Source: a virus | Taxonomy: Duplodnaviria; Caudoviricetes | IMG/VR virus record: IMGVR_UViG_3300048073_000020 | Location: 1 to 54,245 of that record | Reading direction: 5' to 3' (one strand) | Length of the DNA: 54,245 nt | In this document: in pieces, positions 1 to 54,245 of the stretch | Position numbering within the stretch: the first letter of the stretch is position 1 | How the letters are laid out: every line of letters starts with the position of its first letter | Translations under genes and position numbers: made by a program | Notes under the pieces: generated by a model | Told to the model about the DNA's origin: nothing | What the model saw: only the letters and a program-made list of their open reading frames with translations | Databases searched by the model: none

Positions 1-3
1 CCC

Positions 4-41
4 ACTGACGGCCCCGTCAGTCTAGCACTACGTCACACTTT
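4..41 (-). promoter_or_regulatory. Early promoter/operator element copy 1: palindrome ACTGACGG-CC-CCGTCAGT (4-21), -35 TAGACT (19-24), TGTGA box (33-37); -10 GATACT spans the window junction (54241-54245 + 1)
   Basis: Near-identical to copies at 34455-34500 and 52470-52515; a 17-bp spacer results only if the ends are joined. Confidence 0.8.
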
Positions 42-338
42 GATAATCAGCCGGTTCGGGTCGAACGCGCATTGCGACCAGTCCACGAGGGTCAAGTCGC
101 CCTTGCCGGGTATCTTCCGCAGCTCGTCGGGCGGTGCGCACCACTTGCCACCGTACGACGGCGTACCGAACGGCCCGTCGATATCGTGCAGCCAGCCCTC
201 GTATAACTCTCGGGTGCCGACGTTTATCAACTGGCCCCAATACAGCTCGCTGACGACCTCGCACTCGATACGCTTCGTGCCCGAGCTGCCCACGAACCAA
301 ACAATTTCGCCCACTGCGAACGGTGACGTTGGGGTCAT
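33..338 (-). CDS. hypothetical protein (probable start MTPTSPF, ATGA overlap with upstream gene)
   Basis: ORF track 33..434; ATG at 338 overlaps the stop of 335..949. Confidence 0.6.
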   Translation of the reverse strand: MTPTSPFAVGEIVWFVGSSGTKRIECEVVSELYWGQLINVGTRELYEGWLHDIDGPFGTPSYGGKWCAPPDELRKIPGKGDLTLVDWSQCAFDPNRLIIKV

Positions 339-949
339 CGGATTTCCGGCAACTTCGCCGCCGCCTTTGCGTGTACCTCTCGGTAGTATTGTTTGTAATT
401 CGGCGTCGTGAGGTAGCCCCATTTCTGCCGCCACTTGAATGCAACGAACAACGTGAAGACCTCGATAGGCAAGTCGCGCACGTCACCGTTGCCGCAGTCG
501 ATGTTCTCGTGCGGAATGATGACCTTGTGCCACTGATCGTAACGTCGGAACGCAATCGAACCGTTCTCGCGATGTGCCACGGCGTTGCGCTCGAACATGC
601 CGTGCTTGAACACCGGCGTAGCCTCGAAGTATTCCCCGCGCAGTATCACGCTGACAAACGAGAACGGGTGGTCGTGGTAATGCTCGCCCGTGTCGCTGCG
701 AAGGATGTGATGTATGCGTATCGATATATCGAGCTTCTGCAAGAGCCACACGAACGGGTTCTTGCGCCACTGCGCGGTGTAACAACCGTCGGTGCCCTCG
801 GGCTCGCCGTGCAGCGGTGGGAATGGCACGAGCCAATAGCGATCCATGTACGCGGGCAAATGAAAGTACGGCGTAGCCAACGCTCGCGCAATCAGATATC
901 CCGCGATCCGATCAAACAATCGAGTTCCTATCAGTGTCTTGATGTTCAT
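335..949 (-). CDS. hypothetical phage protein, His-rich cupin-like motif
   Basis: HHILRSD...HYHDHPFSFVSVILRGEY and later QWHKV; coupled to neighbours. Confidence 0.6.
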   Translation of the reverse strand: MNIKTLIGTRLFDRIAGYLIARALATPYFHLPAYMDRYWLVPFPPLHGEPEGTDGCYTAQWRKNPFVWLLQKLDISIRIHHILRSDTGEHYHDHPFSFVSVILRGEYFEATPVFKHGMFERNAVAHRENGSIAFRRYDQWHKVIIPHENIDCGNGDVRDLPIEVFTLFVAFKWRQKWGYLTTPNYKQYYREVHAKAAAKLPEIR

Positions 950-1215
950 TCGCGCACCTCGGTTTCGTCGTAACTTCTAATAACGCTTTCACCATTGCAG
1001 CCGCCGCACAAACCGAACTCTTCACTGTACGGCTGCCCCTGGCACTCGGGGCATTCAATCGGCGGCAGGAACTTCGGCACCGGCCAACACGAGGTAGCGT
1101 GGTAAATCACCTCGTCGCGGGTGCGGCCCGAGGCGTACCACCGCACGCCGTGTTCGATCAGCACGCCGCGCGGTCGCGCGCTCTTGGCGTAGAGAATGAC
1201 GCACATAGTGTTCAT
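946..1215 (-). CDS. hypothetical protein with CxxC..CxxC zinc finger
   Basis: ECPECQG...LCGGCNG; ATGA overlap. Confidence 0.55.
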   Translation of the reverse strand: MNTMCVILYAKSARPRGVLIEHGVRWYASGRTRDEVIYHATSCWPVPKFLPPIECPECQGQPYSEEFGLCGGCNGESVIRSYDETEVRE

Positions 1216-1221
1216 GGGGTG

Positions 1222-1695
1222 TTACTCGTCGCAGATTGAGCAGAAGCCGGCGTCGATGCCGTGCTCGCAGCGCTCGGGCTTGTCGCTGTACTCGGCACTC
1301 GGCAGCGTATCGAGCGGCGGGGCCACGCGGGCACCGGGCGGCGCGGTCGTGGGTGTGAGTATCGAGGCCGGTAGTTGCTCGCGCTTGTACATGAGCGGTG
1401 CGGCGTCGGGGCAAGCGCTACGGTCGAACGCGTCGATGCACTGTTGCAAGTAGTCGCGCAGCGTTGCACGTTGCGATTCGCTGTACGTCTTGCGAGCCCA
1501 TAAGCCGGCGGGCGTGTACGGTGCCGCTTCCTTGTCGAAGGCGTTGCGCGTCTGCTTGAAGGGCATCACGCACTCTACGCACCCGCCGTTGCTTACGTAG
1601 CGGTCGGCAACGTGGCCGTGCTTGCAAGGCACGCCCGTGTTGTAGCGTGTCTTACCCGCTTCGAACGCTGCACGCCGCAGCTCTTGGTTCTTCAT
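1222..1695 (-). CDS. hypothetical protein with N-terminal Cys/His motif
   Basis: RYNTGVPCKHGHVADRYVSNGGCVEC; start taken as MKNQ at 1695. Confidence 0.6.
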   Translation of the reverse strand: MKNQELRRAAFEAGKTRYNTGVPCKHGHVADRYVSNGGCVECVMPFKQTRNAFDKEAAPYTPAGLWARKTYSESQRATLRDYLQQCIDAFDRSACPDAAPLMYKREQLPASILTPTTAPPGARVAPPLDTLPSAEYSDKPERCEHGIDAGFCSICDE

Positions 1696-2010
1696 CTTGC
1701 ACCCCGTTACAGTAAATAACCTCACTAGTGCGAGAGTAGTCGAATTGCACCCCCGGTGTCTACCGTTATAACTGTTTCTTTATTTAGCATTATCTATTCT
1801 GTAATTACTTCCCGCTAAATATAGAAGCAGTAATTACGATAAAGACCGGGGGTGTAAACAGGGGTTGCCTCGAACAATGAGATTATTTAGTGAGATTCCC
1901 TTGCAAGCCTTGCAACGTGCGCTCTTGCATCTTGCAACGTGCGTTAGCGTTCGTCCGAGCGTGGGTACAGGACGTAAATAACTGTAACTAACAGGGGCTT
2001 GCAGATGCGT
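1696..2010. other. AT-rich divergent intergenic region with TTGCA/TTGCACCCC repeats; candidate replication origin or pac region
   Basis: AT-rich tract ~1765-1840; ttgcacccc near 1697 and 1745; four cttgca within 1900-1945; largest non-coding gap. Confidence 0.45.
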
Positions 2011-2033
2011 ACAGGGCGCGCTACCGTGCGGGC

Positions 2034-2822
2034 ATGGAAACAGCAAGGCAAAAGGCCGGACCCCTGGCCGTTGATGATCGCGACACTGTGGGCGATACCT
2101 GCACCGCGAAGCAAGACGCGTTCGCCCGTGCGTGGGCCGAGACGGGCAACCAGTCGGCCGCCTATCGCAAGGCGTATGACGTTCACCCCGAGACGCTGCC
2201 CGGCACCGTGTGGTCGGCGGCCTCGCGCATCGCTGCGATTCCCTGCGTGCGCCGTCGCTTCGAAGAGGTGCGGCAGCAGCTCGCGCTCGAAACAATCGTC
2301 AGCGTGCGAGACGCCCTGCAGTGGCAACTCGATATCGCTACGGCTGACCCAAACGAACTCGCCTACGTTGCGAAGCGTGCTTGCCGTCACTGTCACGGCG
2401 TCGGCCATGCGTTCCAGTGGATCGACGATAACGAGTACATGAACGCGTGCGTTGAAGCGATAGACAAGCAGAAGCCGTGCCCCACCGACGAGGGCGGCTA
2501 CGGCTACACGCGAGCGAAAGACCCCGCGACGACGTGCCCCTCTTGCCTTGGCAACGGCATCACGGAAAACGTGTTGAACGACACGCGCAACCTGACGGGC
2601 AAGGCGCGCAAGCTCTACAAGGGCATTGATATCAAGAACGGCGAGCTTGTGGTCACGATGCACGACCAAGCGAAAGCGTGGGAAATGGTCTGCCGTATGC
2701 TCGGTGCGTTTAACGACAAGCTCGACTTGCGCACGCCGGCCGACCGCGCAGCAGCGGCCAAGATGCCCGACAACGTAGGCGAGCAGGAAGCGGCCCGCGC
2801 CTACCTTGCGATGTTGAATTGA
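2034..2822 (+). CDS. terS: terminase small subunit with Cys-rich insertion
   Basis: N-terminal KQDAFARAWAETGNQSAAYRKAY HTH typical of TerS; CRHC...CPSC; first gene of late block. Confidence 0.75.
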   Translation: METARQKAGPLAVDDRDTVGDTCTAKQDAFARAWAETGNQSAAYRKAYDVHPETLPGTVWSAASRIAAIPCVRRRFEEVRQQLALETIVSVRDALQWQLDIATADPNELAYVAKRACRHCHGVGHAFQWIDDNEYMNACVEAIDKQKPCPTDEGGYGYTRAKDPATTCPSCLGNGITENVLNDTRNLTGKARKLYKGIDIKNGELVVTMHDQAKAWEMVCRMLGAFNDKLDLRTPADRAAAAKMPDNVGEQEAARAYLAMLN

Positions 2823-2832
2823 CGTAGGGAAT

Positions 2833-2936
2833 ATTCCGTCAGGTAAATACTACGCGCCCTGACGGAACCGTTAGGGGCTTCCCTGCATTGCCTTCGTAAC
2901 TGACGGGTTCGTCAGTGGCTGCCGGCTACGTCAGTC
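2833..2936. promoter_or_regulatory. cluster of degenerate operator palindromes: CCTGACGG-AA-CCGTTAGG (2858-2875), ACTGACGG-GT-TCGTCAGT (2899-2916) plus half sites
   Basis: Same motif as the early promoter element. Confidence 0.65.
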
Positions 2937-2961
2937 AATCAACTATACGAGGTAATAGCAC

Positions 2962-3612
2962 ATGAATACTATCGAGCAAATCGTTAAGGCGAAATTTCTC
3001 GCCACTGACGCCCAAGTGCAAGCGTTGGCCGTCGTTGTATCTAACGGTGTCACGGCTACGGGCATATATCTCGGCGTCGTCCTGGCCCATGTACAGGCCG
3101 CACTCGCCGAGCGTAAGCGCGTTACCCCACGCGTTGCCGAGGCGTGCATCGACGAAGTGCATAAGCGGCTCTACCCGCATGTGCTCGCTGGCGTTGGGCC
3201 GGCCGAGATGCCGACCGACGAGCGCAACATCAAAGCCAACTACGCTCGCAGCGCTGCCAGCGACCTGCGCTACTTCGCCAAGGCCGGCGGCGACGTTCGA
3301 ACCCTCGACCCCGCCACGGTCAAAAAGGCGGCCTTGCGTGCCGAGGGTGCCGATGTTCCCACGGGAACACGAGTCGAGCGCGGAATCGCAGCCAGCCTCG
3401 CACGGTTCGAGCGCATCGTGCAGCGCTTGGCAAAGACCTCGGCCGACGCTGCCCGCAAGCAGATCGAAGACGCGCAGGCCAAGCTCGAAGCGCTGCTCGC
3501 GACGCTCGACAAGCCCACCCGCCACCGCCCGCGCAAGGCGGCTGTACGTGTGACTAGCACCAAGGGGTTGCGTCGCACGCGCCACACCACCGAGCAGCCC
3601 ACCGCCCACTAG
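2962..3612 (+). CDS. hypothetical helical protein with basic C-terminal tail
   Basis: RBS GAGGT upstream; K/R-rich C-terminus. Confidence 0.7.
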   Translation: MNTIEQIVKAKFLATDAQVQALAVVVSNGVTATGIYLGVVLAHVQAALAERKRVTPRVAEACIDEVHKRLYPHVLAGVGPAEMPTDERNIKANYARSAASDLRYFAKAGGDVRTLDPATVKKAALRAEGADVPTGTRVERGIAASLARFERIVQRLAKTSADAARKQIEDAQAKLEALLATLDKPTRHRPRKAAVRVTSTKGLRRTRHTTEQPTAH

Positions 3613-3692
3613 GCGGAATCAAGGCACTAGCTGCCGGAACTTTGTAGCGCTAGACTCCGCGCCGGGCTCACACCTTGCGCGGAGTTTTTCCT

Positions 3693-4091
3693 ATGGGCAT
3701 CCCTTCGTTTCGCGGCCTCGAACGCGCCTTGCTGGCCCTCGTCGTCGTCCTGCTGCTCGGCGTGTTCTTCGCCGGTCGAGCTTCCGCTGCAACCCTATTC
3801 GTCACCGAGTTCGCCGGGCCGCCTTCGGTGTCGGTCTACTACCAAGCGGCCAACGCCCCCGCCCTCGTCGAGCAGACCGTCGCCATTGGTGGCGCGAGCG
3901 TGCAGTCGGCCGTCTTCGGCAGCTCGACCAAGCTCGTGCGCGTGCATGCCGACGTAGCCTGCAGCGTGGTCGTAGGCGGCACGAACCCCACCGCCACCGC
4001 CACGAGCATGCGACTAGCTGCAGGGCAAACCGAATACTTCGTCGTCATTCCCGGCCAGCGTCTTGCGGTGATCGTCGCGGCGGTGCCGTGA
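3693..4091 (+). CDS. signal-peptide-bearing beta-rich protein
   Basis: Hydrophobic N-terminus ending ASA-A; mature part LVRVHADVACSVVVGGTNPTATATSMRLAAGQTEYF. Confidence 0.7.
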   Translation: MGIPSFRGLERALLALVVVLLLGVFFAGRASAATLFVTEFAGPPSVSVYYQAANAPALVEQTVAIGGASVQSAVFGSSTKLVRVHADVACSVVVGGTNPTATATSMRLAAGQTEYFVVIPGQRLAVIVAAVP

Positions 4092-4324
4092 TGCATGCCG
4101 CAGCCCGCATCGTGCTCGGGCTCGTAGTGGCAACGCTGCTCGTCGGCGTGTTCGCTATCGCGCACGGGCAAAGCGTAGGCCGCGTCGGTGGCGTGGGCGC
4201 TTTCATGAGCCCCAAGCCTGCCGGCGGTGGCACGCCCGCCAACACGTTTCGCATCGTCACCGAAGGCAATGCGAACTTAGTCACAGAATCTAGCGTCGTC
4301 ATTGAAACCGAGGCTGCCCCATGA
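4088..4324 (+). CDS. small signal-peptide-bearing protein
   Basis: RIVLGLVVATLLVGVFAIAHG-Q; overlaps both neighbours by 4 bp. Confidence 0.6.
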   Translation: MMHAAARIVLGLVVATLLVGVFAIAHGQSVGRVGGVGAFMSPKPAGGGTPANTFRIVTEGNANLVTESSVVIETEAAP

Positions 4325-4863
4325 AACGTTTTGCATTACTGCTGCTTTCGGCAGCCCTTACCCTTGCGGCTGGCATCGCGGTCGCGCAGGTCAAAATATC
4401 CGAGCTGCCGGCGGCTGGCGCTCTTGCAGGCACCGAGCCCGTTCCTATCGTGCAAGGCGGCGCAACGGTGCGCACGACCGCTACGGCTATCGCTGCGCTC
4501 GCCGGGGGCACGACCCTCGCCTCGGGCATTTGGACGCCGACCTGCACGCTAGGCTCGAACGCCGAAGCCTGCACGGGCGTTGCGGGCGTTTACCTGCGCG
4601 TCGGCTCGTCGGTGCAGTGGTCGGCGCGTCTGAACGCTGACAGTTCGGGCAGCGCTACCTTTACCGTCAATATCTCGCTGCCGGTCGCGTCGAACTTCGC
4701 AGCCGTTACCGACGGCATAGGTACATGCGTCTCGCCCACGACCTCGGCCAGCGTTGGCGGCGCGCAGGCTGACGGCACGGCCGATAACCTTGCGATTAAC
4801 TTCGTAGCGACGCAGACAAGCTCGCAGACGTATTACTGCTCGGGCACCTACCGCGTGATATGA
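4321..4863 (+). CDS. exported fibre-like protein
   Basis: Signal peptide MKRFALLLLSAALTLAAGIAVA-Q; KISELPAA...VPIVQGGAT fibre-like N-terminal motif; 4 Cys. Confidence 0.7.
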   Translation: MKRFALLLLSAALTLAAGIAVAQVKISELPAAGALAGTEPVPIVQGGATVRTTATAIAALAGGTTLASGIWTPTCTLGSNAEACTGVAGVYLRVGSSVQWSARLNADSSGSATFTVNISLPVASNFAAVTDGIGTCVSPTTSASVGGAQADGTADNLAINFVATQTSSQTYYCSGTYRVI

Positions 4864-4901
4864 TCGGTGCGGGATATCCCCACACCAAAGGAAGCACGCA
4901 A

Positions 4902-5330
4902 ATGTTGAAACGTTTTCTACTGGCCCTCGCTGCCGCAGCCGTCACTCTCGTAGCCGCCCCCGCATCTGCCGCCACCGCCGCGCTTAACGTGTCGTGGACG
5001 CTGCCGACGCAAGGCTGCGTGAACCCGCCGAGCTGCACGCAGAATGTGCCGTTAACCGGCGAGTATGCGTTGACGGCTATCAAGCTCTACGTATCGACGA
5101 GCCCGATTGCTGATACGTCCACGATGACACCCTCGGCCACGTTCGGCGCGGGTGTGACGACTGCAACGTACAACGCCACCGTAGCGAACGGCGATACGCT
5201 GTACGTGCGGGTCAAGGCTACGAATGCGTTCGGCGACTCGGCGTTCTCGACCGAGGTAGCCAAGCTCGTGACCGTGCCAGCCCGCCCCGGCGTGCCGACC
5301 TCGGTTACGGTGACGCTGACCATTACCTAG
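4902..5330 (+). CDS. exported fibronectin type III-like protein
   Basis: Signal peptide ending ASA-A; VSWTLPT...YVRVKATNAFGDSAFS FN3 pattern; RBS AAGGA. Confidence 0.75.
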   Translation: MLKRFLLALAAAAVTLVAAPASAATAALNVSWTLPTQGCVNPPSCTQNVPLTGEYALTAIKLYVSTSPIADTSTMTPSATFGAGVTTATYNATVANGDTLYVRVKATNAFGDSAFSTEVAKLVTVPARPGVPTSVTVTLTIT

Positions 5331-5357
5331 CGTTCGATTCGCTGCTATGCTCGTCAG

Positions 5358-5387
5358 GGCCGCCCTAATCCGGCGGCCTTGTCTTTT
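5358..5387 (+). terminator. probable rho-independent terminator
   Basis: GGCCGCC-ctaatcc-GGCGGCC followed by TTGTCTTTT. Confidence 0.55.
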
Positions 5388-5409
5388 CATAACCCAAGGA
5401 ATCACGCAC

Positions 5410-5796
5410 ATGACGAACGAAGTACAGCAAGTCGAATCGCTACGCATCGCGCGCGGTAAGCTCGCGGGCGCAATCGAGATTTTCGCCCCGATTGGCGTGC
5501 AGCGTGTGAACGCGCTCGAACTGATCGGTGCAAGCCTGATCGAATTCGAGGCCGCCGTGCGCGAAGACGAACGTGCCAAGAGCGGCGACGCGGTGGCCCT
5601 GGCGCAAGCGCAGGCACTCGACGCGCAGGCCGGCGCACACGGCGACCGCGTGGCAGCCGAGGCCGCCTTGCGTGGCGCAGCCGACGCGCAGAATGTCACC
5701 GCTGCCGACCTCACAGCCCCCACACTGACGCCACCGTCGGAAAACATCGCAGTTGAAGAGAAAGCGGCCGACGCCCCGCCGCGCAAGCGCAAGTAA
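5410..5796 (+). CDS. hypothetical Ala-rich protein
   Basis: RBS AAGGA before ATG 5410; directly upstream of terL. Confidence 0.65.
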   Translation: MTNEVQQVESLRIARGKLAGAIEIFAPIGVQRVNALELIGASLIEFEAAVREDERAKSGDAVALAQAQALDAQAGAHGDRVAAEAALRGAADAQNVTAADLTAPTLTPPSENIAVEEKAADAPPRKRK

Positions 5797-5802
5797 TCGG
5801 GC

Positions 5803-7497
5803 ATGAATGCGGTAGTAGCGCCCGCGCCGTTCGATTGGCGGAACCCCGACTATGTGTCGGTGTTCAAGCAGCGAGCGGCACGCCTAGCGAAACTTCGGGC
5901 CGACCCGATGATGCTGCTAGACGTTCGGCGCTACTACCGCACGCACCCCGACGACTTCATCAACGATTGGGGCATCACGGTCGATACGCGCGTCGTTGCG
6001 AAGGGCCGCTCGTCGATAATGCCCCTGCTGCTATGGCCCAAGCAGCGCGAATACGTGCAATGGTTATACAAACGTTGGACGAAGGGCGAAGATGGCGTCG
6101 TCGTCAAGTCTCGCGACGTTGGTATCTCGTGGCTTGCGATGGCGTTCTCGTCAACGCTCGGAATATTCTACGACGATGTTTCTATCGGCTTCGGCAGTGA
6201 AAAGGAAGACAAAGTAGACCGCAGCGGCGACCCCGACTGCTTGTTCTACAAGGGCCGAATGTTTCTTACGTATCTGCCTGCCGAGTTCAACGGCGGGTGG
6301 ACGCTCAAGAGTAACAGCGCGCACATGCGCCTCTCGTTTCCGCTGACGGGCTCGTCAATCACGGGTGAAGCCGGCGACAACATCGGGCGCGGTGGCCGTA
6401 AGGCGTTGTACTTCGTAGACGAATCGGCGCACATCCCGAACCCGAAGGCTATCGACGCTTCGCTTATCGCCAACACCGAGACGCGCATCGATATGTCGAG
6501 CGTTAACGGCATGGCGAATAGTTTCGCCGAGCGTGCCCACAATCCAAACATCGAGCGCTTCGACTTCGCGCTCGAAGACGACCCACGCCGCGACGAGGAA
6601 TATTGGCGCGTCAAGCGTGCGAAGACCGACCCCGTTGTCTTCGCTGCCGAGTACGAGCGCAATTTCTCCGCGTCTATCGAAGGCGTCGTTATCCCGGCGT
6701 TGTGGGTGACGAGTTCGTTAGATGCGCACAAGCGTCTCGGGCTCAAGCCGTCAGGGCTGCGACGTGCCGCAATGGACGTTGCCGACGGTGGCGCGGACGC
6801 GAACGCATACGGCGTTGCAGACGACTTCCTCGTGCAGCATGTTGAATCGTGGAAGGGCTCGGCCGACCTCGATATCTTCCATAGCGTCGAGAAAGCGTTC
6901 CTACTGTCAGACCTGCACGGCCTGCCCGGCTTCCACTACGACGCCGACGGCCTCGGTGCCAGCGTTCGAGGCGACGCGCGCAAGGTCAACGAGAAGCGCA
7001 TCGAGCAGGAAATGCGCGAACTGATCGTCGAGGCGTTCCGGGGCAGCGCCGAGGTGTTCGACCCCGAGCGCATCGTCGAGGGCACCGAACGCAAGGCCGA
7101 AGATTTCTTCGAGAACTTGAAGGCGCAAGCATGGTGGCTGCTGCGTGACCGCTTCCGTTACACGCACCACGTCGTCGAGTATTTCAAGGAACACGGCACG
7201 CTTCCGACCGACTTCGAAATCGAGCGGTTCATCTCGATATCGTCCGAGTTCGCCGAGTCGGCCAAGCTGCGCACCGAACTCTCGCAGCCTGTATGGGCGA
7301 CCTCGAAGCGCGGTAAGGTCATGGTCGATAAGTGCCCGGTCGGCACGAAGACCGAGGTACGCCGGGCCATCAAGTCGCCAAACTTGGCCGACACCGTTAT
7401 GATGCTCTTTGCCCCGTTCCGCCCGGCGATGGTCATCAACCCCGCTATTCTTCAACTCGCGAGCACCGCTGCCCATGTTCCGCAACGTCGCTACTAG
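5803..7497 (+). CDS. terL: terminase large subunit
   Basis: Walker A-like VVKSRDVGISW, Walker B YFVDESAH, nuclease MDVADGG and SPNLADT. Confidence 0.92.
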   Translation: MNAVVAPAPFDWRNPDYVSVFKQRAARLAKLRADPMMLLDVRRYYRTHPDDFINDWGITVDTRVVAKGRSSIMPLLLWPKQREYVQWLYKRWTKGEDGVVVKSRDVGISWLAMAFSSTLGIFYDDVSIGFGSEKEDKVDRSGDPDCLFYKGRMFLTYLPAEFNGGWTLKSNSAHMRLSFPLTGSSITGEAGDNIGRGGRKALYFVDESAHIPNPKAIDASLIANTETRIDMSSVNGMANSFAERAHNPNIERFDFALEDDPRRDEEYWRVKRAKTDPVVFAAEYERNFSASIEGVVIPALWVTSSLDAHKRLGLKPSGLRRAAMDVADGGADANAYGVADDFLVQHVESWKGSADLDIFHSVEKAFLLSDLHGLPGFHYDADGLGASVRGDARKVNEKRIEQEMRELIVEAFRGSAEVFDPERIVEGTERKAEDFFENLKAQAWWLLRDRFRYTHHVVEYFKEHGTLPTDFEIERFISISSEFAESAKLRTELSQPVWATSKRGKVMVDKCPVGTKTEVRRAIKSPNLADTVMMLFAPFRPAMVINPAILQLASTAAHVPQRRY

Positions 7498-9235
7498 TCT
7501 TCGTAACGCCCTGCGCCGATGGCTCGGGGTCGTGGACGCCGCTACCCCCGCCCCCAAGCAGGCCGAGGGCATGAGCATCGCCCACGAGCTTCTAATCAAG
7601 GCCGGCGAGAAAGTGGTACACCGCAAGGTCGAGCCCCCGAAACTATTCCCCGGTGTCGTGCCGGCCTCGACGCAGTTCACTGCCGACCCTGGCGCGCTCG
7701 GGCCGTTCATAGCGGCCGATAGTGAATTGCTCGCCCCTGCATACAGCTACGCAAATCAAGCGTACTGCGGCCTCGGGTTTCCGGGCTACGCCTACCTTGC
7801 CGAACTGTCGCAGCGATCCGAGTATCGAAGCCCGAGCGAAACGATTGCCAGCGAAATGACACGCGAATGGATTGCGCTAGTAGTCAAGGGCGCTGCACGC
7901 CGCGACAACAAGCCGCAAGACAAGCAGCGCATGCAAGACGACGACCTCGGCGAAGACGCGTTGCCCGAGGAAGCGCCGACCGAAGGCGACGACGAGGGCC
8001 AGGACGACGAGACGCAAAAGAAAATCGAATTGCTGACGGAAGCAATGGAAGAATTCAAGGTGCGCGAAGCCCTCGGCAAGTGCGCCGAACTCGACGGGCT
8101 ATTCGGCCGTGCGCAGATTTTCATCGACATAGACACCGCCGGCCGCGAACGTGACGAAGTGCGGCAGCTTCCTCTCGTGATTTCGAAGGAAACAATTAAG
8201 AAAGGTTCGCTTAAAGCGTTGACCGTGGTCGAGCCTATTTGGACGACGCCATTTACATACAACGCGAGCGACCCCACTGCCCCCGATTTCTACAAGCCGA
8301 AAGCGTGGTTTATCCTCGGCAAGCGCACGCACGCGTCGCGGCTGCTTACTTTCATCATGCGCGAAGTGCCGGATATCCTGAAACCGGCTTACAACTTCGG
8401 CGGCTTGAGCATGACGCAGTTGATGGAATCGTATGTATTCCGGTGGCTGCGCACGTCGAACTCGGTCAGCGACCTGATTCACAATTTTAGCGTGATGGCC
8501 CTCTCGACGGACATGACGCAGATTCTACAGGGCAAGGCTGACAAGCCCGGCGGTCTGCTCGACCGCGCGCGTTTGTTTGTAGCGACTCGCGACAATCAGG
8601 GCTTGACCCTGCTCGACAAAGACAAGGAAGAACTAAACGCGGTGAACGTGCCGCTGTCGGGGCTCGAAGGCTTGCAAGCGCAGTCGCAAGAGCAAATGGC
8701 CGGCCCTTCGCACATCCCGCTCGTGAAGCTGCTCGGCATCACGCCTACCGGCTTGAACGCATCGAGCGAGGGGGAAATCAAAGTTTTCTACGACTTCGTG
8801 CGCGCATGTCAGCAGAAGTTTTACGCCGAGCACTTGAATACAATTCTGCAGCTCTTGCAGCTTCACCTATTCGGCGAGGTTGATGATTCTATCGGCTTCG
8901 AGTTTAAGCCGCTGTCGAGCCCGACAGTCAAAGAACTCGCCGAGATTCGCAAGGCGAACGCCGATACCGCTGCCGTGTACATCGACAAGGGTGTGATATC
9001 GCCCGACGAAGTGCGCGCGAAAGTTAACAACGACCCCGAATCGGGATACGACAACCTCACGGGCGACGCACCCCCACCGCCAACGCAGGTTGACGCCGAG
9101 CACGGTGCCGAGCTTGACGAGCAAGCGGCCGGCGCTGCGCACGAGCGTGGGGAAGAATCGGCCGAGGCTGCACACGAACGGCAGCTCGAAGCCGACAAGG
9201 CGGCGGCGAAGAACAAGCCGAAGGCGACCGCGTGA
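7475..9235 (+). CDS. portal protein (DUF1073-like)
   Basis: Follows terL; IPLVKLLGITPTGLNASSEGE motif. Confidence 0.85.
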   Translation: MFRNVATSLRNALRRWLGVVDAATPAPKQAEGMSIAHELLIKAGEKVVHRKVEPPKLFPGVVPASTQFTADPGALGPFIAADSELLAPAYSYANQAYCGLGFPGYAYLAELSQRSEYRSPSETIASEMTREWIALVVKGAARRDNKPQDKQRMQDDDLGEDALPEEAPTEGDDEGQDDETQKKIELLTEAMEEFKVREALGKCAELDGLFGRAQIFIDIDTAGRERDEVRQLPLVISKETIKKGSLKALTVVEPIWTTPFTYNASDPTAPDFYKPKAWFILGKRTHASRLLTFIMREVPDILKPAYNFGGLSMTQLMESYVFRWLRTSNSVSDLIHNFSVMALSTDMTQILQGKADKPGGLLDRARLFVATRDNQGLTLLDKDKEELNAVNVPLSGLEGLQAQSQEQMAGPSHIPLVKLLGITPTGLNASSEGEIKVFYDFVRACQQKFYAEHLNTILQLLQLHLFGEVDDSIGFEFKPLSSPTVKELAEIRKANADTAAVYIDKGVISPDEVRAKVNNDPESGYDNLTGDAPPPPTQVDAEHGAELDEQAAGAAHERGEESAEAAHERQLEADKAAAKNKPKATA

Positions 9236-10473
9236 AGATTCAACGCGCGCGGCTAATGGCCCCCACGGGGCGGGCCGTTATCATCGACCCCGTGTGGCCT
9301 AACGCGGGCGTCGAGGCGTGGTACAGGGCGCAGCTCGATAAAATGATTGCCGAGATGTATCACGACTCGCGCGCCGTGATTCTTCCCGCTGCCGAGAACA
9401 CGCCCGCCATCATCGCGCAAGACGCCGCGCTGCCCGCTACGGCAGCCGGTATCCTGTTTCGTTGTCGGCATTTGTATCTAATCCTGCAGCGTGCCGACGG
9501 TTCCGGGTGGGGCTTGCCCGGTGGCAAGATCGAGCCCGGCGAATCGGCCGAGGAAGCTGCGCGGCGCGAGACTTGGGAAGAATTGCGATACATACATCGC
9601 GGCCCGCTCAAGTTCCGCACGCTGCACAAGTTCAAGTCGGTGCGCTTTGCAACCTACGAAGCCGAACTCGACGACACGTTCGTACCTACGCTCGACCGCG
9701 AGCACTCGGGCTACCTATGGACAACGCTAGGCGGCGCGCTGCTGCGTGATTTGCACCCCGGTTTGCGTCTCACGCTGACGGGTGCGTCAGACTCGCCCGA
9801 GATGGCCGCCGACGCTACGCCTACGAAGGAACTCGAACGGCTGCTCGAAAAGTGGGGCCGCAAGTGGATGGCCCGATTTACCGTGATGGCCGATAAGTTA
9901 TCGCTCGACTTCTCGTCGAAGAGTCAGGCAGCCACGCAAACCGCTATGCAATCGGCGTTTCGCAAGGCCGGCTTTACGGTGCCGTTCAAGCCCACGCGCA
10001 AGAGCATCGAAGCTTATAAGGCTGTCGCTGCCGAGCAAGTCGGTTTAATCAAGAGCATTGCGCAGAAATACCATACAGACGTGCAGACGCAGGTCTGGCA
10101 GTCGGTGAAGCGCGGCGCAGACTTGAAGACCCTCTCGCAGCAGCTCGAAAAAGACTACGGCGTAACGCGTCGTCGTGCCGCGTTGATTGCTCGCGATCAG
10201 AATGCGAAGGCTAAGGCGACTATCGAAGCCGTCAGGCATCAAGAAATCGGCATCAAGCAAGGTATATGGATGCACTCGAAGGCCGGCAAGGAACCACGGC
10301 CAACGCATCAAGCAATGAATAACAAGCTCTACGATTTGAACAAGGGCATGTGGGATAGCGACGAGCAGAAATACGTTCACCCCGGCGAGCTTATAAACTG
10401 CCGCTGCACGATGCGCCCTTACATCCCTGGCTTCGAGGGCGCTATGCCGCAATGGGATATTACGCAAACATGA
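9232..10473 (+). CDS. MuF/SPP1 gp7-like minor head protein with inserted Nudix hydrolase domain
   Basis: RAALIARDQ, WMHS..EPRPTH, HPGELINCRC MuF motifs; Nudix box GGKIEPGESAEEAARRETWEEL. Confidence 0.85.
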   Translation: MKIQRARLMAPTGRAVIIDPVWPNAGVEAWYRAQLDKMIAEMYHDSRAVILPAAENTPAIIAQDAALPATAAGILFRCRHLYLILQRADGSGWGLPGGKIEPGESAEEAARRETWEELRYIHRGPLKFRTLHKFKSVRFATYEAELDDTFVPTLDREHSGYLWTTLGGALLRDLHPGLRLTLTGASDSPEMAADATPTKELERLLEKWGRKWMARFTVMADKLSLDFSSKSQAATQTAMQSAFRKAGFTVPFKPTRKSIEAYKAVAAEQVGLIKSIAQKYHTDVQTQVWQSVKRGADLKTLSQQLEKDYGVTRRRAALIARDQNAKAKATIEAVRHQEIGIKQGIWMHSKAGKEPRPTHQAMNNKLYDLNKGMWDSDEQKYVHPGELINCRCTMRPYIPGFEGAMPQWDITQT

Positions 10474-10709
10474 GCGAGCCCAACTACAAAGCCGCCTACG
10501 AGCGGTTGCTGCGTTCGATGCAGGGTATTCAAGCCTGCGGCACGCGTTGCCCGTGCTGCGAGATGCTTTCACGCATCGCCGACAACGCCGTCAAAGAGGC
10601 ACCACTGCTGCTCGATGTTCCTGCAGGAACACCGACCGACCCGCCGAGGGTAGGAACGCCCGACCCGATGCTCGAAATTCCACGTTTCTTGCGGTCGGGC
10701 GACGACTAG
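10470..10709 (+). CDS. 79-aa protein with Cys cluster, Pro-rich linker and FtsZ-tail-like C-terminus
   Basis: ATGA overlap with MuF stop; ends MLEIPRFLRSGDD. Confidence 0.6.
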   Translation: MSEPNYKAAYERLLRSMQGIQACGTRCPCCEMLSRIADNAVKEAPLLLDVPAGTPTDPPRVGTPDPMLEIPRFLRSGDD

Positions 10710-10725
10710 CCTTACACTCGCGCCA

Positions 10726-11964
10726 ATGTCCGTCGTAAACCTAACCCTTGACCAAATGCTCGCGTTTGACCGCGCGCTCGACAGCGTGGGGATGGAACGC
10801 GGCTTAGCCTTCGATAAGCAGACCTTGCGCAAGTTCGACGTAGACGGCCGCATGCACGTCGAACGCTGCAACATCTCGAAGGCGAACGTGTGCCCCTACT
10901 TCGGTCGAGAAATCCCGAATTGGGAAGCGTTGCAGCTCGACCCGAACCGCATTTACAGGCTGTACCGCGACCCCGCCGAACTACAGCGCGGCGCGGATTC
11001 GTTCAAGAACCTGCAACTGCTGATGTATCACACGGCCGTCAACGCGGCCGACCCGAAGACCGCCGTAACGGTCGGGTGCATCGGTAGCGATGTTTCTTTC
11101 GATTCCCCCTACCTGCGCTCGTCTATCGCGGTGTGGACCGACGAAGCAATCAAGCTTATCGAGTCCAAGCAGCAAGCCGAGCTTTCGTGCAGCTACCGTT
11201 ACCGGGCAGACATGACGCCGGGGCTAACCCCCGAGGGTGTTGCTTACGACGGCGTGATGCGCGATATTATGGGGAATCATGTAGCATTGGTCGAAAAAGG
11301 CCGCGCCGGCCCCGACGTGTACGTTAGCGACTCTCACCCCTTGGAGCTTCCGAAAATGAAACGCCCTTACCTCGTCGCCGCCGTCGCCGCCGCGCTCGGC
11401 AGCGCCATTGCCCTGACCGACGACCAAAAGCTCGCGCTCGACGCGGCGATGTGCAAGGCCGACGACGAGGCCGAGGAAATCAAGAAAAAGAAAGCCGCCG
11501 AAGACGCCGCGAAAGCCGCGCTCGACGCTTCCGCAGCCGTCACCCCTGGCCCGAAGGCCGGCGAGACGGGCAAGAGCATCGTCGCCGATGCGGCTGCGAT
11601 GGATGCGGCGATTCGCTCGCATGGTTTCATCACGAAAGCCGACGCCGAGCGCTTGGCGAACGATGCGGCGGCGTCTGCCGTTGCTGCGGTCAATGCGCTG
11701 CATAAGGCGCGCGAAGACGTGAAACCCCTCGTGGGCATCGTCGCGATGGATTCGGCCGAGGCCGTCTACCGCTTCGCCCTGACGCACGAAAAGGTTGCGC
11801 TCGATGGTGTGCCGCCGGCCGCCTTCGGTGCGCTCGTCGAGCAGGTCAAGGCGCGCAAGGCCGGTGGCCCCGCCATCGTCACCACAACGCCGAAGCTTGC
11901 CGCCGACGCTGCGAACGCTGCGCAGGCTGCAATTCCGGGGCTCGGTCGTATCCAAGTCGCCTAA
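10726..11964 (+). CDS. prohead protease/scaffold (DUF2213-like)
   Basis: ELSCSY, NHVALVEKGRAG; Ala-rich scaffold-like C-terminal half. Confidence 0.85.
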   Translation: MSVVNLTLDQMLAFDRALDSVGMERGLAFDKQTLRKFDVDGRMHVERCNISKANVCPYFGREIPNWEALQLDPNRIYRLYRDPAELQRGADSFKNLQLLMYHTAVNAADPKTAVTVGCIGSDVSFDSPYLRSSIAVWTDEAIKLIESKQQAELSCSYRYRADMTPGLTPEGVAYDGVMRDIMGNHVALVEKGRAGPDVYVSDSHPLELPKMKRPYLVAAVAAALGSAIALTDDQKLALDAAMCKADDEAEEIKKKKAAEDAAKAALDASAAVTPGPKAGETGKSIVADAAAMDAAIRSHGFITKADAERLANDAAASAVAAVNALHKAREDVKPLVGIVAMDSAEAVYRFALTHEKVALDGVPPAAFGALVEQVKARKAGGPAIVTTTPKLAADAANAAQAAIPGLGRIQVA

Positions 11965-12017
11965 CCCTTCCACACCGAACAACGGGTCGCCAAACTCTCA
12001 CTACCGAGGCTTCTATC

Positions 12018-12746
12018 ATGGGTTTTCAAACGGTCATCAATCAGCAGCCGGCCCCGGCAGTCGAGGGCGACTTCGCGGGTAACAACCCGAAAGCGTCGCT
12101 GCCCCCTGTCATCGCTGGCGCATTTACCGTGGCCCCCGGCCAAACGGTGCGCGTCGGTTACTTCGCGTGGGCCGGCCTCGACGGCTTGGTCTACAGCTCG
12201 GCCGCCGCCGCTGCAACGCCGGGCGTCGCCGGTATCGGCTTCGTCGCGCGCCAGCCGAACGAACCCTCGGCCCTGATTACTGCCTTCCTCGGCGAGTCCA
12301 TCATGACGCTGAACGCGGGCATGCCGGTCACGCTGATGACTGCCGGCGATTATTGGGCGGCCTTCGCTGCCGGTGCCGCTGCGAACGTGGCCGTGTACGC
12401 AACCGCCGCGAGCGGTGCGCCGACCACGACCGCCGGTGGCAACACCGCGACCCCGTACAAGACTGCAAGCGTGTCGCTCGTGAACGCCGTCACGGCCAAC
12501 ACGACCACCATCGCCGTCGATACGGGCATCATGACCATTGCGACCGTAAGCTCGGGCGTCGTGGTCGCAGGCCAGCGCGTCACGGGCACCGGTGTGCCGG
12601 CGAATACGTACATCGAGCGCCAGTTGACCGGCACCCCGGGCGGCGCGGGCACGTATCAGACGAATAGCCGTTACCGCGCAGCGGTGGCAGCGTTCGCCGC
12701 GACGATGATTCAAGGCAACTTGGCGAAAATCACGTCGTACAACTAA
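12018..12746 (+). CDS. head decoration/cement protein
   Basis: MGFQTVINQQPAPAVEGDFA; lies between scaffold and capsid genes. Confidence 0.7.
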   Translation: MGFQTVINQQPAPAVEGDFAGNNPKASLPPVIAGAFTVAPGQTVRVGYFAWAGLDGLVYSSAAAAATPGVAGIGFVARQPNEPSALITAFLGESIMTLNAGMPVTLMTAGDYWAAFAAGAAANVAVYATAASGAPTTTAGGNTATPYKTASVSLVNAVTANTTTIAVDTGIMTIATVSSGVVVAGQRVTGTGVPANTYIERQLTGTPGGAGTYQTNSRYRAAVAAFAATMIQGNLAKITSYN

Positions 12747-12791
12747 CCCCACGCGGTCACATCAACCCCTCTACCCGGTAGGAAACATTTC

Positions 12792-13931
12792 ATGCGTACT
12801 CAGTTCGCCGGCCGCCGTGGCCTGAATCATCAACAGTTTGCGGATGCGATCCGCGCCGGCCACGGCCCGGCGATCATCGCGGGTTTGCAGAAGTCGCTCG
12901 GCATCGTGGCGATGGACAGGAACCTGCAGACCGTGCCCTACACGAACGTGTTCCCGCGTTCGGTCGTAGACGAGTACGACGCCGCCGGTGCGGTCATCGG
13001 CAAGACGTTCGGCGACGTTGACACGGTTGCCTTCGACGCGCAGCCGGAACTCGTCACCGTTGCGAACGCCGGTATTCCGGCCTTCCTGTCGAACTACCTC
13101 GACCCGAAGTTGATCGAAATTCTAGTCAGCCCGATGAAGGCTGCCGATATCGGCGGCGAGACGAAAAAGGGCGATTGGGTGACGACCGTTACGACGTTCA
13201 TCACCGTGGAATCGACCGGCGAAGTTTCCGCTTACGGTGACTTCAACAACGGCGGCAACGCGGATACGAACTCGAACTTTCCGCAGCGTCAGTCGTTCCA
13301 CTATCAGACGTTCACGCAGTGGGGCGAAAAGGAACTCGCGTATGCCGGCCTCGCTGGCATCGACCTCGCGAGCCGCAAGAACATCGCCTCGGTGCTTGTG
13401 TTGAACAAGTTCCAGAATGCGACCTACTTCTACGGCGTCGCGAACCTGCAGAATTACGGCCTGCTCAACGACCCCGCGTTGCCTGCAGCGATTGCCCCGG
13501 CCGTCAATTGGGACGCCGCAACCGCCGAGCAGATTTTCGCGGATATCGTGCGCATGTTCCGGCAGTTGATTTCGCAGTCTACCGGCACGCTCGACCAAGA
13601 CACCCGTTTGACGATGGCAATGTCGCCCACGAACTCGGTGAACTTGAACAAGACGAACCAGTACAACGTCAACGTGTTCGACCAGATCAAAAAGAACTTC
13701 CCCGGCATCGTCGTCAAGACTGCCCCGGAATACTCGACGACCTCGGGCGAACTCGTGCAGATGATCGTTGACGAGTACGAAGGGCAGGAAACCGTTACTT
13801 GCGCCTTCACCGAGAAGCTGCGCGCGCACGCGATGGTTGTCGGCTCGTCGAACTTCTCGCAGAAAAAGTCGCAGGGCACTTGGGGCGCGGTGTACTACCG
13901 CCCGGTGTTCGTAGCGCAGATGCTCGGCTAA
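12792..13931 (+). CDS. major capsid protein (DUF2184-like)
   Basis: FDAQPELVTVANAGIPAFLSNYLDP, YGLLNDP; size and synteny. Confidence 0.88.
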   Translation: MRTQFAGRRGLNHQQFADAIRAGHGPAIIAGLQKSLGIVAMDRNLQTVPYTNVFPRSVVDEYDAAGAVIGKTFGDVDTVAFDAQPELVTVANAGIPAFLSNYLDPKLIEILVSPMKAADIGGETKKGDWVTTVTTFITVESTGEVSAYGDFNNGGNADTNSNFPQRQSFHYQTFTQWGEKELAYAGLAGIDLASRKNIASVLVLNKFQNATYFYGVANLQNYGLLNDPALPAAIAPAVNWDAATAEQIFADIVRMFRQLISQSTGTLDQDTRLTMAMSPTNSVNLNKTNQYNVNVFDQIKKNFPGIVVKTAPEYSTTSGELVQMIVDEYEGQETVTCAFTEKLRAHAMVVGSSNFSQKKSQGTWGAVYYRPVFVAQMLG

Positions 13932-13940
13932 GAGTTCGCC

Positions 13941-14438
13941 GTGCAGCCACCAAGCGCCCTCGGCGGCCTCGCTGTCGAGGGCGCTTTCGCATCCGCTGCT
14001 TACACGTCGTTCTCGACACTGACGGCAGGGCCAGCCGGCGCAATCGTGGCCGGCCTGCACGGCGTGGCAATTGGGCGCTTTGCTTGGGCGCAACCCGACG
14101 GCATTGCGCTAAACACGCGAACGACGGCCGAAGACCTGCTCGGGTTTGTGCTGCCCGAGCTTGGCCCCGGTGTCGATTGGCGTCGGGTCTTTTTTGATGA
14201 TGCCTCGAAGACGTGGCGCATACGTCAGGGCATGAATATCTCGCTGCTCAAGAACGGCACGGTGTGGGGTCGCTTCCGGTACGGTGCCCGCCCTGGCTCG
14301 CCGGTGTACGCAAACCTGCTCGACGGCAGTCTTATCTCGGGCTACAGTGACGCGGGCGAGCTTACCCCGTGGGTGGTTTCTTCGGCTGCCGGCCCTGGCG
14401 GGCTCGCCATTATCACAACTTGGAGTAGACCGATATGA
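13941..14438 (+). CDS. paralogue of head decoration protein
   Basis: AVEGAFAS...IGRFAWA..GFV resembles AVEGDFAG...VGYFAWA..GFV of 12018..12746. Confidence 0.6.
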   Translation: MQPPSALGGLAVEGAFASAAYTSFSTLTAGPAGAIVAGLHGVAIGRFAWAQPDGIALNTRTTAEDLLGFVLPELGPGVDWRRVFFDDASKTWRIRQGMNISLLKNGTVWGRFRYGARPGSPVYANLLDGSLISGYSDAGELTPWVVSSAAGPGGLAIITTWSRPI

Positions 14439-14899
14439 CAGCACAAGCACAAGTGAAGACCCCCGAAGCCAGCGCAACGACGTGCATCGTTGGTTGCAAA
14501 CTTCCGCACGGTATCATCGTCGAATTGTTCGCCGGCAAGGTCGGTAGCGACTTTCGTTCGGTGTGGAAACAGAAACTAAATGGCATGAACGCTGCCCGCA
14601 TCGTCGGCGGCTATGGCCTGACCGAAGGCGTTGACCGTGACCGGTTTACCGAATGGCTCAAGCGCAACGCGAACCATCCCGCCGTTGTGAATCGCGCGAT
14701 TTTCATGCACACCGACGCCGCGAGCGCTCGCGATGTGGCGAAGGAAGGCCGCGAGATTCGCACCGGCCTCGAAGCAATCAACCCGCTCGACAAGAGCACG
14801 AAGTCGCAATTTAAGATTGCGCTCGACGAGGAAGGCGAAAAAGCCTACCGCAAGCAGGTCGCCGAGAACCCGGTGCGCGAGCGGCAGATTCAAGAGTAA
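14435..14899 (+). CDS. virion morphogenesis protein, function unknown
   Basis: VGCKLPHG motif; position in head-neck block. Confidence 0.6.
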   Translation: MTAQAQVKTPEASATTCIVGCKLPHGIIVELFAGKVGSDFRSVWKQKLNGMNAARIVGGYGLTEGVDRDRFTEWLKRNANHPAVVNRAIFMHTDAASARDVAKEGREIRTGLEAINPLDKSTKSQFKIALDEEGEKAYRKQVAENPVRERQIQE

Positions 14900-14914
14900 G
14901 CACGAGGGCGTAGC

Positions 14915-15409
14915 GTGACCATCGTTGCATGCGATCAGGAAGTATTACCCGAGCACGGCGTCGTTGCCTTCGTGCCGGCCGATTTCCGTGTGCTGTATCC
15001 GCAGTTCACGAACCCGCCGACCACCGACGCGATGCTGCAGAATTATTTCCTGCTCGCTACGCTCGTCTTGAACAACTCGTGCGCCTCGGTGGTTCAGGAC
15101 GCCCGCGAGCGCGAGCAGCTTCTAAACCTGCTCGTTGCTCACATCGCGACCCTCGTGCCGATCCAGCCCGCCGCAGGGGCCGGCAGCGGCGTCGTGATCG
15201 TGGGGCCGGTGTCGAGTGCCGCCGAGGGCAGCGTCTCGATATCCAGCGGCTACGCGGCCCGCGTGGCGAACAACGAGGCATGGTTCGCGCAGACGCAATA
15301 CGGGTTCCTGTTTTGGCAGCTCGTGCGCCAGTACACGAGCTTTACCTACGTCGCCCCCGTTCAGTGTTGCGGCCCTGCCGGCGCTTGGGCCGGGCGGCGC
15401 GGCTATTGA
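14915..15409 (+). CDS. head-tail adaptor (DUF4054-like)
   Basis: FRVLYPQF, LLVAHIA, SSAAEGSVSIS, WFAQTQYG. Confidence 0.75.
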   Translation: MTIVACDQEVLPEHGVVAFVPADFRVLYPQFTNPPTTDAMLQNYFLLATLVLNNSCASVVQDAREREQLLNLLVAHIATLVPIQPAAGAGSGVVIVGPVSSAAEGSVSISSGYAARVANNEAWFAQTQYGFLFWQLVRQYTSFTYVAPVQCCGPAGAWAGRRGY

Positions 15410-15444
15410 CATATAACAACCGGTCTTGCCCGGTTAATATATGG
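15409..15444 (+). repeat. 36-bp palindrome copy A: ACATATAACAACCGG-TCTTGC-CCGGTTAATATATGG
   Basis: Matches copies at 31971 and 47186. Confidence 0.8.
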
Positions 15445-15926
15445 TAACTCGGGTCGTTACGGCGAGTATCGAAGGCGGCGACAAGCTCGCGAAGAAAGTG
15501 CGCGAGATAGCCCTAGCGCTCGGCCGAGGCGATGTTGATCTAAGCGTCGGCTTTCAGAATGGCGCAACGTATCCGGTCGAAGACGGCGGCCTGCCGGTGT
15601 CGCAGGTTGCATTCTGGAACGAGTTCGGCACCACGAAACAACCGCCGCGCCCCTTCATCGCGAACATGGTCGAAGATCAAAAGCCGACATGGGCGACGAA
15701 GCTCGGCGCAGCGCTCAAGTACACCGGCTACCGCGTGCGGCCGGCGTTGGAAATCATGGGTGCGGATATCAAAGGGCACATGGTCGAATCTATCAACCTG
15801 TTGCAAGACCCACCGCTCGCACCGTATACCATCGAAAAGAAAGGATTCGCGAAGCCGCTGATAGATACGGCGGTCATGGTTCGAAACGTTACGTGGGTCG
15901 TGAAGTCGGGCGAGGCTACGAAGTGA
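15441..15926 (+). CDS. neck/tail completion protein
   Basis: VAFWNEFGT..PPRPF, KPLIDT. Confidence 0.7.
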   Translation: MVTRVVTASIEGGDKLAKKVREIALALGRGDVDLSVGFQNGATYPVEDGGLPVSQVAFWNEFGTTKQPPRPFIANMVEDQKPTWATKLGAALKYTGYRVRPALEIMGADIKGHMVESINLLQDPPLAPYTIEKKGFAKPLIDTAVMVRNVTWVVKSGEATK

Positions 15927-16324
15927 TAAATGTTCGAGGCATAGCGAACGCGGCGATTCAACCGGTGAACCCGAATATTTCGGATGTCCCCTACCGCGCG
16001 AGCACGGGCTTTACGACGACACCGGCAGGCAAGCAAGTGCCAACGTATGCCGCTGCCGTGCCCGTCACTATCCAAGCGCAAGCCGCGAGCACTAGCGATT
16101 TGAAACAAGTCGCGAACTTGAACATTACGAACATCTACCGCAACGTGCGGATGTGGGGCAACACGCAAGGCGTCGTTCGTCCTGACGCCAAGGGCGGCGA
16201 CTTGCTCACATTCCCACAAGTGCCGGGCGGTGCGCCGCAGGTCTGGCTCGTGGTGAAAGTGCTCGAAACGTGGCCGACGTGGTGCTCTTGCATCGTCTGC
16301 TTGCAAACGGATGCGGTGACGTAA
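15923..16324 (+). CDS. head closure/neck protein
   Basis: GTGA overlap; KGGDLL...WLVVKVLETWPTW. Confidence 0.65.
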   Translation: MINVRGIANAAIQPVNPNISDVPYRASTGFTTTPAGKQVPTYAAAVPVTIQAQAASTSDLKQVANLNITNIYRNVRMWGNTQGVVRPDAKGGDLLTFPQVPGGAPQVWLVVKVLETWPTWCSCIVCLQTDAVT

Positions 16325-16884
16325 TGGCGCTCGTCGTTTCCATCTCGCTCGAAGATATCTTCACGCGCTTGCGTTCGCTCGTGCTCGATGCGGTTTCGCC
16401 CTCGGGCTCGCCGCCGGTCGCGGTGCCGGTGATTCGCGGCCTTGCGAACCGCACGTCGATGCCGCCCCCGGTGCCGGGCTTCGTTGCGATGACTGCGACC
16501 CTGCTGACCCAACACCGCACGCCCGTCGAGGTGTGGGATACCGACAACCCCGACCCGAGCGCTATCGAAATCGAGCAGGGGCAGCTCGTGCGCATACAGC
16601 TCGATTGCTACGGCAGCGCGTCGGCCGATTGGGCTACGATTCTCGCGACCATCCTGCGCAGCGACTACGCTTGCAGGCAGTTTTCTGCCGGCGGGCTCGA
16701 CGCCGCCCCGCTCTACGCCGATTTCCCCGTACAAGCCCCGCTCGTCAATGGCGAGCAGCAATACGAGGAACGGTGGATTGTGGGCGCTAACTTGCAATAC
16801 AATCCGGTCGTTTCCACGCCGATGCAGTTCGCCGACACTCTCGAAGCGACCCTAATCAACGTTGACGAGGCTTTTCCCCCATGA
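16324..16884 (+). CDS. tail terminator-like protein
   Basis: IQLDCYG, QYEERW..LQYNP; precedes sheath. Confidence 0.65.
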   Translation: MALVVSISLEDIFTRLRSLVLDAVSPSGSPPVAVPVIRGLANRTSMPPPVPGFVAMTATLLTQHRTPVEVWDTDNPDPSAIEIEQGQLVRIQLDCYGSASADWATILATILRSDYACRQFSAGGLDAAPLYADFPVQAPLVNGEQQYEERWIVGANLQYNPVVSTPMQFADTLEATLINVDEAFPP

Positions 16885-18611
16885 GCATTCCCGCCCGCCG
16901 AATTGTTAACGTCGTGCCGAGTGTCCTGTCGCCGGGCGGCAATCCGCTCGCGTTGAACGGTGTCATTCTGACGACTTCCGACCGTGTGCCAATGGGCACC
17001 GTGCAGTCGTTTCCCCCTGGCGATGCCGTCGGCGATTTCTTCGGCCCGACGAGCATCGAAGCAACGCTCGCGGCGAAGTATTTCGCAGGCTTCTCGAATA
17101 AAACTTCGTCGCCGGCCGTGGTCTATTTCGCGCAGTACAACGAAGCGGCCGTCGAGGCGTATCTGCGCTCGGGCAGCTTCTCGGGCACCACGCTCGCGCA
17201 GTTGCAGGCACTCTCGGGTGTCATCGTCGTCGCGATTGACGGCGGCACCGTGACCTCGGCGAACATCGACCTTTCGACCGCGACTTCGTTCTCGAACGCT
17301 GCGTCGCTGATTCAAACCGGCTTGCAGGCTGCCGGCTCGAAGTTCACCGGCACCGGCACGATTTCCAACGGCTCGGGCGGCGCGGGTAACACCCTGAACA
17401 TCACCGCCGTGACCTCGGGCTCGCTCAAGGTCGGCGATATCGTCGTCGGTGGCCCGAGCCCCGCGACAATCACCGCGCTCGGTTCCGGCACCGGCGGTAT
17501 CGGCACGTATACGGTCGGCGGCGCGGCGCAAGACTTCGACCCCGGCGGCGCGCTGACCGTCGCGAGCACTGCGACCGTCACTTACGACTCGCAGCTCGCG
17601 CGCTTCCTGATTCACTCGCCGACCACCGGCGACGACAGCACCATCGGTTTTGCAACGGGTTCGCTCGCTGTCGGGCTCAAGCTGCAGGCCGCGCAAGGCG
17701 CAGTGCTTTCGCAGGGTGCCGACGCTGCCACGCCGGCCGCGTTCATGCCCACAATCACGCAGGCTACGCAGAATTGGGCCGCGTTTATGACGGCGTTCGA
17801 GCCCGACACCGACGACAAGCTCGCGTTCGCGCAGTGGGTGCAGACCACGCAGCAGCGTTACGCCTATGTCGCTTGGGATACCGACGTTACCGTGCTCGAA
17901 GGCGACGCCCCGGCATCGTTCGGCGCGCAGGTCGCTGCCGTTGAAATGGACGGTATCGAGCCGATTATCGAATCGGCTGACGACGACGGCAGCGGGCGCG
18001 TAGCAGCGTTCGTGCTCGGCACTGTCGGTTGCATCGACTACAACCGAACGAACGGCCGCATTACGTTCGCGTTCAAGGGTCAAGCCGGGCTCGTGCCGTT
18101 CATCACCGACGAGACGGCATATAACAACATGCTCGCGAACGGGTACAACGGCTATTGCGACTTCGCGACGAGCGCCGATCAGTTCCGCAACTACATGCCC
18201 GGCTCGACGCCCGGCTCGTGGGCGTGGTTCGATTCGTACATCAACCAAATTTGGTTGAATAGCGCCCTGCAGCTCGCGCTCGTCGGCCTTATGACGCGCA
18301 TCAACTCGTTGCCGTACAATAGCGAGGGTTACAACCTCGTGCGTGCAGCGGCGCAAGACCCGATCCAACGCGCGTTGAATGCCGGCGTGATTCAACCCGG
18401 CGTCACGTTGTCGAACTCGCAGCGAGCTGAAATCAATGTCGCCGCCGGCCAAGATATCGCCGACGCCCTGCAGAATTTCGGCTACGTGTTTCAAATTCTC
18501 GACGCGTCGCCCGAGGTTCGAGCGGCACGCGGCTCGCCGCCTTGCACGTTGTGGTATACCGACGGCGGCAGCATTCAGTTCATCGAACTGGCGTCGATTG
18601 CGGTTCAATAA
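16881..18611 (+). CDS. contractile tail sheath protein (DUF3383-like)
   Basis: SIPARRIVNVVPSVL, C-terminal LWYTDGGSIQ; 576 aa. Confidence 0.85.
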   Translation: MSIPARRIVNVVPSVLSPGGNPLALNGVILTTSDRVPMGTVQSFPPGDAVGDFFGPTSIEATLAAKYFAGFSNKTSSPAVVYFAQYNEAAVEAYLRSGSFSGTTLAQLQALSGVIVVAIDGGTVTSANIDLSTATSFSNAASLIQTGLQAAGSKFTGTGTISNGSGGAGNTLNITAVTSGSLKVGDIVVGGPSPATITALGSGTGGIGTYTVGGAAQDFDPGGALTVASTATVTYDSQLARFLIHSPTTGDDSTIGFATGSLAVGLKLQAAQGAVLSQGADAATPAAFMPTITQATQNWAAFMTAFEPDTDDKLAFAQWVQTTQQRYAYVAWDTDVTVLEGDAPASFGAQVAAVEMDGIEPIIESADDDGSGRVAAFVLGTVGCIDYNRTNGRITFAFKGQAGLVPFITDETAYNNMLANGYNGYCDFATSADQFRNYMPGSTPGSWAWFDSYINQIWLNSALQLALVGLMTRINSLPYNSEGYNLVRAAAQDPIQRALNAGVIQPGVTLSNSQRAEINVAAGQDIADALQNFGYVFQILDASPEVRAARGSPPCTLWYTDGGSIQFIELASIAVQ

Positions 18612-18626
18612 TCCCGAGGGCAGACC

Positions 18627-19073
18627 GTGGCAACGATTACTAGCGCAAATGCGAAACTGACCTTTACGGTGCGCGGCCCTGCCGGCATCGTGGTCGGCCC
18701 GTTCACCGTGCAGGGCTACGCGTCCGACGATGCCTTCGCTACCGAAGTCGTCGATTCGGCCGAAGCTCTAATGGGCGTCGATGGCAAGATGAGCGTCGGC
18801 CTTACGCCGTACATCACTCGCCAGACCATCACCCTGCAGGCCGACTCGCCGAGCATCGCGCTTTTCGAAGCGTGGATCGGTGCCGAGCAGGTTCTTAAAG
18901 ACGTGCTTATCGCCGACGGTGCCCTCTCGTACCCTGGCCTGCAGAAAGCATACGCGCTCGTTAAAGGCGCGCTGACGCGGTTGACCCCCATGCCGCAGGC
19001 CAAGCGCGTACTGCAGCCCGTGACCTACGAGATTGCGTGGGAAACGGTGCAGCCGGCCCCCGTGGCGGCGTAA
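18627..19073 (+). CDS. tail tube protein
   Basis: ITSANA, MGVDG, ITLQADSPS; follows sheath. Confidence 0.75.
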   Translation: MATITSANAKLTFTVRGPAGIVVGPFTVQGYASDDAFATEVVDSAEALMGVDGKMSVGLTPYITRQTITLQADSPSIALFEAWIGAEQVLKDVLIADGALSYPGLQKAYALVKGALTRLTPMPQAKRVLQPVTYEIAWETVQPAPVAA

Positions 19074-19076
19074 GCC

Positions 19077-19547
19077 GTGGCTCGCCGCACGAAACGGGTC
19101 ACGATAACCGCCGACGGTCGTGACCGGGGCAAGGTGTTCGAGCTGCGCGAGAAGCCGGCCGACGACGCCGAACGTTGGGCAACGCGTGCAGTCATCGCCC
19201 TGGCGAACGCTGGCGCGCGGCTGCCCGACGGCGCGCTCGAAGCCGGGGGTATGGCAGGGCTCGAACTCTCGTTGCGTAATGTGGTCCTGACGGGCATACA
19301 GGCGATTCAGGGTTTGCGCTTCGCGGATATCGAACCCCTGCTCGACGAGATGAAGCCGTGCATATCGTGGTGCCCACCCGGCAACGCGCCCTTGCAGCCG
19401 ATTTTTCCCGGCGAAGACTCGCAAGTCGAAGAGGTCGCGACGTGGTACACGCTGCGATACGAGCTGCTTCAACTGCACTTGGGTTTTTCACTGGCCGCCG
19501 GGCACTCGACTACGGGCACCACCCCGTCACAACCGCCGGCCTCTTGA
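19077..19547 (+). CDS. tail assembly chaperone (gpG-like)
   Basis: Between tube and tape measure genes; slippery G-GGT-TTT at 19481-19487. Confidence 0.75.
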   Translation: MARRTKRVTITADGRDRGKVFELREKPADDAERWATRAVIALANAGARLPDGALEAGGMAGLELSLRNVVLTGIQAIQGLRFADIEPLLDEMKPCISWCPPGNAPLQPIFPGEDSQVEEVATWYTLRYELLQLHLGFSLAAGHSTTGTTPSQPPAS

Positions 19548-19717
19548 ACTACACCAACGTGCCGCGAGTCATCGGCACGATTGTCTCGTCGGGTAAAGCC
19601 ACGCTGCACGAGCTGCAGACTGTCTACGGCGTCGCTGACGCTTACGATATGCTAGAAGTCGTAACGGTGGACCTACACAACGAACGGGTGCTACGTGGCC
19701 GGCGCGACAGTAATTGA
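19481..19717 (+). CDS. -1 frameshift extension of tail chaperone (gpT-like)
   Basis: The -1 frame is open to 19717: ATLHELQTVYGVADAYDMLEV. Confidence 0.7.
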   Translation, partial: GFFTGRRALDYGHHPVTTAGLLNYTNVPRVIGTIVSSGKATLHELQTVYGVADAYDMLEVVTVDLHNERVLRGRRDSN

Positions 19718-21221
19718 CCAACTAATCGTAAAGCTCGGGCTCGACCCGAGCGGTGTTACGAAAGGCAGCAAGCAGGCTGCCGCCGAGTTCTTGAAGACCG
19801 AGCAAACGGTCAAGCGCGGCGCAGACAACATGGGCCGCAGCATCGTCGGGTTCACCGGCAAGCTGCTCGGGGTCGTGACCGTCGCGTCTGCTGTCAAAAA
19901 GGGCTTGTCGTTCGTCAGCGATCTATCGCGCGACGTTCGGCAGCTCGGCATCGACTCGAAGAACTTCGGCATTGCGGCCAACGAGCTGCGCAACTTCCAA
20001 AACGTTTCCGAGATGTTCGGCGGCAAGGCCGAAGATGCAACGAAGACAATCGGCAACCTCACGAAAGCCGTTTACGATCTAGCATACAACGGGCAGATTT
20101 CCGACTCGCTCGTGATGCTCGGCCGTCTCGGTGTTCGTTTCCAAGACACGAGCGGCAAGGCGCGCAACTTCAACGACATTGTGCTCGATACCGAGAAGCG
20201 CGTACAGCAGCTCGCGGCCTCGGGGCACTCGCGCGAAAACTTGAATCAGATGCTTGCGCAAGCCGGGTTCGACCCTGGCCTATCGCAAGCGATTCTCGCA
20301 GGCCGTGTGGGTGAAGAACTCAACCGCCAGCGCACCCGCCGGCAAGTCTCGGGCGAGGTCGTCGGCGCTGCGACCGAATGGGAACGTTCGGCGACGAATC
20401 GCGACCAAGCAATCGCGGCGGCAACGCTGCGTGTACTGCCGGCGCAGGCAGCCGCAGGCACGAAAGCGAACGACTTGATTGCCGGCGCTGCCGAGGGTGC
20501 CAGCGACTTGACGTTGCAAGGCGGCCTCGAAGCGTTGACGAGTGCGTTAGAAACATCCGCGACCGCTATCAAAGATTCCGCAGGCAAGGTTTCCGATGCG
20601 CTCGACGACGTAGGCGAGAAAATGCTGCGCTCGATCTACCCGAAGGGCCGCCAGAATTACGAGCGCGATATCACCGACGCCGCACGTAAGTACGGCATCG
20701 ACCCCGAGATGCTTGCGGGCGTGCTCGCCACCGAATCGAATTTCGACCCGGCTGCGGTCAGCCCTGCCGGTGCCGTCGGTATCGCGCAGCTCATGCCGAA
20801 ATATTTCCCCGGCGCGGGCAAGAACCCGCACGAGGATATTGACACCGCTGCTGCATATCTAAAGACGTTGCGCGATGCGTTCCTAAAAGACGGCATGAGC
20901 GAAGACGACGCGTATTACCGCGCGTTTCAGTCCTACAACGCCGGGCAGTCGCGAGTACGCAAGGCGATGGCCGGCGGCAAGCCGCTCGCGCAGGAAACAA
21001 TCGATTACCCCGGCAAGGTGCTCGGCTACGCGGCGCAAGCCACACCGTCGCCCGGCGCGCAGACCGGCGGTAGCAGTGGCACCTCGACCTCGAACTCGGT
21101 CAGCATCGGCAAGATTGAAGTGCAGACGCAGGCCACCGACGCCGACGGAATCATGCGCGACGCTGCCGGTGCAGCTAAGCGCAAGTTCATGGCGGCGCAG
21201 GCCGACAACGGGGTCAGTTAA
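19695..21221 (+). CDS. tape measure protein with lytic transglycosylase (SLT) domain
   Basis: AARKYGIDP..ATESNFDPAAVSPAGAVGIAQLMP..SYNAG. Confidence 0.85.
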   Translation: MAGATVIDQLIVKLGLDPSGVTKGSKQAAAEFLKTEQTVKRGADNMGRSIVGFTGKLLGVVTVASAVKKGLSFVSDLSRDVRQLGIDSKNFGIAANELRNFQNVSEMFGGKAEDATKTIGNLTKAVYDLAYNGQISDSLVMLGRLGVRFQDTSGKARNFNDIVLDTEKRVQQLAASGHSRENLNQMLAQAGFDPGLSQAILAGRVGEELNRQRTRRQVSGEVVGAATEWERSATNRDQAIAAATLRVLPAQAAAGTKANDLIAGAAEGASDLTLQGGLEALTSALETSATAIKDSAGKVSDALDDVGEKMLRSIYPKGRQNYERDITDAARKYGIDPEMLAGVLATESNFDPAAVSPAGAVGIAQLMPKYFPGAGKNPHEDIDTAAAYLKTLRDAFLKDGMSEDDAYYRAFQSYNAGQSRVRKAMAGGKPLAQETIDYPGKVLGYAAQATPSPGAQTGGSSGTSTSNSVSIGKIEVQTQATDADGIMRDAAGAAKRKFMAAQADNGVS

Positions 21222-21950
21222 ATGGCGTTCATACCTAAGCCGCAGTTTCCGAACGTGCCGAAGCTGCCCGGCGTGCCGCAGCTCTTGCGCAATCCGCAAT
21301 TCCCTGCCGGGCCGCCCCCGGTGGTCGGCGCTGCGATTGCAATCGGTCGTCTATGGCAAGCGCTGTTTACGCAGCCCTTGTGGGCGATCTACAAGCAGGC
21401 CGAGGCCGAGCCTACCGAGACTGACGAAGGCGTCGAGCAAGTGACCGTGACCGCAGACCGCGAGCCCGTGGTCGTGCCCGATTCGTTCTTGTCGTTCAAC
21501 TGGCGCAACGAGTACAGCGTCAGCGATTACCCCGTGCAACGTGGCGCGTTCATGAGTTACAACAAGGTCGCGAATCCGTTCGAGACTGCGTTGCGACTCT
21601 CGAAGGGCGGCACGTTGCAGCAGCGCAAGGCATTCTTAGAATCGCTCGATGCGATTGCAGGTACGCTCGACCTGTATGACATTCTCACGCCCGAGAAAAC
21701 ATACATTGGCGTCAACGTCCTACGCTGCGAGATTGCGCGCCAAGGTGCAAAGGGTGCGTATTTCTTCGCCGAGGTCGATGTGTATTTTCGTGAAATCCGT
21801 CAGGTCGAGTCGCAGTACACGACGACCTCGGCCGACACCGCGAACGCGCAAAGCCCCTCGGCGCTGCCCGTGCAAAACGTTGGCACTGTGCCGGCGCAAA
21901 CTTCTGCAGTGACGCCCGACACCGTGGGCATCACGCCCGAGGGGCCGTAA
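21222..21950 (+). CDS. baseplate/tail tube initiator protein
   Basis: SDYPVQRGAFMSYNKV..P motif; synteny. Confidence 0.65.
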   Translation: MAFIPKPQFPNVPKLPGVPQLLRNPQFPAGPPPVVGAAIAIGRLWQALFTQPLWAIYKQAEAEPTETDEGVEQVTVTADREPVVVPDSFLSFNWRNEYSVSDYPVQRGAFMSYNKVANPFETALRLSKGGTLQQRKAFLESLDAIAGTLDLYDILTPEKTYIGVNVLRCEIARQGAKGAYFFAEVDVYFREIRQVESQYTTTSADTANAQSPSALPVQNVGTVPAQTSAVTPDTVGITPEGP

Positions 21951-22249
21951 TGCTGCGTATTCCATTGCAAGCCGTGTCGAACCAAACGTTAGCGGTCACG
22001 CTCGCGCGGCAGCCGACACAAATCGCCGTGCGCCAGAATGGCGACTCGATCTACATCGACGTAAGCGTCAACCGCAACTCGATTGTTCGGGGCCGAATCT
22101 GCCGCGACCGTCAGCGGTTGTTACTCGATGCCCACTACCGGGGCTTCGCTGGCGAGCTTGCGTTCGTAGATACGCAGGGCAAGAGCGACCCGCAATGGCA
22201 AGGGCTCGGTTCTCGGTATGTGCTCTACTACATCGAGGCCGGCGCGTGA
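21950..22249 (+). CDS. small baseplate protein
   Basis: FVDTQGKSDP...GLGSRY; synteny. Confidence 0.6.
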   Translation: MLRIPLQAVSNQTLAVTLARQPTQIAVRQNGDSIYIDVSVNRNSIVRGRICRDRQRLLLDAHYRGFAGELAFVDTQGKSDPQWQGLGSRYVLYYIEAGA

Positions 22250-23112
22250 AGTCGTTCAAAGAAAAACGACTGCGCGTAACTCTCATACTCGCCGACGCGA
22301 ATAGTGTCTTTCCGGGTACGAACTCGAACACGTTGATTATCGACGACCTGCGCATCTCGTCGCAGGTTCAAGCCGTCGCGCGCCTCGCAACGCAAGCGCA
22401 AATCGATATCTTCGGGATGTTTCCTGCGGACATGGACGCGTTGACGATTGCATGGTCGCAAGCGCCCGTGATTCTCGACAACATTGTGATACTCGAAGCC
22501 GACTGCGGCAACGGGTTCGTGCAAGTGTTTCGCGGAACGATCATAGAAGCGCAGCCGATTTACTCGGCAGCCCCCGACGTGTTCTTCTCGGTTCTTGCGA
22601 CTACTGGTTATTTCCAAAAGATCAACGCGGCCGAGCCCACGAGTTACCCTGCTGCTGCAGATATCGACACAATCGCCGCAGGCTTTGCGGCCGACATGGG
22701 CTTCGCGTTCGTCAACGGCGGCGCGTTCGGCACACTGGCCGAGGGCGCTTACTTTTGGGGTTCGAAGTGGGATCAATTCGCACAAGCATGCGCAGCTACA
22801 AATACCGATTTCTACGTGCTCGGCGACACGCTGCTTATCACGGCAGCAAACTTGCCAAACGATCAGCAACCCGCCGTCGTACTGACGCCCGCGTCAGGGC
22901 TCGTAGGTTATCCACAATTCGAGCGCTCGGGGCTATCGGTGCTCGCGTTGTTCGACCCCGCGTTGACCTGCGGTGTGCCTCTTGAAATCGAGGGCGATGT
23001 GCCAGCGGCTAACGGCCGATGGTATCCCTACGCGCTGATTTATGTTTTAGAGTCGCGCAAGCCTAACGGCAATTGGTTCGCGCAGATGAAGTGCAACAAG
23101 GTACTAGTGTAA
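22246..23112 (+). CDS. baseplate hub protein
   Basis: GTGA overlap; GLVGYP; precedes spike. Confidence 0.65.
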   Translation: MKSFKEKRLRVTLILADANSVFPGTNSNTLIIDDLRISSQVQAVARLATQAQIDIFGMFPADMDALTIAWSQAPVILDNIVILEADCGNGFVQVFRGTIIEAQPIYSAAPDVFFSVLATTGYFQKINAAEPTSYPAAADIDTIAAGFAADMGFAFVNGGAFGTLAEGAYFWGSKWDQFAQACAATNTDFYVLGDTLLITAANLPNDQQPAVVLTPASGLVGYPQFERSGLSVLALFDPALTCGVPLEIEGDVPAANGRWYPYALIYVLESRKPNGNWFAQMKCNKVLV

Positions 23113-23792
23113 TGGCCGTCGGCAACCAACAACCCGCCAACACGGCAAGCGACTTTGCAACGCTGCAATTCATCGTGCAGCAGATGCTCGGCCGCGCGCA
23201 GACTCTCACGCTATGCCGCGTCGTCAGTTGCACGAACGAAGGCGGAATTGTTCCTGTAGGAACATTGACCGTGCAGCCGCTCGTAAACATGATGACCGGC
23301 AACCGCGAGGCGATCCAGCACAAGCCGCTTTATAACGTTCCCTACGTGCGGATTTCTGGCGGCCGTAACGCGATCATCATCGACCCGCAACCGGGCGACC
23401 TCGGGCTCGTCGCATTCTGCTCGCGCGATATCTCGGCGGTGAAGGCGTCGAAGAACATCTCGAACCCTGGCAGCTTGCGGCAGTTCGACTACGCCGACGG
23501 CGTGTGGATTGCGCCTTGCCTTGGCACCGAGGCACCGCTGCAGTATATCGTTATGAACGACGACGGCGTGCGGATCGTCAGCCCGACGGCCATCGAGCTG
23601 CAAGCGCCGGTCGTGCGCATCCTTGGCGAGTTCGAGCAGTCGAACGGCGACGCGAGCTTCGCGCAGTCGGTGGATGTGGCCGCCGATGTGACCGTGCAAG
23701 GTGAAGTGACCGCAGGTAATATCCCCCTCACGCAGCACCGGCACAACGGTGTTACGCCGGGCGGCGGCAACTCGGGCACCCCGATACCATGA
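23112..23792 (+). CDS. baseplate central spike (gpV/gp138-like)
   Basis: DPQPGDLG..CSRDIS OB-like region; C-terminal HRH motif LTQHRHNGV. Confidence 0.8.
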   Translation: MAVGNQQPANTASDFATLQFIVQQMLGRAQTLTLCRVVSCTNEGGIVPVGTLTVQPLVNMMTGNREAIQHKPLYNVPYVRISGGRNAIIIDPQPGDLGLVAFCSRDISAVKASKNISNPGSLRQFDYADGVWIAPCLGTEAPLQYIVMNDDGVRIVSPTAIELQAPVVRILGEFEQSNGDASFAQSVDVAADVTVQGEVTAGNIPLTQHRHNGVTPGGGNSGTPIP

Positions 23793-24142
23793 AAACCCTA
23801 TTACTCGACAACACGTATTGGGATTTGCTCGCCGACGCGGCCGGGAATATCGCCGTCGCTGCCGAGCCCTACGCCTATGCGCAGGACGTGGCGAGCGCGC
23901 AGAAATTGTTCCTTGCCGAGTGCTGGTACGACGTGTCGCGGGGCATCCCCTACTTCGAAACCGTGCTCGGGCAGACGCCCCCGGTGTCATACTTTCAAGA
24001 GCTTATGGTGCGGGCGGCCCTTACGGTTCCCGGCATCGTGTCTGCCGAGTGTACAATCGAGGGCTTCGAAAATCGCACCGTTGAAGGGCAGACCATTGCC
24101 CGCACCGCGACCGGGCAACAAGTTCGAGTGAGTCTGCAGTAA
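23789..24142 (+). CDS. baseplate wedge subunit (gp25-like)
   Basis: LFLAECWYD..GIPY; synteny. Confidence 0.7.
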   Translation: MKTLLLDNTYWDLLADAAGNIAVAAEPYAYAQDVASAQKLFLAECWYDVSRGIPYFETVLGQTPPVSYFQELMVRAALTVPGIVSAECTIEGFENRTVEGQTIARTATGQQVRVSLQ

Positions 24143-25362
24143 TGGCAACAAACGTACCCCCGGTCGTCTTCACCCCCACCGGCCCCGACGTGCCCCAAGA
24201 GTCGGCGGTGCTCGCGGGCGTCAAGCAGGACATTAACGACGCGTTCGGCGGTCAGTTGAACATGGACGCCCCCGAGACGCCGCAAGGGCAGCTCGCGGCC
24301 TCACAAGCTGCCATCGTGGCAGATTGCAACGAGCGGTGGGCGTACCTCGTGAACCAAATCGACCCGGACACGGCCGAGGGGTTCATGCAAGACGCTATCG
24401 CGCGTATCTACTTCCTCGACCGCAGCCCCGGCGCACCGACGGCCGTGCAGTGCTTGTGCTCGGGCTCGGCCGGTGTGGTCATCCCCGTCGGTGCCGAGGC
24501 GCAGGACACGAGCGGCAACCGCTACGTTTGCACGCAAGAGGGTGTGATTCCGATTTCGGGCTCGATAACCCTGTCGTTCGCGAACGTTCTCGACGGCCCG
24601 ATCCCTTGCCCGGCCAACACGTTGACCATTATCTACCGCGCTATTCCGGGGTGGGATTCGATCAACAACCCGACGCCGGGCGTTGCGGGCCGTCTCGTCG
24701 AGACTCGCGCCGAGTTCGAGTTCAGGCGACGCAACTCGGTGGCGTTGAATGCTCGCGGCTCGCTGCCCTCGATCTACTCGGCGGTGTTCGACGTTGATGA
24801 TGTAATCGACGTATTCGCCTACGAGAACACCACGAACGCGCCGTTAGATGTTGGCAGCACCGATTACACGATGGTGCCGCACTCGCTCTATGTTGCAGTG
24901 GTCGGCGGCGACGCGCAGGAAATTGCCGAGGCGATTTGGCGTAAAAAGGATGTGGGCTGCGACTACAACGGCAACACCTCGGTAATCGTGAAAGATACGA
25001 GCGGCTATCAGGCACCCGAGCCAACGTACACCGTCAAGTTCGAGCGCCCTGCGTCGCTGCCGATTTTCTTCCGCGTCGAGATTGCGGCCTCGGTGTCGCT
25101 GCCTGCGGATATCGAGCAGCTTGTGCGTGCAGCGATCATCGCAGCGTTTAACGGGCTCGACGGCGGCCAGCGTGCGCGCATCGGCTCTATGATCCTCGCG
25201 TCGCGCTTCGTTGGCCCCGTGCAGCGGATCGGCCCCGAGGTTTCCATCTTGTCGATTCTGATCGGCACGAGCGGCCCCGGTGCGTTGAACTCGGTACTTG
25301 TGGGCATCGACCAAGCGCCGACCGTTGACGAGAACGATATCACCGTCGTCATTACGCCGTAA
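24142..25362 (+). CDS. baseplate J-like wedge protein
   Basis: ETPQGQLA, GRLVETRAEFEFRR, PHSLYVAVVGG. Confidence 0.8.
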   Translation: MATNVPPVVFTPTGPDVPQESAVLAGVKQDINDAFGGQLNMDAPETPQGQLAASQAAIVADCNERWAYLVNQIDPDTAEGFMQDAIARIYFLDRSPGAPTAVQCLCSGSAGVVIPVGAEAQDTSGNRYVCTQEGVIPISGSITLSFANVLDGPIPCPANTLTIIYRAIPGWDSINNPTPGVAGRLVETRAEFEFRRRNSVALNARGSLPSIYSAVFDVDDVIDVFAYENTTNAPLDVGSTDYTMVPHSLYVAVVGGDAQEIAEAIWRKKDVGCDYNGNTSVIVKDTSGYQAPEPTYTVKFERPASLPIFFRVEIAASVSLPADIEQLVRAAIIAAFNGLDGGQRARIGSMILASRFVGPVQRIGPEVSILSILIGTSGPGALNSVLVGIDQAPTVDENDITVVITP

Positions 25363-25366
25363 CGAT

Positions 25367-26023
25367 ATGCAAAACGTCGGCCGCACAATCATCTCGCAGT
25401 ATGCGAACTCGCCCACGATTCGCGCGCTTATCGAGAACTTTAACGAGTACATCGACCCGCGCGCGAACCTCGACGCGTTTTACGAGATGGTGTGGAACGT
25501 TGACACTGCCGTCGGTGTCGGCCTCGACATTTGGGGCCGCATCGTCGGCGTATCTCGTCTGCTGCAGCTCACATCGAACCGCGATACGTTCGGCTATCTA
25601 AATGACGACTTCCCGCCGGATTGGGCACCGTTCAACCAAGGCACGTTTTCGACTGGCAGCGAACTGACGCAAGCCTATGAACTCGCCGACGACGCCTACC
25701 GGGTTTTGATCCTGACGAAAGCGTTATCGAACATCGTCGCCACGAACGCGCCCTCGTTGAACGCCCTGCTGCAGAATCTGTTTCCCGGTCGTGGCCGTGC
25801 CTACGTGCTCGACCTCGGGGGCATGGCGATGCGCTTCGTGTTCGAGTTCTCGCTTACGACCATCGAATACGCGATACTCACGCAGTCGGGCGCGCTGCCG
25901 CACCCGGCCGGCGTGCGTTATAGCGTGCTCGTGTTGCCGACGGCTGGCTTGTTCGGCTTCAAGGAAAACGGGCCGCTCGTGCAGCCTTTCGACTACGGTG
26001 TCTTCTATCAACCGCCGGTGTAA
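25367..26023 (+). CDS. baseplate wedge protein (DUF2612-like)
   Basis: SQYANSP, AVGVGLDIWGRIVG, LPHPAGV. Confidence 0.75.
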   Translation: MQNVGRTIISQYANSPTIRALIENFNEYIDPRANLDAFYEMVWNVDTAVGVGLDIWGRIVGVSRLLQLTSNRDTFGYLNDDFPPDWAPFNQGTFSTGSELTQAYELADDAYRVLILTKALSNIVATNAPSLNALLQNLFPGRGRAYVLDLGGMAMRFVFEFSLTTIEYAILTQSGALPHPAGVRYSVLVLPTAGLFGFKENGPLVQPFDYGVFYQPPV

Positions 26024-26026
26024 ATA

Positions 26027-27364
26027 ATGGCCGCCCCAACACCCCCGTTTATTCCGCAGGCTTTCGCGAACAACGCGGCCGGCGCATATCGCAACACGAT
26101 CCCCGACACGACCGTTACGCCGGGTCGTGCGTCGTTCAATCTCGGGTTTCCGCCTATCACAATGACCCCGGTCATTTCCGGCGGTCGGCCCCCGCTCGGC
26201 CAGGATGTGAACGGCATCCTGTATATGATTTCGTCGCACACGGTCTACCAGCAAACCGGGCAGCCGTACCGGTGGGCGAGCGCCGTAGCGACTGCTATCG
26301 GCGGTTACGCCGTGGGCACCCTGCTCGGCAGCACCGACGGCGCGACCCTTTGGTACAACATCGTAAACAACAACAGCACGGACCCCGACGCGGGCGGTGC
26401 CGGGTGGGTTGCGATGTATTCCTACGGCATCGCGAGCGTCAGCGGTGTGACCGGTGGCGTGCGCACGCTGACGGCGGCCGAGGCTGCGAAGTCGGTCATT
26501 GTGCTGACGGGTACGTTAGTCGCGAATCTGCAGCTTGTGGTTCCGAATCAGGTTCGGCGCTGGCTGATTATCAACGCGACTACGGGCTTGTTCTCGGTCA
26601 CGGTGAAGACGAGCGGCGGTTCGGGCGTGGCCGTGCCGAACGGCGGCTTTACGAATCCTGTCGAAGTGTGGAGCGACGCGACGAATGTTTACAACGTCGT
26701 TGCGCCGGTGAACTTGCCGATTGACCAAGCGCCGAACCCGCTGACCATCGTACAGCGAACGAACGCGGGCTACGTGTATGCGGTCTACTTCAATCAGTCG
26801 AGCGCTATCGAGAACCTGCCGGCCTCGTCGATTTTCTTCGAGTACAACAACGACGGCTTTCTGCGGAAGATTGCGCCGACTGCTTTGCAAGCGCAGCTCT
26901 TGCTCGCGAACTTCGCCGGGCAAGTCTCGAACGCACAAGTACCCGTGGGTGCGGTCAATCAGTGGCGCGGCACTATCCTCGACAATTCGGCGCTGACGGG
27001 TACGCCCACGGCACCGACGCCGAGCGCGGGCGATAATTCTTCGCGTGTTGCAACGACTGCGTTCGTGCAAGCGACGGCCTCGATTGGTTACGGTCAGTCG
27101 TGGACGTTGCCCGGCAAAGACAAGAACATCACATACACGAACTCGACGGGCCGCCCTATCGAGGTCGTCGTCTCGATCAACATCACGAGCGGCGGCGGCA
27201 ACGTCAACGTGCTCGTAGGTGCCGTGCAGATTGTCACAACGTCGAACGGTTCGTCGGCCGACAACGAAATCGCTATCACGTTCACCGTGCCCGCCGGGCA
27301 AACGTACCGAGTCAACGGCAGCGGCGCTCGCACTAACGTCGCACGTTGGGCCGAGCTTGTCTAA
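26027..27364 (+). CDS. tail fibre protein
   Basis: GFPPITMTP..GGRPP..DVNGILY anchor; ALTGTPTAPTPSAGDNSSRVATTAFVQ repeat; YTNSTGRPI C-terminal domain. Confidence 0.85.
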   Translation: MAAPTPPFIPQAFANNAAGAYRNTIPDTTVTPGRASFNLGFPPITMTPVISGGRPPLGQDVNGILYMISSHTVYQQTGQPYRWASAVATAIGGYAVGTLLGSTDGATLWYNIVNNNSTDPDAGGAGWVAMYSYGIASVSGVTGGVRTLTAAEAAKSVIVLTGTLVANLQLVVPNQVRRWLIINATTGLFSVTVKTSGGSGVAVPNGGFTNPVEVWSDATNVYNVVAPVNLPIDQAPNPLTIVQRTNAGYVYAVYFNQSSAIENLPASSIFFEYNNDGFLRKIAPTALQAQLLLANFAGQVSNAQVPVGAVNQWRGTILDNSALTGTPTAPTPSAGDNSSRVATTAFVQATASIGYGQSWTLPGKDKNITYTNSTGRPIEVVVSINITSGGGNVNVLVGAVQIVTTSNGSSADNEIAITFTVPAGQTYRVNGSGARTNVARWAELV

Positions 27365-27376
27365 GAGGTTGCAAAC

Positions 27377-28096
27377 ATGTCCGGCGTAATCGTTCCAACT
27401 AACATTGTCGTCAAGCCGTTCGGCGCGGATGCCGACCCGACGTATATACAACTGCCTATCCCGATCCCCGATCAAACATTGACCGAGCCGGGTGCGGCAG
27501 CGTTCGACACGGGCTTCGGGCCGCTCAACATGACCGACCTTGCAGCGGGTGGTATCCCGCCGCGAGGCCGCGACATGAACGGCATCCTGTACATGATTAC
27601 CGCGTATATCGCGCTGCTGCAGGCCGGCCAGCGGGTCAACTGGAACGAAGACGCAAGCGACGCGTTTACCGGGTACGCAATCGGTGCCGAGGTCGCGAGC
27701 ATCACCACGCCGGGCCGAGTGTGGGTGAACCTGCTCGACGCCAACGTCAACGACCCGGACGACGACGACACCGGGTGGCGCGCGCTCGATCCGCTGACCG
27801 CTACGACGCCGCTGTCTGGCGCGCAGAATAACGTCGTGCTGCCAGGGGCCAGCGACTACGCCCTCGATATTGATACGACGGCGGGCGCATGTGATATTTC
27901 GGGCTTCGTCGCCCAACGCAACGGGCAGATTCTTTACGTGTCGAACGTAGGGGCGAACCTGTTGCAGATTCTCGCGAATAGCGGCTTGTCTACTGCCGAC
28001 AATCGAATCAGGGCAGCGACCGACCTTGCACTCGTGACGAATCAAACTTTGACGTTGCAATGGTTCTCCGGCCTCGATAGGTGGTTACTAACATGA
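27377..28096 (+). CDS. second short fibre/adaptor sharing the fibre anchor domain
   Basis: GGIPPRGRDMNGILYMI paralogous to GGRPPLGQDVNGILYMI. Confidence 0.7.
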   Translation: MSGVIVPTNIVVKPFGADADPTYIQLPIPIPDQTLTEPGAAAFDTGFGPLNMTDLAAGGIPPRGRDMNGILYMITAYIALLQAGQRVNWNEDASDAFTGYAIGAEVASITTPGRVWVNLLDANVNDPDDDDTGWRALDPLTATTPLSGAQNNVVLPGASDYALDIDTTAGACDISGFVAQRNGQILYVSNVGANLLQILANSGLSTADNRIRAATDLALVTNQTLTLQWFSGLDRWLLT

Positions 28097-29790
28097 TGAA
28101 GCACGCACGCATTGCCCTAGCAGCTCTTGCACTGACGGTTGCGTCAGTCGTCAACGCTGCTACGTTTAATTTGTTCCAGCCGGCGAACGGTATCTTAGTC
28201 GGCAACCCTTCGACGTATGTGACCACTGCGGCCACATCCTCGACGGTTATCTCGTTGTGGTCTGGCACTTGTAACTCTTCGACGTTCTTGCGCGGCGATG
28301 GTGCCTGCGCGGCGGCCGGTGGCAACCCTGCCGGCACGTCGGGGCAAATGCAGTACAACAACGGCGGCGTGTTTGCCGGCGCGAAACTTTACTACGATCC
28401 GAACTACGTCGGCGCGGGCATCCCTGCGTTCACGCTAGGCGACGGCGCGAATGCAACGGCCGCCGTATTTGGCCCGACCGCAGCGAACGCGACCTCGGCC
28501 GGCGGCACGCTCGTCGTAAAGGGTGCAGCCGGTGGCGCGACCTCGGGTAACGGTGGCGCGGTTCAATACAACGGCGGCGACGCGACGAGCGGCACCGGCG
28601 GCACGGCTACACTGTCGGGCGGCGCAGGTACGCTCGGCGGCAATGTGATGATTGCCGGCGGCATCGGCGGTGCCGGTGGCGTGCTCGACTTTTGGACGGC
28701 CGGCAGCTCGCGATTGCAGATTGCTGGCAACGGCGAATGGACCGTCAGCGGTGACACGGGTAGCGCGTCGCAGGTTCTCACATGGGGCGCGAGCGGCCCG
28801 ACTTGGGAAACGCCTACCGGTGGCGTCAGTCTCGGCGGCACTAACACATGGACCGCGCAGAATACTTGGTCGAACGCTACGCCCGCGTTGCGCTTGTTTA
28901 CTACTGGCGCGGCAACGGATCGCAAAGACATTCGCCTCGAAGCTTCGGCGTCGGGTCAACTGCAGTTGAACTCGTACACCGATGCCGGGTCGCTAATGAA
29001 CTCGCTCATTATCGCGAGTCGCGCTTCGGGCGGTTTCACTACGACGACGTTCGGCCACAATAACGGCACCGTCAACGTCGCGGGTACTTCGCTTGTGCTG
29101 CAGGCGAACGGCGGCAGCCGAATGACGGTTGCGTCTAACGGGCAAATCACAACCGCAGCGCCGTCGGCTGGCGGCCCTGGCTTCACCATCAACGGCCCGA
29201 GCGTCAACGGCATGTCGTTGTATGTTCACGGCGACGCTGGCACCGGCACCTCGAACGGTGTGCAAATCGACGCCGGCACGAACGCCAGCGATGCCGCGTT
29301 GACGGTGCAGGACGTGACGGCCTCGACGAACTTCCTAACCATCGACGGCGCAGGTAGCGCGACAATGGGCAACGCGCAGACGGCGCAGGGCGCTGGCACG
29401 TTGAACGCGGGCGGCCTGTACGTGGCCGGCAACGCAGTTTGCCAAGCGAACGGCACGAATTGCCCGGCACCGGGCGGCACGTCGCTCGTGCCTCGCAGCT
29501 TTTCTACGACCGACAACACGCAATCGACCGACTGTGGCAAGGTGCTCTTGTTCACCGGTGCGGGCTCGCAGACTCTTACGCTTGATTCCGACCCCGCTGT
29601 AAACTGCGTGCTTACCATCGTCAACGCGGGCTCGGGCTCGCTGTCGGTCGCGGCAACGGCGCTTAGTTGGTACAACGGGTCGGGCACCATCGGCAGCGGT
29701 ACGCGAACGATTGCAGTCGGTGCCGTGGTGACTGCGACCGTGTTTACGACGTTGGGCTCTTGGTCGATTTGGGGCGGTGGCATTCTATGA
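28093..29790 (+). CDS. Gly/Thr-rich fibre/adhesin-like protein with Sec-type signal peptide
   Basis: MMKHARIALAALALTVASVVNA-A; SSTFLRGDG, GTSGQMQYNNGG, QVLTWGASGPTW fibre-like motifs; 6 Cys in three local pairs. Confidence 0.75.
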   Translation: MMKHARIALAALALTVASVVNAATFNLFQPANGILVGNPSTYVTTAATSSTVISLWSGTCNSSTFLRGDGACAAAGGNPAGTSGQMQYNNGGVFAGAKLYYDPNYVGAGIPAFTLGDGANATAAVFGPTAANATSAGGTLVVKGAAGGATSGNGGAVQYNGGDATSGTGGTATLSGGAGTLGGNVMIAGGIGGAGGVLDFWTAGSSRLQIAGNGEWTVSGDTGSASQVLTWGASGPTWETPTGGVSLGGTNTWTAQNTWSNATPALRLFTTGAATDRKDIRLEASASGQLQLNSYTDAGSLMNSLIIASRASGGFTTTTFGHNNGTVNVAGTSLVLQANGGSRMTVASNGQITTAAPSAGGPGFTINGPSVNGMSLYVHGDAGTGTSNGVQIDAGTNASDAALTVQDVTASTNFLTIDGAGSATMGNAQTAQGAGTLNAGGLYVAGNAVCQANGTNCPAPGGTSLVPRSFSTTDNTQSTDCGKVLLFTGAGSQTLTLDSDPAVNCVLTIVNAGSGSLSVAATALSWYNGSGTIGSGTRTIAVGAVVTATVFTTLGSWSIWGGGIL

Positions 29791-30293
29791 AAAAGTTTGC
29801 ACTCTTCGTTCTCGCTGCGCTGCTGCCGATTGCGTCAGCCACACCGCAAGCAATGTCGTATGCGACCCCGACGCAGGTCTTAGCGTCTGGTTACATCACT
29901 GTCGGCAGTGCGAGCGGATTCACCGGTTACAAGGCCGGCAATCTGATTTGCACCGGTATCAATACGCTTGCCGGCTCGTACACCACGACGCAGGGTACAA
30001 GCTCGCTTGCAATGAATAACTTCGGCATCTCGTGCGCGATGTCGCTGTCGGGCACTTACGATTTCCTGATCGGCTCGAATCAAAGCCAGCCGCAAAATTA
30101 TTTCAGCTACATACGAGTAGTCGATACGGCGGGCTCGGTGCGCATCTACACCTCGGCCTCGGCGACCTACAACACCTCGGGCTCGTTTCGCTCGTGGCGG
30201 TGGGGCACCGGGTCGTCGATGGTCTTCACGGGCACTTGCACCGGTGGCGGTGGCCCTGGCGGCAACTCTTGCTTGATGACAATTTTTCGGTGA
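29787..30293 (+). CDS. exported beta-rich protein
   Basis: MKKFALFVLAALLPIASA-T; 4 Cys; ATGA overlap. Confidence 0.7.
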   Translation: MKKFALFVLAALLPIASATPQAMSYATPTQVLASGYITVGSASGFTGYKAGNLICTGINTLAGSYTTTQGTSSLAMNNFGISCAMSLSGTYDFLIGSNQSQPQNYFSYIRVVDTAGSVRIYTSASATYNTSGSFRSWRWGTGSSMVFTGTCTGGGGPGGNSCLMTIFR

Positions 30294-30376
30294 CGCACGT
30301 CACAATTCCGGCAGATCGACGGCCGGGTAAATCTTACTAACGGTTCAGTGATAACCCTCGGCGCGGATTAGCGACA

Positions 30377-30694
30377 ATGAACGAGCAGACACAACAAGCA
30401 GTCTTTCGCGAATTGGGCTCAATGGACGCGCGCATAGGCAACATCGAAAACGACGTTTCGGAACACAAGGCAGATATGCGCGAGGTGAAGGCGGCGGTAG
30501 CTGCCATCCCCGCGCTGACTGCAAGCCTTGTGGATTTGCAAGCGTCGGTGAAAGTTCTCGTAGAACGCGGGCAGCAAGAAACCGGTGCGCGTCGCATGCT
30601 ATGGAAAGTCGGCGGGGCTGCCGGCACCGGCGGCGCGCTCTTGACTGCGGTCGGCCAATGGGTGACGGACCTCTTACACCGGGGCACGCCGTGA
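30377..30694 (+). CDS. coiled-coil protein with C-terminal hydrophobic segment, possible holin
   Basis: Directly upstream of endolysin candidate. Confidence 0.45.
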   Translation: MNEQTQQAVFRELGSMDARIGNIENDVSEHKADMREVKAAVAAIPALTASLVDLQASVKVLVERGQQETGARRMLWKVGGAAGTGGALLTAVGQWVTDLLHRGTP

Positions 30695-31170
30695 ACCTCG
30701 CCGATATCCGCGACTACGTGGTGCGCCCGGCCTTGTGGGCACTCGGGCTTGACCAGCCGGCGCGCGTGCAGCTCGTTATAGGAACGGGCGGCACCGAGTC
30801 GGGGTACAACTACCTCGACCAGACGACGCCCGGCCCTGGCCCCGCTTACGGCTTCTGGCAAATGGAAAAGGCGACCCACGACGACTTGTGGCGCAACTTC
30901 ATCAACTACCAGCCGAGCGCGTTCCGCGACACGCTCTTGCAGCTCGCTGGCACCTCGCGCGTTCCGCCCGAGGTCACGGTCATGCACTGGAATCTTCGTT
31001 ACGCGGCGGCGATGTGCGGCGTGCATTATCGACGTTTGAAAGCAGCGCTGCCCGCCGAGGGTGACGCGCAAGCGATGGCGGCCTACTGGAAACAGTTCTA
31101 CAACACGCCGCAGGGCAAGGGTACAATCGCGAAGGCACTACCCTATTTCCAAGAGGCTTGCAAACTATGA
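30691..31170 (+). CDS. putative endolysin (lysozyme-like fold)
   Basis: TESG..GPAYGFWQME..YWKQFYNTPQGKG; lysis-cassette position. Confidence 0.6.
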   Translation: MNLADIRDYVVRPALWALGLDQPARVQLVIGTGGTESGYNYLDQTTPGPGPAYGFWQMEKATHDDLWRNFINYQPSAFRDTLLQLAGTSRVPPEVTVMHWNLRYAAAMCGVHYRRLKAALPAEGDAQAMAAYWKQFYNTPQGKGTIAKALPYFQEACKL

Positions 31171-31586
31171 AACGCTTACTGCTCGTTGCTGCCGCGCTCG
31201 TCGGTCTAGCCGGTTGCGCATCCACACCCGACGGCCAAGACAAGGAACGGTTCGCGGTCGAGACTGGCATCGTGCTCGTGCTCGAAAACAGCTCGCAGCC
31301 GGCGCAGCGCGCGGCCGAGATTGTGGACACCATCGACAAGTTGCAAAACATGCTCACGCAAGAGCAGACGACCGTCGGCGACCTGCGTAGCGCCCTCTTG
31401 AAGCGCATCGGCGAGCGTAGCCTATCGCCGGGCGAAAAAGCGCTCGCGCTGCAGGTTGCGGGGCGGATCGCCGAGCAGATCGAAACACGAGTCGGTAAAG
31501 GTTACATGTCGGCCGATTCTGTGATATCAATCGACCGGGTGCTCGGGTGGGCCGAGAACATGGCGGCACTGTATGTTTCTGACTGA
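31167..31586 (+). CDS. lipoprotein, possible lysis accessory
   Basis: MKRLLLVAAALVGLAGC lipobox. Confidence 0.7.
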   Translation: MKRLLLVAAALVGLAGCASTPDGQDKERFAVETGIVLVLENSSQPAQRAAEIVDTIDKLQNMLTQEQTTVGDLRSALLKRIGERSLSPGEKALALQVAGRIAEQIETRVGKGYMSADSVISIDRVLGWAENMAALYVSD

Positions 31587-31971
31587 TTTAGACCTGCGAG
31601 CAACTGCACCGGGCTACGGTCGGTTGCTCGCGCCTCTCGTGTGGGGCGACCTGCGTTACGGCACCGTCGTCATTCCTGCCGGCACCGACACCGACCTCGG
31701 CAGCACCCCGCAAATGCTGCGACGGTTCCGGGCGTTCGATCCCTGGCACACGGGCCGCAAGGCCGCCGTCGTACACGACTACCTTTACCGCAACGGCAAA
31801 TGGCCCGACGGCCGCGTCTGCAGCCGCGCAGACGCCGACGAGTTCTTGCGGGTCGCGATGGTCGCCGAGGGTTACAGCGCGTCCGTGGCGCGTTCGTGGT
31901 GGCTTGGCGTGCGTTCCTGCGGCTGGCTGCCGTGGCGCGACTACCGCAACGCCGAGCAGAAAATCGCTTAA
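31573..31971 (+). CDS. DUF1353-like protein
   Basis: IPAGTDTDLGSTP, AAVVHDYLY, SRADADEF. Confidence 0.7.
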   Translation: MFLTDLDLRATAPGYGRLLAPLVWGDLRYGTVVIPAGTDTDLGSTPQMLRRFRAFDPWHTGRKAAVVHDYLYRNGKWPDGRVCSRADADEFLRVAMVAEGYSASVARSWWLGVRSCGWLPWRDYRNAEQKIA

Positions 31972-32006
31972 CATATAACAGCCGGTCATGCCCGGCTGTA
32001 TTCTGT
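31971..32006 (+). repeat. 36-bp palindrome copy B: ACATATAACAGCCGG-TCATGC-CCGGCTGTATTCTGT
   Basis: Matches copies A and C; at a convergent gene junction. Confidence 0.75.
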
Positions 32007-32492
32007 TAACTTAGTTTCTTTACTTAGATATAACGGGTGCCTCGGGTGCCCGGCCTTGGTCGTGCCGAGGCACATCACCGGCTTGCCGATGGTCTGCAGC
32101 ATCCGCGCCGGAATCGCTGGGCAGACGAACGAATGCGCGCCCCAAGCGACGACGACCGTTTCGGCGACCGTTGCCATGTTCCGCACATACACGTCGTTCA
32201 ACGGCCCTATAGGGTCTTCCGCGCGCTGCAGCTCGTCGGGGTCGGTGGCCCGAAATGAGTACAGGTTGCCGACCGCGAGCCCGTCGTAACCCCACGCTCG
32301 CGAGAACCCGATAATGCGCTCGATGGTCCGGTCGTCAAGGAAGGCGTTCGCGGTGCTCGGGTTGAGCATCACCCACAACACCCACCGCTTCGGGTGCTCG
32401 ACCCACCAACGATGCAACGACGTGCGGTAGCGCCCGCATGTGCTTATCGTGGCCGCTCGCCGAATCTGTACTGCAATTGCTTCGTGTAACAC
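31986..32492 (-). CDS. DUF1643-like protein
   Basis: CGRYR, WVMLNPSTA, NLYSFRATDP, VVAWG, GHPRHPLY. Confidence 0.8.
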   Translation of the reverse strand: MLHEAIAVQIRRAATISTCGRYRTSLHRWWVEHPKRWVLWVMLNPSTANAFLDDRTIERIIGFSRAWGYDGLAVGNLYSFRATDPDELQRAEDPIGPLNDVYVRNMATVAETVVVAWGAHSFVCPAIPARMLQTIGKPVMCLGTTKAGHPRHPLYLSKETKLTEYSRA

Positions 32493-32515
32493 GCTGACAG
32501 CCTCGTTAGTAAAAC

Positions 32516-32605
32516 CACACGGCCCCGTTCATTGCAGGGTGGATTAAGCGGCCTTCGTCCGGGCGGGTGCTCATAACACCCGAACCCCCGGAACCGCACC
32601 GTGTG
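32516..32605 (-). other. nested inverted repeats; possible structured RNA or terminator
   Basis: Minus strand: outer CACACGG/CCGTGTG followed by GTTTT; inner CGGGTG/CACCCG and CCGG/CCGG stems. Confidence 0.35.
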
Positions 32606-32619
32606 CAATCACCGCCCCT

Positions 32620-32850
32620 TTACGCGGCTTTTTGTTCGAGTCGGTAGCCGACGCCCCGCACGGTCGAAATCGTGGCCGTATCGCCGAGCTTCACGCGAAG
32701 CCTGCGCACGAACACCTCGATGCCGTTCGAGTTCGTCTGCTTTCCATCGGGGTACAGCGCAACGAATATTTCGTCGCGCGTCACCGTCTCGCCCTGCTTT
32801 TTCTGCAGGGCTTCAAAGATCAATCGTTCGAAGTTCGTCAAGTTGTCCAT
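32620..32850 (-). CDS. stand-alone OmpR/PhoB-type winged-helix DNA-binding domain
   Basis: LTNFERLIFEAL..GETVTRDEI..SNGIEVFVRRLRVKL..ISTVRGVGYRL. Confidence 0.85.
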   Translation of the reverse strand: MDNLTNFERLIFEALQKKQGETVTRDEIFVALYPDGKQTNSNGIEVFVRRLRVKLGDTATISTVRGVGYRLEQKAA

Positions 32851-32867
32851 GTCTGCAAGTTCCTCGG

Positions 32868-34412
32868 TTAAGCGGCCTTTCGTTCCTCGTCGCGTCGTTC
32901 CTCGATCAGATGCAGCGACACTTTAGCGCGCGTCACAGCAACGTAACAAAGGTTACGCTCTTGCTGCTGCTGCCATTCCTGCTTAGCCCACGGGCTCGGG
33001 CACTGCGAAGAGTTCAACCAGAATACGCGCTCGGCTTCGAGCCCCTTCGCCTTGTGGATCGTTGCCAGGACCACGCCGGCCGAGTAGTCGGAGAACAACG
33101 CGTCGATAGCGTCGAGCACCGCCGGCACCGTGCGATTCGTTTCGGGCAGCGACTCGATGATAACGAGCAGCGCTGCCGTTTTATCTGCAATCGCTTCGGC
33201 CTTCGCCTCTTGTTTCTTCGCGATGCACTTCTCGACCTCGCGAGCGGTGTACGCGTTCAACTTCTCGACGAGCCGGTCAACACCCTTTGCGCGCATCTTG
33301 TTGACGAGCGCCGACAAGCCTTTGCCGATTTCGCGGCCCATGATGCGCGCCGGCACGCGGGCTTTAATCAACTGGTAGGCCAGCGAGATAAGCGGGCGAG
33401 TCGTGCGGCAGACAACGAGGTCGCCCGACTCGAACGTCTTCGGCGTCCAAGCCGTGTCGAGCTTGTTGACGGAACCGTCAGCGGCACCCGGCGCGGCTTC
33501 GATGTGCGCCGCCCACTTGCGGGCGAACTGCACGACGTTGTTCGGGCAGCGGTAGGAAACCGTCAACGGCAGCTCGATTGCATCGAACTCGGCAGCGAAC
33601 CGCGCCATGCTGTCGGAGTCGGCACCGCGAAAGCCGTAGATAGACTGCGCAGGGTCGCCGACGCCGATGATGCGGGTGCGTGGGTGCATAATCTTGCGGA
33701 TGACTGCGATTTGAATCGCGTTCGTGTCCTGCAGCTCGTCAACGAATACGAAATCGAACTTAGGCAGCGTGAGGCCGTCGCGCACCGACAGGTAGAGCAT
33801 ATCGTCGAAATCCACGAGCGGCGAGGCGTTCGAGGCTTCGAGCGTCTGCGAGGCGAGCTGCAGCGCGCGCTCTATGCGGGCTTCCTCGTGGTCGAGTTCG
33901 AGGTCGTGGTGCTCGACCAACGCGAGCCAATTGTCGGGCGTATCAATCTGCAAGCAGCCGATGCCGGCGTTACGACCGAGGCTGACGAGCCGGGCAACGA
34001 AGCTGCCGTAGCGCTCGCGTTCTTCGCCGGTCATGGTCGCGTCGATAATCTGCTGCAGCTTGTTGGCGGTGGGGTCTTTCTGGCGCTTGTGGCGCATGAC
34101 TGCCCCGAACGTCAGCGAGTGAAACGTGCGGGCGTTGACACCCTTCGCCTTGAGTTCGTCGGCTATCGACTTGTTGAACGCCAACACGACGGCGTTCGCC
34201 ATGCCAGTGCGGCGCACGGCTTCCTCGATGGTGGTCGATTTGCCGCAGCCGGCGACACCGATCACAACACCGTTACGCTTGCCGTTAAAGGCGGCGTCGA
34301 GGTCGGGCTGCGTCGCGGCGACGAAATCGAAAATGCGGGTTTGGTAGGCCGACCACACTTTAGCCTTCGGGGGTGTGGGGGCGGGCGGCAGGGGCATCTG
34401 GCGGATCAGCAT
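32868..34412 (-). CDS. SF1 (UvrD/Rep-like) DNA helicase
   Basis: GVAGCGKST, FVDELQD, VGDPAQSIYGFRGA, TIHKAKGLE, YVAVTRAK. Confidence 0.9.
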   Translation of the reverse strand: MLIRQMPLPPAPTPPKAKVWSAYQTRIFDFVAATQPDLDAAFNGKRNGVVIGVAGCGKSTTIEEAVRRTGMANAVVLAFNKSIADELKAKGVNARTFHSLTFGAVMRHKRQKDPTANKLQQIIDATMTGEERERYGSFVARLVSLGRNAGIGCLQIDTPDNWLALVEHHDLELDHEEARIERALQLASQTLEASNASPLVDFDDMLYLSVRDGLTLPKFDFVFVDELQDTNAIQIAVIRKIMHPRTRIIGVGDPAQSIYGFRGADSDSMARFAAEFDAIELPLTVSYRCPNNVVQFARKWAAHIEAAPGAADGSVNKLDTAWTPKTFESGDLVVCRTTRPLISLAYQLIKARVPARIMGREIGKGLSALVNKMRAKGVDRLVEKLNAYTAREVEKCIAKKQEAKAEAIADKTAALLVIIESLPETNRTVPAVLDAIDALFSDYSAGVVLATIHKAKGLEAERVFWLNSSQCPSPWAKQEWQQQQERNLCYVAVTRAKVSLHLIEERRDEERKAA

Positions 34413-34454
34413 GGCGAGGTATCCTCTAGTCGTGCTGCGGTTGAAAGTGGGGCC

Positions 34455-34500
34455 ATCTTGCCACTGACGGCCCCGTCAGTCTAGTAGTGCGTCACACTTT
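34455..34500 (-). promoter_or_regulatory. promoter/operator element: -10 CAAGAT (34455-60), palindrome 34463-80, -35 TAGACT (34478-83), TGTGA box (34492-96)
   Basis: 17-bp spacer, extended -10 TG; upstream of helicase. Confidence 0.8.
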
Positions 34501-36795
34501 TTAGTCTTCCCACTTCCCGTAACGCTCGGCTTCCCACGCGTCGGGCACCTTGACCGGCCAGGGCTGCCCGTCTTCGCAGACTGCCCACGACGGCAGCGAG
34601 TCGCGCACGATGCCGATGTATTCCTCTTTACTGCCGATACCGTAGGGAACCTCGGTTACGTTCTCGTCGTGCGTGTGCATTACGACCGGGTAGCCGCGAT
34701 GCTCAAGAGCGAGCAGCGCATCGGCTTGGATTTCCCGGCACATGTGGCTTACAACGTTTTGCGTCTGCACGCCGCCGTAGAGTTTCATTCGCGACCACCC
34801 GTAGGGCACGCCCTTCGATTGGTTGCTATTCCACCCCTCGTAACTTAGTTCGACTTCCCACGGTTCGGCGTACTCGCGAATCGATTTGCGCAAGCGTGGC
34901 GCGTGGTACTGAATCAAACCGCCCGACGGCGGCCGGCAATATAGAACGTCTTCGTGCATCTGATACAACACGCCCATGCGCGCGCCGGGCTTCGAGTTGT
35001 AGCAAGTGCCAGGGTTGAGCACCGCGCAGATTGCCGCGCCTTCGAGCCCGTAGAGTTCGGGGCGTGCCTGCGCGTAGCTGCCGTCGGGCGCTCGGTTGAA
35101 TTTGTTTCGTGTCTGGCCGCCCCACCCTTCGACGATGTTCGGTACGGTCTTCCACGTTCGCAAAATGATATCTTTGATAGCCCTATCGTCGCCGAACTTC
35201 TCGGCACCGAAACGTTTCCAGCCGCCGACCCACGCGCCGAAGTCGGTCGCGAGCACGGGGATTTTTCCGAACGTCTGGCGGTCTTCGTGATGTTTCTTAT
35301 TTTCGTTTTTGTACTGTACGTAATATTCGAGAGTCTTGCCGGTCAGCATGGCGGCCATCATCTCGTAGATTTTGCCGTGCGTCCTGAACACGTCGATGCG
35401 CCACTGCTCGTTGAACAAGCACGACGTGCCGACGGCTTGGATAGCCGAGAAGTCTGCAGATATCAGACGATGACCGGGCGCGGCGATGATTAGCGAACGC
35501 AAGCAGCTCGCGACGACTTCGAGCGGATCGACACCGGGGTATTCGTATTCGACGAGTTCGAGCGTGCGCCCTGCGATGACCGCGAGCGCGCGTTCGGCGT
35601 CGGCCGGTTTCTTGAACATGCCCGAGTAAAGGTTCGCGACCTGCACCGCTCGACCGTTCCACAATCCAGTGTGCGCGCCGTAGTAGACGTATTGATCGTG
35701 CAAGCGCCCGTGCCGTGTGGTGTGGGAACGGAACGCGAACAACTTTTTAACGCTGCCGAACGCGAGCATTTGCCGCAGTCGTAACACGCGCTGCACTTCG
35801 AGCGGGTAGTCTTTGCGCTGCAACGCTTCCTCTAATGTTTCTTCGTCGAGGTTGTACAACGTGACGCCACGGTGTGCCATCCAAACGAGAATTTTCTGCA
35901 CCTCGGATGTGTTCTTGACGGTGTAGTTAGTGAGGCGTTGCAGCTCGGCGTTATACTTCGCGAAGCACTGCTCGACGACCGCGATGCAATCCTCGACGGC
36001 CTTGCGATCTATCTGCATCCCGCGTTGGTTTATGCATAGGTCCATCATCCATATCGCAAGCTCGCGCGCTGACAGGTCGGGCAGTCGCATCGACGCCTCG
36101 GCCTCGGTGCGAATGTCCTGTCGGTTGTATTCGTAGAAGCGCTCGAAGTCTTCGCCGGCTGTGAACGGTGTCCAACGCAAGAGCGGGTTATCGCCCGTCG
36201 GTTTCTTCGGCACCGTCAGTTTCTTGATGAGCTTGTCGCCGGCCTCGTCTTTGCGCTCGTGCAAGTGAAGCACGTCGCCTACGTCTTCGAGTGCGCCGGG
36301 GTACGCGTTCGCTCGCGACTTCGCCATACAGCAACGGCACTGCACTACATACAACGGCGGCCAGCCGAGCACCGGCACGCAGTAGTAGTTCCAGACTGTG
36401 AACTCGAAGCCGATGTTAAAAGCTTCGAGCAGCCCGAGGCGTGCGACGTATTCGCAAAGCTCGCGAGGGTCGCAAAGGCGATGGTGCGGGGGCACGCGCA
36501 TGCCTGCGCAGAAGTCTGGCCGCCACCATCGGCGGCCCTTGCCGTCTTTCAAATCCCACGACAGCGAAAGAATTTCGAACGTCGGGTGCTCGACGTAGTT
36601 GCGCGCACCGACTGCGCCTAGCCCTTTATTCTCTTTGCCGAGCCCTGGCGGTGCGACCCATTTCTTACCGATGCTGTCGTAAACGTACCCGGCCTCGCTG
36701 TATGTTTCGAAGTCGAAGTCGGGTAGGACAGTCGCGTAACCGAGGCCGGCGGCGACGAGCGTGCCGGCTCGGTATGATTCCCACGGGTGCGACAT
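34501..36795 (-). CDS. phage family A DNA polymerase with 3'-5' exonuclease domain
   Basis: ExoI DFETYS, ExoII AFNIGFE, motif A ADFSAIQ, motif B RQTFGK, motif C HTHDE. Confidence 0.88.
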   Translation of the reverse strand: MSHPWESYRAGTLVAAGLGYATVLPDFDFETYSEAGYVYDSIGKKWVAPPGLGKENKGLGAVGARNYVEHPTFEILSLSWDLKDGKGRRWWRPDFCAGMRVPPHHRLCDPRELCEYVARLGLLEAFNIGFEFTVWNYYCVPVLGWPPLYVVQCRCCMAKSRANAYPGALEDVGDVLHLHERKDEAGDKLIKKLTVPKKPTGDNPLLRWTPFTAGEDFERFYEYNRQDIRTEAEASMRLPDLSARELAIWMMDLCINQRGMQIDRKAVEDCIAVVEQCFAKYNAELQRLTNYTVKNTSEVQKILVWMAHRGVTLYNLDEETLEEALQRKDYPLEVQRVLRLRQMLAFGSVKKLFAFRSHTTRHGRLHDQYVYYGAHTGLWNGRAVQVANLYSGMFKKPADAERALAVIAGRTLELVEYEYPGVDPLEVVASCLRSLIIAAPGHRLISADFSAIQAVGTSCLFNEQWRIDVFRTHGKIYEMMAAMLTGKTLEYYVQYKNENKKHHEDRQTFGKIPVLATDFGAWVGGWKRFGAEKFGDDRAIKDIILRTWKTVPNIVEGWGGQTRNKFNRAPDGSYAQARPELYGLEGAAICAVLNPGTCYNSKPGARMGVLYQMHEDVLYCRPPSGGLIQYHAPRLRKSIREYAEPWEVELSYEGWNSNQSKGVPYGWSRMKLYGGVQTQNVVSHMCREIQADALLALEHRGYPVVMHTHDENVTEVPYGIGSKEEYIGIVRDSLPSWAVCEDGQPWPVKVPDAWEAERYGKWED

Positions 36796-37211
36796 TACAG
36801 ATTTTCGAACGGGTACAACGCTGCGAACTTGTTCAACTCTTCGAGGGCGGCTTCGGGCGTAGCAAACAACAACGCCTCGCGAACCTTGACGGCGGCGCGT
36901 GAAATATCGTCGTGCTCAAGTTTCAGCCGCTTGACCTCGGCCTCGATCATCGCCGAGCGCTTGGTGTTGTACTCTTGAATCGTTTTCTGCGCGCGAATCA
37001 CTCGGGCCGGCGTTTTGAATTTCTTGTCGATATCCCAACGCTTGCGCGCGGCCCCGCTCTTGATGCTGTCTATGCGGTCTTTGATATATCGCCGCTGCTG
37101 CTGATTGGTCAACGCCTTGCCCGTACATGGCCCCGGCGCAACTTTGTCGTGCGGGGTCTTACAGTTCTTGCAGGGGTCGCCGATGTGACTGCGTGTTTTC
37201 GGTGTGCTCAT
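36795..37211 (-). CDS. hypothetical basic protein with N-terminal Cys/His cluster
   Basis: TAATG coupling to polymerase; CKNCKTPH..C. Confidence 0.65.
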   Translation of the reverse strand: MSTPKTRSHIGDPCKNCKTPHDKVAPGPCTGKALTNQQQRRYIKDRIDSIKSGAARKRWDIDKKFKTPARVIRAQKTIQEYNTKRSAMIEAEVKRLKLEHDDISRAAVKVREALLFATPEAALEELNKFAALYPFENL

Positions 37212-37273
37212 GTTGTCGCCCTTGCGTCTACGCCCCGCGCCGAGGGCGCGCGGGGTTTCGACGGGTCTGTCAG

Positions 37274-37351
37274 TTAGAACGGAATGTCGTCGTCGAGCGG
37301 TGTCGAGTCGTTCAACATCGACACCCTCGGCAATGCGAACCCCGTTACGTT
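37274..37351 (-). CDS. +1-frame SSB C-terminal tail NVTGFALPRVSMLNDSTPLDDDIPF (frameshift extension, or 14-aa micropeptide from ATG 37318)
   Basis: Translated by hand; ends DDDIPF-stop; follows CTT-TAA-C. Confidence 0.6.
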   Translation of the reverse strand, partial: NVTGFALPRVSMLNDSTPLDDDIPF

Positions 37352-38408
37352 AAAGTTTCACCATGTGGCCGGCCTGCAAGAGCTGCGCGTCGGTCCACGA
37401 GTTTTGCCGGAACGCATCGTAGCGCCCGCCATTCTGGTTGACCATACGGAAACCTGCAGGGGCACCGAGCGGGCACACGAACGCAGCCGGGGGCGCTGCT
37501 GCCGCTGCCGGCGGTGGCGGTGTGGGAACGGCAGCCGCGACCGGTGCGCCCGGAACCGGCGGCATAGCACCGCCCGGCGGGGCGATAAAGCCGGGGTGTG
37601 CCTGCACTGGAACGCCAGCCGGCGGCGGTGGGGCCATACCGACGGGGGCGGCAGCCGGTGGCGGTGGTGGCATCGCTGCAGCGCTCGGCGGCGGCGGTGG
37701 CATCGCACCGGGGGCGGGCGGCAGCCCTGCAGCGGCGGGCATGTTCGCCGTGTTGCCGAGCGGCTGCGCGGTGACACCGGCAGGCAGCGCGGAACGACCG
37801 AAGCCCACGGTGCGCGGATCGGGGCCGGCGATGATTTCCTTACCCGGCGCACGGTAAGCGACCATGTTGTGATTGATAAACATGCCCGGCTTCTGCGTGT
37901 TGCCGTTCGTGTTTATCGAGATAAGCACCTCGACCCAATAGCCGCACTTCACGAGCCCCGGCTGCAAGAGCGGGTTGCCCGATTCGTCGAACACCTTGGT
38001 AGCGAAGCCCGACGAACAACGCACGACCCAATGACCGGGGAACCCTTCGCGGTCGCAGTTGCGCCGCATGTTCGCCTCGGGGTTCGGCGTGGCATCATCG
38101 CCGTCGATGATCTTCCAAGAGAATTTGGGGTGCTTGCACGCGCCGTTCGACGGATCGAACCACGCCGGCCAAGCGGCTTGCGCCAGTGCGTACACTTTCG
38201 CGCCCCATTGCGTCTGCCACCAAATTTGCTCGCCGGCCTTCGGGATCGCGACCGAAAAGAAATAGTTCACGCGGTCTTTGCCGGCATTCTCGCCTGACTT
38301 CACCGTCAGTTTATTGCCCTGCATATCTTCCGTTTGCGGCTCGTACAAGTCGCCTTGCACGAGGCGCGCAACGGGTAAAAGAATCTGATTGTCTACGGCT
38401 GCATTCAT
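37350..38408 (-). CDS. putative ssDNA-binding protein (DUF2815-like core) with Pro/Ala-rich linker
   Basis: Between Cas4-like nuclease and polymerase; WKIIDGD, GFPGHWVV, GMFIN; DDDIPF tail downstream. Confidence 0.65.
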   Translation of the reverse strand: MNAAVDNQILLPVARLVQGDLYEPQTEDMQGNKLTVKSGENAGKDRVNYFFSVAIPKAGEQIWWQTQWGAKVYALAQAAWPAWFDPSNGACKHPKFSWKIIDGDDATPNPEANMRRNCDREGFPGHWVVRCSSGFATKVFDESGNPLLQPGLVKCGYWVEVLISINTNGNTQKPGMFINHNMVAYRAPGKEIIAGPDPRTVGFGRSALPAGVTAQPLGNTANMPAAAGLPPAPGAMPPPPPSAAAMPPPPPAAAPVGMAPPPPAGVPVQAHPGFIAPPGGAMPPVPGAPVAAAVPTPPPPAAAAAPPAAFVCPLGAPAGFRMVNQNGGRYDAFRQNSWTDAQLLQAGHMVKL

Positions 38409-39622
38409 TTGGAAAACACCTTGCGTGCGGTTATGGAATTATCCCGTGCGAGCTTCATCGCACCGGGCGGTCTTGAAGCGTAGGCTTTCATGACTTCGGG
38501 GTCAATGCCTAGCTGTATCGCTTGCGTCGGCGTTACAACGAGGTCTTTCCGTTGCAGCACCTTGCGCAAATTGATGCCGATCAAATCGCCGAGCCCGACG
38601 AGTTCGTCAGCGTTAACATTGTCGAAATACGTCAACTTTGCGCCGCCGGCTTCCATGTGCCAATAAGGCACCGGCTGCCCTGCGCGCAGTAACGCCTCGG
38701 CCTGCGCTTCGAGCCCGGTCTTACGAGCTTCGAGTCGCTTCAAGGCTTCGGACAGCACGACGAGTTCGATGCCCACTGCCAGCGGGGGCAGCTCGGCGCG
38801 CTCGGCGGTTTGCGAGTATTCGACCCACTTCATACTAGAGTTTTGAAGGGCGACGCAGACATGCCGCGCTTCGCAGTCCGAGCAGTGCTTGCCGGGGTGC
38901 GCCTTCGGGGCGAACGATTCGCCGAGCGGCATCAACGCTTGGTCGGCTGCGGTGTTCGCATCTATCAGGATGTTTCTAAGCGCGATTGCCTTCGTGCGCC
39001 AGTATCTGACCTGCCCCTCGCGGTGGTAGCAACGCGGCTGCACGAGAATGAGTTCGATATATAGATCGTCGTCAATGTCGAGCAATCCGAGTTTTTCCAT
39101 TACGCCGGCCGCGTAGGATGAAAGCTGCGGGTTCTCGAACACCTCGACGTAGCGGTGCCCGTACTTGTAGTCGCCCACACGCACGAGCTTGATACGGCCC
39201 TCGTTGAAGCGACCCTCGGGCAATCCTGGCGGGCAGACTTGATACGCTTGCCGAGCGTCTTCGAAGTATCGCCAGCCGTCAGGGGTGCCCGCGCATTCGT
39301 CGTTGACGCGCGTAATGGGCATCGTTTCCTCGATATGCATCTCGGGGTCGGGTGCGTTCATCGCGCGGCAATACATCATCGCCCCGGCGTGCATGTCCGC
39401 GTCTACGGTCCATTCCTCGCCCTCGCTGACGAATTTCGCGTTGACGGGCAGCTCGTGGGCGAAGCCGGCAAGGTATCGACGTGCGACCCAATGGGCCGCC
39501 GTGCCCTCGCGTTTCTCGGGTGTCTGCGGTAGTGGCGGCACCGACTCTTGTAACTGCAGGCTTGCGTTACAAGCAATCGTGAGTGCGAGCGATGATGGTC
39601 TAACCCTTACGGGGCTTATCAT
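38405..39622 (-). CDS. Cas4-like PD-(D/E)xK exonuclease (DUF2800-like); start may be 39652
   Basis: REGTAAH, GTPD, GDYKYG, NPQLSSYA, VQPR, PGKHCSDCEAR..C. Confidence 0.8.
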   Translation of the reverse strand: MISPVRVRPSSLALTIACNASLQLQESVPPLPQTPEKREGTAAHWVARRYLAGFAHELPVNAKFVSEGEEWTVDADMHAGAMMYCRAMNAPDPEMHIEETMPITRVNDECAGTPDGWRYFEDARQAYQVCPPGLPEGRFNEGRIKLVRVGDYKYGHRYVEVFENPQLSSYAAGVMEKLGLLDIDDDLYIELILVQPRCYHREGQVRYWRTKAIALRNILIDANTAADQALMPLGESFAPKAHPGKHCSDCEARHVCVALQNSSMKWVEYSQTAERAELPPLAVGIELVVLSEALKRLEARKTGLEAQAEALLRAGQPVPYWHMEAGGAKLTYFDNVNADELVGLGDLIGINLRKVLQRKDLVVTPTQAIQLGIDPEVMKAYASRPPGAMKLARDNSITARKVFSK

Positions 39623-39788
39623 GGTCTGCGGCCTCTTGTTGGTTCTCGCCAAGGCTGACGACCTCGGCAGTTAGTTCGGAAACGAACCGGCCGAAAGCGT
39701 TAAACAAATGATACACGTCGGGTCGCACTTCGATGAAGTAGCTACCGTCGGGCAGTTTGTAACGCTTTCGCCGGTCCATGTGCGTCAC
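39600..39788 (-). CDS. small hypothetical protein
   Basis: GTGA overlap with upstream gene. Confidence 0.45.
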   Translation of the reverse strand: MTHMDRRKRYKLPDGSYFIEVRPDVYHLFNAFGRFVSELTAEVVSLGENQQEAADHDKPRKG

Positions 39789-40807
39789 GCCATTGCGAGG
39801 TGCATGTCGAGTAGATCATTCACCGCGCCGATTAGGTGCGGCATGCTATTCAACAACTGCAGCGACGGTGCGCCGGCTTGTTGAATGTACGCCGTGACCT
39901 GCTCGGGCGTGATCTTCCCCGCGTTGCGCGCTGCTGTGATCTTCGCCACGAGCGAGCGAAAATCTATCGCGGGTGGCACCACGCTCGCGTGTCCGGCGTC
40001 GGGCACCCCCAATACAGGCGCAGGGGGCACGGGCACGGCCGCACTTGGGGCGGGGGGAACTAACACCGGGGGCGGTGGTACAGGTATGGCCCCAACGGCG
40101 GGCGGTGGCGGAACTGGCACATGCTGCCCGGTTCCTTGTGGCTGCACGCCGTCGGGAACGGGAACGCTCGGGACAGGGGGCAAAGGCACGGCACCGGGAA
40201 AGCTCGGGGCCGCCGGCACCTCGACAGCCGGCGCGCTCGACGAACCCGGCGTGCGCATGCGGCCAGCGTTCGCGAGTTCTTGCGTAACGGCAGTCACGAG
40301 GGCGGCGTCGATGCCCTTCTGCAGTTTCCAAGTGCCGTCTTTCTTCGTGCCCTTACCCTTTTGATGGATGCGAGCGTCGAACGGGAAACCCGAACTGTCG
40401 TAGTCGTCAGTAGCCGGGGCACCCGGCGTTGCAGGCGGCGCGGCCGGGACATTCGGCGGCGTCACAGTAACCACCGCTGCGGGCGGTGCCGGCGGCACAA
40501 CCGCAGAAACCGAGGTCGGGTTCGCTGTAGAAGTAGCCGGTGCCGTCGCAGTAGGCGCAGGGGGCACCGGCGTCGGAAAAGCGACAACGTTCGACGGGGC
40601 CGGCGGCGGGGGCGGCGGAATCACGACCGGCACCGGGGGCACTGGCACCTCGGCTTGTGTTCCTGCAGGAACATCGGCGAAGGGTGTGCCGCCAGTGTAG
40701 GCCGGAAGACCGCCGGCTCGTTTCAGCGCGGCATGCTGCGACAAGAACTGCGCGGCGAGGTCCAACGCCTCGGGCGGCTCTTGGGTTATATCGATCATTA
40801 GTTGCAC
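39785..40807 (-). CDS. Pro/Ala/Val-rich protein with central DSSGFPFDARIH..DGTWK domain
   Basis: GTG 40807 after RBS AGAGGT; the longer ORF-track start overlaps the opposite-strand gene. Confidence 0.75.
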   Translation of the reverse strand: MQLMIDITQEPPEALDLAAQFLSQHAALKRAGGLPAYTGGTPFADVPAGTQAEVPVPPVPVVIPPPPPPAPSNVVAFPTPVPPAPTATAPATSTANPTSVSAVVPPAPPAAVVTVTPPNVPAAPPATPGAPATDDYDSSGFPFDARIHQKGKGTKKDGTWKLQKGIDAALVTAVTQELANAGRMRTPGSSSAPAVEVPAAPSFPGAVPLPPVPSVPVPDGVQPQGTGQHVPVPPPPAVGAIPVPPPPVLVPPAPSAAVPVPPAPVLGVPDAGHASVVPPAIDFRSLVAKITAARNAGKITPEQVTAYIQQAGAPSLQLLNSMPHLIGAVNDLLDMHLAMA

Positions 40808-40835
40808 GGGTGTTACCTCTTTAGTGTGCGGGTGT

Positions 40836-40880
40836 ATTGACGGCTGCGTCAGTCTGCACGACACTGACGGCCCCGTCAAC
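40836..40880. promoter_or_regulatory. overlapping divergent promoters built from two operator palindromes (40836-53, 40863-80)
   Basis: Plus: TTGACG(40837)-17-GACACT(40860); minus: TTGACG(40879)-17-CAGACT(40856). Confidence 0.7.
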
Positions 40881-40894
40881 TTCAAGGGCTCAAC

Positions 40895-41779
40895 ATGGCA
40901 AAGCAAGCTTACACATCGCAGCGCTTCACGAGTAAAAGCGAAGCGCTCGTCGATATCATGAACGCAATCATTGGCGAATACATCGAGCAGGGTTTTCGGC
41001 TCACAGTTCGGCAGCTCTACTATCAACTCGTAGCGCGTGACGTGATCCCCAACAACGAGCGCAGCTACAAGAACACGACCGACTTAGTAAATAACGCACG
41101 GCTTGCGGGCTTGATGGATTGGGACGCAATCGAAGATCGCACCCGCGCGTTCGTGCGCCGCAACCGTTACGACTCGGGGAAACAGATTCTACAGATTGCC
41201 GCGCGCGGGTTCCACATGGATATGTGGGACAACCAAGAGTGCCGGCCGTTTGTCATCATCGAAAAGGAAGCGCTCGTAGGCGTGCTCGAATCGACCTGCT
41301 ACAACCTCGACGTGCCGCTGCTCGCTGCTCGCGGCTACCCGAGCGCCAGCGTGTTGCGCGAGTTCGCGGTCGAAGACTTGTTGCCGGTCATGCACTCGCA
41401 AACCGTCGTGGTGATTCACCTCGGCGACCATGACCCAAGCGGCCTCGATATGACGCGCGACCTGCGAGAACGCATCGAGTTATTCTGCGAGGGCTCGGCT
41501 ATCGAACTCGTCAGGGTCGCCCTGAACATGGATCAAATCAAGCAGCGCAAGCCGCCGCCGAATCCGGCGAAGACCACCGACAGCCGCTTCGCGGAGTATC
41601 AGCGCAACTATGGCGAGGAATCGTGGGAACTCGACGCGCTGCCCCCGTCATACCTCGCCGAGCTTGTAGAAAACGAAGTCGCAAAGTATCGTGATTCGGA
41701 TCGGTGGGGCGAACGGGCCGCCGAGGTCGAAGGCATCCGCACCAAACTAACTAAGATTGCCGAAAGGTTCCGCGACTAA
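40895..41779 (+). CDS. TopoVI-A/Spo11-like Toprim protein
   Basis: LTVRQLYYQL, IEKEAL, HLGDHDPSG, WELDAL. Confidence 0.7.
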   Translation: MAKQAYTSQRFTSKSEALVDIMNAIIGEYIEQGFRLTVRQLYYQLVARDVIPNNERSYKNTTDLVNNARLAGLMDWDAIEDRTRAFVRRNRYDSGKQILQIAARGFHMDMWDNQECRPFVIIEKEALVGVLESTCYNLDVPLLAARGYPSASVLREFAVEDLLPVMHSQTVVVIHLGDHDPSGLDMTRDLRERIELFCEGSAIELVRVALNMDQIKQRKPPPNPAKTTDSRFAEYQRNYGEESWELDALPPSYLAELVENEVAKYRDSDRWGERAAEVEGIRTKLTKIAERFRD

Positions 41780-43530
41780 TGCTTCGAGATTTCCAGCAAA
41801 CCGCCAAGGCTGAAATATACAGCGCTTGGCAAGAGCCCAACGTCTACAACGTCATGCCCGTGATGCCCACGGGTTCGGGCAAGACGGTGTTATTCTGCGA
41901 CATTATTCGAGACTTCGATGCGCCCGCGTGTGCCATCGCGCACCGGCAAGAACTCGTCGGGCAGGCAGCGCTCGCACTCAACCGCGAGCACGTCGAGCAT
42001 TCAATCGTAGCGCCGAAGAAAGTCGTGCAGCAGATAATAAAGCTGCAGCACAAGTTACAAGGGCATAGCAGCTACAACTCTCGGTCGCGCATCCGTGTCG
42101 CTGGCGTCGATACGATCATCAAGCACGACACCGCCGACCGATGGTATTCGCAAGTCGGCCTCGTGGTGCAGGACGAAGGGCACCACGTTCTAAGCGAGAA
42201 CAAATGGGGCCGCGCGCAGTTGATGTTTCCGAACGCGCGCGGATTGTTTCCTACGGCGCACGCCGTTCGCGCTGACGGCAAAGGGCTCGGCCGTGAGGCT
42301 GACGGGCTCGTCGATAAGCTTGTAATCGGCCCCCATGCTCGCGAGCTTATCAACCGAGGCTTTCTAACCGACTACCGCATCATTTGCGTCGGCAGCGACA
42401 TTGCCTTCGACGAAGTGCCCGTCGGCCCCTCGGGCGAGTTCAACATGCCGAAGCTGCGAGCGGCGACGCACGCGTCAAGCCAAATCGTCGGCGATGTTGT
42501 TAAAACGTATCTCAAGTTCGCCGCCGGCAAGCTCGGCGTAACGTTCGCAGTCGATATCGAGGAAGCGACCAAGCTGCGCAGGGCGTACCAAGATGCCGGC
42601 GTGCCCGCTGAAATCATCACGGCCGATACGCCTATCGAGGTGCGCGGCCCGCTAATGGAAAAATTCCGAGCGCGGCAAATTCTGCAGCTCGTCTCGGTAG
42701 ACTGTCTCGGCGAAGGCGTGGACGTGCCCGCTATCGAAGTCGTCAGCATGGCGCGCAAGACTGCATCCTGGCAGCTCATGTGCCAGCAATTCGGCCGAGC
42801 GCTGCGTGTGATGGTTGACGAGTCTTATTGGAAGTATTGGGACTACTACACCGACGACGAGCGCAAGCGCATCATCGCGGCGAGCACGAAGCCGAAGGCG
42901 ATTATTATCGATCATGTCGGCAACATCATTTGGCACGCGAAGTTTCGCGGGCTGCCCGACTCGCTGCAGGAATATACAACTGCTCGACGCCCCACGGGCG
43001 CAGGCCGAGGCAAGAGTGATGCTATACCGCTGCGCGTGTGCGTCGATGGTGTGGACGTGAACGGGGTTCCTAAAGCGGGTTGCTTTCAACCTTACGAGGC
43101 GTTCTACCTCGCTTGCCCACACTGCGGCGTTATCCCCGTGCCTGCCGGTCGCGCCAGTCTCGAAGCCGTTGACGGCGACCTCGTGGAACTCGACCCTGCG
43201 TTGCTGGCTGCGCTGCGCGGTGAAGTAGATCGCGTTAACGGGCCGCTCGTGGTGCCCTACGGTGCCGACGCTGGCATGCGCAAGGGCATGATACGAAACC
43301 ATCACGACCGCTACCGGCAGCAGCAAAGCCTACAGCGCTTTATGCAAGTGTGGGGCGGCTGGCAGTTCGAGCGCGGGCTTAACTACCGCGAGGCGCAGAA
43401 ACTATTCTTTTTCCGATTCGGTGTTGACTACATGACCGCGCAGACACTCGGCACTGCAGATGCAGCAGCGCTCGAAACACGAATCGCGGCAGACCTAAAC
43501 AAGCACGGCGTATACGAGGTTACAGCATGA
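41779..43530 (+). CDS. SF2 DExH helicase
   Basis: PTGSGKT, DEGHH, GEGVDVP, QQFGRALR, C-terminal Cys cluster. Confidence 0.88.
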   Translation: MLRDFQQTAKAEIYSAWQEPNVYNVMPVMPTGSGKTVLFCDIIRDFDAPACAIAHRQELVGQAALALNREHVEHSIVAPKKVVQQIIKLQHKLQGHSSYNSRSRIRVAGVDTIIKHDTADRWYSQVGLVVQDEGHHVLSENKWGRAQLMFPNARGLFPTAHAVRADGKGLGREADGLVDKLVIGPHARELINRGFLTDYRIICVGSDIAFDEVPVGPSGEFNMPKLRAATHASSQIVGDVVKTYLKFAAGKLGVTFAVDIEEATKLRRAYQDAGVPAEIITADTPIEVRGPLMEKFRARQILQLVSVDCLGEGVDVPAIEVVSMARKTASWQLMCQQFGRALRVMVDESYWKYWDYYTDDERKRIIAASTKPKAIIIDHVGNIIWHAKFRGLPDSLQEYTTARRPTGAGRGKSDAIPLRVCVDGVDVNGVPKAGCFQPYEAFYLACPHCGVIPVPAGRASLEAVDGDLVELDPALLAALRGEVDRVNGPLVVPYGADAGMRKGMIRNHHDRYRQQQSLQRFMQVWGGWQFERGLNYREAQKLFFFRFGVDYMTAQTLGTADAAALETRIAADLNKHGVYEVTA

Positions 43531-44021
43531 TCGATACACAACTCTTGACCCTTGAAGCGTGGGCCGCGAAGTGGGGCGTGCCCGCTGCCGCCCTCGTCGA
43601 TTTGGCGCACTCGGTCATTTACACCCCCGAGGCTGACGAGCCGAGCAGCGCGAGCGAGGCGCGTGTGCAAAGCGAAGTTCGACTCGAAGCCCCACACCAC
43701 GGGGTTTACCTGTTTCGCAATAACGTCGGAGCGGGTAAGCTCGCATCCGGTAATTTCGTTCGGTTCGGCCTCGGCAACGATACGGCCAAACTAAACGAGG
43801 CATTGAAGTCGGGCGACTTAATAGGGATTCGCAAGCGCCAAATCGTGCAAGCCGATGTGGGCCGCTACATCGGGCAGTTCTACTCCCGCGAGATTAAACG
43901 CCGGGATTGGCGCTACAGCGGCACGATGGAAGAAAACGCGCAGCTACGTTGGGCAACGCTTGTCAATGCCCAAGGCGGCGACGCGAAGATCGTCACCGGC
44001 AAAGGTTCGTTCACTGATTAA
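43527..44021 (+). CDS. VRR-NUC-like nuclease
   Basis: SEARVQ, FRNNVG, SGDLIG, REIKR. Confidence 0.75.
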   Translation: MIDTQLLTLEAWAAKWGVPAAALVDLAHSVIYTPEADEPSSASEARVQSEVRLEAPHHGVYLFRNNVGAGKLASGNFVRFGLGNDTAKLNEALKSGDLIGIRKRQIVQADVGRYIGQFYSREIKRRDWRYSGTMEENAQLRWATLVNAQGGDAKIVTGKGSFTD

Positions 44022-44061
44022 CTTGACCTACCATCGAGCACCGCAATAGGATCGCCAGACC

Positions 44062-44379
44062 ATGAGCACAAAATCGAAAACGCCTCGCGCCACTTCCAAG
44101 CCTGCCATTCTTGCCGCTGCCGTCAGTCTGGCGAAGAAACACGGGCTGCGGAATTTCTCGCGTGAACAAGTAGCCAAGGCCGCCCGCATGGCCGAGGCAA
44201 CCGTATCGTTTCACTTCGAGAACATGGACAACTTACGCAAAGCCGTCGTGAAGGCTGCGATAGACGACGAAGTGCTGCCGATTCTGGCAGACGCTCGCGC
44301 CGACCGCGCATCGGCTTCGCTCTACACGGGGATGCCCGCCGACCTGAAAAAGCGAGTAGCTGCGTACATCGCAGCGTAA
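44062..44379 (+). CDS. TetR-family HTH regulator (short)
   Basis: AILAAAVSLAKKHGLRNFSREQVAKAARMAEATVSFHFENMDNL. Confidence 0.8.
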   Translation: MSTKSKTPRATSKPAILAAAVSLAKKHGLRNFSREQVAKAARMAEATVSFHFENMDNLRKAVVKAAIDDEVLPILADARADRASASLYTGMPADLKKRVAAYIAA

Positions 44380-44396
44380 CGTTCCCCCATAAACGG

Positions 44397-44434
44397 AAAA
44401 GCCGCCCCCACGCTGCTAGACGATAGGGGCGGCT
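44397..44434. terminator. GC hairpin preceded by an A-tract; possible terminator for minus-strand transcripts
   Basis: AAAA-GCCGCCCC...GGGGCGGC-T. Confidence 0.35.
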
Positions 44435-44455
44435 AAAGAGTGACACCGCACGCAC

Positions 44456-46981
44456 ATGGCGGAAGTTAACCCATTGCTTCGGGACATGCAAGGCGTGCGC
44501 GCCTTCATCGTCTACCGGCTATTGCCGCAGGCCGACGGCAGCCTCGACAAAGTTCCTATTTGCCCGTACTCCCGCACCGATGCCTCGGGCCGCTATCACC
44601 CGCCGGGCTCGGCATGTGATCCGCACGACCCCGCCCAATGGATGCCGCCCGACGAGGCCGTCATGTGGGCCGAGCAAATGGGCAGCGGCGTCGGCGTTGG
44701 CGTGGTGATATCCGAATCGATAACCCTGCCCAATGGTTCCAAACTTTTTTGCCTCGACATAGACAAGTGCCGCGACGGCGAGCGTTGGCTGCCACACGCG
44801 GCAGCATTCTGCGCTCGTTTCCCTGGCGCGCTCGTCGAGTGCTCGGTCAGCGGCAACGGCCTGCACGTCTTCGGCTGCTACACCGGCGAGCGACCCGAGC
44901 ACGGCGTCAAGAACAAGGTTTATAAAATCGAGCTGTACACCCGTTTGCGCTTCATCGCGATAACGGGCTACGGCGCGCACGGTTCCGCGCTCGTTGACCA
45001 CACCCGAGCGCTGCACGCATTGGCCGGCGAGTTCTTCCCGCCGCGCGACGAGGTAGAGTACGGCGACACGTTGACCGAGGTGCCGGTGCCGGAATGGATC
45101 GGCCCGGCAGACGACGACGAGCTGCTACGCCGCGCGATGCGGTCGCACTCGGCCGGCACGGTGTTCGCGGGCAAGGCTGCGTTCGCTGATTTGTTTCAGG
45201 GCAACGCCGCGACATTATCTAGGGTGTTTCCCGCGTTCAAAAATACGCCGTGGGATTATTCGGGGGCCGACCAAGCGCTCGCGAATCACCTCGCGTTTTG
45301 GACGGGCAACGATGGCAAGCGTATCGAGCGCTTGATGCGTCGCTCGGCGCTCGTGCGCGAGAAGTGGGACGACCGCCCCGGCTATCTCGTCGGCACCATC
45401 AACCGGGCTTGCGGCTCGCAAAAGCAGTGGTATAAAGACCCTCGGGGCGTGGTCGCTTCGACGACGCAACAACCCCCGACGGTCGAGACAGCGCTACCAC
45501 AATTCGCAGCCGGCGCAGCCGTAGCGACCGATATGACCGTCGGGGTTTCCTTTCCGATCCCACCCGCGCCGGGGCAAGCACTAACTACGCCGTCAGTTCC
45601 GCCCGCGCCTCTCACAATCGACGGTGGCCTACAGCAGCGTCCGCCGGTCGGCGACTATCTCACGCTCGCGCAGCAGCTCTACCTCTTCAACGGTTGCGTG
45701 TATGTGCAAGACGTTCACCAAGTGATGTTGCCGCAGGGCTATCTACTCTCGTCGGAACGTTTCGACGCCGAGTTCTCGGGCTACTCGTTTGCTGTGACTG
45801 CCGACGGCCAGACGCCCGCCAAAAAAGCTTGGGACGCTTTCATACATTCGCAGGTCTATAACTTCCCCAAGGTAAAGGGCGCGTTCTTCGATCCGCGTCG
45901 CCCGGCGCGCGAGGTCATGGTGCGCGACGGGTGGACGTACATCAACTCGTGGGTGCCTATCGAAATCCCACGGGTGCAGGGTGACGTTACGCCGTACCTG
46001 CAGCACTTGAAACGTATCCTGCCGCTCGGCAACGATGCAGAAATCTTGCTCGCCTACTTCGCGGCCGTGGTGCAGTTCCCCGGTTACAAGTTTCAATGGT
46101 GGCCGCTTATCCAAGGCGTCGAGGGCAACGGTAAGACCATCCTGTCGGACCTGCTCGAATCGGCAGTCGGCGCTCGTTACACGCATTGGCCGAAGGCGTC
46201 GGAAATCGGCAGCAAGTTCAATACGCCGTTCTACGGCAAAATTCTCGTGCTCGTCGAAGACGTGAAGATCAGCGAGGCGCGCGAGTCGTTGTGGGAAACT
46301 CTCAAGCCGATGATAACGGGCCGCCGGCTCGAAATCGAAGCGAAGGGCATCGACAAAGTGATGCGCGAGGTTTGCTTCAACGGCGTATTGAACACGAACC
46401 ACAAGAACGGCATTCGCAAGACGCGCAACGACCGCCGCATCTGCCCGTTCTTCTGCGCGCAGCAGCACGAATCGGACCTCGCGCGCGATGGCATGACCGA
46501 GCAGTATTTCACCGAGCTGCGCGCGTGGATCGATAACGGCGGCCGTGCGATGGTGGCCGAGTTCTTGGCGACCTACCCGATACCCGACGAGTTCAACCCC
46601 ACGACTCGCGCCATTCGCGCACCGAAGACGACAGCGACCGAGGAAGCGATTACCGCCGGCCTTGGCAGTGTCGAGCAGGAAGTGCTCGAAGCAATCGAGC
46701 AGGGCATGACCGGCTTCAAGAACGGGTGGGTGTCATCGACCGCCCTCGACCGGTTGCTCGCGACGCTCGGCAAAGCCACCACGATTCCGCGTAACAAACG
46801 ACGCGACCTGCTCGAATCCCTCGGCTACACCCTGCACCCCGCGCTTCCTGGCGGCCGTGCTGCGGCGGCAGACACCGACGGCACCCGCCCGCTGCTGTAC
46901 ATCAAGCCGGGCACGCCGGGGTTCGAGAACACCGACCCGGCGCACATCATGGGGTGGTATCAGCATGCGCAGCGTACTTGA
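44456..46981 (+). CDS. primase-polymerase/helicase (NrS-1-like prim-pol plus C-terminal P-loop helicase)
   Basis: LDIDKC, ECSVSGNGLH, DYSGADQALANHLAFWTG, QGVEGNGKT. Confidence 0.85.
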   Translation: MAEVNPLLRDMQGVRAFIVYRLLPQADGSLDKVPICPYSRTDASGRYHPPGSACDPHDPAQWMPPDEAVMWAEQMGSGVGVGVVISESITLPNGSKLFCLDIDKCRDGERWLPHAAAFCARFPGALVECSVSGNGLHVFGCYTGERPEHGVKNKVYKIELYTRLRFIAITGYGAHGSALVDHTRALHALAGEFFPPRDEVEYGDTLTEVPVPEWIGPADDDELLRRAMRSHSAGTVFAGKAAFADLFQGNAATLSRVFPAFKNTPWDYSGADQALANHLAFWTGNDGKRIERLMRRSALVREKWDDRPGYLVGTINRACGSQKQWYKDPRGVVASTTQQPPTVETALPQFAAGAAVATDMTVGVSFPIPPAPGQALTTPSVPPAPLTIDGGLQQRPPVGDYLTLAQQLYLFNGCVYVQDVHQVMLPQGYLLSSERFDAEFSGYSFAVTADGQTPAKKAWDAFIHSQVYNFPKVKGAFFDPRRPAREVMVRDGWTYINSWVPIEIPRVQGDVTPYLQHLKRILPLGNDAEILLAYFAAVVQFPGYKFQWWPLIQGVEGNGKTILSDLLESAVGARYTHWPKASEIGSKFNTPFYGKILVLVEDVKISEARESLWETLKPMITGRRLEIEAKGIDKVMREVCFNGVLNTNHKNGIRKTRNDRRICPFFCAQQHESDLARDGMTEQYFTELRAWIDNGGRAMVAEFLATYPIPDEFNPTTRAIRAPKTTATEEAITAGLGSVEQEVLEAIEQGMTGFKNGWVSSTALDRLLATLGKATTIPRNKRRDLLESLGYTLHPALPGGRAAAADTDGTRPLLYIKPGTPGFENTDPAHIMGWYQHAQRT

Positions 46982-47216
46982 CCGGCTCGATTGGTTTGCC
47001 TATCGCTGGCGGCTGCGTATACGGCTCGTCTGGCGCTCGGGCGAGGAATTGAATAAGCGAGTCGAGGTCGAGAACGTCCTGCTTGCCGTGGCCGCCGGAA
47101 AGCGCCCTGCGTTGAATCCTGACGAGTGCCGGCGGCTGGCGTTCAAGCTCGGGCTACGCGGCGAAGACTATGCGCACTTCGTTGAACATATAACAACCGG
47201 GCAAGACCCGTTGTAA
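46965..47216 (+). CDS. hypothetical protein
   Basis: ATG 46965 overlapping the primase end. Confidence 0.5.
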   Translation: MRSVLDRLDWFAYRWRLRIRLVWRSGEELNKRVEVENVLLAVAAGKRPALNPDECRRLAFKLGLRGEDYAHFVEHITTGQDPL

Positions 47217-47221
47217 TACGT
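47186..47221 (-). repeat. 36-bp palindrome copy C with spacer inverted: ACATATAACAACCGG-GCAAGA-CCCGTTGTAATACGT
   Basis: Reverse complement has TCTTGC spacer and a perfect right arm. Confidence 0.8.
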
Positions 47222-47290
47222 AAAAAAACCCGCCAGTGATGCGCGTCGCCTGTCGGGGGACTGACCGGCGCTAGGCGTGGCGGGTGTGTT
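47222..47290 (-). terminator. probable terminator at convergence, with unusually long interior
   Basis: AAAAAAACCCGCCA...TGGCGGGT; T-tract on minus strand. Confidence 0.45.
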
Positions 47291-47301
47291 GAAGCTCAAG
47301 A

Positions 47302-47718
47302 TTAGAACGGGCACTCGTCGATTTGCAACTGCTCGGGCTCGGGTTCGTGCGGGGTGTTCTTGTACCAGTCCCAAGGCATGCCGGCGCGCATCGCGTAGGC
47401 GTAGTTCCGATTCCGGTCGGCGGTGTTCTCGGCGTTCCGTTTGATACTGACGTTACCGACAGCATACGCGCCTTTGTCGCCGTGGCGGGCCATCACATAG
47501 CCGTCGGCGGTCTTGTTCCCGCGCTCGTCGAAGTGCCCGGAACCTTTCCACACGTCGAGCCATTCTTCGAACGTCAACTCGAAGGGCACGCCCCGGCGCT
47601 TGGCGTTGCCCTTGTGCTGCCGGTAGCGACCCCGAGGCGACTGCGAGTATTTCTTCTCGGCCGCCCTGCGGTGCTTGCGCCGGGCTCGATCATTTTTTAG
47701 GGGTATTCCCTTCGGCAT
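47302..47718 (-). CDS. HNH-like endonuclease-related protein
   Basis: NAKRRGVPFELTFEEW..YVMARHGDKGAYAVGNV....N. Confidence 0.6.
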   Translation of the reverse strand: MPKGIPLKNDRARRKHRRAAEKKYSQSPRGRYRQHKGNAKRRGVPFELTFEEWLDVWKGSGHFDERGNKTADGYVMARHGDKGAYAVGNVSIKRNAENTADRNRNYAYAMRAGMPWDWYKNTPHEPEPEQLQIDECPF

Positions 47719-47869
47719 CGTCGTCGGCTCGCTGCGTCATATCTTCATCGAGGTAGGTCGGGCTGCGCTCGGCCTCGTAGATGATCCAAGCCAGGAACGC
47801 GAGCATAAACAGAATCAGCCACAACGCTACTTTGCCGACCCACGGCATAGCGGTATAAAATTCGATCAT
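47690..47869 (-). CDS. small single-pass membrane protein
   Basis: ATG 47869 after GGGGGCTCT; VALWLILFMLAFLAWII. Confidence 0.55.
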   Translation of the reverse strand: MIEFYTAMPWVGKVALWLILFMLAFLAWIIYEAERSPTYLDEDMTQRADDDAEGNTPKK

Positions 47870-47881
47870 AGAGCCCCCGCA

Positions 47882-47929
47882 TGTGATGCACGTCACGAAG
47901 TGTGCGCCCCGGCTGACAGGGGCGTCAAC
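47882..47929 (-). promoter_or_regulatory. promoter TTGACG-18-CACACT with degenerate operator (47912-29) and CRP-like TGTGA-N6-TCACG (47882-97)
   Basis: Read directly from sequence. Confidence 0.5.
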
Positions 47930-47934
47930 ATGCA

Positions 47935-48159
47935 TTAGACAGTATCCAAAGCCTTATTTTTTAGCGGGTCGAAGCCGTCGATAACGTACACGGTCGGGTA
48001 GCCGTTCTCGCGTTCGTTCAACCATCGACAGGTAGCGGCGATATCTACGTCGCAGTAGTTCGGCCGAGAATGAAAACGACCACGCTGCCGGGCATCGTCC
48101 ATAGCGATGATGCCGGGGCCGCGTGTTCCGTTCGAGAACACGGGCAAAAATCTAAGCAC
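47935..48159 (-). CDS. hypothetical protein
   Basis: GTG preceded by the start-associated motif AACTAAGGGGCTCAACCC. Confidence 0.6.
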   Translation of the reverse strand: MLRFLPVFSNGTRGPGIIAMDDARQRGRFHSRPNYCDVDIAATCRWLNERENGYPTVYVIDGFDPLKNKALDTV

Positions 48160-48191
48160 GGGTTGAGCCCCTTAGTTATCGGTGTCCGCTG

Positions 48192-48488
48192 CTATCGTGG
48201 GCTAGAACCGACGAACATGCAACGCTTCGATTCACTGACATATAAGCGCAGTTTCGCGCGATGGTGCGCCGGGAATTCTTCGGTTAGAAATCGCACGGCT
48301 TCCTTGCGCGTGACCTCGACCATTGCCGAGAACGTCGCGCCCTGCTCGCGGGGCTTGGCCGGATTCTGCACCGAGTAGGGTGCCCACATTCCGACGTGCA
48401 GGTATATCGATTGCCGGCGCGAACGCTTCACGATACTGACGACTTCGTCGAACTCGAAGCACTCGGTTACTATCGGGTCGGTTTCCAT
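48192..48488 (-). CDS. hypothetical protein
   Basis: ATG 48488 (METDPIV) after AAGGGG. Confidence 0.55.
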   Translation of the reverse strand: METDPIVTECFEFDEVVSIVKRSRRQSIYLHVGMWAPYSVQNPAKPREQGATFSAMVEVTRKEAVRFLTEEFPAHHRAKLRLYVSESKRCMFVGSSPR

Positions 48489-48661
48489 GCTGGCCCCTTC
48501 CACGCGTTGCGGTGAAAATGTCGCGCGGTCATGCGATGCACCCGCGCGATTTCTAAGAATACAGGGTCGCCCGTTTCTTGGTAGCGACGGCACGCGGCTC
48601 GTGCCTCGGTCATGTGCTCGCGACACTTGGCGCGGGCTCGCTTCTCGCCGGCCCACTTCAC
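48470..48661 (-). CDS. small hypothetical protein
   Basis: GTGA overlap with upstream gene. Confidence 0.45.
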   Translation of the reverse strand: MKWAGEKRARAKCREHMTEARAACRRYQETGDPVFLEIARVHRMTARHFHRNAWKGPAWKPTR

Positions 48662-49701
48662 GGGCGGCCCATGCGAGCTGCGTTGGCTTGGTCCTGAATC
48701 CAGACCGCGAAGTCTGACATGCCCGTCAGCGTGTGGAATCTCACGACGACCGAGCGCTCGCCGTTCGTGAACTCTTGCGTTGTTACCTGCGAGATATCTT
48801 TCAACACGAAGTCGGTCGGCAGTCGGTTGACGAGTTCATGCGTCAGCCGGTTTATTTCCTCGGTCTGCCATTGCGCGAAACGCTTGTCGGCTTGCATCGC
48901 GCGGTGAAGCAACACGAAGACCGCGAACACGCCGAGCACCGCAAGCCACACCGTGTCGAACGATCCACCCCCACCGCCGGCACTGGCAGGAGGCACAGCC
49001 CCGCCCGACTGATTTACGGCTCGGGGCTCAATCTTCGCCGTACAGTCGAGCGGGGCGGCCTTGAACGTCAGCACACTATCGGGGCTCATGCTCGGGGCCG
49101 AAGTGCGCGCACGAGATTCGGACATTAACCACCCTGGCCCGGCGTCGTGCGGAACGCCGACAGTGTGCAACAACTCGTGGGCAAGTACCTCGCCGTCGAT
49201 GCCGTCGGAGCGTAGCCGTACTACAGCCGTCGAAAGAATCGAGCAAGCGGGGCCGATTGTTGCGATGCCTTCGTAACCTCGCGTAAGGGTGCGAGTCGTG
49301 AACAATACCGTAGCATCGGTTTTTAACATAGCCTCATTGTCCAAACGATACATTGACACCGCTTCGAGCAGCGCTTCGGCCTTGGTGTGCTCGGCGACGC
49401 GGGCCACCGTAACGGACACTGCCGAGATATCGACGCCGACCTGCGTGCGCCAAATGTAAGCGGCGGCCTTGACGGCTTCGTCAGCCGCAGCGCGGTCGCT
49501 TTCCTGCTCGATGATGACCGACACCTCGAACGTGCGCTCGTCGGCCTTCGAGCACGACACGGCCAGCATTAGCACCACAAGGCCAAAAATCCAGTACACC
49601 GGGTACTTGATGGCCGAGACGACCATCGCTACGAATAGGCCGATGCCGATAGCGCAAAGAATTAGCGCAGATAAGGCGACGGTTAAAGCTTCGTTGTCCA
49701 T
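48658..49701 (-). CDS. membrane-anchored metzincin-type zinc metalloprotease
   Basis: HELLHTVGVPHD with Met-turn WLMS; two N-terminal hydrophobic segments; GGGGGSF + TM segment. Confidence 0.75.
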   Translation of the reverse strand: MDNEALTVALSALILCAIGIGLFVAMVVSAIKYPVYWIFGLVVLMLAVSCSKADERTFEVSVIIEQESDRAAADEAVKAAAYIWRTQVGVDISAVSVTVARVAEHTKAEALLEAVSMYRLDNEAMLKTDATVLFTTRTLTRGYEGIATIGPACSILSTAVVRLRSDGIDGEVLAHELLHTVGVPHDAGPGWLMSESRARTSAPSMSPDSVLTFKAAPLDCTAKIEPRAVNQSGGAVPPASAGGGGGSFDTVWLAVLGVFAVFVLLHRAMQADKRFAQWQTEEINRLTHELVNRLPTDFVLKDISQVTTQEFTNGERSVVVRFHTLTGMSDFAVWIQDQANAARMGRP

Positions 49702-49714
49702 GTTTGAGCCCTTC

Positions 49715-49987
49715 CTATTTAACAAACGGTTCGACGGGGCCACGACGGTCAATCAGGTCGTAGCCGGCTTTCGCGTTCATCGCTGCCACATCGACCGGCG
49801 GGGGCATCAACTGCACCTCGCGCGGCTCGCTGCGGCGTTCTTCGAGCATGCCGACGGCTTCGTCTAGCGTGCTCACTTCAAGAACACCGTAAACCATATA
49901 CGAAAGCTTGCCGCCCTTCGTTACGACCGTTATCGGGCGCTTCGCTGCGGCGTGGGCTTCCGGGCTGATTTGCGTTTCGTTCATCAT
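49715..49987 (-). CDS. hypothetical protein, possibly leaderless
   Basis: ATG coincides with predicted +1 of the adjacent promoter. Confidence 0.55.
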   Translation of the reverse strand: MMNETQISPEAHAAAKRPITVVTKGGKLSYMVYGVLEVSTLDEAVGMLEERRSEPREVQLMPPPVDVAAMNAKAGYDLIDRRGPVEPFVK

Positions 49988-49993
49988 GGGGCC

Positions 49994-50040
49994 ATCGTAC
50001 TGACGGCCCCGTCAGTCTACCGCGAACTACGTCACAACTT
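49994..50040 (-). promoter_or_regulatory. promoter/operator variant: -10 TACGAT (49994-99), palindrome 49999-50016, TGTGA-N6-TCGCG box (50021-50036)
   Basis: Perfect palindrome copy, shifted 3 bp towards the -10. Confidence 0.7.
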
Positions 50041-50340
50041 CGAGCACTGCCTTATGTAGCCGCTCAACGCGTACCAAAACGCCTTAGCAGCGACCTCGGG
50101 CTCTTTGTCTGTCTCGACGGTGCCGTCAGCACGCAGCACCGCGATAAGATTAAGGTCGGGGTCGAACACCCTGATAGCGACGAGGTTGCCGTCGGCGTCA
50201 GTGTCTACGGTCATCGCAATGGCCGGTGACTGTAAGTCTTCGATGCGCTCGGGTTCGGCACTCTTCGCTTCGAGCCCCAAGGCGAACGCAACGATGCAGG
50301 CCGCACCGATCAGGAAGGCACCGATTCCTCGACTACTCAT
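50032..50340 (-). CDS. small exported/membrane protein
   Basis: MSSRGIGAFLIGAACIVAFALGLEAKSA; ATGA overlap. Confidence 0.6.
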   Translation of the reverse strand: MSSRGIGAFLIGAACIVAFALGLEAKSAEPERIEDLQSPAIAMTVDTDADGNLVAIRVFDPDLNLIAVLRADGTVETDKEPEVAAKAFWYALSGYIRQCSKL

Positions 50341-50678
50341 AAATTCAACTCCAATTGGTAAGGGTTCCAGTGATTCGACTTTGCGGCATTCTGCGCCCGT
50401 GTGAGTATCTGCAAGTTCCAAGGCACTGTAAGACCGCACACCATAGGGTGACACAACGGCACGATGTGGTCGAGAACGTGTTCTATACCTGTCGCTGCCG
50501 TCAGTCGCCGGGCTTCATCACGTAGCGCGTTCAGTGCCTTGCGGTCGGTCCACATTGGCGCGGATATGACAGCCGCAACTATGTACGACCTGCGCGGGTG
50601 CCTTTGAAGCCACGGCGGCACGTTGCCAGCGAGCAGCAACGGCCGCAAACGTGGATTGAAATAGCGGGCGCAGCTCAC
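50337..50678 (-). CDS. HNH endonuclease-like protein
   Basis: HVLDHIVPL..VCGLTVPWNLQILTRAQNAAKSN. Confidence 0.75.
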   Translation of the reverse strand: MSCARYFNPRLRPLLLAGNVPPWLQRHPRRSYIVAAVISAPMWTDRKALNALRDEARRLTAATGIEHVLDHIVPLCHPMVCGLTVPWNLQILTRAQNAAKSNHWNPYQLELNL

Positions 50679-50680
50679 GC

Positions 50681-51310
50681 CTAACCCGCGTTTTCATCGC
50701 GCACCCGCCGCGAGAGTTCATCGACGTAGCCGACAGCCGGGCCGAGGTCGGCAACAATGTCTTTCGTCGGCCGACTGCCGCCGATATCTTCCTCGGCTCG
50801 GTCGATAGCGTCGCAAAGCTCGCTTGCAAACGAATACACCGCTTCGAGGCGTGCGAGGCGTTCGGCGCTGACCTCGACCATGCGGGGCATATCGCCCACA
50901 CCGGGCGACGGTTCGAGCTTGGCCTGCTTTATCATGCGGTCTATGACGTTCTTCGCCACCGACGCACCGAGCATTTCGTGCAGTACAACCTCGGCGTTCG
51001 GGCCGAGCGCTTTGCGGACCTGCTCGGGCGTGTAGTCACCGCTAACGATAGCGTCAGCCGCGCAGAAACCGGCAGCGAGTTCGGGCGCTTTACCGACGGG
51101 GCGGCGCGCTTGCTTCGGCGGCTTCCTCGACGACCGTGTGCGGGCGTTCTTCTGCGCCCAAGTGTGCGCGGTGCCGGCGATGGATCGGCAACGGTTGCAT
51201 GTGACGCGCTTCGCCACCGTGGACAACCTCGACGCCATGAGGTCTTTAAGACCGCATAGGCTTTTGCCGGCGTGCTCGCCGCTCGCGTGTATCGTAAGTC
51301 GTGTGCTCAT
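50681..51310 (-). CDS. hypothetical protein with N-terminal His/Cys motif
   Basis: IH..SLCG..RVTCNRC; coupled to neighbours. Confidence 0.65.
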   Translation of the reverse strand: MSTRLTIHASGEHAGKSLCGLKDLMASRLSTVAKRVTCNRCRSIAGTAHTWAQKNARTRSSRKPPKQARRPVGKAPELAAGFCAADAIVSGDYTPEQVRKALGPNAEVVLHEMLGASVAKNVIDRMIKQAKLEPSPGVGDMPRMVEVSAERLARLEAVYSFASELCDAIDRAEEDIGGSRPTKDIVADLGPAVGYVDELSRRVRDENAG

Positions 51311-51489
51311 TTCTTGCCCCTGTTGATTTGGAAGTCGAAGTAATCGGTGCCGCTGACCGGCTCGTCGGGTAGCAGTTTCAACTCGCCCGAGTAGTCAACG
51401 TATGGAACATCGCAGCCGTGCGGGCAGAATCCAAGCGCCCGCCCGTGGGGGCAATCCTTTGCCCCCGGTTTCTCTTGGTCTTCGTTCAT
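51307..51489 (-). CDS. small Cys-rich hypothetical protein
   Basis: CPHG..FCPHGC; ATGA overlaps on both sides. Confidence 0.6.
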   Translation of the reverse strand: MNEDQEKPGAKDCPHGRALGFCPHGCDVPYVDYSGELKLLPDEPVSGTDYFDFQINRGKK

Positions 51490-52310
51490 AGCATGCCGGC
51501 CTCTTTAAGCTTCGCGAACAACGGGGACACCTCGCGCTTGTAGTTGCGCAACGCTTCCCATATTTTGCGCTCGGGTTGCGCCTCGCGCGTCACGTAACTG
51601 AATTCGCCTTTAGTCCGCTTCTCTTCGACTGCCGGGTACGTCACGAGCGCGTGTGGGGTTTTGATCGTGACCGAGCCGCGACGGTAGCCGACGCTGCGGT
51701 AATCGCGTTCTTCGATTGCCTCGATTTTCGCGTCGAACCCTTTCTTGCCACCGATGCGCAGCGTATCGCCGACCTGCCATTCGCGGGCTTCGAGGTCTTT
51801 CACGCGGTAGGCCGGCACCTCTTTGTCGAAGATATCGGCCGCCCACTTCGTCAGGTCGTTGGCGTAGTCGTTCGCGTTGCGCGCGTGTGCCTCGTACTCG
51901 AACACCTCGCGGCGAACGGCCTCGCCCTGATACACGGCGGGCGCTTGTGCGAACGGAATCATTTCTTGTTCGCTGACGCGGTAGGTTTGCCCCGTGCGCC
52001 GGCTGACTTTCTCGACGTTGACGTAACGACCGGACCATGCGAGGTCGGGCGTAGCGGTGCCGTTGTTCAAGCGCTCGACGTGCGCCATGCAATGCGCAGC
52101 GCGTTCGCGTGCGCTCTTGATGGCAGCGTCAGCGAGGCGACGTTCGGCGTGCAGCGACTTCTCGCCCGAGCCGGGGCATGTGCCGACGTAGTAGCCGTTC
52201 GGCACCGAGTAGCCGTGCTTTGCGACTTCGCCCGTGCGCATATCAATGGCCTGCACGCGGATGCACAATTGACAATGGCCCCGGTGCGTGTGGGTGTGCT
52301 TGGTGGACAT
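51486..52310 (-). CDS. hypothetical protein
   Basis: HRGHCQLC..AKHGY..GTCPGS motif. Confidence 0.7.
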   Translation of the reverse strand: MSTKHTHTHRGHCQLCIRVQAIDMRTGEVAKHGYSVPNGYYVGTCPGSGEKSLHAERRLADAAIKSARERAAHCMAHVERLNNGTATPDLAWSGRYVNVEKVSRRTGQTYRVSEQEMIPFAQAPAVYQGEAVRREVFEYEAHARNANDYANDLTKWAADIFDKEVPAYRVKDLEAREWQVGDTLRIGGKKGFDAKIEAIEERDYRSVGYRRGSVTIKTPHALVTYPAVEEKRTKGEFSYVTREAQPERKIWEALRNYKREVSPLFAKLKEAGML

Positions 52311-52311
52311 G

Positions 52312-52437
52312 TTACGCCCCCAAGGCAGCGAGGGCCGCCGCGCGGTTGTTGTGGGCGGTCACTTCGACGGAATCGTCAGCGCCGTACACGTACAGGAACG
52401 TAACGCGGCGCGTCTGGCGGAGAATATAAGCGGTCAT
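52312..52437 (-). CDS. 41-aa small protein MTAYILRQTRRVTFLYVYGADDSVEVTAHNNRAAALAALGA (not in ORF track)
   Basis: First gene after promoter; preceded by GGGGCTCAAACC; stop abuts next ATG. Confidence 0.6.
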   Translation of the reverse strand: MTAYILRQTRRVTFLYVYGADDSVEVTAHNNRAAALAALGA

Positions 52438-52469
52438 GGTTTGAGCCCCGAAGTAGATACGACGGGGCT

Positions 52470-52515
52470 ATCTTGCCACTGACGGCCCCGTCAGTCTAGC
52501 ACTGCGTCACACTTT
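52470..52515 (-). promoter_or_regulatory. promoter/operator element: -10 CAAGAT (52470-75), palindrome 52478-95, -35 TAGACT (52493-98), TGTGA (52507-11)
   Basis: Near-identical to the 34455 copy. Confidence 0.8.
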
Positions 52516-52932
52516 CCTAAATTTCGCAGCGACCTCTCGGCACCGGTCGGCCTTCGCTTGGCAATGCGCAATGCCGATGTTCAACTCTTGGGCGGTAGGT
52601 TCTCGACGTATCGGGTACGCCCCTTGCGCGAGCGCTGCTGCCATGTTGTCGGCCGCATTCGCTAGACGGTTCAACGCCTCGACAATCATCGCTTTGTCAT
52701 CGTCTGTTAAATCGCCCGCCGGCTCGGTCTTGCCCTGCTCGATTGTTTCCTCGGCCTCTCGTTGTTTGATGCGCGCAAGCTCGCGCGACCACCGCCCGAG
52801 ATACCATTCGATGCGCTCGATTGACTCGGGGTAATGGAATGTATCGCCGCTAAAGAACCCGGCGTCGATTTGATCGCACGCGCGCTCGGTCCAATGCTCG
52901 AACCTGCCCGGCCCGTTAGTTTCGGTGCTCAT
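52507..52932 (-). CDS. hypothetical protein
   Basis: Start MSTET at 52932; stop lies inside the repeat element. Confidence 0.65.
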   Translation of the reverse strand: MSTETNGPGRFEHWTERACDQIDAGFFSGDTFHYPESIERIEWYLGRWSRELARIKQREAEETIEQGKTEPAGDLTDDDKAMIVEALNRLANAADNMAAALAQGAYPIRREPTAQELNIGIAHCQAKADRCREVAAKFRKV

Positions 52933-52934
52933 GT

Positions 52935-53687
52935 TTAGCAATCCCCCGCGCAATGGTAGTTGCCGCAGACGTGCTCGCGTGTTCCTGCAGGAACATCGCC
53001 ACCGTAGGTCGTCAACGTCTGGTAGTGCGTTGTACGGTCTTCGAGCGGCGTCTGCACGCGCTTGGTGTCGTACTTGTCACCATCGTCGCGAGGCGTGAAC
53101 CAAGCCCATGCACGCGGCCCTTCGAAGCCGTCGGGGTGCTTGTTGCCCGTCTTGGCCCGTAGGTCCATGAACATGACGCCCCGGCGCTTGAGCTTCCGCA
53201 TACGCTTACGGTTGCGCACGATTCGCATATTGCCGTACCAGACCTCGCGCTCGTCGCCGTGCTCGTCAGTTTCCCACACGGGGTAAACATCGCGCAGGGG
53301 CGCACGCTCGCGGCCGACGGCCTGCCGAATCGATTTGCGGAACCCGACGGCCTTCGTGTGCGCCTCGTCGAGAACCTTCAAGCGGCCGGGCAGCATGTTC
53401 GCCAGCATTCGAGGGGGCAGCCTGCCGGCGCGCTCGTCGTTGGCGACCTCATAAGCGAAGATCGGGCAGTATGGCGAGTGCCGCATACCGATAGCCGGCG
53501 TGCAGTGACACTCGGGCACGTCTCGCTTCACCTCGGCCAGCGTGACGCCGTTCTCGGTGTCGGTGTGGGCAACGCTGCCGGATACCTTGGCCTGCGCGAT
53601 AGCAGCCTCGGCAGCGTCGAACGACACGGCCTGCACGATGCGCCAGCCGATACCCTGCTCGTCTATGTGCAGTTGATCGCGAATCAT
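52935..53687 (-). CDS. hypothetical protein
   Basis: ORF fills the gap in co-directional early operon. Confidence 0.6.
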   Translation of the reverse strand: MIRDQLHIDEQGIGWRIVQAVSFDAAEAAIAQAKVSGSVAHTDTENGVTLAEVKRDVPECHCTPAIGMRHSPYCPIFAYEVANDERAGRLPPRMLANMLPGRLKVLDEAHTKAVGFRKSIRQAVGRERAPLRDVYPVWETDEHGDEREVWYGNMRIVRNRKRMRKLKRRGVMFMDLRAKTGNKHPDGFEGPRAWAWFTPRDDGDKYDTKRVQTPLEDRTTHYQTLTTYGGDVPAGTREHVCGNYHCAGDC

Positions 53688-53690
53688 AGG

Positions 53691-53999
53691 TCACCGCCAG
53701 TAAGTGACGCCATCGTCACAAAGGTAGCCCGTTTTACTCGGGGTTGTTGTAACACCGGATACGACCTTGCCGTCACCGCCGACGCCGACAGTGCTCGCAA
53801 CGCTGCCGGTCATGTGCCCGACGACCTTGCAGTTATGCTCGGCCGCGAAGGCTTCCCACTGTCGCGCCTCGCGAACCATTGCGTAGATGATGCCAACGAT
53901 TAGACCGAGCACAACACCGGCAACGAGCAGAATCAGCGCGTTGTCGCGCCATTCCTGCCAGCGTTGGCGGCGGTAGTATTCTGCGTATTGGTCGCTCAT
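53691..53999 (-). CDS. single-pass membrane protein
   Basis: TM ALILLVAGVVLGLIVGIIYAM; C-terminal YLCDDGVTYWR. Confidence 0.7.
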   Translation of the reverse strand: MSDQYAEYYRRQRWQEWRDNALILLVAGVVLGLIVGIIYAMVREARQWEAFAAEHNCKVVGHMTGSVASTVGVGGDGKVVSGVTTTPSKTGYLCDDGVTYWR

Positions 54000-54208
54000 G
54001 ACTTCGCCCCTTTCCGCTTCGGTGCGAAAACCGTATCGACGAGTTCGTCTGCGTCGTTTTCGATCAACACATGTGAGGCGTTTTTCGTGTACTCGGGGTC
54101 GCTAAAGAATGCGCGCGCTTCGGCGCGGGCGGTGCGCAGGTTTTGCACGTCTTCGTTGCGTGCCATCTCGCAGCCGTTGATATCGCACAGCGTGATTCTG
54201 TAAAACAT
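53996..54208 (-). CDS. small hypothetical protein
   Basis: Start-associated motif AACTAAGGGGCTCAACCC-ATG; first gene after the junction promoter. Confidence 0.65.
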   Translation of the reverse strand: MFYRITLCDINGCEMARNEDVQNLRTARAEARAFFSDPEYTKNASHVLIENDADELVDTVFAPKRKGAKS

Positions 54209-54245
54209 GGGTTGAGCCCCTTAGTTGACTGACGGGGTGCAGTAT

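Follow-up and report, generated by a model that had tools for sequence, protein, structure and literature searches.

An uncultured phage has been found to carry, as an accessory gene within its head block, a 79-aa protein (P0001) that consists of three modules -- a cysteine-bearing helical hairpin, a floppy proline-rich linker and, at the C-terminus, a copy of the FtsZ peptide as a short linear motif. The tail of P0001 is equivalent to real FtsZ ends. FtsA, ZipA, MinC, SlmA, ZapD and ClpX all read one FtsZ tail peptide.

The P0001 gene and its locus

The window, meaning the whole stretch of DNA that was analysed, is 54,245 bases long and represents an entire IMG/VR virus record, complete by CheckV (100%). 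It encodes a family-A DNA polymerase, a helicase, a primase and an exonuclease; no tRNA was found in the 54,245-base record and no integrase among its annotated ORFs. The P0001 ORF lies at 10470..10709 on the + strand (stop codon included), in agreement with the earlier note as to coordinates and the last 13 residues. Its ATG shares an ATGA with the stop of the gene upstream (9232..10473, +), which encodes a fusion of NUDIX and Mu-F-like head morphogenesis domains (Pfam NUDIX 3.6e-16, Phage_Mu_F 2.4e-15; phrog_324 9.5e-67), and 16 nt separate its end from the gene for a DUF2213 head maturation protease/scaffold (10726..11964, +; Pfam DUF2213 2.2e-48; phrog_2229 4.9e-115). The order of the head block is terminase, portal (7409-9235, upstream of the fusion), NUDIX + Mu-F-like fusion, P0001, DUF2213 protease/scaffold, cement-like protein and major capsid protein. 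The NUDIX hydrolase domain is N-terminal (residues 69-177) in the Mu-F-like protein encoded at 9232-10473 (+); this fusion is kept in the close relative L006, and Mu-F is found alone in L007 and L008.

The P0001 ORF as a whole is supported by its GC content by codon position (0.62/0.51/0.71, resembling its neighbours, with 0.60/0.46/0.71 for the Mu-F gene), by four close homologues and by the frame kept in a contig of another study. From an alternative in-frame ATG upstream, at 10452, the product would have 85 aa; the start at 10470 is more likely, because T stands in place of that A in this contig (run X2) and the homologues begin at the 10470 position. No strong terminator or promoter-like site was detected on the + strand within 9232-11964, and since no convincing site of this kind splits P0001 from the head genes, the protein is probably made late. 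The late expression that had been claimed is thus plausible, as a deduction from the head-operon position rather than an established fact.

P0001 falls in no Pfam family at E <= 0.01 and in no PHROG family. A tblastn search of 50,697 phage records gave no convincing match (best E 0.03, to the N-terminal part only), and a protein atlas search gave a top score of 0.77 and no lead.

Modular structure of P0001

The AlphaFold2 model of P0001, built on a 15-row alignment, has a mean pLDDT of 69.5 and shows helices at residues 3-22 and 28-48, forming a hairpin with the cysteines at its turn, as well as a short helix at 72-74. The N-terminal helical hairpin domain covers aa 1-51 (10470..10622, +). The CxxxCxCC that had been noticed from the sequence in an N-terminal helix is indeed present, as C23-x3-C27-x-C29-C30 (10536..10559, +; C23-G-T-R-C27-P-C29-C30 in P0001), and lies at the hairpin turn; C23, C27 and C30 are invariant in 15 sequences and C29 is nearly so.

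Next comes the linker, aa 52-66 (10623..10667, +), which is predicted to be disordered, with pLDDT < 50 throughout. Its proline-rich character, also claimed in the earlier note, is evident in the 7 prolines among the 22 residues from 45 to 66. The five members of the P0001 family differ by 0-13 residues in the length of this linker and have almost no common sequence in it, and the X2 contig has in-frame indels here. The FtsZ-tail-like peptide itself occupies aa 67-79 (10668..10706, +), and the last twelve residues read L-E-I-P-R-F-L-R-S-G-D-D.

A PDB profile search gave a marginal local match of 28 residues (E 0.0032) to the CxxC region of thioredoxin-like 1ilo_A, in which the G-T-x-C-x-x-C-x-M stretch would place C27 and C30 as a CxxC beginning helix 2; this match hints at redox or metal chemistry in the hairpin. 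A thioredoxin fold of the MtH895 type was considered for P0001 and rejected, the model being a two-helix hairpin for which Foldseek found no match in the PDB at E <= 0.001.

Relationship of the tail to FtsZ

The E. coli FtsZ tail is given in PMC4117426, where I374 and L378 are described as critical for ZipA, FtsA and MinC. Set against that tail, as it appears in the accessible part of the paper, P0001 is equal at 7 of the last 12 positions, with D to E in addition, in the same register, and includes the equivalents of I374 and L378. A wider sample of FtsZ ends was drawn from a class-level set around a Dokdonella genome; 29 ends were read from 30 loci (one locus being without a full ORF) and were compared with the P0001 tail by eye. 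P-x-[FY]-L-R is present in 28 of the 29 and L-D-I-P-x-F-L-R in 22, and in 21 the stop comes four residues after R, as it does in P0001. P0001 has the FtsZ peptide core L-[DE]-I-P-x-F-L-R, which comes after a disordered linker and lies at the very C-terminus, followed only by a short variable stretch.

The relationship can also be followed in the other direction. A DNA pattern, L-[DE]-I-P-x-F-L-R-x-G-x-D-stop (Leu as CTN), was drawn up solely from the residues that the phage family conserves, and it matched nine metagenome stretches. Five of them are full FtsZ genes (Pfam Tubulin + FtsZ_C) and one is a 24-aa contig-end fragment that is probably an FtsZ C-terminus; the remaining three, 97-99 aa long, are small non-FtsZ ORFs of the same build whose N-terminal parts are different. 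The mimicry of the FtsZ C-terminal peptide proposed in the earlier note thus holds in sequence, register and linker architecture, and the derived pattern retrieves FtsZ ends.

There are nevertheless differences between the phage tail and the sampled ends. Where P0001 has E, R and S-G-D, all 29 have D or N, then A or T, then mostly R/K-Q-A, and E, R or G was found at these positions in none of the 29. In none of the 401 genomes of a Pseudomonadota sample was the string I-P-x-F-L-R-x-G-x-D-stop found; every FtsZ in the samples searched from this group differs from P0001 at the x position and in the last four residues. Metagenomes do contain FtsZ ends that have E and G at the phage-tail positions. 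The nearest isolated phages, with a capsid/polymerase identity of only 40-58%, have as hosts Aeromonas, Klebsiella, Pseudomonas, Ralstonia, Burkholderia and similar; the relatives of this phage infect Pseudomonadota, the group with no exact-pattern genome among the 401. It is possible that the tail has been tuned to receptors instead of being copied from a host gene.

With the FtsZ linker and peptide (E. coli 370-383) P0001 shares a disordered linker of variable length, L-[DE]-I-P-x-F-L-R and then D four residues on, but it is phage-encoded, has only 79 aa, carries no GTPase or FtsZ_C domain, and has R at x and an S-G-D-D end. Membership of the FtsZ/tubulin family was accordingly rejected for P0001: the record has no match to Tubulin/FtsZ PF00091 at E <= 0.1 and none to FtsZ_C PF12327. 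Among the FtsZ genes encountered, three have two tail-like motifs (L051 8415-9632, -; L053 257-1474, +; L054 7635-8858, -), with an internal L-D-[IV]-P-T-W-Q-R-R and a terminal L-D-I-P-T-F-L-R-R-G-T-D; their contigs are 75% GC.

Conservation of the tail

A word-indexed search yielded four close homologues of P0001, 75-90% identical to it in alignment A1. The hairpin is almost invariant across P0001 and these four, and all five family members agree at L68, I70, P71, F73, L74, R75, G77 and D79, which make up 8 of the 13 positions in the tail. The core of the motif is therefore kept in homologues, a check that the earlier note had called for, despite the variation of 0-13 residues in the linker before it, although this conservation is of limited depth because the tail-bearing homologues are close. 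Back-translated I-P-x-F-L-R has a single match in the 54,245 bases of both strands, the P0001 tail, where 0.03 would be expected; a match occurred in 3 of 100 shuffles of the window.

The X2 contig (6,164 letters) spans P0001, with 78 substitutions and 15 gaps over 801 aligned bases. Among the differences listed, the gaps within the P0001 ORF total +9 bases, and the tail therefore stays in frame. Runs X3 and X4 gave coverage of a few bins only, outside the P0001 ORF. A search of a database of 5.8 billion entries for longer proteins sharing P0001 residues 40-79 returned 37 candidates, none at E <= 10, a result that is uninformative for a 12-residue motif, and a viral-contig scan with alignment A1 gave no match. 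Three loci from a genome-contig scan were discarded as chance matches to the cysteine motif inside other frames or genes.

The hairpin family

As judged by sequence comparison, the hairpin is a phage family of its own and the tail a clade-specific addition to it. An exhaustive library search gave 14 proteins at E <= 0.001, 12 of which, 41-85 aa long, share the hairpin only and have no FtsZ-like tail; the family signature is G-I-A-x-C-A-T-x-C-x-C-C-x-M, and the hairpin is carried by 10 viral loci. In L006, L007 and L008 the hairpin gene, again without the tail, lies between the Mu-F gene and the DUF2213 protease gene. In three unrelated viral contigs it is directly downstream of a metallophosphoesterase gene (phrog_221), the metallophosphoesterase/hairpin loci being L013 3986-5002, L014 262-1209 and L015 4036-4908; with this neighbour, and with the NUDIX fusion as neighbour in the window, the hairpin family may be linked to phosphohydrolases. 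In the related phage Amjad_SA the protease gene comes immediately after the Mu-F gene, and there is no intervening ORF. The P0001 gene is best regarded as an accessory insert, since the hairpin family exists without the tail and Amjad_SA has no ORF at this position. The occurrence of the family at the same locus without the tail also implies that the primary role of P0001 may be unrelated to FtsZ, and its core role is probably something other than FtsZ-tail docking.

Other carriers of the tail

The earlier note had suggested searching phage sequences for L[DE]IPxFLR at the C-terminus. This was done in viral contigs with a looser pattern than that used for the metagenomes, L-[DE]-I-P-x-F-L-R followed by 4 codons and a stop, and 30 stretches matched. 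Six of them end ORFs of 96-558 aa that have unrelated N-terminal parts: by Pfam, L026 carries an ASCH domain, L030 an MT-A70 methyltransferase and L042 a DUF6900, while L019, L033 and L038 fall in no family; one carrier shows a Lar-like zinc ribbon, below the cut-off. Codon-position GC supports coding for all six. For the three non-FtsZ ORFs from the metagenomes its support is clear for L055, moderate for L056 and ambiguous for L052. The reversed motif, used as a control in the viral contigs, had 4 matches, and at none of them does it close an ORF of >= 60 aa in register. No further gene is common to the carrier contigs and the window, and the nameable neighbours of these carriers are mostly DNA-metabolism genes, unlike the head genes around P0001.

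The other 24 viral matches were left out; they lie in open frames of 17-72 codons and belong mostly to four repeated sequence families. One near-identical short sequence recurs in eight contigs (L017, L018, L021, L025, L034, L035, L041 and L045) and a second in seven (L020, L028, L031, L037, L040, L043 and L044), and both read L-D-I-P-x-F-L-R then hydrophobic residues in one frame. The open frames here have 36-48 codons, many without a start codon, and these recurring sequences probably represent either non-coding DNA that is conserved or a gene read in another frame.

Possible roles of the tail

Matches to Tubulin/FtsZ, FtsZ_C, FtsA, ZipA_C and MinC_C are all absent from the record, complete by CheckV (100%), and whichever known receptor the tail has must accordingly be encoded by the host. 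Our tentative proposal, drawn from the sequence, is that the P0001 tail would dock on such host FtsZ-tail receptors, compete for the anchors and thereby stop division of the infected cell. The tail would enter the pockets of FtsA and ZipA where present, and possibly those of MinC, SlmA or ZapD; produced in quantity alongside the head proteins, P0001 would compete with FtsZ filaments for their membrane anchors, the Z ring would be loosened or blocked, and the infected cell would stop dividing during virion assembly. In the accessible parts of the sources, affinities of 20-81 uM are given for free FtsZ tail peptides (PMC4117426), and FtsZ fragments 354-383 are described as inhibitory in E. coli (PMC10769210, citing Savinov et al.). 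Because free tail peptides bind so weakly, the proposed effect would need a high copy number of P0001 or oligomerisation of the hairpin. The low affinities speak against a simple decoy, as do the existence of the hairpin family apart from the tail and the presence of the tail on a methyltransferase and an ASCH protein, for which an address label would be the better fit. We would also suggest, guardedly, that copying of the FtsZ tail could be a portable and recurrent phage strategy, in which the motif would pass from one unrelated phage protein to another as a plug for FtsZ-tail receptors of the host divisome; grafted here onto a cysteine hairpin of the head module, it would couple virion assembly to an arrest of division or to targeting of the divisome.

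One other possibility, which we consider rather unlikely but which deserves weight, is that the tail acts as an address label, docking on FtsZ-tail receptors so as to bring its carrier, in this case the cysteine hairpin with anything bound to it, to the inner membrane face or the division site, with any effect on division being incidental. The tail is also found on enzymes and on domains of nucleic-acid-binding type in other phages (MT-A70, ASCH and, below the cut-off, the Lar-like zinc ribbon), and for that reason such a role would fit at least as well as that of an inhibitor; it would also suit a hairpin family that is conserved without the tail and has a role of its own, and the low affinity of a single peptide (20-81 uM according to the accessible part of PMC4117426). 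There is, however, no known reason for a head-module protein or a DNA methyltransferase to be at the divisome, and the small carriers without recognisable activity (L019, L033, L038 and L055) look more like plain decoys. It seems improbable that the tail binds some other partner, such as a phage head-assembly protein, and that its likeness to FtsZ is convergent or coincidental. The setting of the P0001 gene among head-morphogenesis genes would be in keeping with a partner of this kind, as would the x position and last four residues, which differ from the sampled FtsZ ends; yet the syntenic L006-L008 retain the neighbouring head genes and do without the tail, the family-derived pattern gives FtsZ ends in 5-6 of its 9 matches, and the tail is also present in phages that have no further gene in common with the window.

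Two further readings would rest on analogy with FtsZ itself. By the one, which we think quite doubtful, the tail would act on FtsZ near the GTPase site and poison polymerisation; the accessible part of PMC10769210 combines an AlphaFold-predicted binding of fragments 354-383 to that site with inhibition in vivo, but the mode of binding of the fragments is a prediction only. By the other, for which we see very little likelihood, the tail would be a ClpXP degron that times the lifetime of P0001 or titrates the protease. ClpX recognition signals include the FtsZ C-terminus, according to PMC8138137 and PMC3983244 as far as accessible, but in E. coli ClpX is said to need R379 and K380 together with the variable four residues at the end (PMC3983244), whereas the P0001 family keeps the R, has S at the K position in 4 of 5 members, and has an acidic residue or N where FtsZ has A382.

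Comparison with known systems

If P0001 competes for anchors as proposed, it would resemble lambda Kil, T7 Gp0.4, P1 Icd and Rac KilR, the division inhibitors of phages and prophages, in being a small phage protein that stops cytokinesis (PMC3961180, PMC11897509, 10.1101/2025.01.07.631774). Those proteins, however, are reported to act on FtsZ assembly or to bind FtsZ, and the accessible portions of these sources describe no copy of the FtsZ tail in any of them. P0001 was rejected as a member of a described inhibitor family (Kil, Gp0.4, Icd or similar), there being no Pfam, PHROG or convincing tblastn match. Dominant-negative C-terminal fragments of FtsZ are alike in that a free FtsZ tail in cells inhibits growth (PMC10769210, in its accessible part), but they are artificial pieces of a host gene, whereas P0001 is a natural phage gene with the motif on an unrelated domain. 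The literature searched on phage division inhibitors and the FtsZ tail, which included few subscription journals, describes in its accessible parts no phage protein that copies the FtsZ tail.

Mimicry of short linear motifs is well known in eukaryotic viruses. If our proposal for P0001 is true, this would be motif mimicry of the bacterial division machinery, which within the literature searched has not been described before; a natural FtsZ-tail decoy would act one step after FtsZ assembly, the target of the known phage inhibitors, and would offer a simple genetic tool for telling the formation of FtsZ filaments apart from their anchoring. As the motif has a length of 12 residues and recurs on many unrelated carriers, peptides and point mutants would allow a direct test of the idea, which also points to a rule for finding host-interaction motifs in phage 'dark matter'. 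The other carriers have the same C-terminal motif and register, and most are small with a linker before the tail; they differ from P0001 in their unrelated N-terminal parts, and their contigs have no further gene in common with this phage. One of them, the small ORF of L038, ends in an exact E. coli-type tail, and near it lie genes for a reverse transcriptase and a large DNA methyltransferase, at 3978-5420 (-) and 8847-10793 (-).

Follow-up and report, generated by a model that had tools for sequence, protein, structure and literature searches.

The window analysed here, which is a complete IMG/VR virus record of 54,245 bp from an uncultured soil phage, encodes what is, by a slight balance of probability, a tail fibre finished in two compartments: a Sec-exported, disulfide-bonded distal fibre that would dock on a cytoplasm-built baseplate stub only at lysis. 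According to this proposal, a leaderless protein of 239 aa (the adaptor) would be built into the particle in the cytoplasm as the stub. A second protein of 565 aa (below, the exported fibre) would be exported by Sec, cut by signal peptidase I after residue 22, and would fold and trimerise in the periplasm with three local disulfides. The new N-terminus of the fibre, a TFNLF-type module, would then plug into the C-terminal domain of the stub, and a third protein of 168 aa would likewise be exported. Since the inner membrane would separate the stub from the exported fibre until it is breached, the two would meet only once the holin opens it, and the particle would gain its fibre at lysis.

The docking of exported receptor-binding parts on the product of the gene at 27377 had been suggested in a sequence-only reading. 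A universal leader, a constant docking-domain neighbour across phage backbones and a controlled structural model argue for it, whereas export, cleavage, disulfides, virion membership, docking and its timing are what we infer.

Genomic context of the fibre genes

The phage is contractile-tailed, with genes for the sheath, tape measure, hub and baseplate J present in the window. Baseplate J is followed by a gpI-like gene, a 445-aa fibre, its 239-aa paralogue, the 565-aa and 168-aa ORFs, and the lysis genes. The relevant features are as follows:

24142-25362, baseplate J gene
25367-26023, gpI-like gene, after baseplate J
26027..27364, plus strand, ordinary leaderless tail fibre, 445 aa, 0 Cys, matching PHROG tail-fibre families
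27377..28096, plus strand, leaderless adaptor, 239 aa, with N-terminal anchor and C-terminal docking domain
27464..27781, plus strand, anchor domain of the adaptor (~aa 30-135), paralogous to the N-terminus of the 445-aa fibre
27791..28093, plus strand, C-terminal docking domain of the adaptor (aa 139-239), XD1-like beta-sandwich
28079..28084, plus strand, Shine-Dalgarno-like AGGTGG, 8 nt upstream of the ATG at 28093, read from the sequence
28093..29790, plus strand, precursor of the putatively exported fibre, 565 aa, ATGA overlap with the adaptor stop codon
28093..28158, plus strand, signal peptide (aa 1-22), predicted cleavage after V-N-A
28159..28317, plus strand, N-terminal module of the mature protein (aa 23-75), conserved, containing Cys60-Cys72 and predicted to be the end that docks
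29440..29463, plus strand, junction motif C-x6-C (Cys450, Cys457), ahead of the C-terminal domain
29482..29787, plus strand, C-terminal XD1-like beta-sandwich (aa 464-565) with Cys481-Cys505, from an AF2 model and a full-PDB scan
29787..30293, plus strand, putatively exported 168-aa partner, ATGA overlap with the fibre stop codon, 4 Cys
29787-29840, plus strand, leader of the 168-aa protein (aa 1-18)
30377..30694, plus strand, holin-type candidate with a coiled coil and a C-terminal hydrophobic segment
30601..31170, plus strand, leaderless lysin candidate, phrog_3108 (3e-30)

The 445-aa fibre matched phrog_12796 (6e-60), phrog_38625, and phrog_1396, and an N-terminal baseplate-anchor domain is common to this fibre and the adaptor. 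As the sequence-only reading had stated, the ordinary fibre has no cysteines and no leader, and its 239-aa neighbour is a short anchor-domain paralogue. The claim that two translationally coupled genes with signal peptides follow was also borne out: both ATG codons overlap the preceding stop as ATGA, and both leaders are of the Sec/signal peptidase I type.

The ORF at 30377..30694 showed a weak match to phrog_937 “hemolysin” (E 0.0066), and its product is a putative holin; in most relatives, a holin-type ORF is the first gene 3′ of the exported fibre, and similar small ORFs are found there. The lysin candidate, which had a weak, under-cut-off match to Pfam Phage_lysozyme2, is kept in loci L005, L008, L013, L018, and L019, and its true start probably lies later within the ORF. 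The cassette lacks both a promoter and a terminator of its own, as no candidate site frames the genes and neither promoter-like sites (2 vs 1.6 in shuffles) nor terminator-like sites (7 vs 5.9) exceeded the shuffles. It thus belongs to the context of the late operon, which is closed by a hairpin at 31978-31999. GC content is even over the whole window, the GC3 of the cassette is similar to that of the neighbouring genes, and a scan of 38 window proteins revealed no integrase.

Predicted signal peptide of the putatively exported fibre

The leader of the 565-aa protein consists of M-M-K-H-A-R, an uncharged stretch, and V-N-A ahead of the cut site, and it has the positive n-region, h-region, and small residues at -3 and -1 of a Sec/signal peptidase I leader. 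Leaders were called with our own rule-based script, not a trained predictor, which looked for a positive n-region, an h-region of ~7-15 hydrophobic residues, and small residues at -3 and -1. The earlier concern that the true start might lie downstream of the hydrophobic segment proved unfounded, as no usable start exists there. No in-frame ATG, GTG, or TTG occurs between codon 3 and codon 26 of the ORF; thus, any start that avoided the segment would remove part of the conserved mature module.

A survey of homologues for signal-peptide conservation, which had been proposed as a check, showed that the leader is kept in all 141 distinct relatives examined. In each of them (141/141), a variable leader sits directly before the invariant TFNLF-type mature N-terminus. 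The presequences had a median length of 24 aa and their uncharged run a median length of 16; the n-region was net positive in 140 of the 141. Residue -1 was A, G, S, or T in 131 and Q in 10, and residue -3 was A, V, L, G, T, or I in 130. A hydrophobic leader was likewise found at the start of all 120 listed relatives, and the 32 loci with the module carry a leader without exception (32/32). Judged from the sequences, the leader pattern, like the even cysteine counts given below, exceeds chance.

A twin-arginine (Tat) substrate was considered and rejected: the window leader does not contain R-R, and in the one subgroup whose leaders have R-R-A-Y, close relatives show K-R or Q-R at that place.

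Cysteines and domains of the putatively exported fibre

The fibre-like motifs quoted in the earlier reading were found in the 565-aa protein, and its cysteine counts were correct: six in the 565-aa protein, in three local pairs (60/72, 450/457, and 481/505), and four in the 168-aa protein (55, 83, 151, and 162). The number of cysteines in the mature part was even in 118 of 120 relatives and in 105 of 110 further profile matches, and cysteine frequency was 1.41% in fibres vs 0.29% in adaptors. Disulfide networks are also described in phage Milano, which is built in the cytoplasm (PMC10811340); therefore, paired cysteines alone do not prove periplasmic folding.

The mature N-terminal module has the invariant columns F28, P30, G33, L35, G37, T41, T44, A47, G58, T59, C60, G70, and C72 (19 sequences). 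At the other end of the protein, the C-x6-C junction motif precedes the C-terminal domain, as it does differing C-terminal domains in relatives. The AF2 model of aa 440-565 had a mean pLDDT of 66.3. In a full-PDB scan in which unrelated rows had Z of 5.5 or less, the C-terminal domain best matched Acinetobacter phage Solidus gp83 604-701 (Z 11.9, rmsd 2.7, 95 aligned), and further matches were the Pa223 capsid spike 197-294 (Z 11.7), CpaA chain 6o38_A (Z 10.8), and TSP4 79-181 (Z 9.3). This domain could bind the receptor as the tip of the fibre, or it could be a platform on which the 168-aa protein sits.

The 565-aa protein matched no Pfam or PHROG family, the S74 intramolecular chaperone domain PF13884 included. 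Among the scored candidates, 145 relatives reached E<=1e-3, none of them named, and the closest Atlas clusters were all viral. Relatives P0058, P0064, and P0108 do contain PF13884, a typical phage-fibre domain, which argues for the fibre identity of the family. A PDB sequence search for homology with the Bdellovibrio MAT fibres discussed below returned one chance-level row (E 0.27), and no similarity was found between the 565-aa protein and the leaderless 445-aa fibre of the phage.

The adaptor and its pairing with the fibre gene

The adaptor matched phrog_11982 (9e-24), and tail-fibre PHROGs matched its N-terminal half (aa 14-171), with phrog_12796 covering aa 30-155; in every syntenic locus, the adaptor and the 445-aa fibre cross-match each other. 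Its AF2 model had a mean pLDDT of 78.8, with values above 90 from ~residue 100 to 239. The anchor domain matched the fold of the Pseudomonas phage Pa193 baseplate/tail-fibre chain 9b45_2 (Z 7.2, rmsd 3.1, 89 aligned) and those of Acinetobacter tailspike N-termini. The docking domain was closest to residues 79-175 (XD1) of CBA120 TSP4 (Z 8.4, rmsd 3.3, 91 aligned) and also matched T4 gp10 49-146 (Z 7.2) and T4 gp9 66-163 (Z 6.0); unrelated rows had Z of 3.5 or less, and the likeness is at the fold level only, Z near 8 being middling. The adaptor ends after this XD1-like domain, without XD2 or XD3, and its membership in the gp9/gp10 type was not found at the sequence level in the Pfam/PHROG comparison. 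By fold, the whole adaptor is like the N-terminal part, anchor plus XD1, of myophage tailspikes and T4 gp9/gp10.

Of the 31 loci having upstream DNA, 29 encode a leaderless adaptor as the immediate upstream neighbour of the exported fibre; L027 and L031, where no docking-domain adaptor occupies that place, count against the proposal. The genes of the pair overlap as ATGA in 18 of 28 cases. The docking domain was kept in 28/28 aligned adaptors, whatever their N-terminus, while the anchor varied with the tail type: it is myovirus-type in most loci, ISxLP-type in L016, L020, L023, and L047, and of other types in L022 and L026. In addition, distances between docking domains tracked those between fibre N-modules (r 0.36, reached by 0 of 5000 permutations), whereas anchor distances did not track them (r 0.13, reached by 820 of 5000). 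This co-variation is weak evidence because the adaptor and fibre genes are linked.

Model of the adaptor-fibre complex

The trimer model with the 27377 product that had been suggested earlier was computed from three adaptor docking domains and three mature fibre N-termini, with our own alignments. It placed the mature fibre N-terminus on the C-terminal domain of the adaptor, above the controls. The score was 0.87, the median of three runs (0.90, 0.87, and 0.02), and the best of three controls reached 0.26; in a calibration set without trimers, 58 of 80 solved complexes attained the score mark applied, as did 2 of 110 mismatched pairs. The partner pLDDT was at least 75, and the contact agreement between runs was at least 0%; this agreement and the run at 0.02 count against the contact. 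The predicted contacts involve residues 23-27, 29, and 40-42 of the fibre and residues 195, 197, 214-218, 220, 223, and 225 of the adaptor. Conservation also counts against it, as the fibre contact residues were only slightly better conserved than the rest (0.71 vs 0.63), and those of the adaptor were not (0.45 vs 0.50 for the rest of the domain). As a prediction, the model supports binding between the adaptor and the exported fibre.

Such binding could also take place without export. The hydrophobic N-terminus would then help in assembly or timing or tether particles to the membrane, the adaptor would capture the fibre in the cytoplasm, and the cysteines would oxidise after release. Translational coupling brings the two proteins together on one mRNA, the predicted contact starts right after the leader, and the cytoplasm-built phage mentioned above has disulfide networks (PMC10811340). 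We nevertheless consider this highly unlikely: the conserved A-x-A site, positive n-region, and short h-region are the signature of a cleaved Sec leader and not of an anchor, the uncharged run keeps its median of 16 in 141 leaders that are otherwise free to vary, and the 168-aa partner has a leader of its own, kept in both of its relatives.

There is a very slim chance that the adaptor and fibre bind after lysis as free complexes, not on particles, and serve as soluble binding or polysaccharide-degrading agents. The predicted binding would suit such a role, and glycan-binding modules with the fold of the fibre C-terminal domain are also described for CpaA and StcE, two secreted proteases (PMC8825819). 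However, the N-terminal half of the adaptor is paralogous to the baseplate-attached end of the ordinary fibre, and in other backbones, this N-terminus is swapped for another virion-type one, not lost.

Docking of the exported fibre on particles at lysis has its own difficulty, as it would need to succeed in a short interval around lysis or after dilution, which counts against it. In addition, the phage encodes a complete leaderless fibre; thus, the exported fibre may be dispensable.

Distribution of the family and a possible role in the envelope

The family is large, with 289 cluster representatives at E<=1e-30 and, at the looser E<=1e-3, 3,267. In 50,697 phage records, neither the docking domain nor the mature N-module had a match, even when E<=1 was allowed; the module was seen in no cultured phage, and the literature search found no paper describing it. 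In bacterial genomes (one each of 185,579 species), there was one confirmed match, on a 5.4-kb MAG contig. The family thus appears to be phage-specific, being almost absent from bacterial genomes, which argues that it is not a lysogenic-conversion gene. A moron or lysogenic-conversion envelope protein of the Lom or Bor type was rejected on this single bacterial match together with the missing promoter and terminator, the even GC, and the lack of an integrase in the 38 proteins scanned.

An alternative explanation is an exported fibre that stays off the particle and acts in the envelope of the infected cell, where it would mask or destroy receptors or serve as a surface adhesin. We regard this as unlikely, including its variants of superinfection exclusion, protection of progeny from debris, and an adhesin like the leader-bearing fibres of Bdellovibrio. 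Phage envelope proteins encoded beside tail genes are known, T5 Llp and lambda Lom among them. A leader and paired cysteines would suit an envelope protein, the variable fibre C-termini resemble binding domains, and the phage already has a leaderless fibre. The layout is also shared by the MAT fibres of Bdellovibrio bacteriovorus, described as having a signal peptide, a conserved N-domain of ~130 aa, a trimeric fibre, swappable tips and, in some, an S74 chaperone-protease (PMC10769870). As in our family, a leader is followed by a conserved N-terminal domain and a fibre with a variable C-terminal tip; unlike it, the MATs are chromosomal and shown on the bacterium's own surface. The genes studied here are part of phage tail modules, where the phage also encodes a dedicated adaptor, and the likeness is one of layout, by description.

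A role confined to the envelope is at odds with a constant partner that carries a baseplate-anchor domain, with a complex model that passes its controls, and with the absence of a promoter or terminator of the gene's own. The decoy or host-adhesin alternative raised in the sequence-only reading fits less well for two further reasons: the distal part shows no similarity to the phage's own fibre, though a decoy for the same receptor should resemble it, and bacterial genomes are almost devoid of the family.

Comparison with known assembly systems

Acinetobacter phage WCHABP12 (Obolenskvirus), Pseudomonas phage Amjad_SA, and Burkholderia phage PE067 have the same order of baseplate J, gpI-like gene, fibre(s), and lysis genes, and the same anchor domain, with two tail fibres sharing one N-terminal anchor. 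Baseplate J of the window is 46-50% identical to those of the cultured relatives of the tail module. In these three phages, however, the second fibre is a single leaderless chain without a docking domain or an exported fibre.

By textbook, the morphogenesis of tailed phages is wholly cytoplasmic. T4 long tail fibres assemble independently and attach late to finished particles; the proposal made here is similar in that separate trimers would join an otherwise complete particle last, and differs in that both T4 partners are cytoplasmic, with no membrane between them. Phage proteins that use the host export machinery are known as well: the coat proteins of filamentous phages are Sec/YidC-dependent, with assembly at the membrane and no tails, and the leader-bearing T4 RI antiholin, T5 Llp, and lambda Lom and Bor of tailed phages are, unlike the fibre proposed here, not virion parts.

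Branched receptor-binding complexes are built on gp9/gp10-type domains, as described for CBA120 TSP4-N with TSP1-3, G7C gp66 with gp63.1, and T4 gp10 with gp11/gp12 (PMC8825819). In these, as predicted here, a baseplate-anchored protein with an anchor and an XD-type domain carries an adjacently encoded, exchangeable trimeric receptor-binding protein. The known partners in such complexes are leaderless and cytoplasmic, whereas the partner here has a Sec leader and paired cysteines. The same source describes XD1 of CBA120 and T4 as a spacer, with partners bound by the XD2/XD3 jellyrolls (PMC8825819), whereas the adaptor here stops after an XD1-like domain, which counts against the proposed docking.

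A tentative proposal, a little short of even probability, is that tailed phages forming a large, entirely uncultured group complete their particles in two compartments, with stub particles in the cytoplasm and, in the periplasm, disulfide-bonded fibres plus, in the present phage, a small protein acting as tip or helper. The docking N-terminus would arise through cleavage of the signal peptide, the particles would be fully armed only at the holin breach, and the cassette would move as a unit among contractile, short, and long tails. If true, a Sec-dependent receptor-binding fibre would bring a second compartment into phage assembly and make infectivity dependent on lysis, and Sec, signal peptidase, and Dsb would become host factors for phage host range. 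This could also explain a possible failure of such fibres on cytoplasmic expression in engineering or structural work. A large family invisible in cultured-phage collections bears on the annotation of soil phage genomes, and the adaptor-fibre pair offers a directly testable protein-protein contact.

The 168-aa partner protein

Tail-fibre assembly or tip proteins, such as lambda and Mu Tfa and T4 gp38, are encoded after the fibre gene. The 168-aa gene is similarly placed directly 3′ of the fibre, is translationally coupled to it, and moves with the fibre C-terminal domain; its product differs from Tfa/gp38 in having its own leader and four cysteines, and it matches no family of that kind. The comparison gave sub-threshold matches to other families, namely DUF7743 (E 0.0071, 16.5 bits vs a cut-off of 27) and phrog_22340 “lipoprotein” (E 0.0031), and no usable Atlas match. 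The protein could assist folding in the periplasm or be a subunit of the distal tip.

One relative of the 168-aa protein was found among 5.8 billion clustered proteins. The copy in locus L047, which belongs to a different phage backbone, is 47% identical, bears a leader, and lies directly 3′ of a fibre whose C-terminal 118 aa are 66% identical to those of the window fibre. In other loci with other fibre C-termini, the next gene is mostly the holin-type ORF. On this comparative evidence, the 168-aa protein is co-inherited with, and probably specific for, the fibre C-terminal domain. The connection to the 3693-5330 operon, which had also been drawn from the sequence, is circumstantial: the genes of that operon carry leaders, and relatives of two of them adjoin fibre or lysis genes in other phages.

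Genome context and organization of the fibre cassette

The window spans the entire IMG/VR virus record of 54,245 bp, which is rated 100% complete. Searches against PHROG and Pfam identified head and packaging genes (small and large terminase, portal, head protease, and major head protein), tail genes (sheath, tape measure with a transglycosylase domain, baseplate hub, and baseplate J), and a T7-like replication set (DNA polymerase, primase, helicases, gp2.5-like SSB, and exonuclease); no integrase was found among the 38 window proteins scanned. Baseplate J was 46–50% identical to that of cultured myoviruses of Pseudomonas, Burkholderia, Aeromonas, and Acinetobacter. The genes of the fibre cassette are as follows.

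Genes of the fibre cassette
26027–27364: 445-aa tail fibre, leaderless, no Cys; 3' of baseplate J and a gpI-like gene
27377–28096: 239-aa adaptor; N-terminal domain common to the 445-aa fibre
28093–29790: 565-aa ORF (putative exported fibre); ATG within an ATGA overlapping the preceding stop
29787–30293: 168-aa ORF; ATG within an ATGA overlapping the preceding stop

The sequence-only reading had described the last two ORFs as coupled genes with signal peptides and paired cysteines, and this description was correct: the leaders, the Cys, and the overlaps are present. AGGTGG is located 8 nt 5' of the start at 28093. Both ORFs start with basic residues, then have a hydrophobic stretch lacking charges, and then a small-x-small site. 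The Cys of the 565-aa protein lie at 60/72, 450/457, and 481/505, and the 168-aa protein has four.

Further downstream, the lysin is followed by a 139-aa lipoprotein (31167–31586; lipobox L-A-G-C, no C-terminal membrane segment) and, 3' of it, a DUF1353 protein (31573–31971; 6e-15; PHROG "tail assembly chaperone"). Neither resembles a standard spanin pair, and both are kept in three of the viral loci with relatives of the exported fibre (L003, L030, and L044). A hairpin at 31978–31999, with a perfect 8-bp stem and a terminator-like reading in either orientation, is situated between the rightward late operon and the leftward gene 31986–32492, and is the end of the operon with the fibre cassette and the lysis genes. 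Elsewhere in the window, the head-morphogenesis protein 9232–10473 (phrog_324, 9.5e-67 on aa 189–405) has a NUDIX-like N-terminal region (phrog_1198, 8.8e-16 on aa 80–183).

The leader is a character of the family

A word-indexed search with the 565-aa protein scored 7,999 candidates and yielded 145 relatives at E ≤ 1e-3, none of them named; many were located on contigs about 54 kb long. Leaders were called with our own rule-based script, not SignalP. Among the matches listed, a leader was found at the start of all 120 relatives; P0088 has another mature N-terminus behind it, and in P0101 it is shortened. The leader statistics were calculated on 141 distinct sequences, comprising the listed relatives and the fibres from the loci. 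Residue -1 was A in 111, G in 17, S in 2, T in 1, and Q in 10; residue -3 was A in 106, V in 11, L in 7, and G in 4, with few others, and residue -2 was unconstrained. The n-region was net positive in 140 of the 141 sequences, and the median presequence length was 24 residues. The leader sequence itself was variable, whereas the residues after the cut, x-T-F/Y-N-L-F-x-P-A-x-G-I-L, were near-invariant. Judged from the sequences, such free drift of the leader before a near-invariant mature start is as expected for a cleaved Sec leader, and would be hard to explain by a true start downstream. A start downstream of the leader in the 565-aa ORF was also rejected directly, there being no alternative start between codons 3 and 26. 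An even number of Cys was counted in 118 of the 120 mature parts. A rival explanation, less likely, would be that the leader is present but does not export the protein. A subgroup of leaders has a twin-arginine-like R-R-A-Y-x-A-L-G (P0010, P0030, P0048, and P0068; L008, L009, L013, and L024), which was read as Sec since the corresponding residues are K-R or Q-R in close relatives.

Searching 1.84 billion cluster representatives with a profile built from the first 130 residues yielded 3,267 matches at E ≤ 1e-3; 948 of these reached 1e-10 and 289 reached 1e-30. Among those listed, 110 further matches were analyzed, of which 103 had a leader and 105 an even number of Cys. Of the seven proteins counted as leaderless, one had a shortened leader on a TFNLF-type start; the remaining six, of 1,207–2,923 aa, had ordinary fibre N-termini and only an internal repeat in common with the family. 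Where the profile matched internally, a leader at the start was followed by another mature N-terminus, of ISxLP or YPNA type. The leaderless fibres with the internal repeat include P0123, P0124, P0172, and P0174. In P0124, the C-x11-C pair has W in place of its second Cys (LRGDGTW vs LRGDGSC in the exported family); thus, the Cys pair may be an adaptation of the exported version.

Named or cultured relatives were not recovered. Cultured phages gave no match to DNA 24000–32000 (megablast) or to the 565-aa protein (tblastn), nor to the docking domain or the mature N-module alone even at E ≤ 1. The 565-aa protein had no match in Pfam or PHROGs, a PDB sequence search returned a single chance-level row, and the Atlas clusters matching it were viral and unnamed only.

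The adaptor and the exported fibre form a portable gene pair

Relatives of the exported fibre were encoded in 40 IMG/VR loci and one MAG contig. The module was N-terminal in 32 loci, each time behind a leader (32/32), and only internal repeats were present in nine. A leaderless adaptor-type protein ended at or overlapped the fibre start in 29 of the 31 loci with upstream DNA, and in these 29 its last ~100 residues aligned with residues 140–239 of the 239-aa adaptor. An ATGA overlap joined 18 of 28 adaptor–fibre pairs, with starts as chosen by the script. The exceptions, L027 and L031, have an unrelated 95-aa protein upstream of the fibre.

The N-terminal half of the adaptor differed from one phage backbone to another. 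It was a fibre-anchor domain in about two dozen myovirus loci, in the gene order baseplate J, gpI-like, fibre, adaptor, exported fibre. In L016, L020, L023, and L047 it was of ISxLP type, among other virion structural genes, and in L026 the adaptor lay 3' of a 1,231-aa "tail protein" (phrog_4271). The docking domain thus stays constant while the anchor changes with the backbone, which suggests that the docking domain moves jointly with the exported fibre, the anchor being swapped. Such joint movement is the behaviour that a docking pair would have. Alternatively, adaptor–fibre complexes might be free rather than on particles.

Distances between docking domains correlated with those between fibre N-modules (r 0.36; reached by 0 of 5,000 permutations), which is weak evidence because the two genes are adjacent; anchor and N-module distances were uncorrelated (r 0.13; reached by 820 of 5,000).

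The ISxLP-type motif formed the adaptor N-terminus, without a leader, in L016 (5167–5613), L020 (5363–5938), L023 (5462–5926), and L047 (3052–3642), and it also starts the long exported fibres P0165, P0181, P0203, and P0229, directly after the leader. One attachment motif thus seems to serve on either side of the membrane. In the siphovirus-like locus L026, a second leader-bearing protein (7170–8585; 471 aa, no PHROG family) follows the exported fibre and is a candidate exported partner.

Adaptor fold and predicted contact

The AF2 model of the adaptor had a mean pLDDT of 78.8, with high confidence from roughly residue 100 onwards. Residues 139–239 aligned with XD1 of CBA120 TSP4 (79–175; Z 8.4, rmsd 3.3, 91 aligned), T4 gp10 49–146 (Z 7.2), and T4 gp9 66–163 (Z 6.0), as well as with Acinetobacter tailspike domains (N- or C-terminal); unrelated rows had Z ≤ 3.5, and Foldseek E-values were only ~1e-3. 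The cassette would function like the adaptor-borne receptor-binding proteins of CBA120, G7C, and T4, but it is not a sequence member of these systems and has no XD2/XD3 docking domains. XD1 is regarded as a spacer in known systems (PMC8825819), which counts against a docking role.

Three copies each of adaptor residues 140–239 and fibre residues 23–110 were modelled as a complex, with a 28-row alignment for each. The score was 0.87 (runs 0.90, 0.87, and 0.02), and the best of three controls reached 0.26. Among solved complexes, 58 of 80 attained the score mark, compared with 2 of 110 mismatched pairs; the calibration relied on single-chain pairs and other alignments. Partner pLDDT was at least 75 and contact agreement between runs at least 0%. 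The model supports adaptor–fibre binding, short of showing it. The predicted contacts on the fibre (residues 23–27, 29, and 40–42) are the first residues past the predicted cut and among the best-conserved parts of the protein. On the adaptor side (residues 195, 197, 214–218, 220, 223, and 225), conservation at the predicted interface was not raised above the rest of the domain.

The fibre C-terminal domain and its putative partner

The last ~100 residues of the fibre (mean pLDDT 66.3) were modelled as the same kind of beta-sandwich as the adaptor domain. The closest structures were Solidus gp83 604–701 (Z 11.9, rmsd 2.7, 95 aligned), the Pa223 capsid spike 197–294 (Z 11.7), CpaA chain 6o38_A (Z 10.8), and TSP4 79–181 (Z 9.3); the next unrelated row had Z 5.5. 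The fold search thus placed both domains on the same PDB domains. A sequence relationship between them was rejected (hhalign probability 0.2). Glycan-binding modules are described next to this fold in CpaA and StcE (PMC8825819), so the fibre C-terminal domain may recognise a sugar receptor or hold an additional subunit.

A search of 5.8 billion clustered proteins gave one relative of the 168-aa protein, 46% identical and likewise leader-bearing; Pfam and PHROGs gave only sub-threshold rows, and the Atlas nothing usable. The viral contig scan with it gave no match; a relative in L047 was reached only via the C-terminal domain of the fibre. The L047 fibre has a different body and the same C-terminal 118 residues (66% identity), with an ISxLP-type adaptor upstream and a leader-bearing, 47%-identical copy of the 168-aa protein directly after it. 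In most other loci, where the fibres have different ends, the next gene is a small holin-type ORF. On this basis, the 168-aa protein is a predicted partner of this particular C-terminal domain, as a folding helper or tip subunit.

Proposed assembly route and alternatives

Holin–endolysin logic is established: a leaderless lysin needs holes large enough for folded proteins. The lysin candidate of the window has no leader, so by our reasoning lysis should need membrane holes that pass folded proteins. All steps beyond the presence of the leader are those that we infer. The adaptor would join the baseplate in the cytoplasm, while the fibre and the 168-aa protein would be exported, cut, and oxidised. 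At lysis, periplasmic fibres and particles would mix, and the new N-terminus of the fibre would dock on the adaptor stub.

The fibre might instead act in the envelope as a non-virion protein, in masking or adhesion, for which the MATs of Bdellovibrio offer an analogue (PMC10769870). Against this, the adaptor partner bears a virion anchor, the cassette lacks its own promoter and terminator, and the distal part is unlike the phage's own 445-aa fibre. In addition, the family is near-absent from bacterial genomes: a scan of bacterial genome contigs with a 10-sequence alignment found one MAG contig, with strict patterns by which distant prophage copies could be missed. A decoy with the phage's own receptor-binding domain was rejected, the 565-aa protein having no similarity to the 445-aa fibre.

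Points against the two-compartment route are the lack of a cultured phage match, the failed complex run, and the two loci with no adaptor upstream. Cys networks are also reported for a cytoplasm-built phage (PMC10811340), which counts in the same direction. A literature search of openly accessible articles, judged by title and abstract start, found no Sec-exported tail fibre of a tailed phage. The window adds an adaptor–fibre pair that is portable between tail types, a controlled model for the predicted contact at the putatively cleaved N-terminus, and a predicted exported partner specific to the C-terminal domain of the fibre.

Leader-bearing ORFs between the terminase genes

Four consecutive small ORFs, all with leaders, lie between the small (2034–2822) and large (5803–7497) terminase genes.

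Leader-bearing ORFs between the terminase genes
3693–4091: ORF 1; relative directly after the exported fibre in L029
4088–4324: ORF 2
4321–4863: ORF 3; ISxLP-type motif right behind the leader, four Cys
4902–5330: ORF 4; two Cys, weak match to the central tail fibre J repeat region (phrog_31, E 4.7e-4)

Relatives of ORF 4 are located 3' of the lysin in L008 and L013.

What the first reader, a model, noticed from the sequence alone, without database searches (positions are those of the whole stretch)
37274..37365. SSB acidic tail DDDIPF in the +1 frame behind a prfB-like CTT-TAA-C site
Seen: the SSB-like gene ends ATG GTG AAA CTT TAA C; a +1 slip (CUU to UUU) adds 25 aa ending PLDDDIPF-stop. 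Established: DDDIPF is the bacterial SSB-Ct docking motif, and prfB shifts +1 at CTT-TGA-C helped by an upstream SD. Here GGTGA lies 2 nt upstream. A GAGGG also precedes ATG 37318, allowing a free 14-aa peptide MLNDSTPLDDDIPF. Inference: either two SSB isoforms tuned by release-factor activity, or a micropeptide decoy for host SSB-interacting proteins; both could modulate repair or defence sensing.
Basis: partly seen in the sequence, partly recalled or inferred. Interest (0 to 1): 0.85.

Follow-up and report, generated by a model that had tools for sequence, protein, structure and literature searches.

The report
Phage SSB tail added by frameshift
A group of uncultured phages seems to make two versions of its single-stranded-DNA-binding protein: the longer one gains a bacterial-style docking tail only when the ribosome slips forward one base at the stop codon, as in bacterial release factor 2.

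Summary
It lies on the minus strand. A phage Gp2.5/Enc34-type SSB gene (38408..37350) ends ATG GTG AAA CTT TAA C. Only the +1 frame is open from there, and it adds 25 residues ending DDDIPF-stop.

It is not an assembly error. Twelve distinct homologous loci, none over 90% identical in the last 126 nt, all keep GTG-NNN-CTT followed by a stop (TGA 7, TAG 2, TAA 3). All have a +1-frame tail of 17-32 residues ending DDDIPF, DDPIPF, DDEIPF, EDDIPF or DADIPY. Fifty-five of 120 listed database homologues stop at the same x-M-V-K/R-L.

CTT makes up 7.6% of the other Leu codons in these genes, yet it is 12 of 12 at this position. Tail differences fall mainly on +1-frame third codon positions (45 of 73). 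Two lineages have no start codon in the tail.

Best reading, at about 85%: a conserved prfB-like programmed +1 ribosomal frameshift gives a tail-less and a tail-bearing SSB isoform. A free micropeptide is not supported. Control by release-factor level is untested. My literature searches found no report of this case. No expression data exist.

The parts
37350..38408 (-). SSB gene, frame-0 ORF of 352 aa including its TAA stop (the short isoform)
   Evidence: ORF list. phrog_7011 'Gp2.5-like ssDNA binding protein' E 5.6e-60. PF10991 Enc34_ssDNA-bd at 20.2 bits, below the 26-bit cut-off.
37839..38408 (-). N-terminal OB-fold ssDNA-binding domain (about aa 1-190)
   Evidence: AlphaFold2 model with pLDDT mostly above 90. 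Foldseek matches Enc34 SSB 5odl at E 2.5e-10 and T7 gp2.5 1je5 at E 1e-6.
37479..37838 (-). Pro/Ala-rich linker predicted to be disordered (about aa 191-310)
   Evidence: pLDDT mostly below 60. Sequence.
37353..37478 (-). Conserved C-terminal mini-domain (aa 311-352, beta-alpha-alpha-beta) ending GHMVKL
   Evidence: pLDDT 93-97. Invariant and nearly invariant columns G315 to L352. Gapless alignment in 12 loci.
37359..37362 (-). SD-like GGTG (GGTGA with 37358), 3 nt upstream of CTT; candidate 5' frameshift stimulator
   Evidence: ATG GTG is 12 of 12 at the nucleotide level, while GTG is 45.7% of other Val codons in these genes. A 3-nt spacing for +1 stimulators is stated in PMC5009743 (passage).
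37352..37355 (-). Shift site CTT_T: P-site Leu codon CTT plus the T that is skipped
   Evidence: CTT is 12 of 12 here against 11 of 145 other Leu codons in the same genes. The frame overlap limits the shift to AAA-CTT-TAA.
37350..37352 (-). Frame-0 stop TAA, followed by C
   Evidence: The homologues have TGA 7, TAG 2, TAA 3, and the next base is C 7, G 5.
37277..37351 (-). +1-frame tail of 25 codons, NVTGFALPRVSMLNDSTPLDDDIPF (present only in the long isoform)
   Evidence: Homologous tails of 17-32 codons occur in 12 of 12 loci. Substitutions concentrate on third positions.
37277..37294 (-). Terminal hexapeptide DDDIPF, identical to the bacterial SSB-Ct tip
   Evidence: DDDIPF is named as the SSB-Ct motif in the abstract of PMC5872125 (listing).
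37274..37276 (-). Stop codon TAA of the +1-frame tail
37278..37346 (-). Predicted RNA stem-loop filling the tail ORF, starting 3 nt after the frame-0 stop; role unresolved
   Evidence: MFE -32.9 kcal/mol, z -2.42, 4 of 200 shuffles as good. Tail segments of the 12 loci have mean z -1.97 against +0.17 and +0.10 for upstream coding controls. No compensatory pairs were found.
37233..37255 (-). GC-rich hairpin CCCCGCGC-loop-GCGCGGGG between the tail stop and the next gene (ATG 37211); no T run follows it
   Evidence: Not reported by the terminator scan.
37316..37328 (-).
   Evidence: Two of 12 tails have no start codon, and the SD is kept only in L081.

Best explanation
The window is a complete, uncultured phage genome. 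Its replication module encodes a Gp2.5/Enc34-type SSB with three parts: an OB-fold domain, a long disordered linker and a small folded C-terminal domain. Ribosomes reach the last sense codon, CUU, with a stop codon in the A site. Most probably a fraction of them slip peptidyl-tRNA-Leu from CUU to UUU (+1), as in bacterial prfB. The slow-to-decode stop is likely to help the slip, and the invariant GGUG 3 nt upstream may help as well. These ribosomes then translate 25 more codons that end in DDDIPF. Two isoforms result. The short SSB ends at the mini-domain, as in most relatives. The long SSB carries an acidic tip identical to the bacterial SSB C-terminal docking motif.

What is shown: the sequence anatomy; its conservation at nucleotide level in 12 diverged loci; the coding signature of the tail in the +1 frame; and in-frame mini-domain-plus-tail fusions in two relatives. 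What is inferred: that the ribosome, not the RNA polymerase, changes frame; the efficiency of the shift; and the function of the tail. By analogy with T7 gp2.5 and bacterial SSB, I expect the tip to dock the SSB onto a replisome or repair partner, either the phage polymerase or primase or host SSB-binding proteins. The frameshift would then fix the ratio of docking-competent to plain SSB.
For: 1) Anatomy. The +1 frame opens only 2 codons before the stop and runs to DDDIPF-stop.

2) Conservation. 12 of 12 distinct loci (WIN, L081, L103, L001-L006, L201, L009, L188) have CAY ATG GTG NNN CTT plus a stop plus a +1 tail ending D/E-D-x-I-P-F/Y. Their SSBs are 39-72% identical to the window's where measured (L201 and L188 were not). 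No pair exceeds 90% nt identity over the last 126 nt.

3) Nucleotide-level constraint. CTT is 12 of 12 here against 11 of 145 (7.6%) other Leu codons. GTG is 12 of 12 against 118 of 258 (45.7%) other Val codons. Invariant Gly, Pro and Ala columns nearby use 3-4 different codons each.

4) The stop identity varies (TGA 7, TAG 2, TAA 3) but its position never does. 55 of 120 listed homologues end x-M/L-V-K/R/H-L.

5) The tail is coding in the +1 frame from its start. Differences by codon position are 13/15/45. L006 against L201 shows 5 changes, all synonymous, one of them at codon 4 upstream of the tail's only ATG, at codon 17.

6) L084 and L087 carry mini-domain plus DDNIPF or DDIPF in one frame.

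7) The site matches what is known for prfB: consensus CTT_TGA_C with an upstream SD (PMC3711429, passage); SD spacing of 3 nt for +1 shifts, and CUU_U the most efficient shift site also with UAG (PMC5009743, passages).

8) Logan's separate assembly of the likely source sample gives the same letters, with 0 differences and 0 gaps across 36800-37900.
Against: There is no direct evidence of translation. No RNA run was available and no proteomics. Only contigs could be laid, not raw reads.

The host and its 16S tail are unknown. GGUG is a weak SD. It overlaps the Met-Val codons of a beta-strand in a confidently folded domain, so part of its conservation is protein-level.

prfB uses UGA almost exclusively. 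Here three different stops are used, so the prfB regulatory logic does not carry over.

The recurrent 3' hairpin shows no compensatory covariation (0 of 27 and 1 of 17 pairs), and its distance from the site varies.

The efficiency could be very low. What the tail binds is untested.
Confidence: 0.85

Rival explanations
1. Assembly or sequencing error: one extra T in CTTT, so the real gene is one continuous ORF.
For: A single-base indel in a short T run would give exactly this picture in one contig. Raw reads could not be inspected, because only Logan contigs were available.
Against: 12 distinct contigs from different collections share the out-of-frame arrangement with three different stop codons. 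55 of 120 listed database proteins end at the same residue. No stored database protein has the tail in frame after HMVxL. Logan's separate assembly has identical letters.
Confidence: 0.01
2. Dead tail: an ancestral in-frame tail was cut off by a real 1-bp insertion and is now a decaying, untranslated remnant.
For: Relatives with an in-frame tail exist (L084, L087). Most of the wider family does without a tail: 0 of 144 newly stored representatives (from the 150 listed) end in an acidic IPF motif.
Against: A remnant would pick up stops and lose DDDIPF. Here the +1 frame is open and ends in the motif in 12 of 12 diverged loci, and tail lengths differ between 17 and 32 codons. Changes are mostly at third positions. 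CTT and GTG are frozen at nucleotide level.
Confidence: 0.03
3. Separate small gene: the tail ORF is translated on its own from an internal start as a free acidic peptide, a decoy for SSB-binding proteins.
For: The window has GAGGG-5 nt-ATG at 37318. 9 of 12 tails contain an in-frame ATG.
Against: L003 and L004 have no ATG, GTG or TTG in the tail, and L009 has only a GTG at codon 3. The SD-like GAGGG is kept only in L081. Codons upstream of the ATG stay open and are conserved as protein, e.g. EGIVNGRLPG and NV(T/A)GF. The ORF always opens at the shift site. The Met sits in a conserved peptide motif, (S/P)MY(P/A)YDP, present in five tails (L103, L001, L005, L006, L201).
Confidence: 0.04
4. Transcriptional slippage: RNA polymerase drops one U in the UUU run, so the frame change is in the mRNA and not made at the ribosome.
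For: It would give the same protein, and no RNA data are available to exclude it.
Against: The run is only three T. From my own knowledge, productive slippage sites are much longer homopolymers. The features that are conserved are those of a ribosomal +1 site: CUU specifically, a stop directly 3', and an SD-like element 3 nt 5'.
Confidence: 0.04

Closest known systems
prfB (bacterial release factor 2) autoregulatory +1 frameshift, CUU_UGA_C with an SD 3 nt upstream
   Same: The same shift codon CUU followed by U, a stop codon in the A site, and an SD-like purine-rich element exactly 3 nt upstream. C follows the stop in 7 of 12 loci. The functional part of the product is encoded in the +1 frame.
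   Different: The site lies at the 3' end of the gene, not near the start. The frame-0 product is a complete, presumably functional SSB rather than a dead peptide. UGA, UAG and UAA are all used. The product is not a release factor, so there is no autoregulatory loop. The SD is GGUG(A), not AGGGGG. A stable hairpin often follows the site.
dnaX tau/gamma (-1 frameshift) and phage tail assembly chaperone G/GT (-1 frameshift)
   Same: Recoding sets a ratio of two isoforms that share an N-terminal body and differ in a C-terminal interaction module. dnaX is also a replisome component. The general idea is in PMC5009743 and PMC3711429 (passages); the details are recalled.
   Different: Those are -1 shifts on heptanucleotide slippery sites with 3' structures. 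In dnaX the shift removes the interaction domains; here it adds one.
Listeria phage PSA tail-shaft gene: +1 frameshift at a proline codon next to a stop
   Same: A phage gene in which a +1 slip at the last sense codon before a stop yields a C-terminally extended protein (PMC5009743, figure legend passage).
   Different: That is a structural gene with a CCC-type shift codon. The extension is not a docking motif.
T7 gp2.5 / Enc34 ORF6 SSBs (DUF2815, PF10991) with acidic C-terminal tails
   Same: The same OB-fold class (Foldseek). An acidic tail ending in an aromatic residue is said to mediate polymerase and primase-helicase contacts in T7 and ssDNA selectivity in Enc34 (PMC5686142, passages).
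   Different: In those proteins the tail is in frame and follows the OB fold directly. Here a roughly 120-aa linker and a folded mini-domain come first, and the tail needs a frame change.
Bacterial SSB C-terminal tip (SSB-Ct, DDDIPF)
   Same: An identical hexapeptide at the extreme C-terminus (abstracts of PMC5872125 and PMC3632105 in the listing).
   Different: It sits on a non-homologous, gp2.5-type SSB. Binding partners are unknown.

Membership tests
prfB-type programmed +1 ribosomal frameshift site | Shift-prone CUU codon followed by U (CUU_U) | tested here: met
   CTT_T in 12 of 12 loci. CTT is only 11 of 145 other Leu codons in the same genes.
prfB-type programmed +1 ribosomal frameshift site | Frame-0 stop codon immediately 3' of the shift codon (UGA followed by C in prfB) | tested here: met
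   A stop at this position in 12 of 12: TGA 7, TAG 2, TAA 3. The next base is C 7, G 5. This differs from prfB's near-universal UGA.
prfB-type programmed +1 ribosomal frameshift site | Shine-Dalgarno-like stimulator 3 nt upstream of the shift codon | tested here: inconclusive
   GGTG-NNN-CTT in 12 of 12, with GTG frozen against 45.7% usage elsewhere. The element is short. It overlaps conserved Met-Val codons of a folded strand. The host's anti-SD is unknown.
prfB-type programmed +1 ribosomal frameshift site | The +1 frame encodes a conserved, functional continuation | tested here: met
   The tail is open and ends D/E-D-x-I-P-F/Y in 12 of 12. Substitutions by codon position are 13/15/45. In-frame equivalents occur in L084 and L087.
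prfB-type programmed +1 ribosomal frameshift site | Autoregulation: the product is the factor that reads the stop | tested here: not met
   The product is an SSB. It therefore works like prfB's site but is not a member of the prfB regulatory circuit.
prfB-type programmed +1 ribosomal frameshift site | Measured frameshifting (trans-frame protein) | not testable with these tools
   No RNA or proteome data, and only contigs could be laid.
T7 gp2.5 / Enc34 ORF6-type SSB (DUF2815) | Sequence membership | tested here: inconclusive
   PF10991 scores 20.2 bits, below the 26-bit cut-off. phrog_7011 'Gp2.5-like ssDNA binding protein' scores E 5.6e-60.
T7 gp2.5 / Enc34 ORF6-type SSB (DUF2815) | gp2.5-type OB fold | tested here: met
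   Foldseek on the AlphaFold2 model: 5odl E 2.5e-10, 4jg2 E 1.2e-9, 4klk E 2.4e-8, 1je5 E 1e-6.
T7 gp2.5 / Enc34 ORF6-type SSB (DUF2815) | Acidic C-terminal tail | tested here: inconclusive
   Absent from the frame-0 product and present only in the +1 product. None of the 144 newly stored family representatives (from the 150 listed) ends in an acidic IPF motif.
T7 gp2.5 / Enc34 ORF6-type SSB (DUF2815) | ssDNA binding | not testable with these tools
   Needs biochemistry.
Bacterial SSB-Ct docking motif | D-D-D-I-P-F at the extreme C-terminus | tested here: met
   for the +1 product. Variants DDPIPF, DDEIPF, EDDIPF and DADIPY occur in relatives.
Bacterial SSB-Ct docking motif | Binds partner proteins through the tip | not tested
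   No complex job was sent.

The most novel reading that the evidence does not exclude
This clade gained a host-SSB-mimicking tip by turning the hairpin-bearing 3' untranslated stretch behind the SSB gene into coding sequence that only a prfB-like +1 frameshift can reach. The slip rate depends on how fast the host terminates translation. It would then act as a built-in dial coupling the share of docking-competent phage SSB to host physiology. Through that share it would govern recruitment of host SSB-partner proteins, and possibly exposure to SSB-sensing defences. If so, this would be a CUU-stop +1 frameshift used outside prfB, in a replisome protein, to set an isoform ratio; my searches found no other such case.
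Probability: 0.25. Interest if true: 0.9.

Novelty: new variant of a known kind. Interest (0 to 1): 0.8.

Why it matters
According to the PRFect paper (passage), every CUU-plus-stop +1 frameshift in the RECODE data belongs to prfB. A second, unrelated gene family that keeps the same site over deep divergence would be informative. It would show that the prfB signal is a portable module that phages use to make two protein isoforms, not only an autoregulatory device.

For phage replication, it predicts a tail-less and a tail-bearing SSB in a fixed ratio. The tail is identical to the hub motif through which bacterial SSB organises repair and replication proteins.

In practice, gene callers truncate these proteins. 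All 55 database entries of this type stop at the frame-0 stop, so the docking tail is invisible in current annotation. Frameshift predictors that leave out CUU-stop motifs will miss it too.

The case is directly testable with a short reporter cassette.

Tried and rejected
- **Single-protein scan of IMG/VR:** it found nothing. The alignment-based scans were needed.
- **Cultured phages:** 121 records match, but 0 cover at least 80% of the query. The best is 45% identity over the OB domain only. No isolate with this C-terminus was found in that collection.
- **In-frame fused forms:** I searched with the trans-frame 67-aa reading among longer proteins. It gave 5 hits from 53 candidates, all covering only the mini-domain. 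This is weak evidence, because the search depends on shared words.
- **Profile search of 1.84 billion representatives:** 1545 relatives were found, of which the best 150 were listed and 144 were newly stored and examined. Of these, 91 end at the mini-domain, 1 ends HMVxL, 2 end in a non-acidic xPF/xPY, and 50 end otherwise. None has an acidic IPF end.
- **Reads:** no RNA holder was listed. X1 may be the source sample and is held as contigs only. X2's contigs stop on either side of the site and do not bridge it, so they say nothing about it.
- **Rfam and tRNA scans of the window:** no matches. No 16S in the record, so the host's anti-SD could not be read.
- **3' structure:** hairpins recur, but covariation is absent and the spacing varies. 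I do not claim a stimulator.
- **Second GGTGNNNCTTTGA in the window (10591-10603, minus strand):** no minus-strand ORF ends there. It is a chance match.
- **Alternative-frame peptides ending CDDCVPF or CDDIPF inside Pro/Ala-rich linkers of the sister clade:** they occur in only two SSB lineages and also in an unrelated gene's linker. I take them as most likely a compositional by-product and did not pursue them.
- **Origin of the trait:** the quick OB-domain tree puts HMVxL proteins in two supported groups of 48 and 7, joined through weak nodes. The careful search did not finish. One row, P0053, was left out, and only every sixth representative was included. A single origin is neither shown nor excluded.
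- **Complex prediction:** I considered docking the tail on a polymerase. L001's downstream ORFs were listed and no polymerase lies adjacent. No job was sent.
- **Codon-usage script:** it crashed after seven loci and was replaced.
- **L081:** it holds a masked run of N inside the gene, so only its C-terminal part was used.
- **Supplementary files of papers:** not consulted. Frameshift gene lists in the supplements of PMC3711429 or PMC10885494 could hold SSB cases that I could not see.
Full report
**1. The observation.** The feature lies on the minus strand. The 352-aa ORF 38408..37350 ends CAC ATG GTG AAA CTT TAA C. In the +1 frame a TGA (37360-37358) sits two codons before the stop. After it the frame is open to TAA 37276-37274 and reads NFNVTGFALPRVSMLNDSTPLDDDIPF. 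The two frames therefore overlap only across AAA-CTT-TAA.

**2. The gene and its setting.** The window is a whole IMG/VR virus record, estimated 100% complete, with no rRNA, tRNA or Rfam match. The protein matches phrog_7011, 'Gp2.5-like ssDNA binding protein', at E 5.6e-60. It matches PF10991 (Enc34 SSB) weakly, at 20.2 bits against a 26-bit cut-off.

An AlphaFold2 model built on 55 homologues shows three parts: a confident OB domain (about aa 1-190), a disordered Pro/Ala-rich linker (about 191-310), and a confident 42-aa mini-domain (311-352, beta-alpha-alpha-beta) whose last strand is MVK. Foldseek places the OB domain with Enc34 SSB (5odl, E 2.5e-10), two DUF2815 structures and T7 gp2.5 (1je5, E 1e-6).

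The gene lies in a replication module. A DUF2800/PD-(D/E)XK exonuclease is upstream, with an overlapping ATGA junction and an AGGTG 8 nt before the SSB start. A 138-aa unknown, a family-A DNA polymerase and a helicase lie downstream. A second helicase, an endonuclease and a primase lie on the other strand.

**3. Homologues end at the same place.** Of the 120 best database homologues listed (241 had E <= 0.001), 55 end x-M/L-V-K/R/H-L: HMVRL 33, HMVKL 18, and four single variants. These proteins are 43-100% identical to the window's.

DNA could be fetched for 12 distinct members: the window; nine distinct sequences from ten IMG/VR contigs; one MAG contig (L081); and one metagenome contig (L103). 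All 12 read CAY ATG GTG NNN CTT followed by a stop. All have a +1-frame tail of 17-32 codons that ends DDDIPF (8), DDPIPF, DDEIPF, EDDIPF or DADIPY, directly followed by a stop. The stop is TGA in 7, TAG in 2 and TAA in 3. The next base is C in 7 and G in 5. No two of the 12 exceed 90% nucleotide identity over the last 126 nt.

**4. Constraint at nucleotide level.** In the gapless alignment of the last 42 codons, invariant Gly, Pro and Ala columns use 3-4 different codons each, so synonymous sites are well mixed. The last codon is nevertheless CTT in 12 of 12, and the Val at -3 is GTG in 12 of 12. Elsewhere in the same 12 genes CTT is 11 of 145 Leu codons (7.6%), and GTG is 118 of 258 Val codons (45.7%). 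A cruder count over locus ORFs gave 7-17% and 34-52% before the script stopped. The -2 codon varies freely among Lys and Arg codons. The frozen letters are thus GGTG, a 3-nt spacer, CTT_T and a stop.

**5. The tail is translated in the +1 frame from the shift site.** I compared five related pairs (L006 takes part in three of them). Tail differences fall 13, 15 and 45 on +1-frame codon positions 1, 2 and 3. Of the changed codons, 31 are synonymous and 21 are not. L006 and L201 differ at five sites, all synonymous, including codon 4, well upstream of the tail's only ATG, at codon 17. L003 and L004 have no ATG, GTG or TTG in the tail at all. Two more distant relatives, L084 and L087, have the mini-domain and a short DDNIPF or DDIPF tail in one continuous frame. 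Mini-domain plus tip in one chain is therefore a natural architecture.

**6. Controls and rivals.**
- The DNA motif GGNCAYATGGTGNNNCTTTRR matched 26 IMG/VR loci. Ten are SSB genes, and all ten have the tail. The 16 others have neither a long upstream ORF with SSB features nor an acidic IPF tail.
- Two relaxed patterns that also required ATH CCN TWY plus a stop downstream returned the same ten SSB contigs. The 53 other loci contain no case of a long ORF plus an acidic tail.
- Logan's separate assembly of the probable source sample reproduces 36800-37900 with no difference.

An assembly error, a decaying remnant and a conserved free micropeptide are each contradicted by these data. Transcriptional slippage cannot be excluded without RNA. 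It is unlikely on a three-T run, and it would not explain the conserved stop and the GGTG.

**7. RNA structure.** The tail segment (stop to tail stop) folds better than dinucleotide shuffles in most loci. The mean z is -1.97 and the median -2.39. L001 and L188 are the exceptions. Two upstream coding controls of equal length give +0.17 and +0.10. In the window the stem-loop spans 37346-37278 and starts 3 nt after the stop.

Alignment folds show no compensatory double changes (0 of 27 and 1 of 17 pairs), and the distance from the site varies. Sister-clade genes that end ...NGLMLA-stop are followed at once by a GGCCC-TTCG-GGGCC hairpin, visible as 'AWPFGAG' in shifting frames. The hairpin may therefore be an inherited post-gene element that the tail ORF now overlaps, a frameshift stimulator, or both. 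I leave this open.

**8. The wider family.** A profile search of 1.84 billion representatives found 1545 relatives. Of the 144 newly stored representatives examined (from the best 150 listed), 91 end right after the mini-domain, and none has an acidic IPF end. The tail is thus a speciality of this group, reached only by the frame change.

A quick tree of the OB domain alone places the 55 HMVxL proteins in two well-supported groups of 48 and 7, joined through weak nodes (the careful search did not finish). One origin is neither shown nor excluded. L009, whose C-terminal residues most resemble members of the group of 7 by eye (not tested), also has the site, with a DADIPY tail.

**9. Mechanism (inferred).** With CUU in the P site and a stop in the A site, peptidyl-tRNA-Leu re-pairs with UUU one base ahead. 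Decoding then continues with AAC, AGC, GAC or GAG. [quoted passage not shown] It also states that SD-like stimulators of +1 shifts lie 3 nt upstream (passages). PMC3711429 gives the prfB consensus as CTT_TGA_C with an upstream SD (passage). GGUG(A) is complementary to the CACC just 5' of the anti-SD core; the 16S sequence here is recalled, not tested. The same AGGTG serves as the likely SD of the SSB start.

**10. Function (inferred).** The short isoform resembles the tail-less majority of the family. The long isoform carries the hexapeptide that the abstracts of PMC5872125 and PMC3632105 (listing) describe as the conserved SSB-Ct interaction motif. The Enc34 paper (passages) reports that acidic tails mediate polymerase and primase-helicase contacts in T7 gp2.5. 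It also reports that removing the Enc34 tail lets the protein bind dsDNA. I therefore expect the frameshift to set the share of SSB molecules able to dock a partner, either a phage replisome protein or a host SSB-binding protein. Because all three stops are used, regulation by one particular release factor is not conserved. Dependence on the general rate of termination remains possible.

**11. Comparison with what is known.** The site works like prfB's but is not part of that circuit: the product is not a release factor, the frame-0 product is complete, and the site is at the gene's end. In purpose it resembles dnaX tau/gamma and the phage G/GT chaperones, where two isoforms differ in a C-terminal module, but those are -1 shifts. 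Listeria phage PSA's tail-shaft gene also shifts +1 next to a stop, at a proline codon.

The PRFect paper says that all CUU-plus-stop +1 cases in RECODE are prfB (passage). Six full-text searches and term look-ups in PMC3711429, PMC10885494 and the first 300,000 characters of PMC5009743 found no mention of a frameshift in an SSB gene. Supplements were closed. A 2026 preprint on DRT4 (passages) shows that DUF2815 SSBs and their C-terminal tails are sensed by a defence system. That makes isoform control of such a tail of wider interest, but it says nothing about frameshifting.

**12. Limits.** Everything here is comparative sequence evidence. No RNA, ribosome-profiling or protein data exist for these uncultured phages, raw reads were not available, and the host is unknown.

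Noticed in passing
window 37353-37478 (minus strand; aa 311-352): A confidently predicted 42-aa beta-alpha-alpha-beta mini-domain (core ...GW.D..L...G.M...) ends most proteins of this SSB family, in place of the acidic tail usual for SSBs (91 of 144 representatives). No Pfam family covers it. Its partner is unknown.
   Followed up: partly
L010-L080, e.g. L019, L027, L055, L079 (just after the SSB stop): Sister-clade SSB genes ending NGLMLA-stop are followed at once by a GGCCC-TTCG-GGGCC hairpin without a T run. It shows up as the pseudo-peptide 'AWPFGAG' in different frames.
   Followed up: partly
L027, L036, L037, L079, L125, L177 and L010 (inside the SSB linker); L046, L048, L145, L146 and L066 (inside another gene's linker): An alternative frame of Pro/Ala-rich linker DNA reads a Cys-rich peptide ending CDDCVPF, CDDIPF, CDDCIPY or NDECVPF followed by a stop. 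It is probably a by-product of composition, but the SSB-tip-like ending recurs oddly often.
   Followed up: partly
L008 5034-6092: In a related phage a separate ORF resembling the N-terminal exonuclease part of the window's DNA polymerase ends DFDYDNEIPF-stop. An IPF-type tip thus also sits on another replisome protein.
   Followed up: no
L084 and L087 (SSB C-termini): Relatives with mini-domain plus tail in one frame...LIAHGLARMTLDDNIPF and ...LIAHGYMRTDDIPF. L084 comes from the same MAG as the frameshifted L081 but from another contig.
   Followed up: partly
window 37233-37255 (minus strand): A strong GC hairpin (8 bp, loop of 7) lies between the tail stop and the next gene's ATG at 37211. 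No T run follows, and the terminator scan does not call it.
   Followed up: no
window 38405-38424 (minus strand): The SSB start overlaps the stop of the upstream exonuclease gene (ATGA). An AGGTG lies 8 nt before it, so a GGTG-type SD is apparently used for initiation in this phage.
   Followed up: no
window 38378-38381 (minus strand, SSB codon 10): A second in-frame CTT followed by T (ATT CTT TTA), with no stop next to it. For this reason the four-letter code was applied only to the last 67 codons.
   Followed up: no
window 10591-10603 (minus strand): The only other GGTGNNNCTTTRR in the window. It lies on the non-coding strand of plus-strand genes and at the end of no ORF, so it is a chance match.
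   Followed up: yes
L081: The closest relative with DNA (72% identity, binned in a Pseudobdellovibrionaceae MAG) holds a masked run of N inside the SSB gene. Its two halves therefore appear in different frames. This is not a real frameshift.
   Followed up: yes
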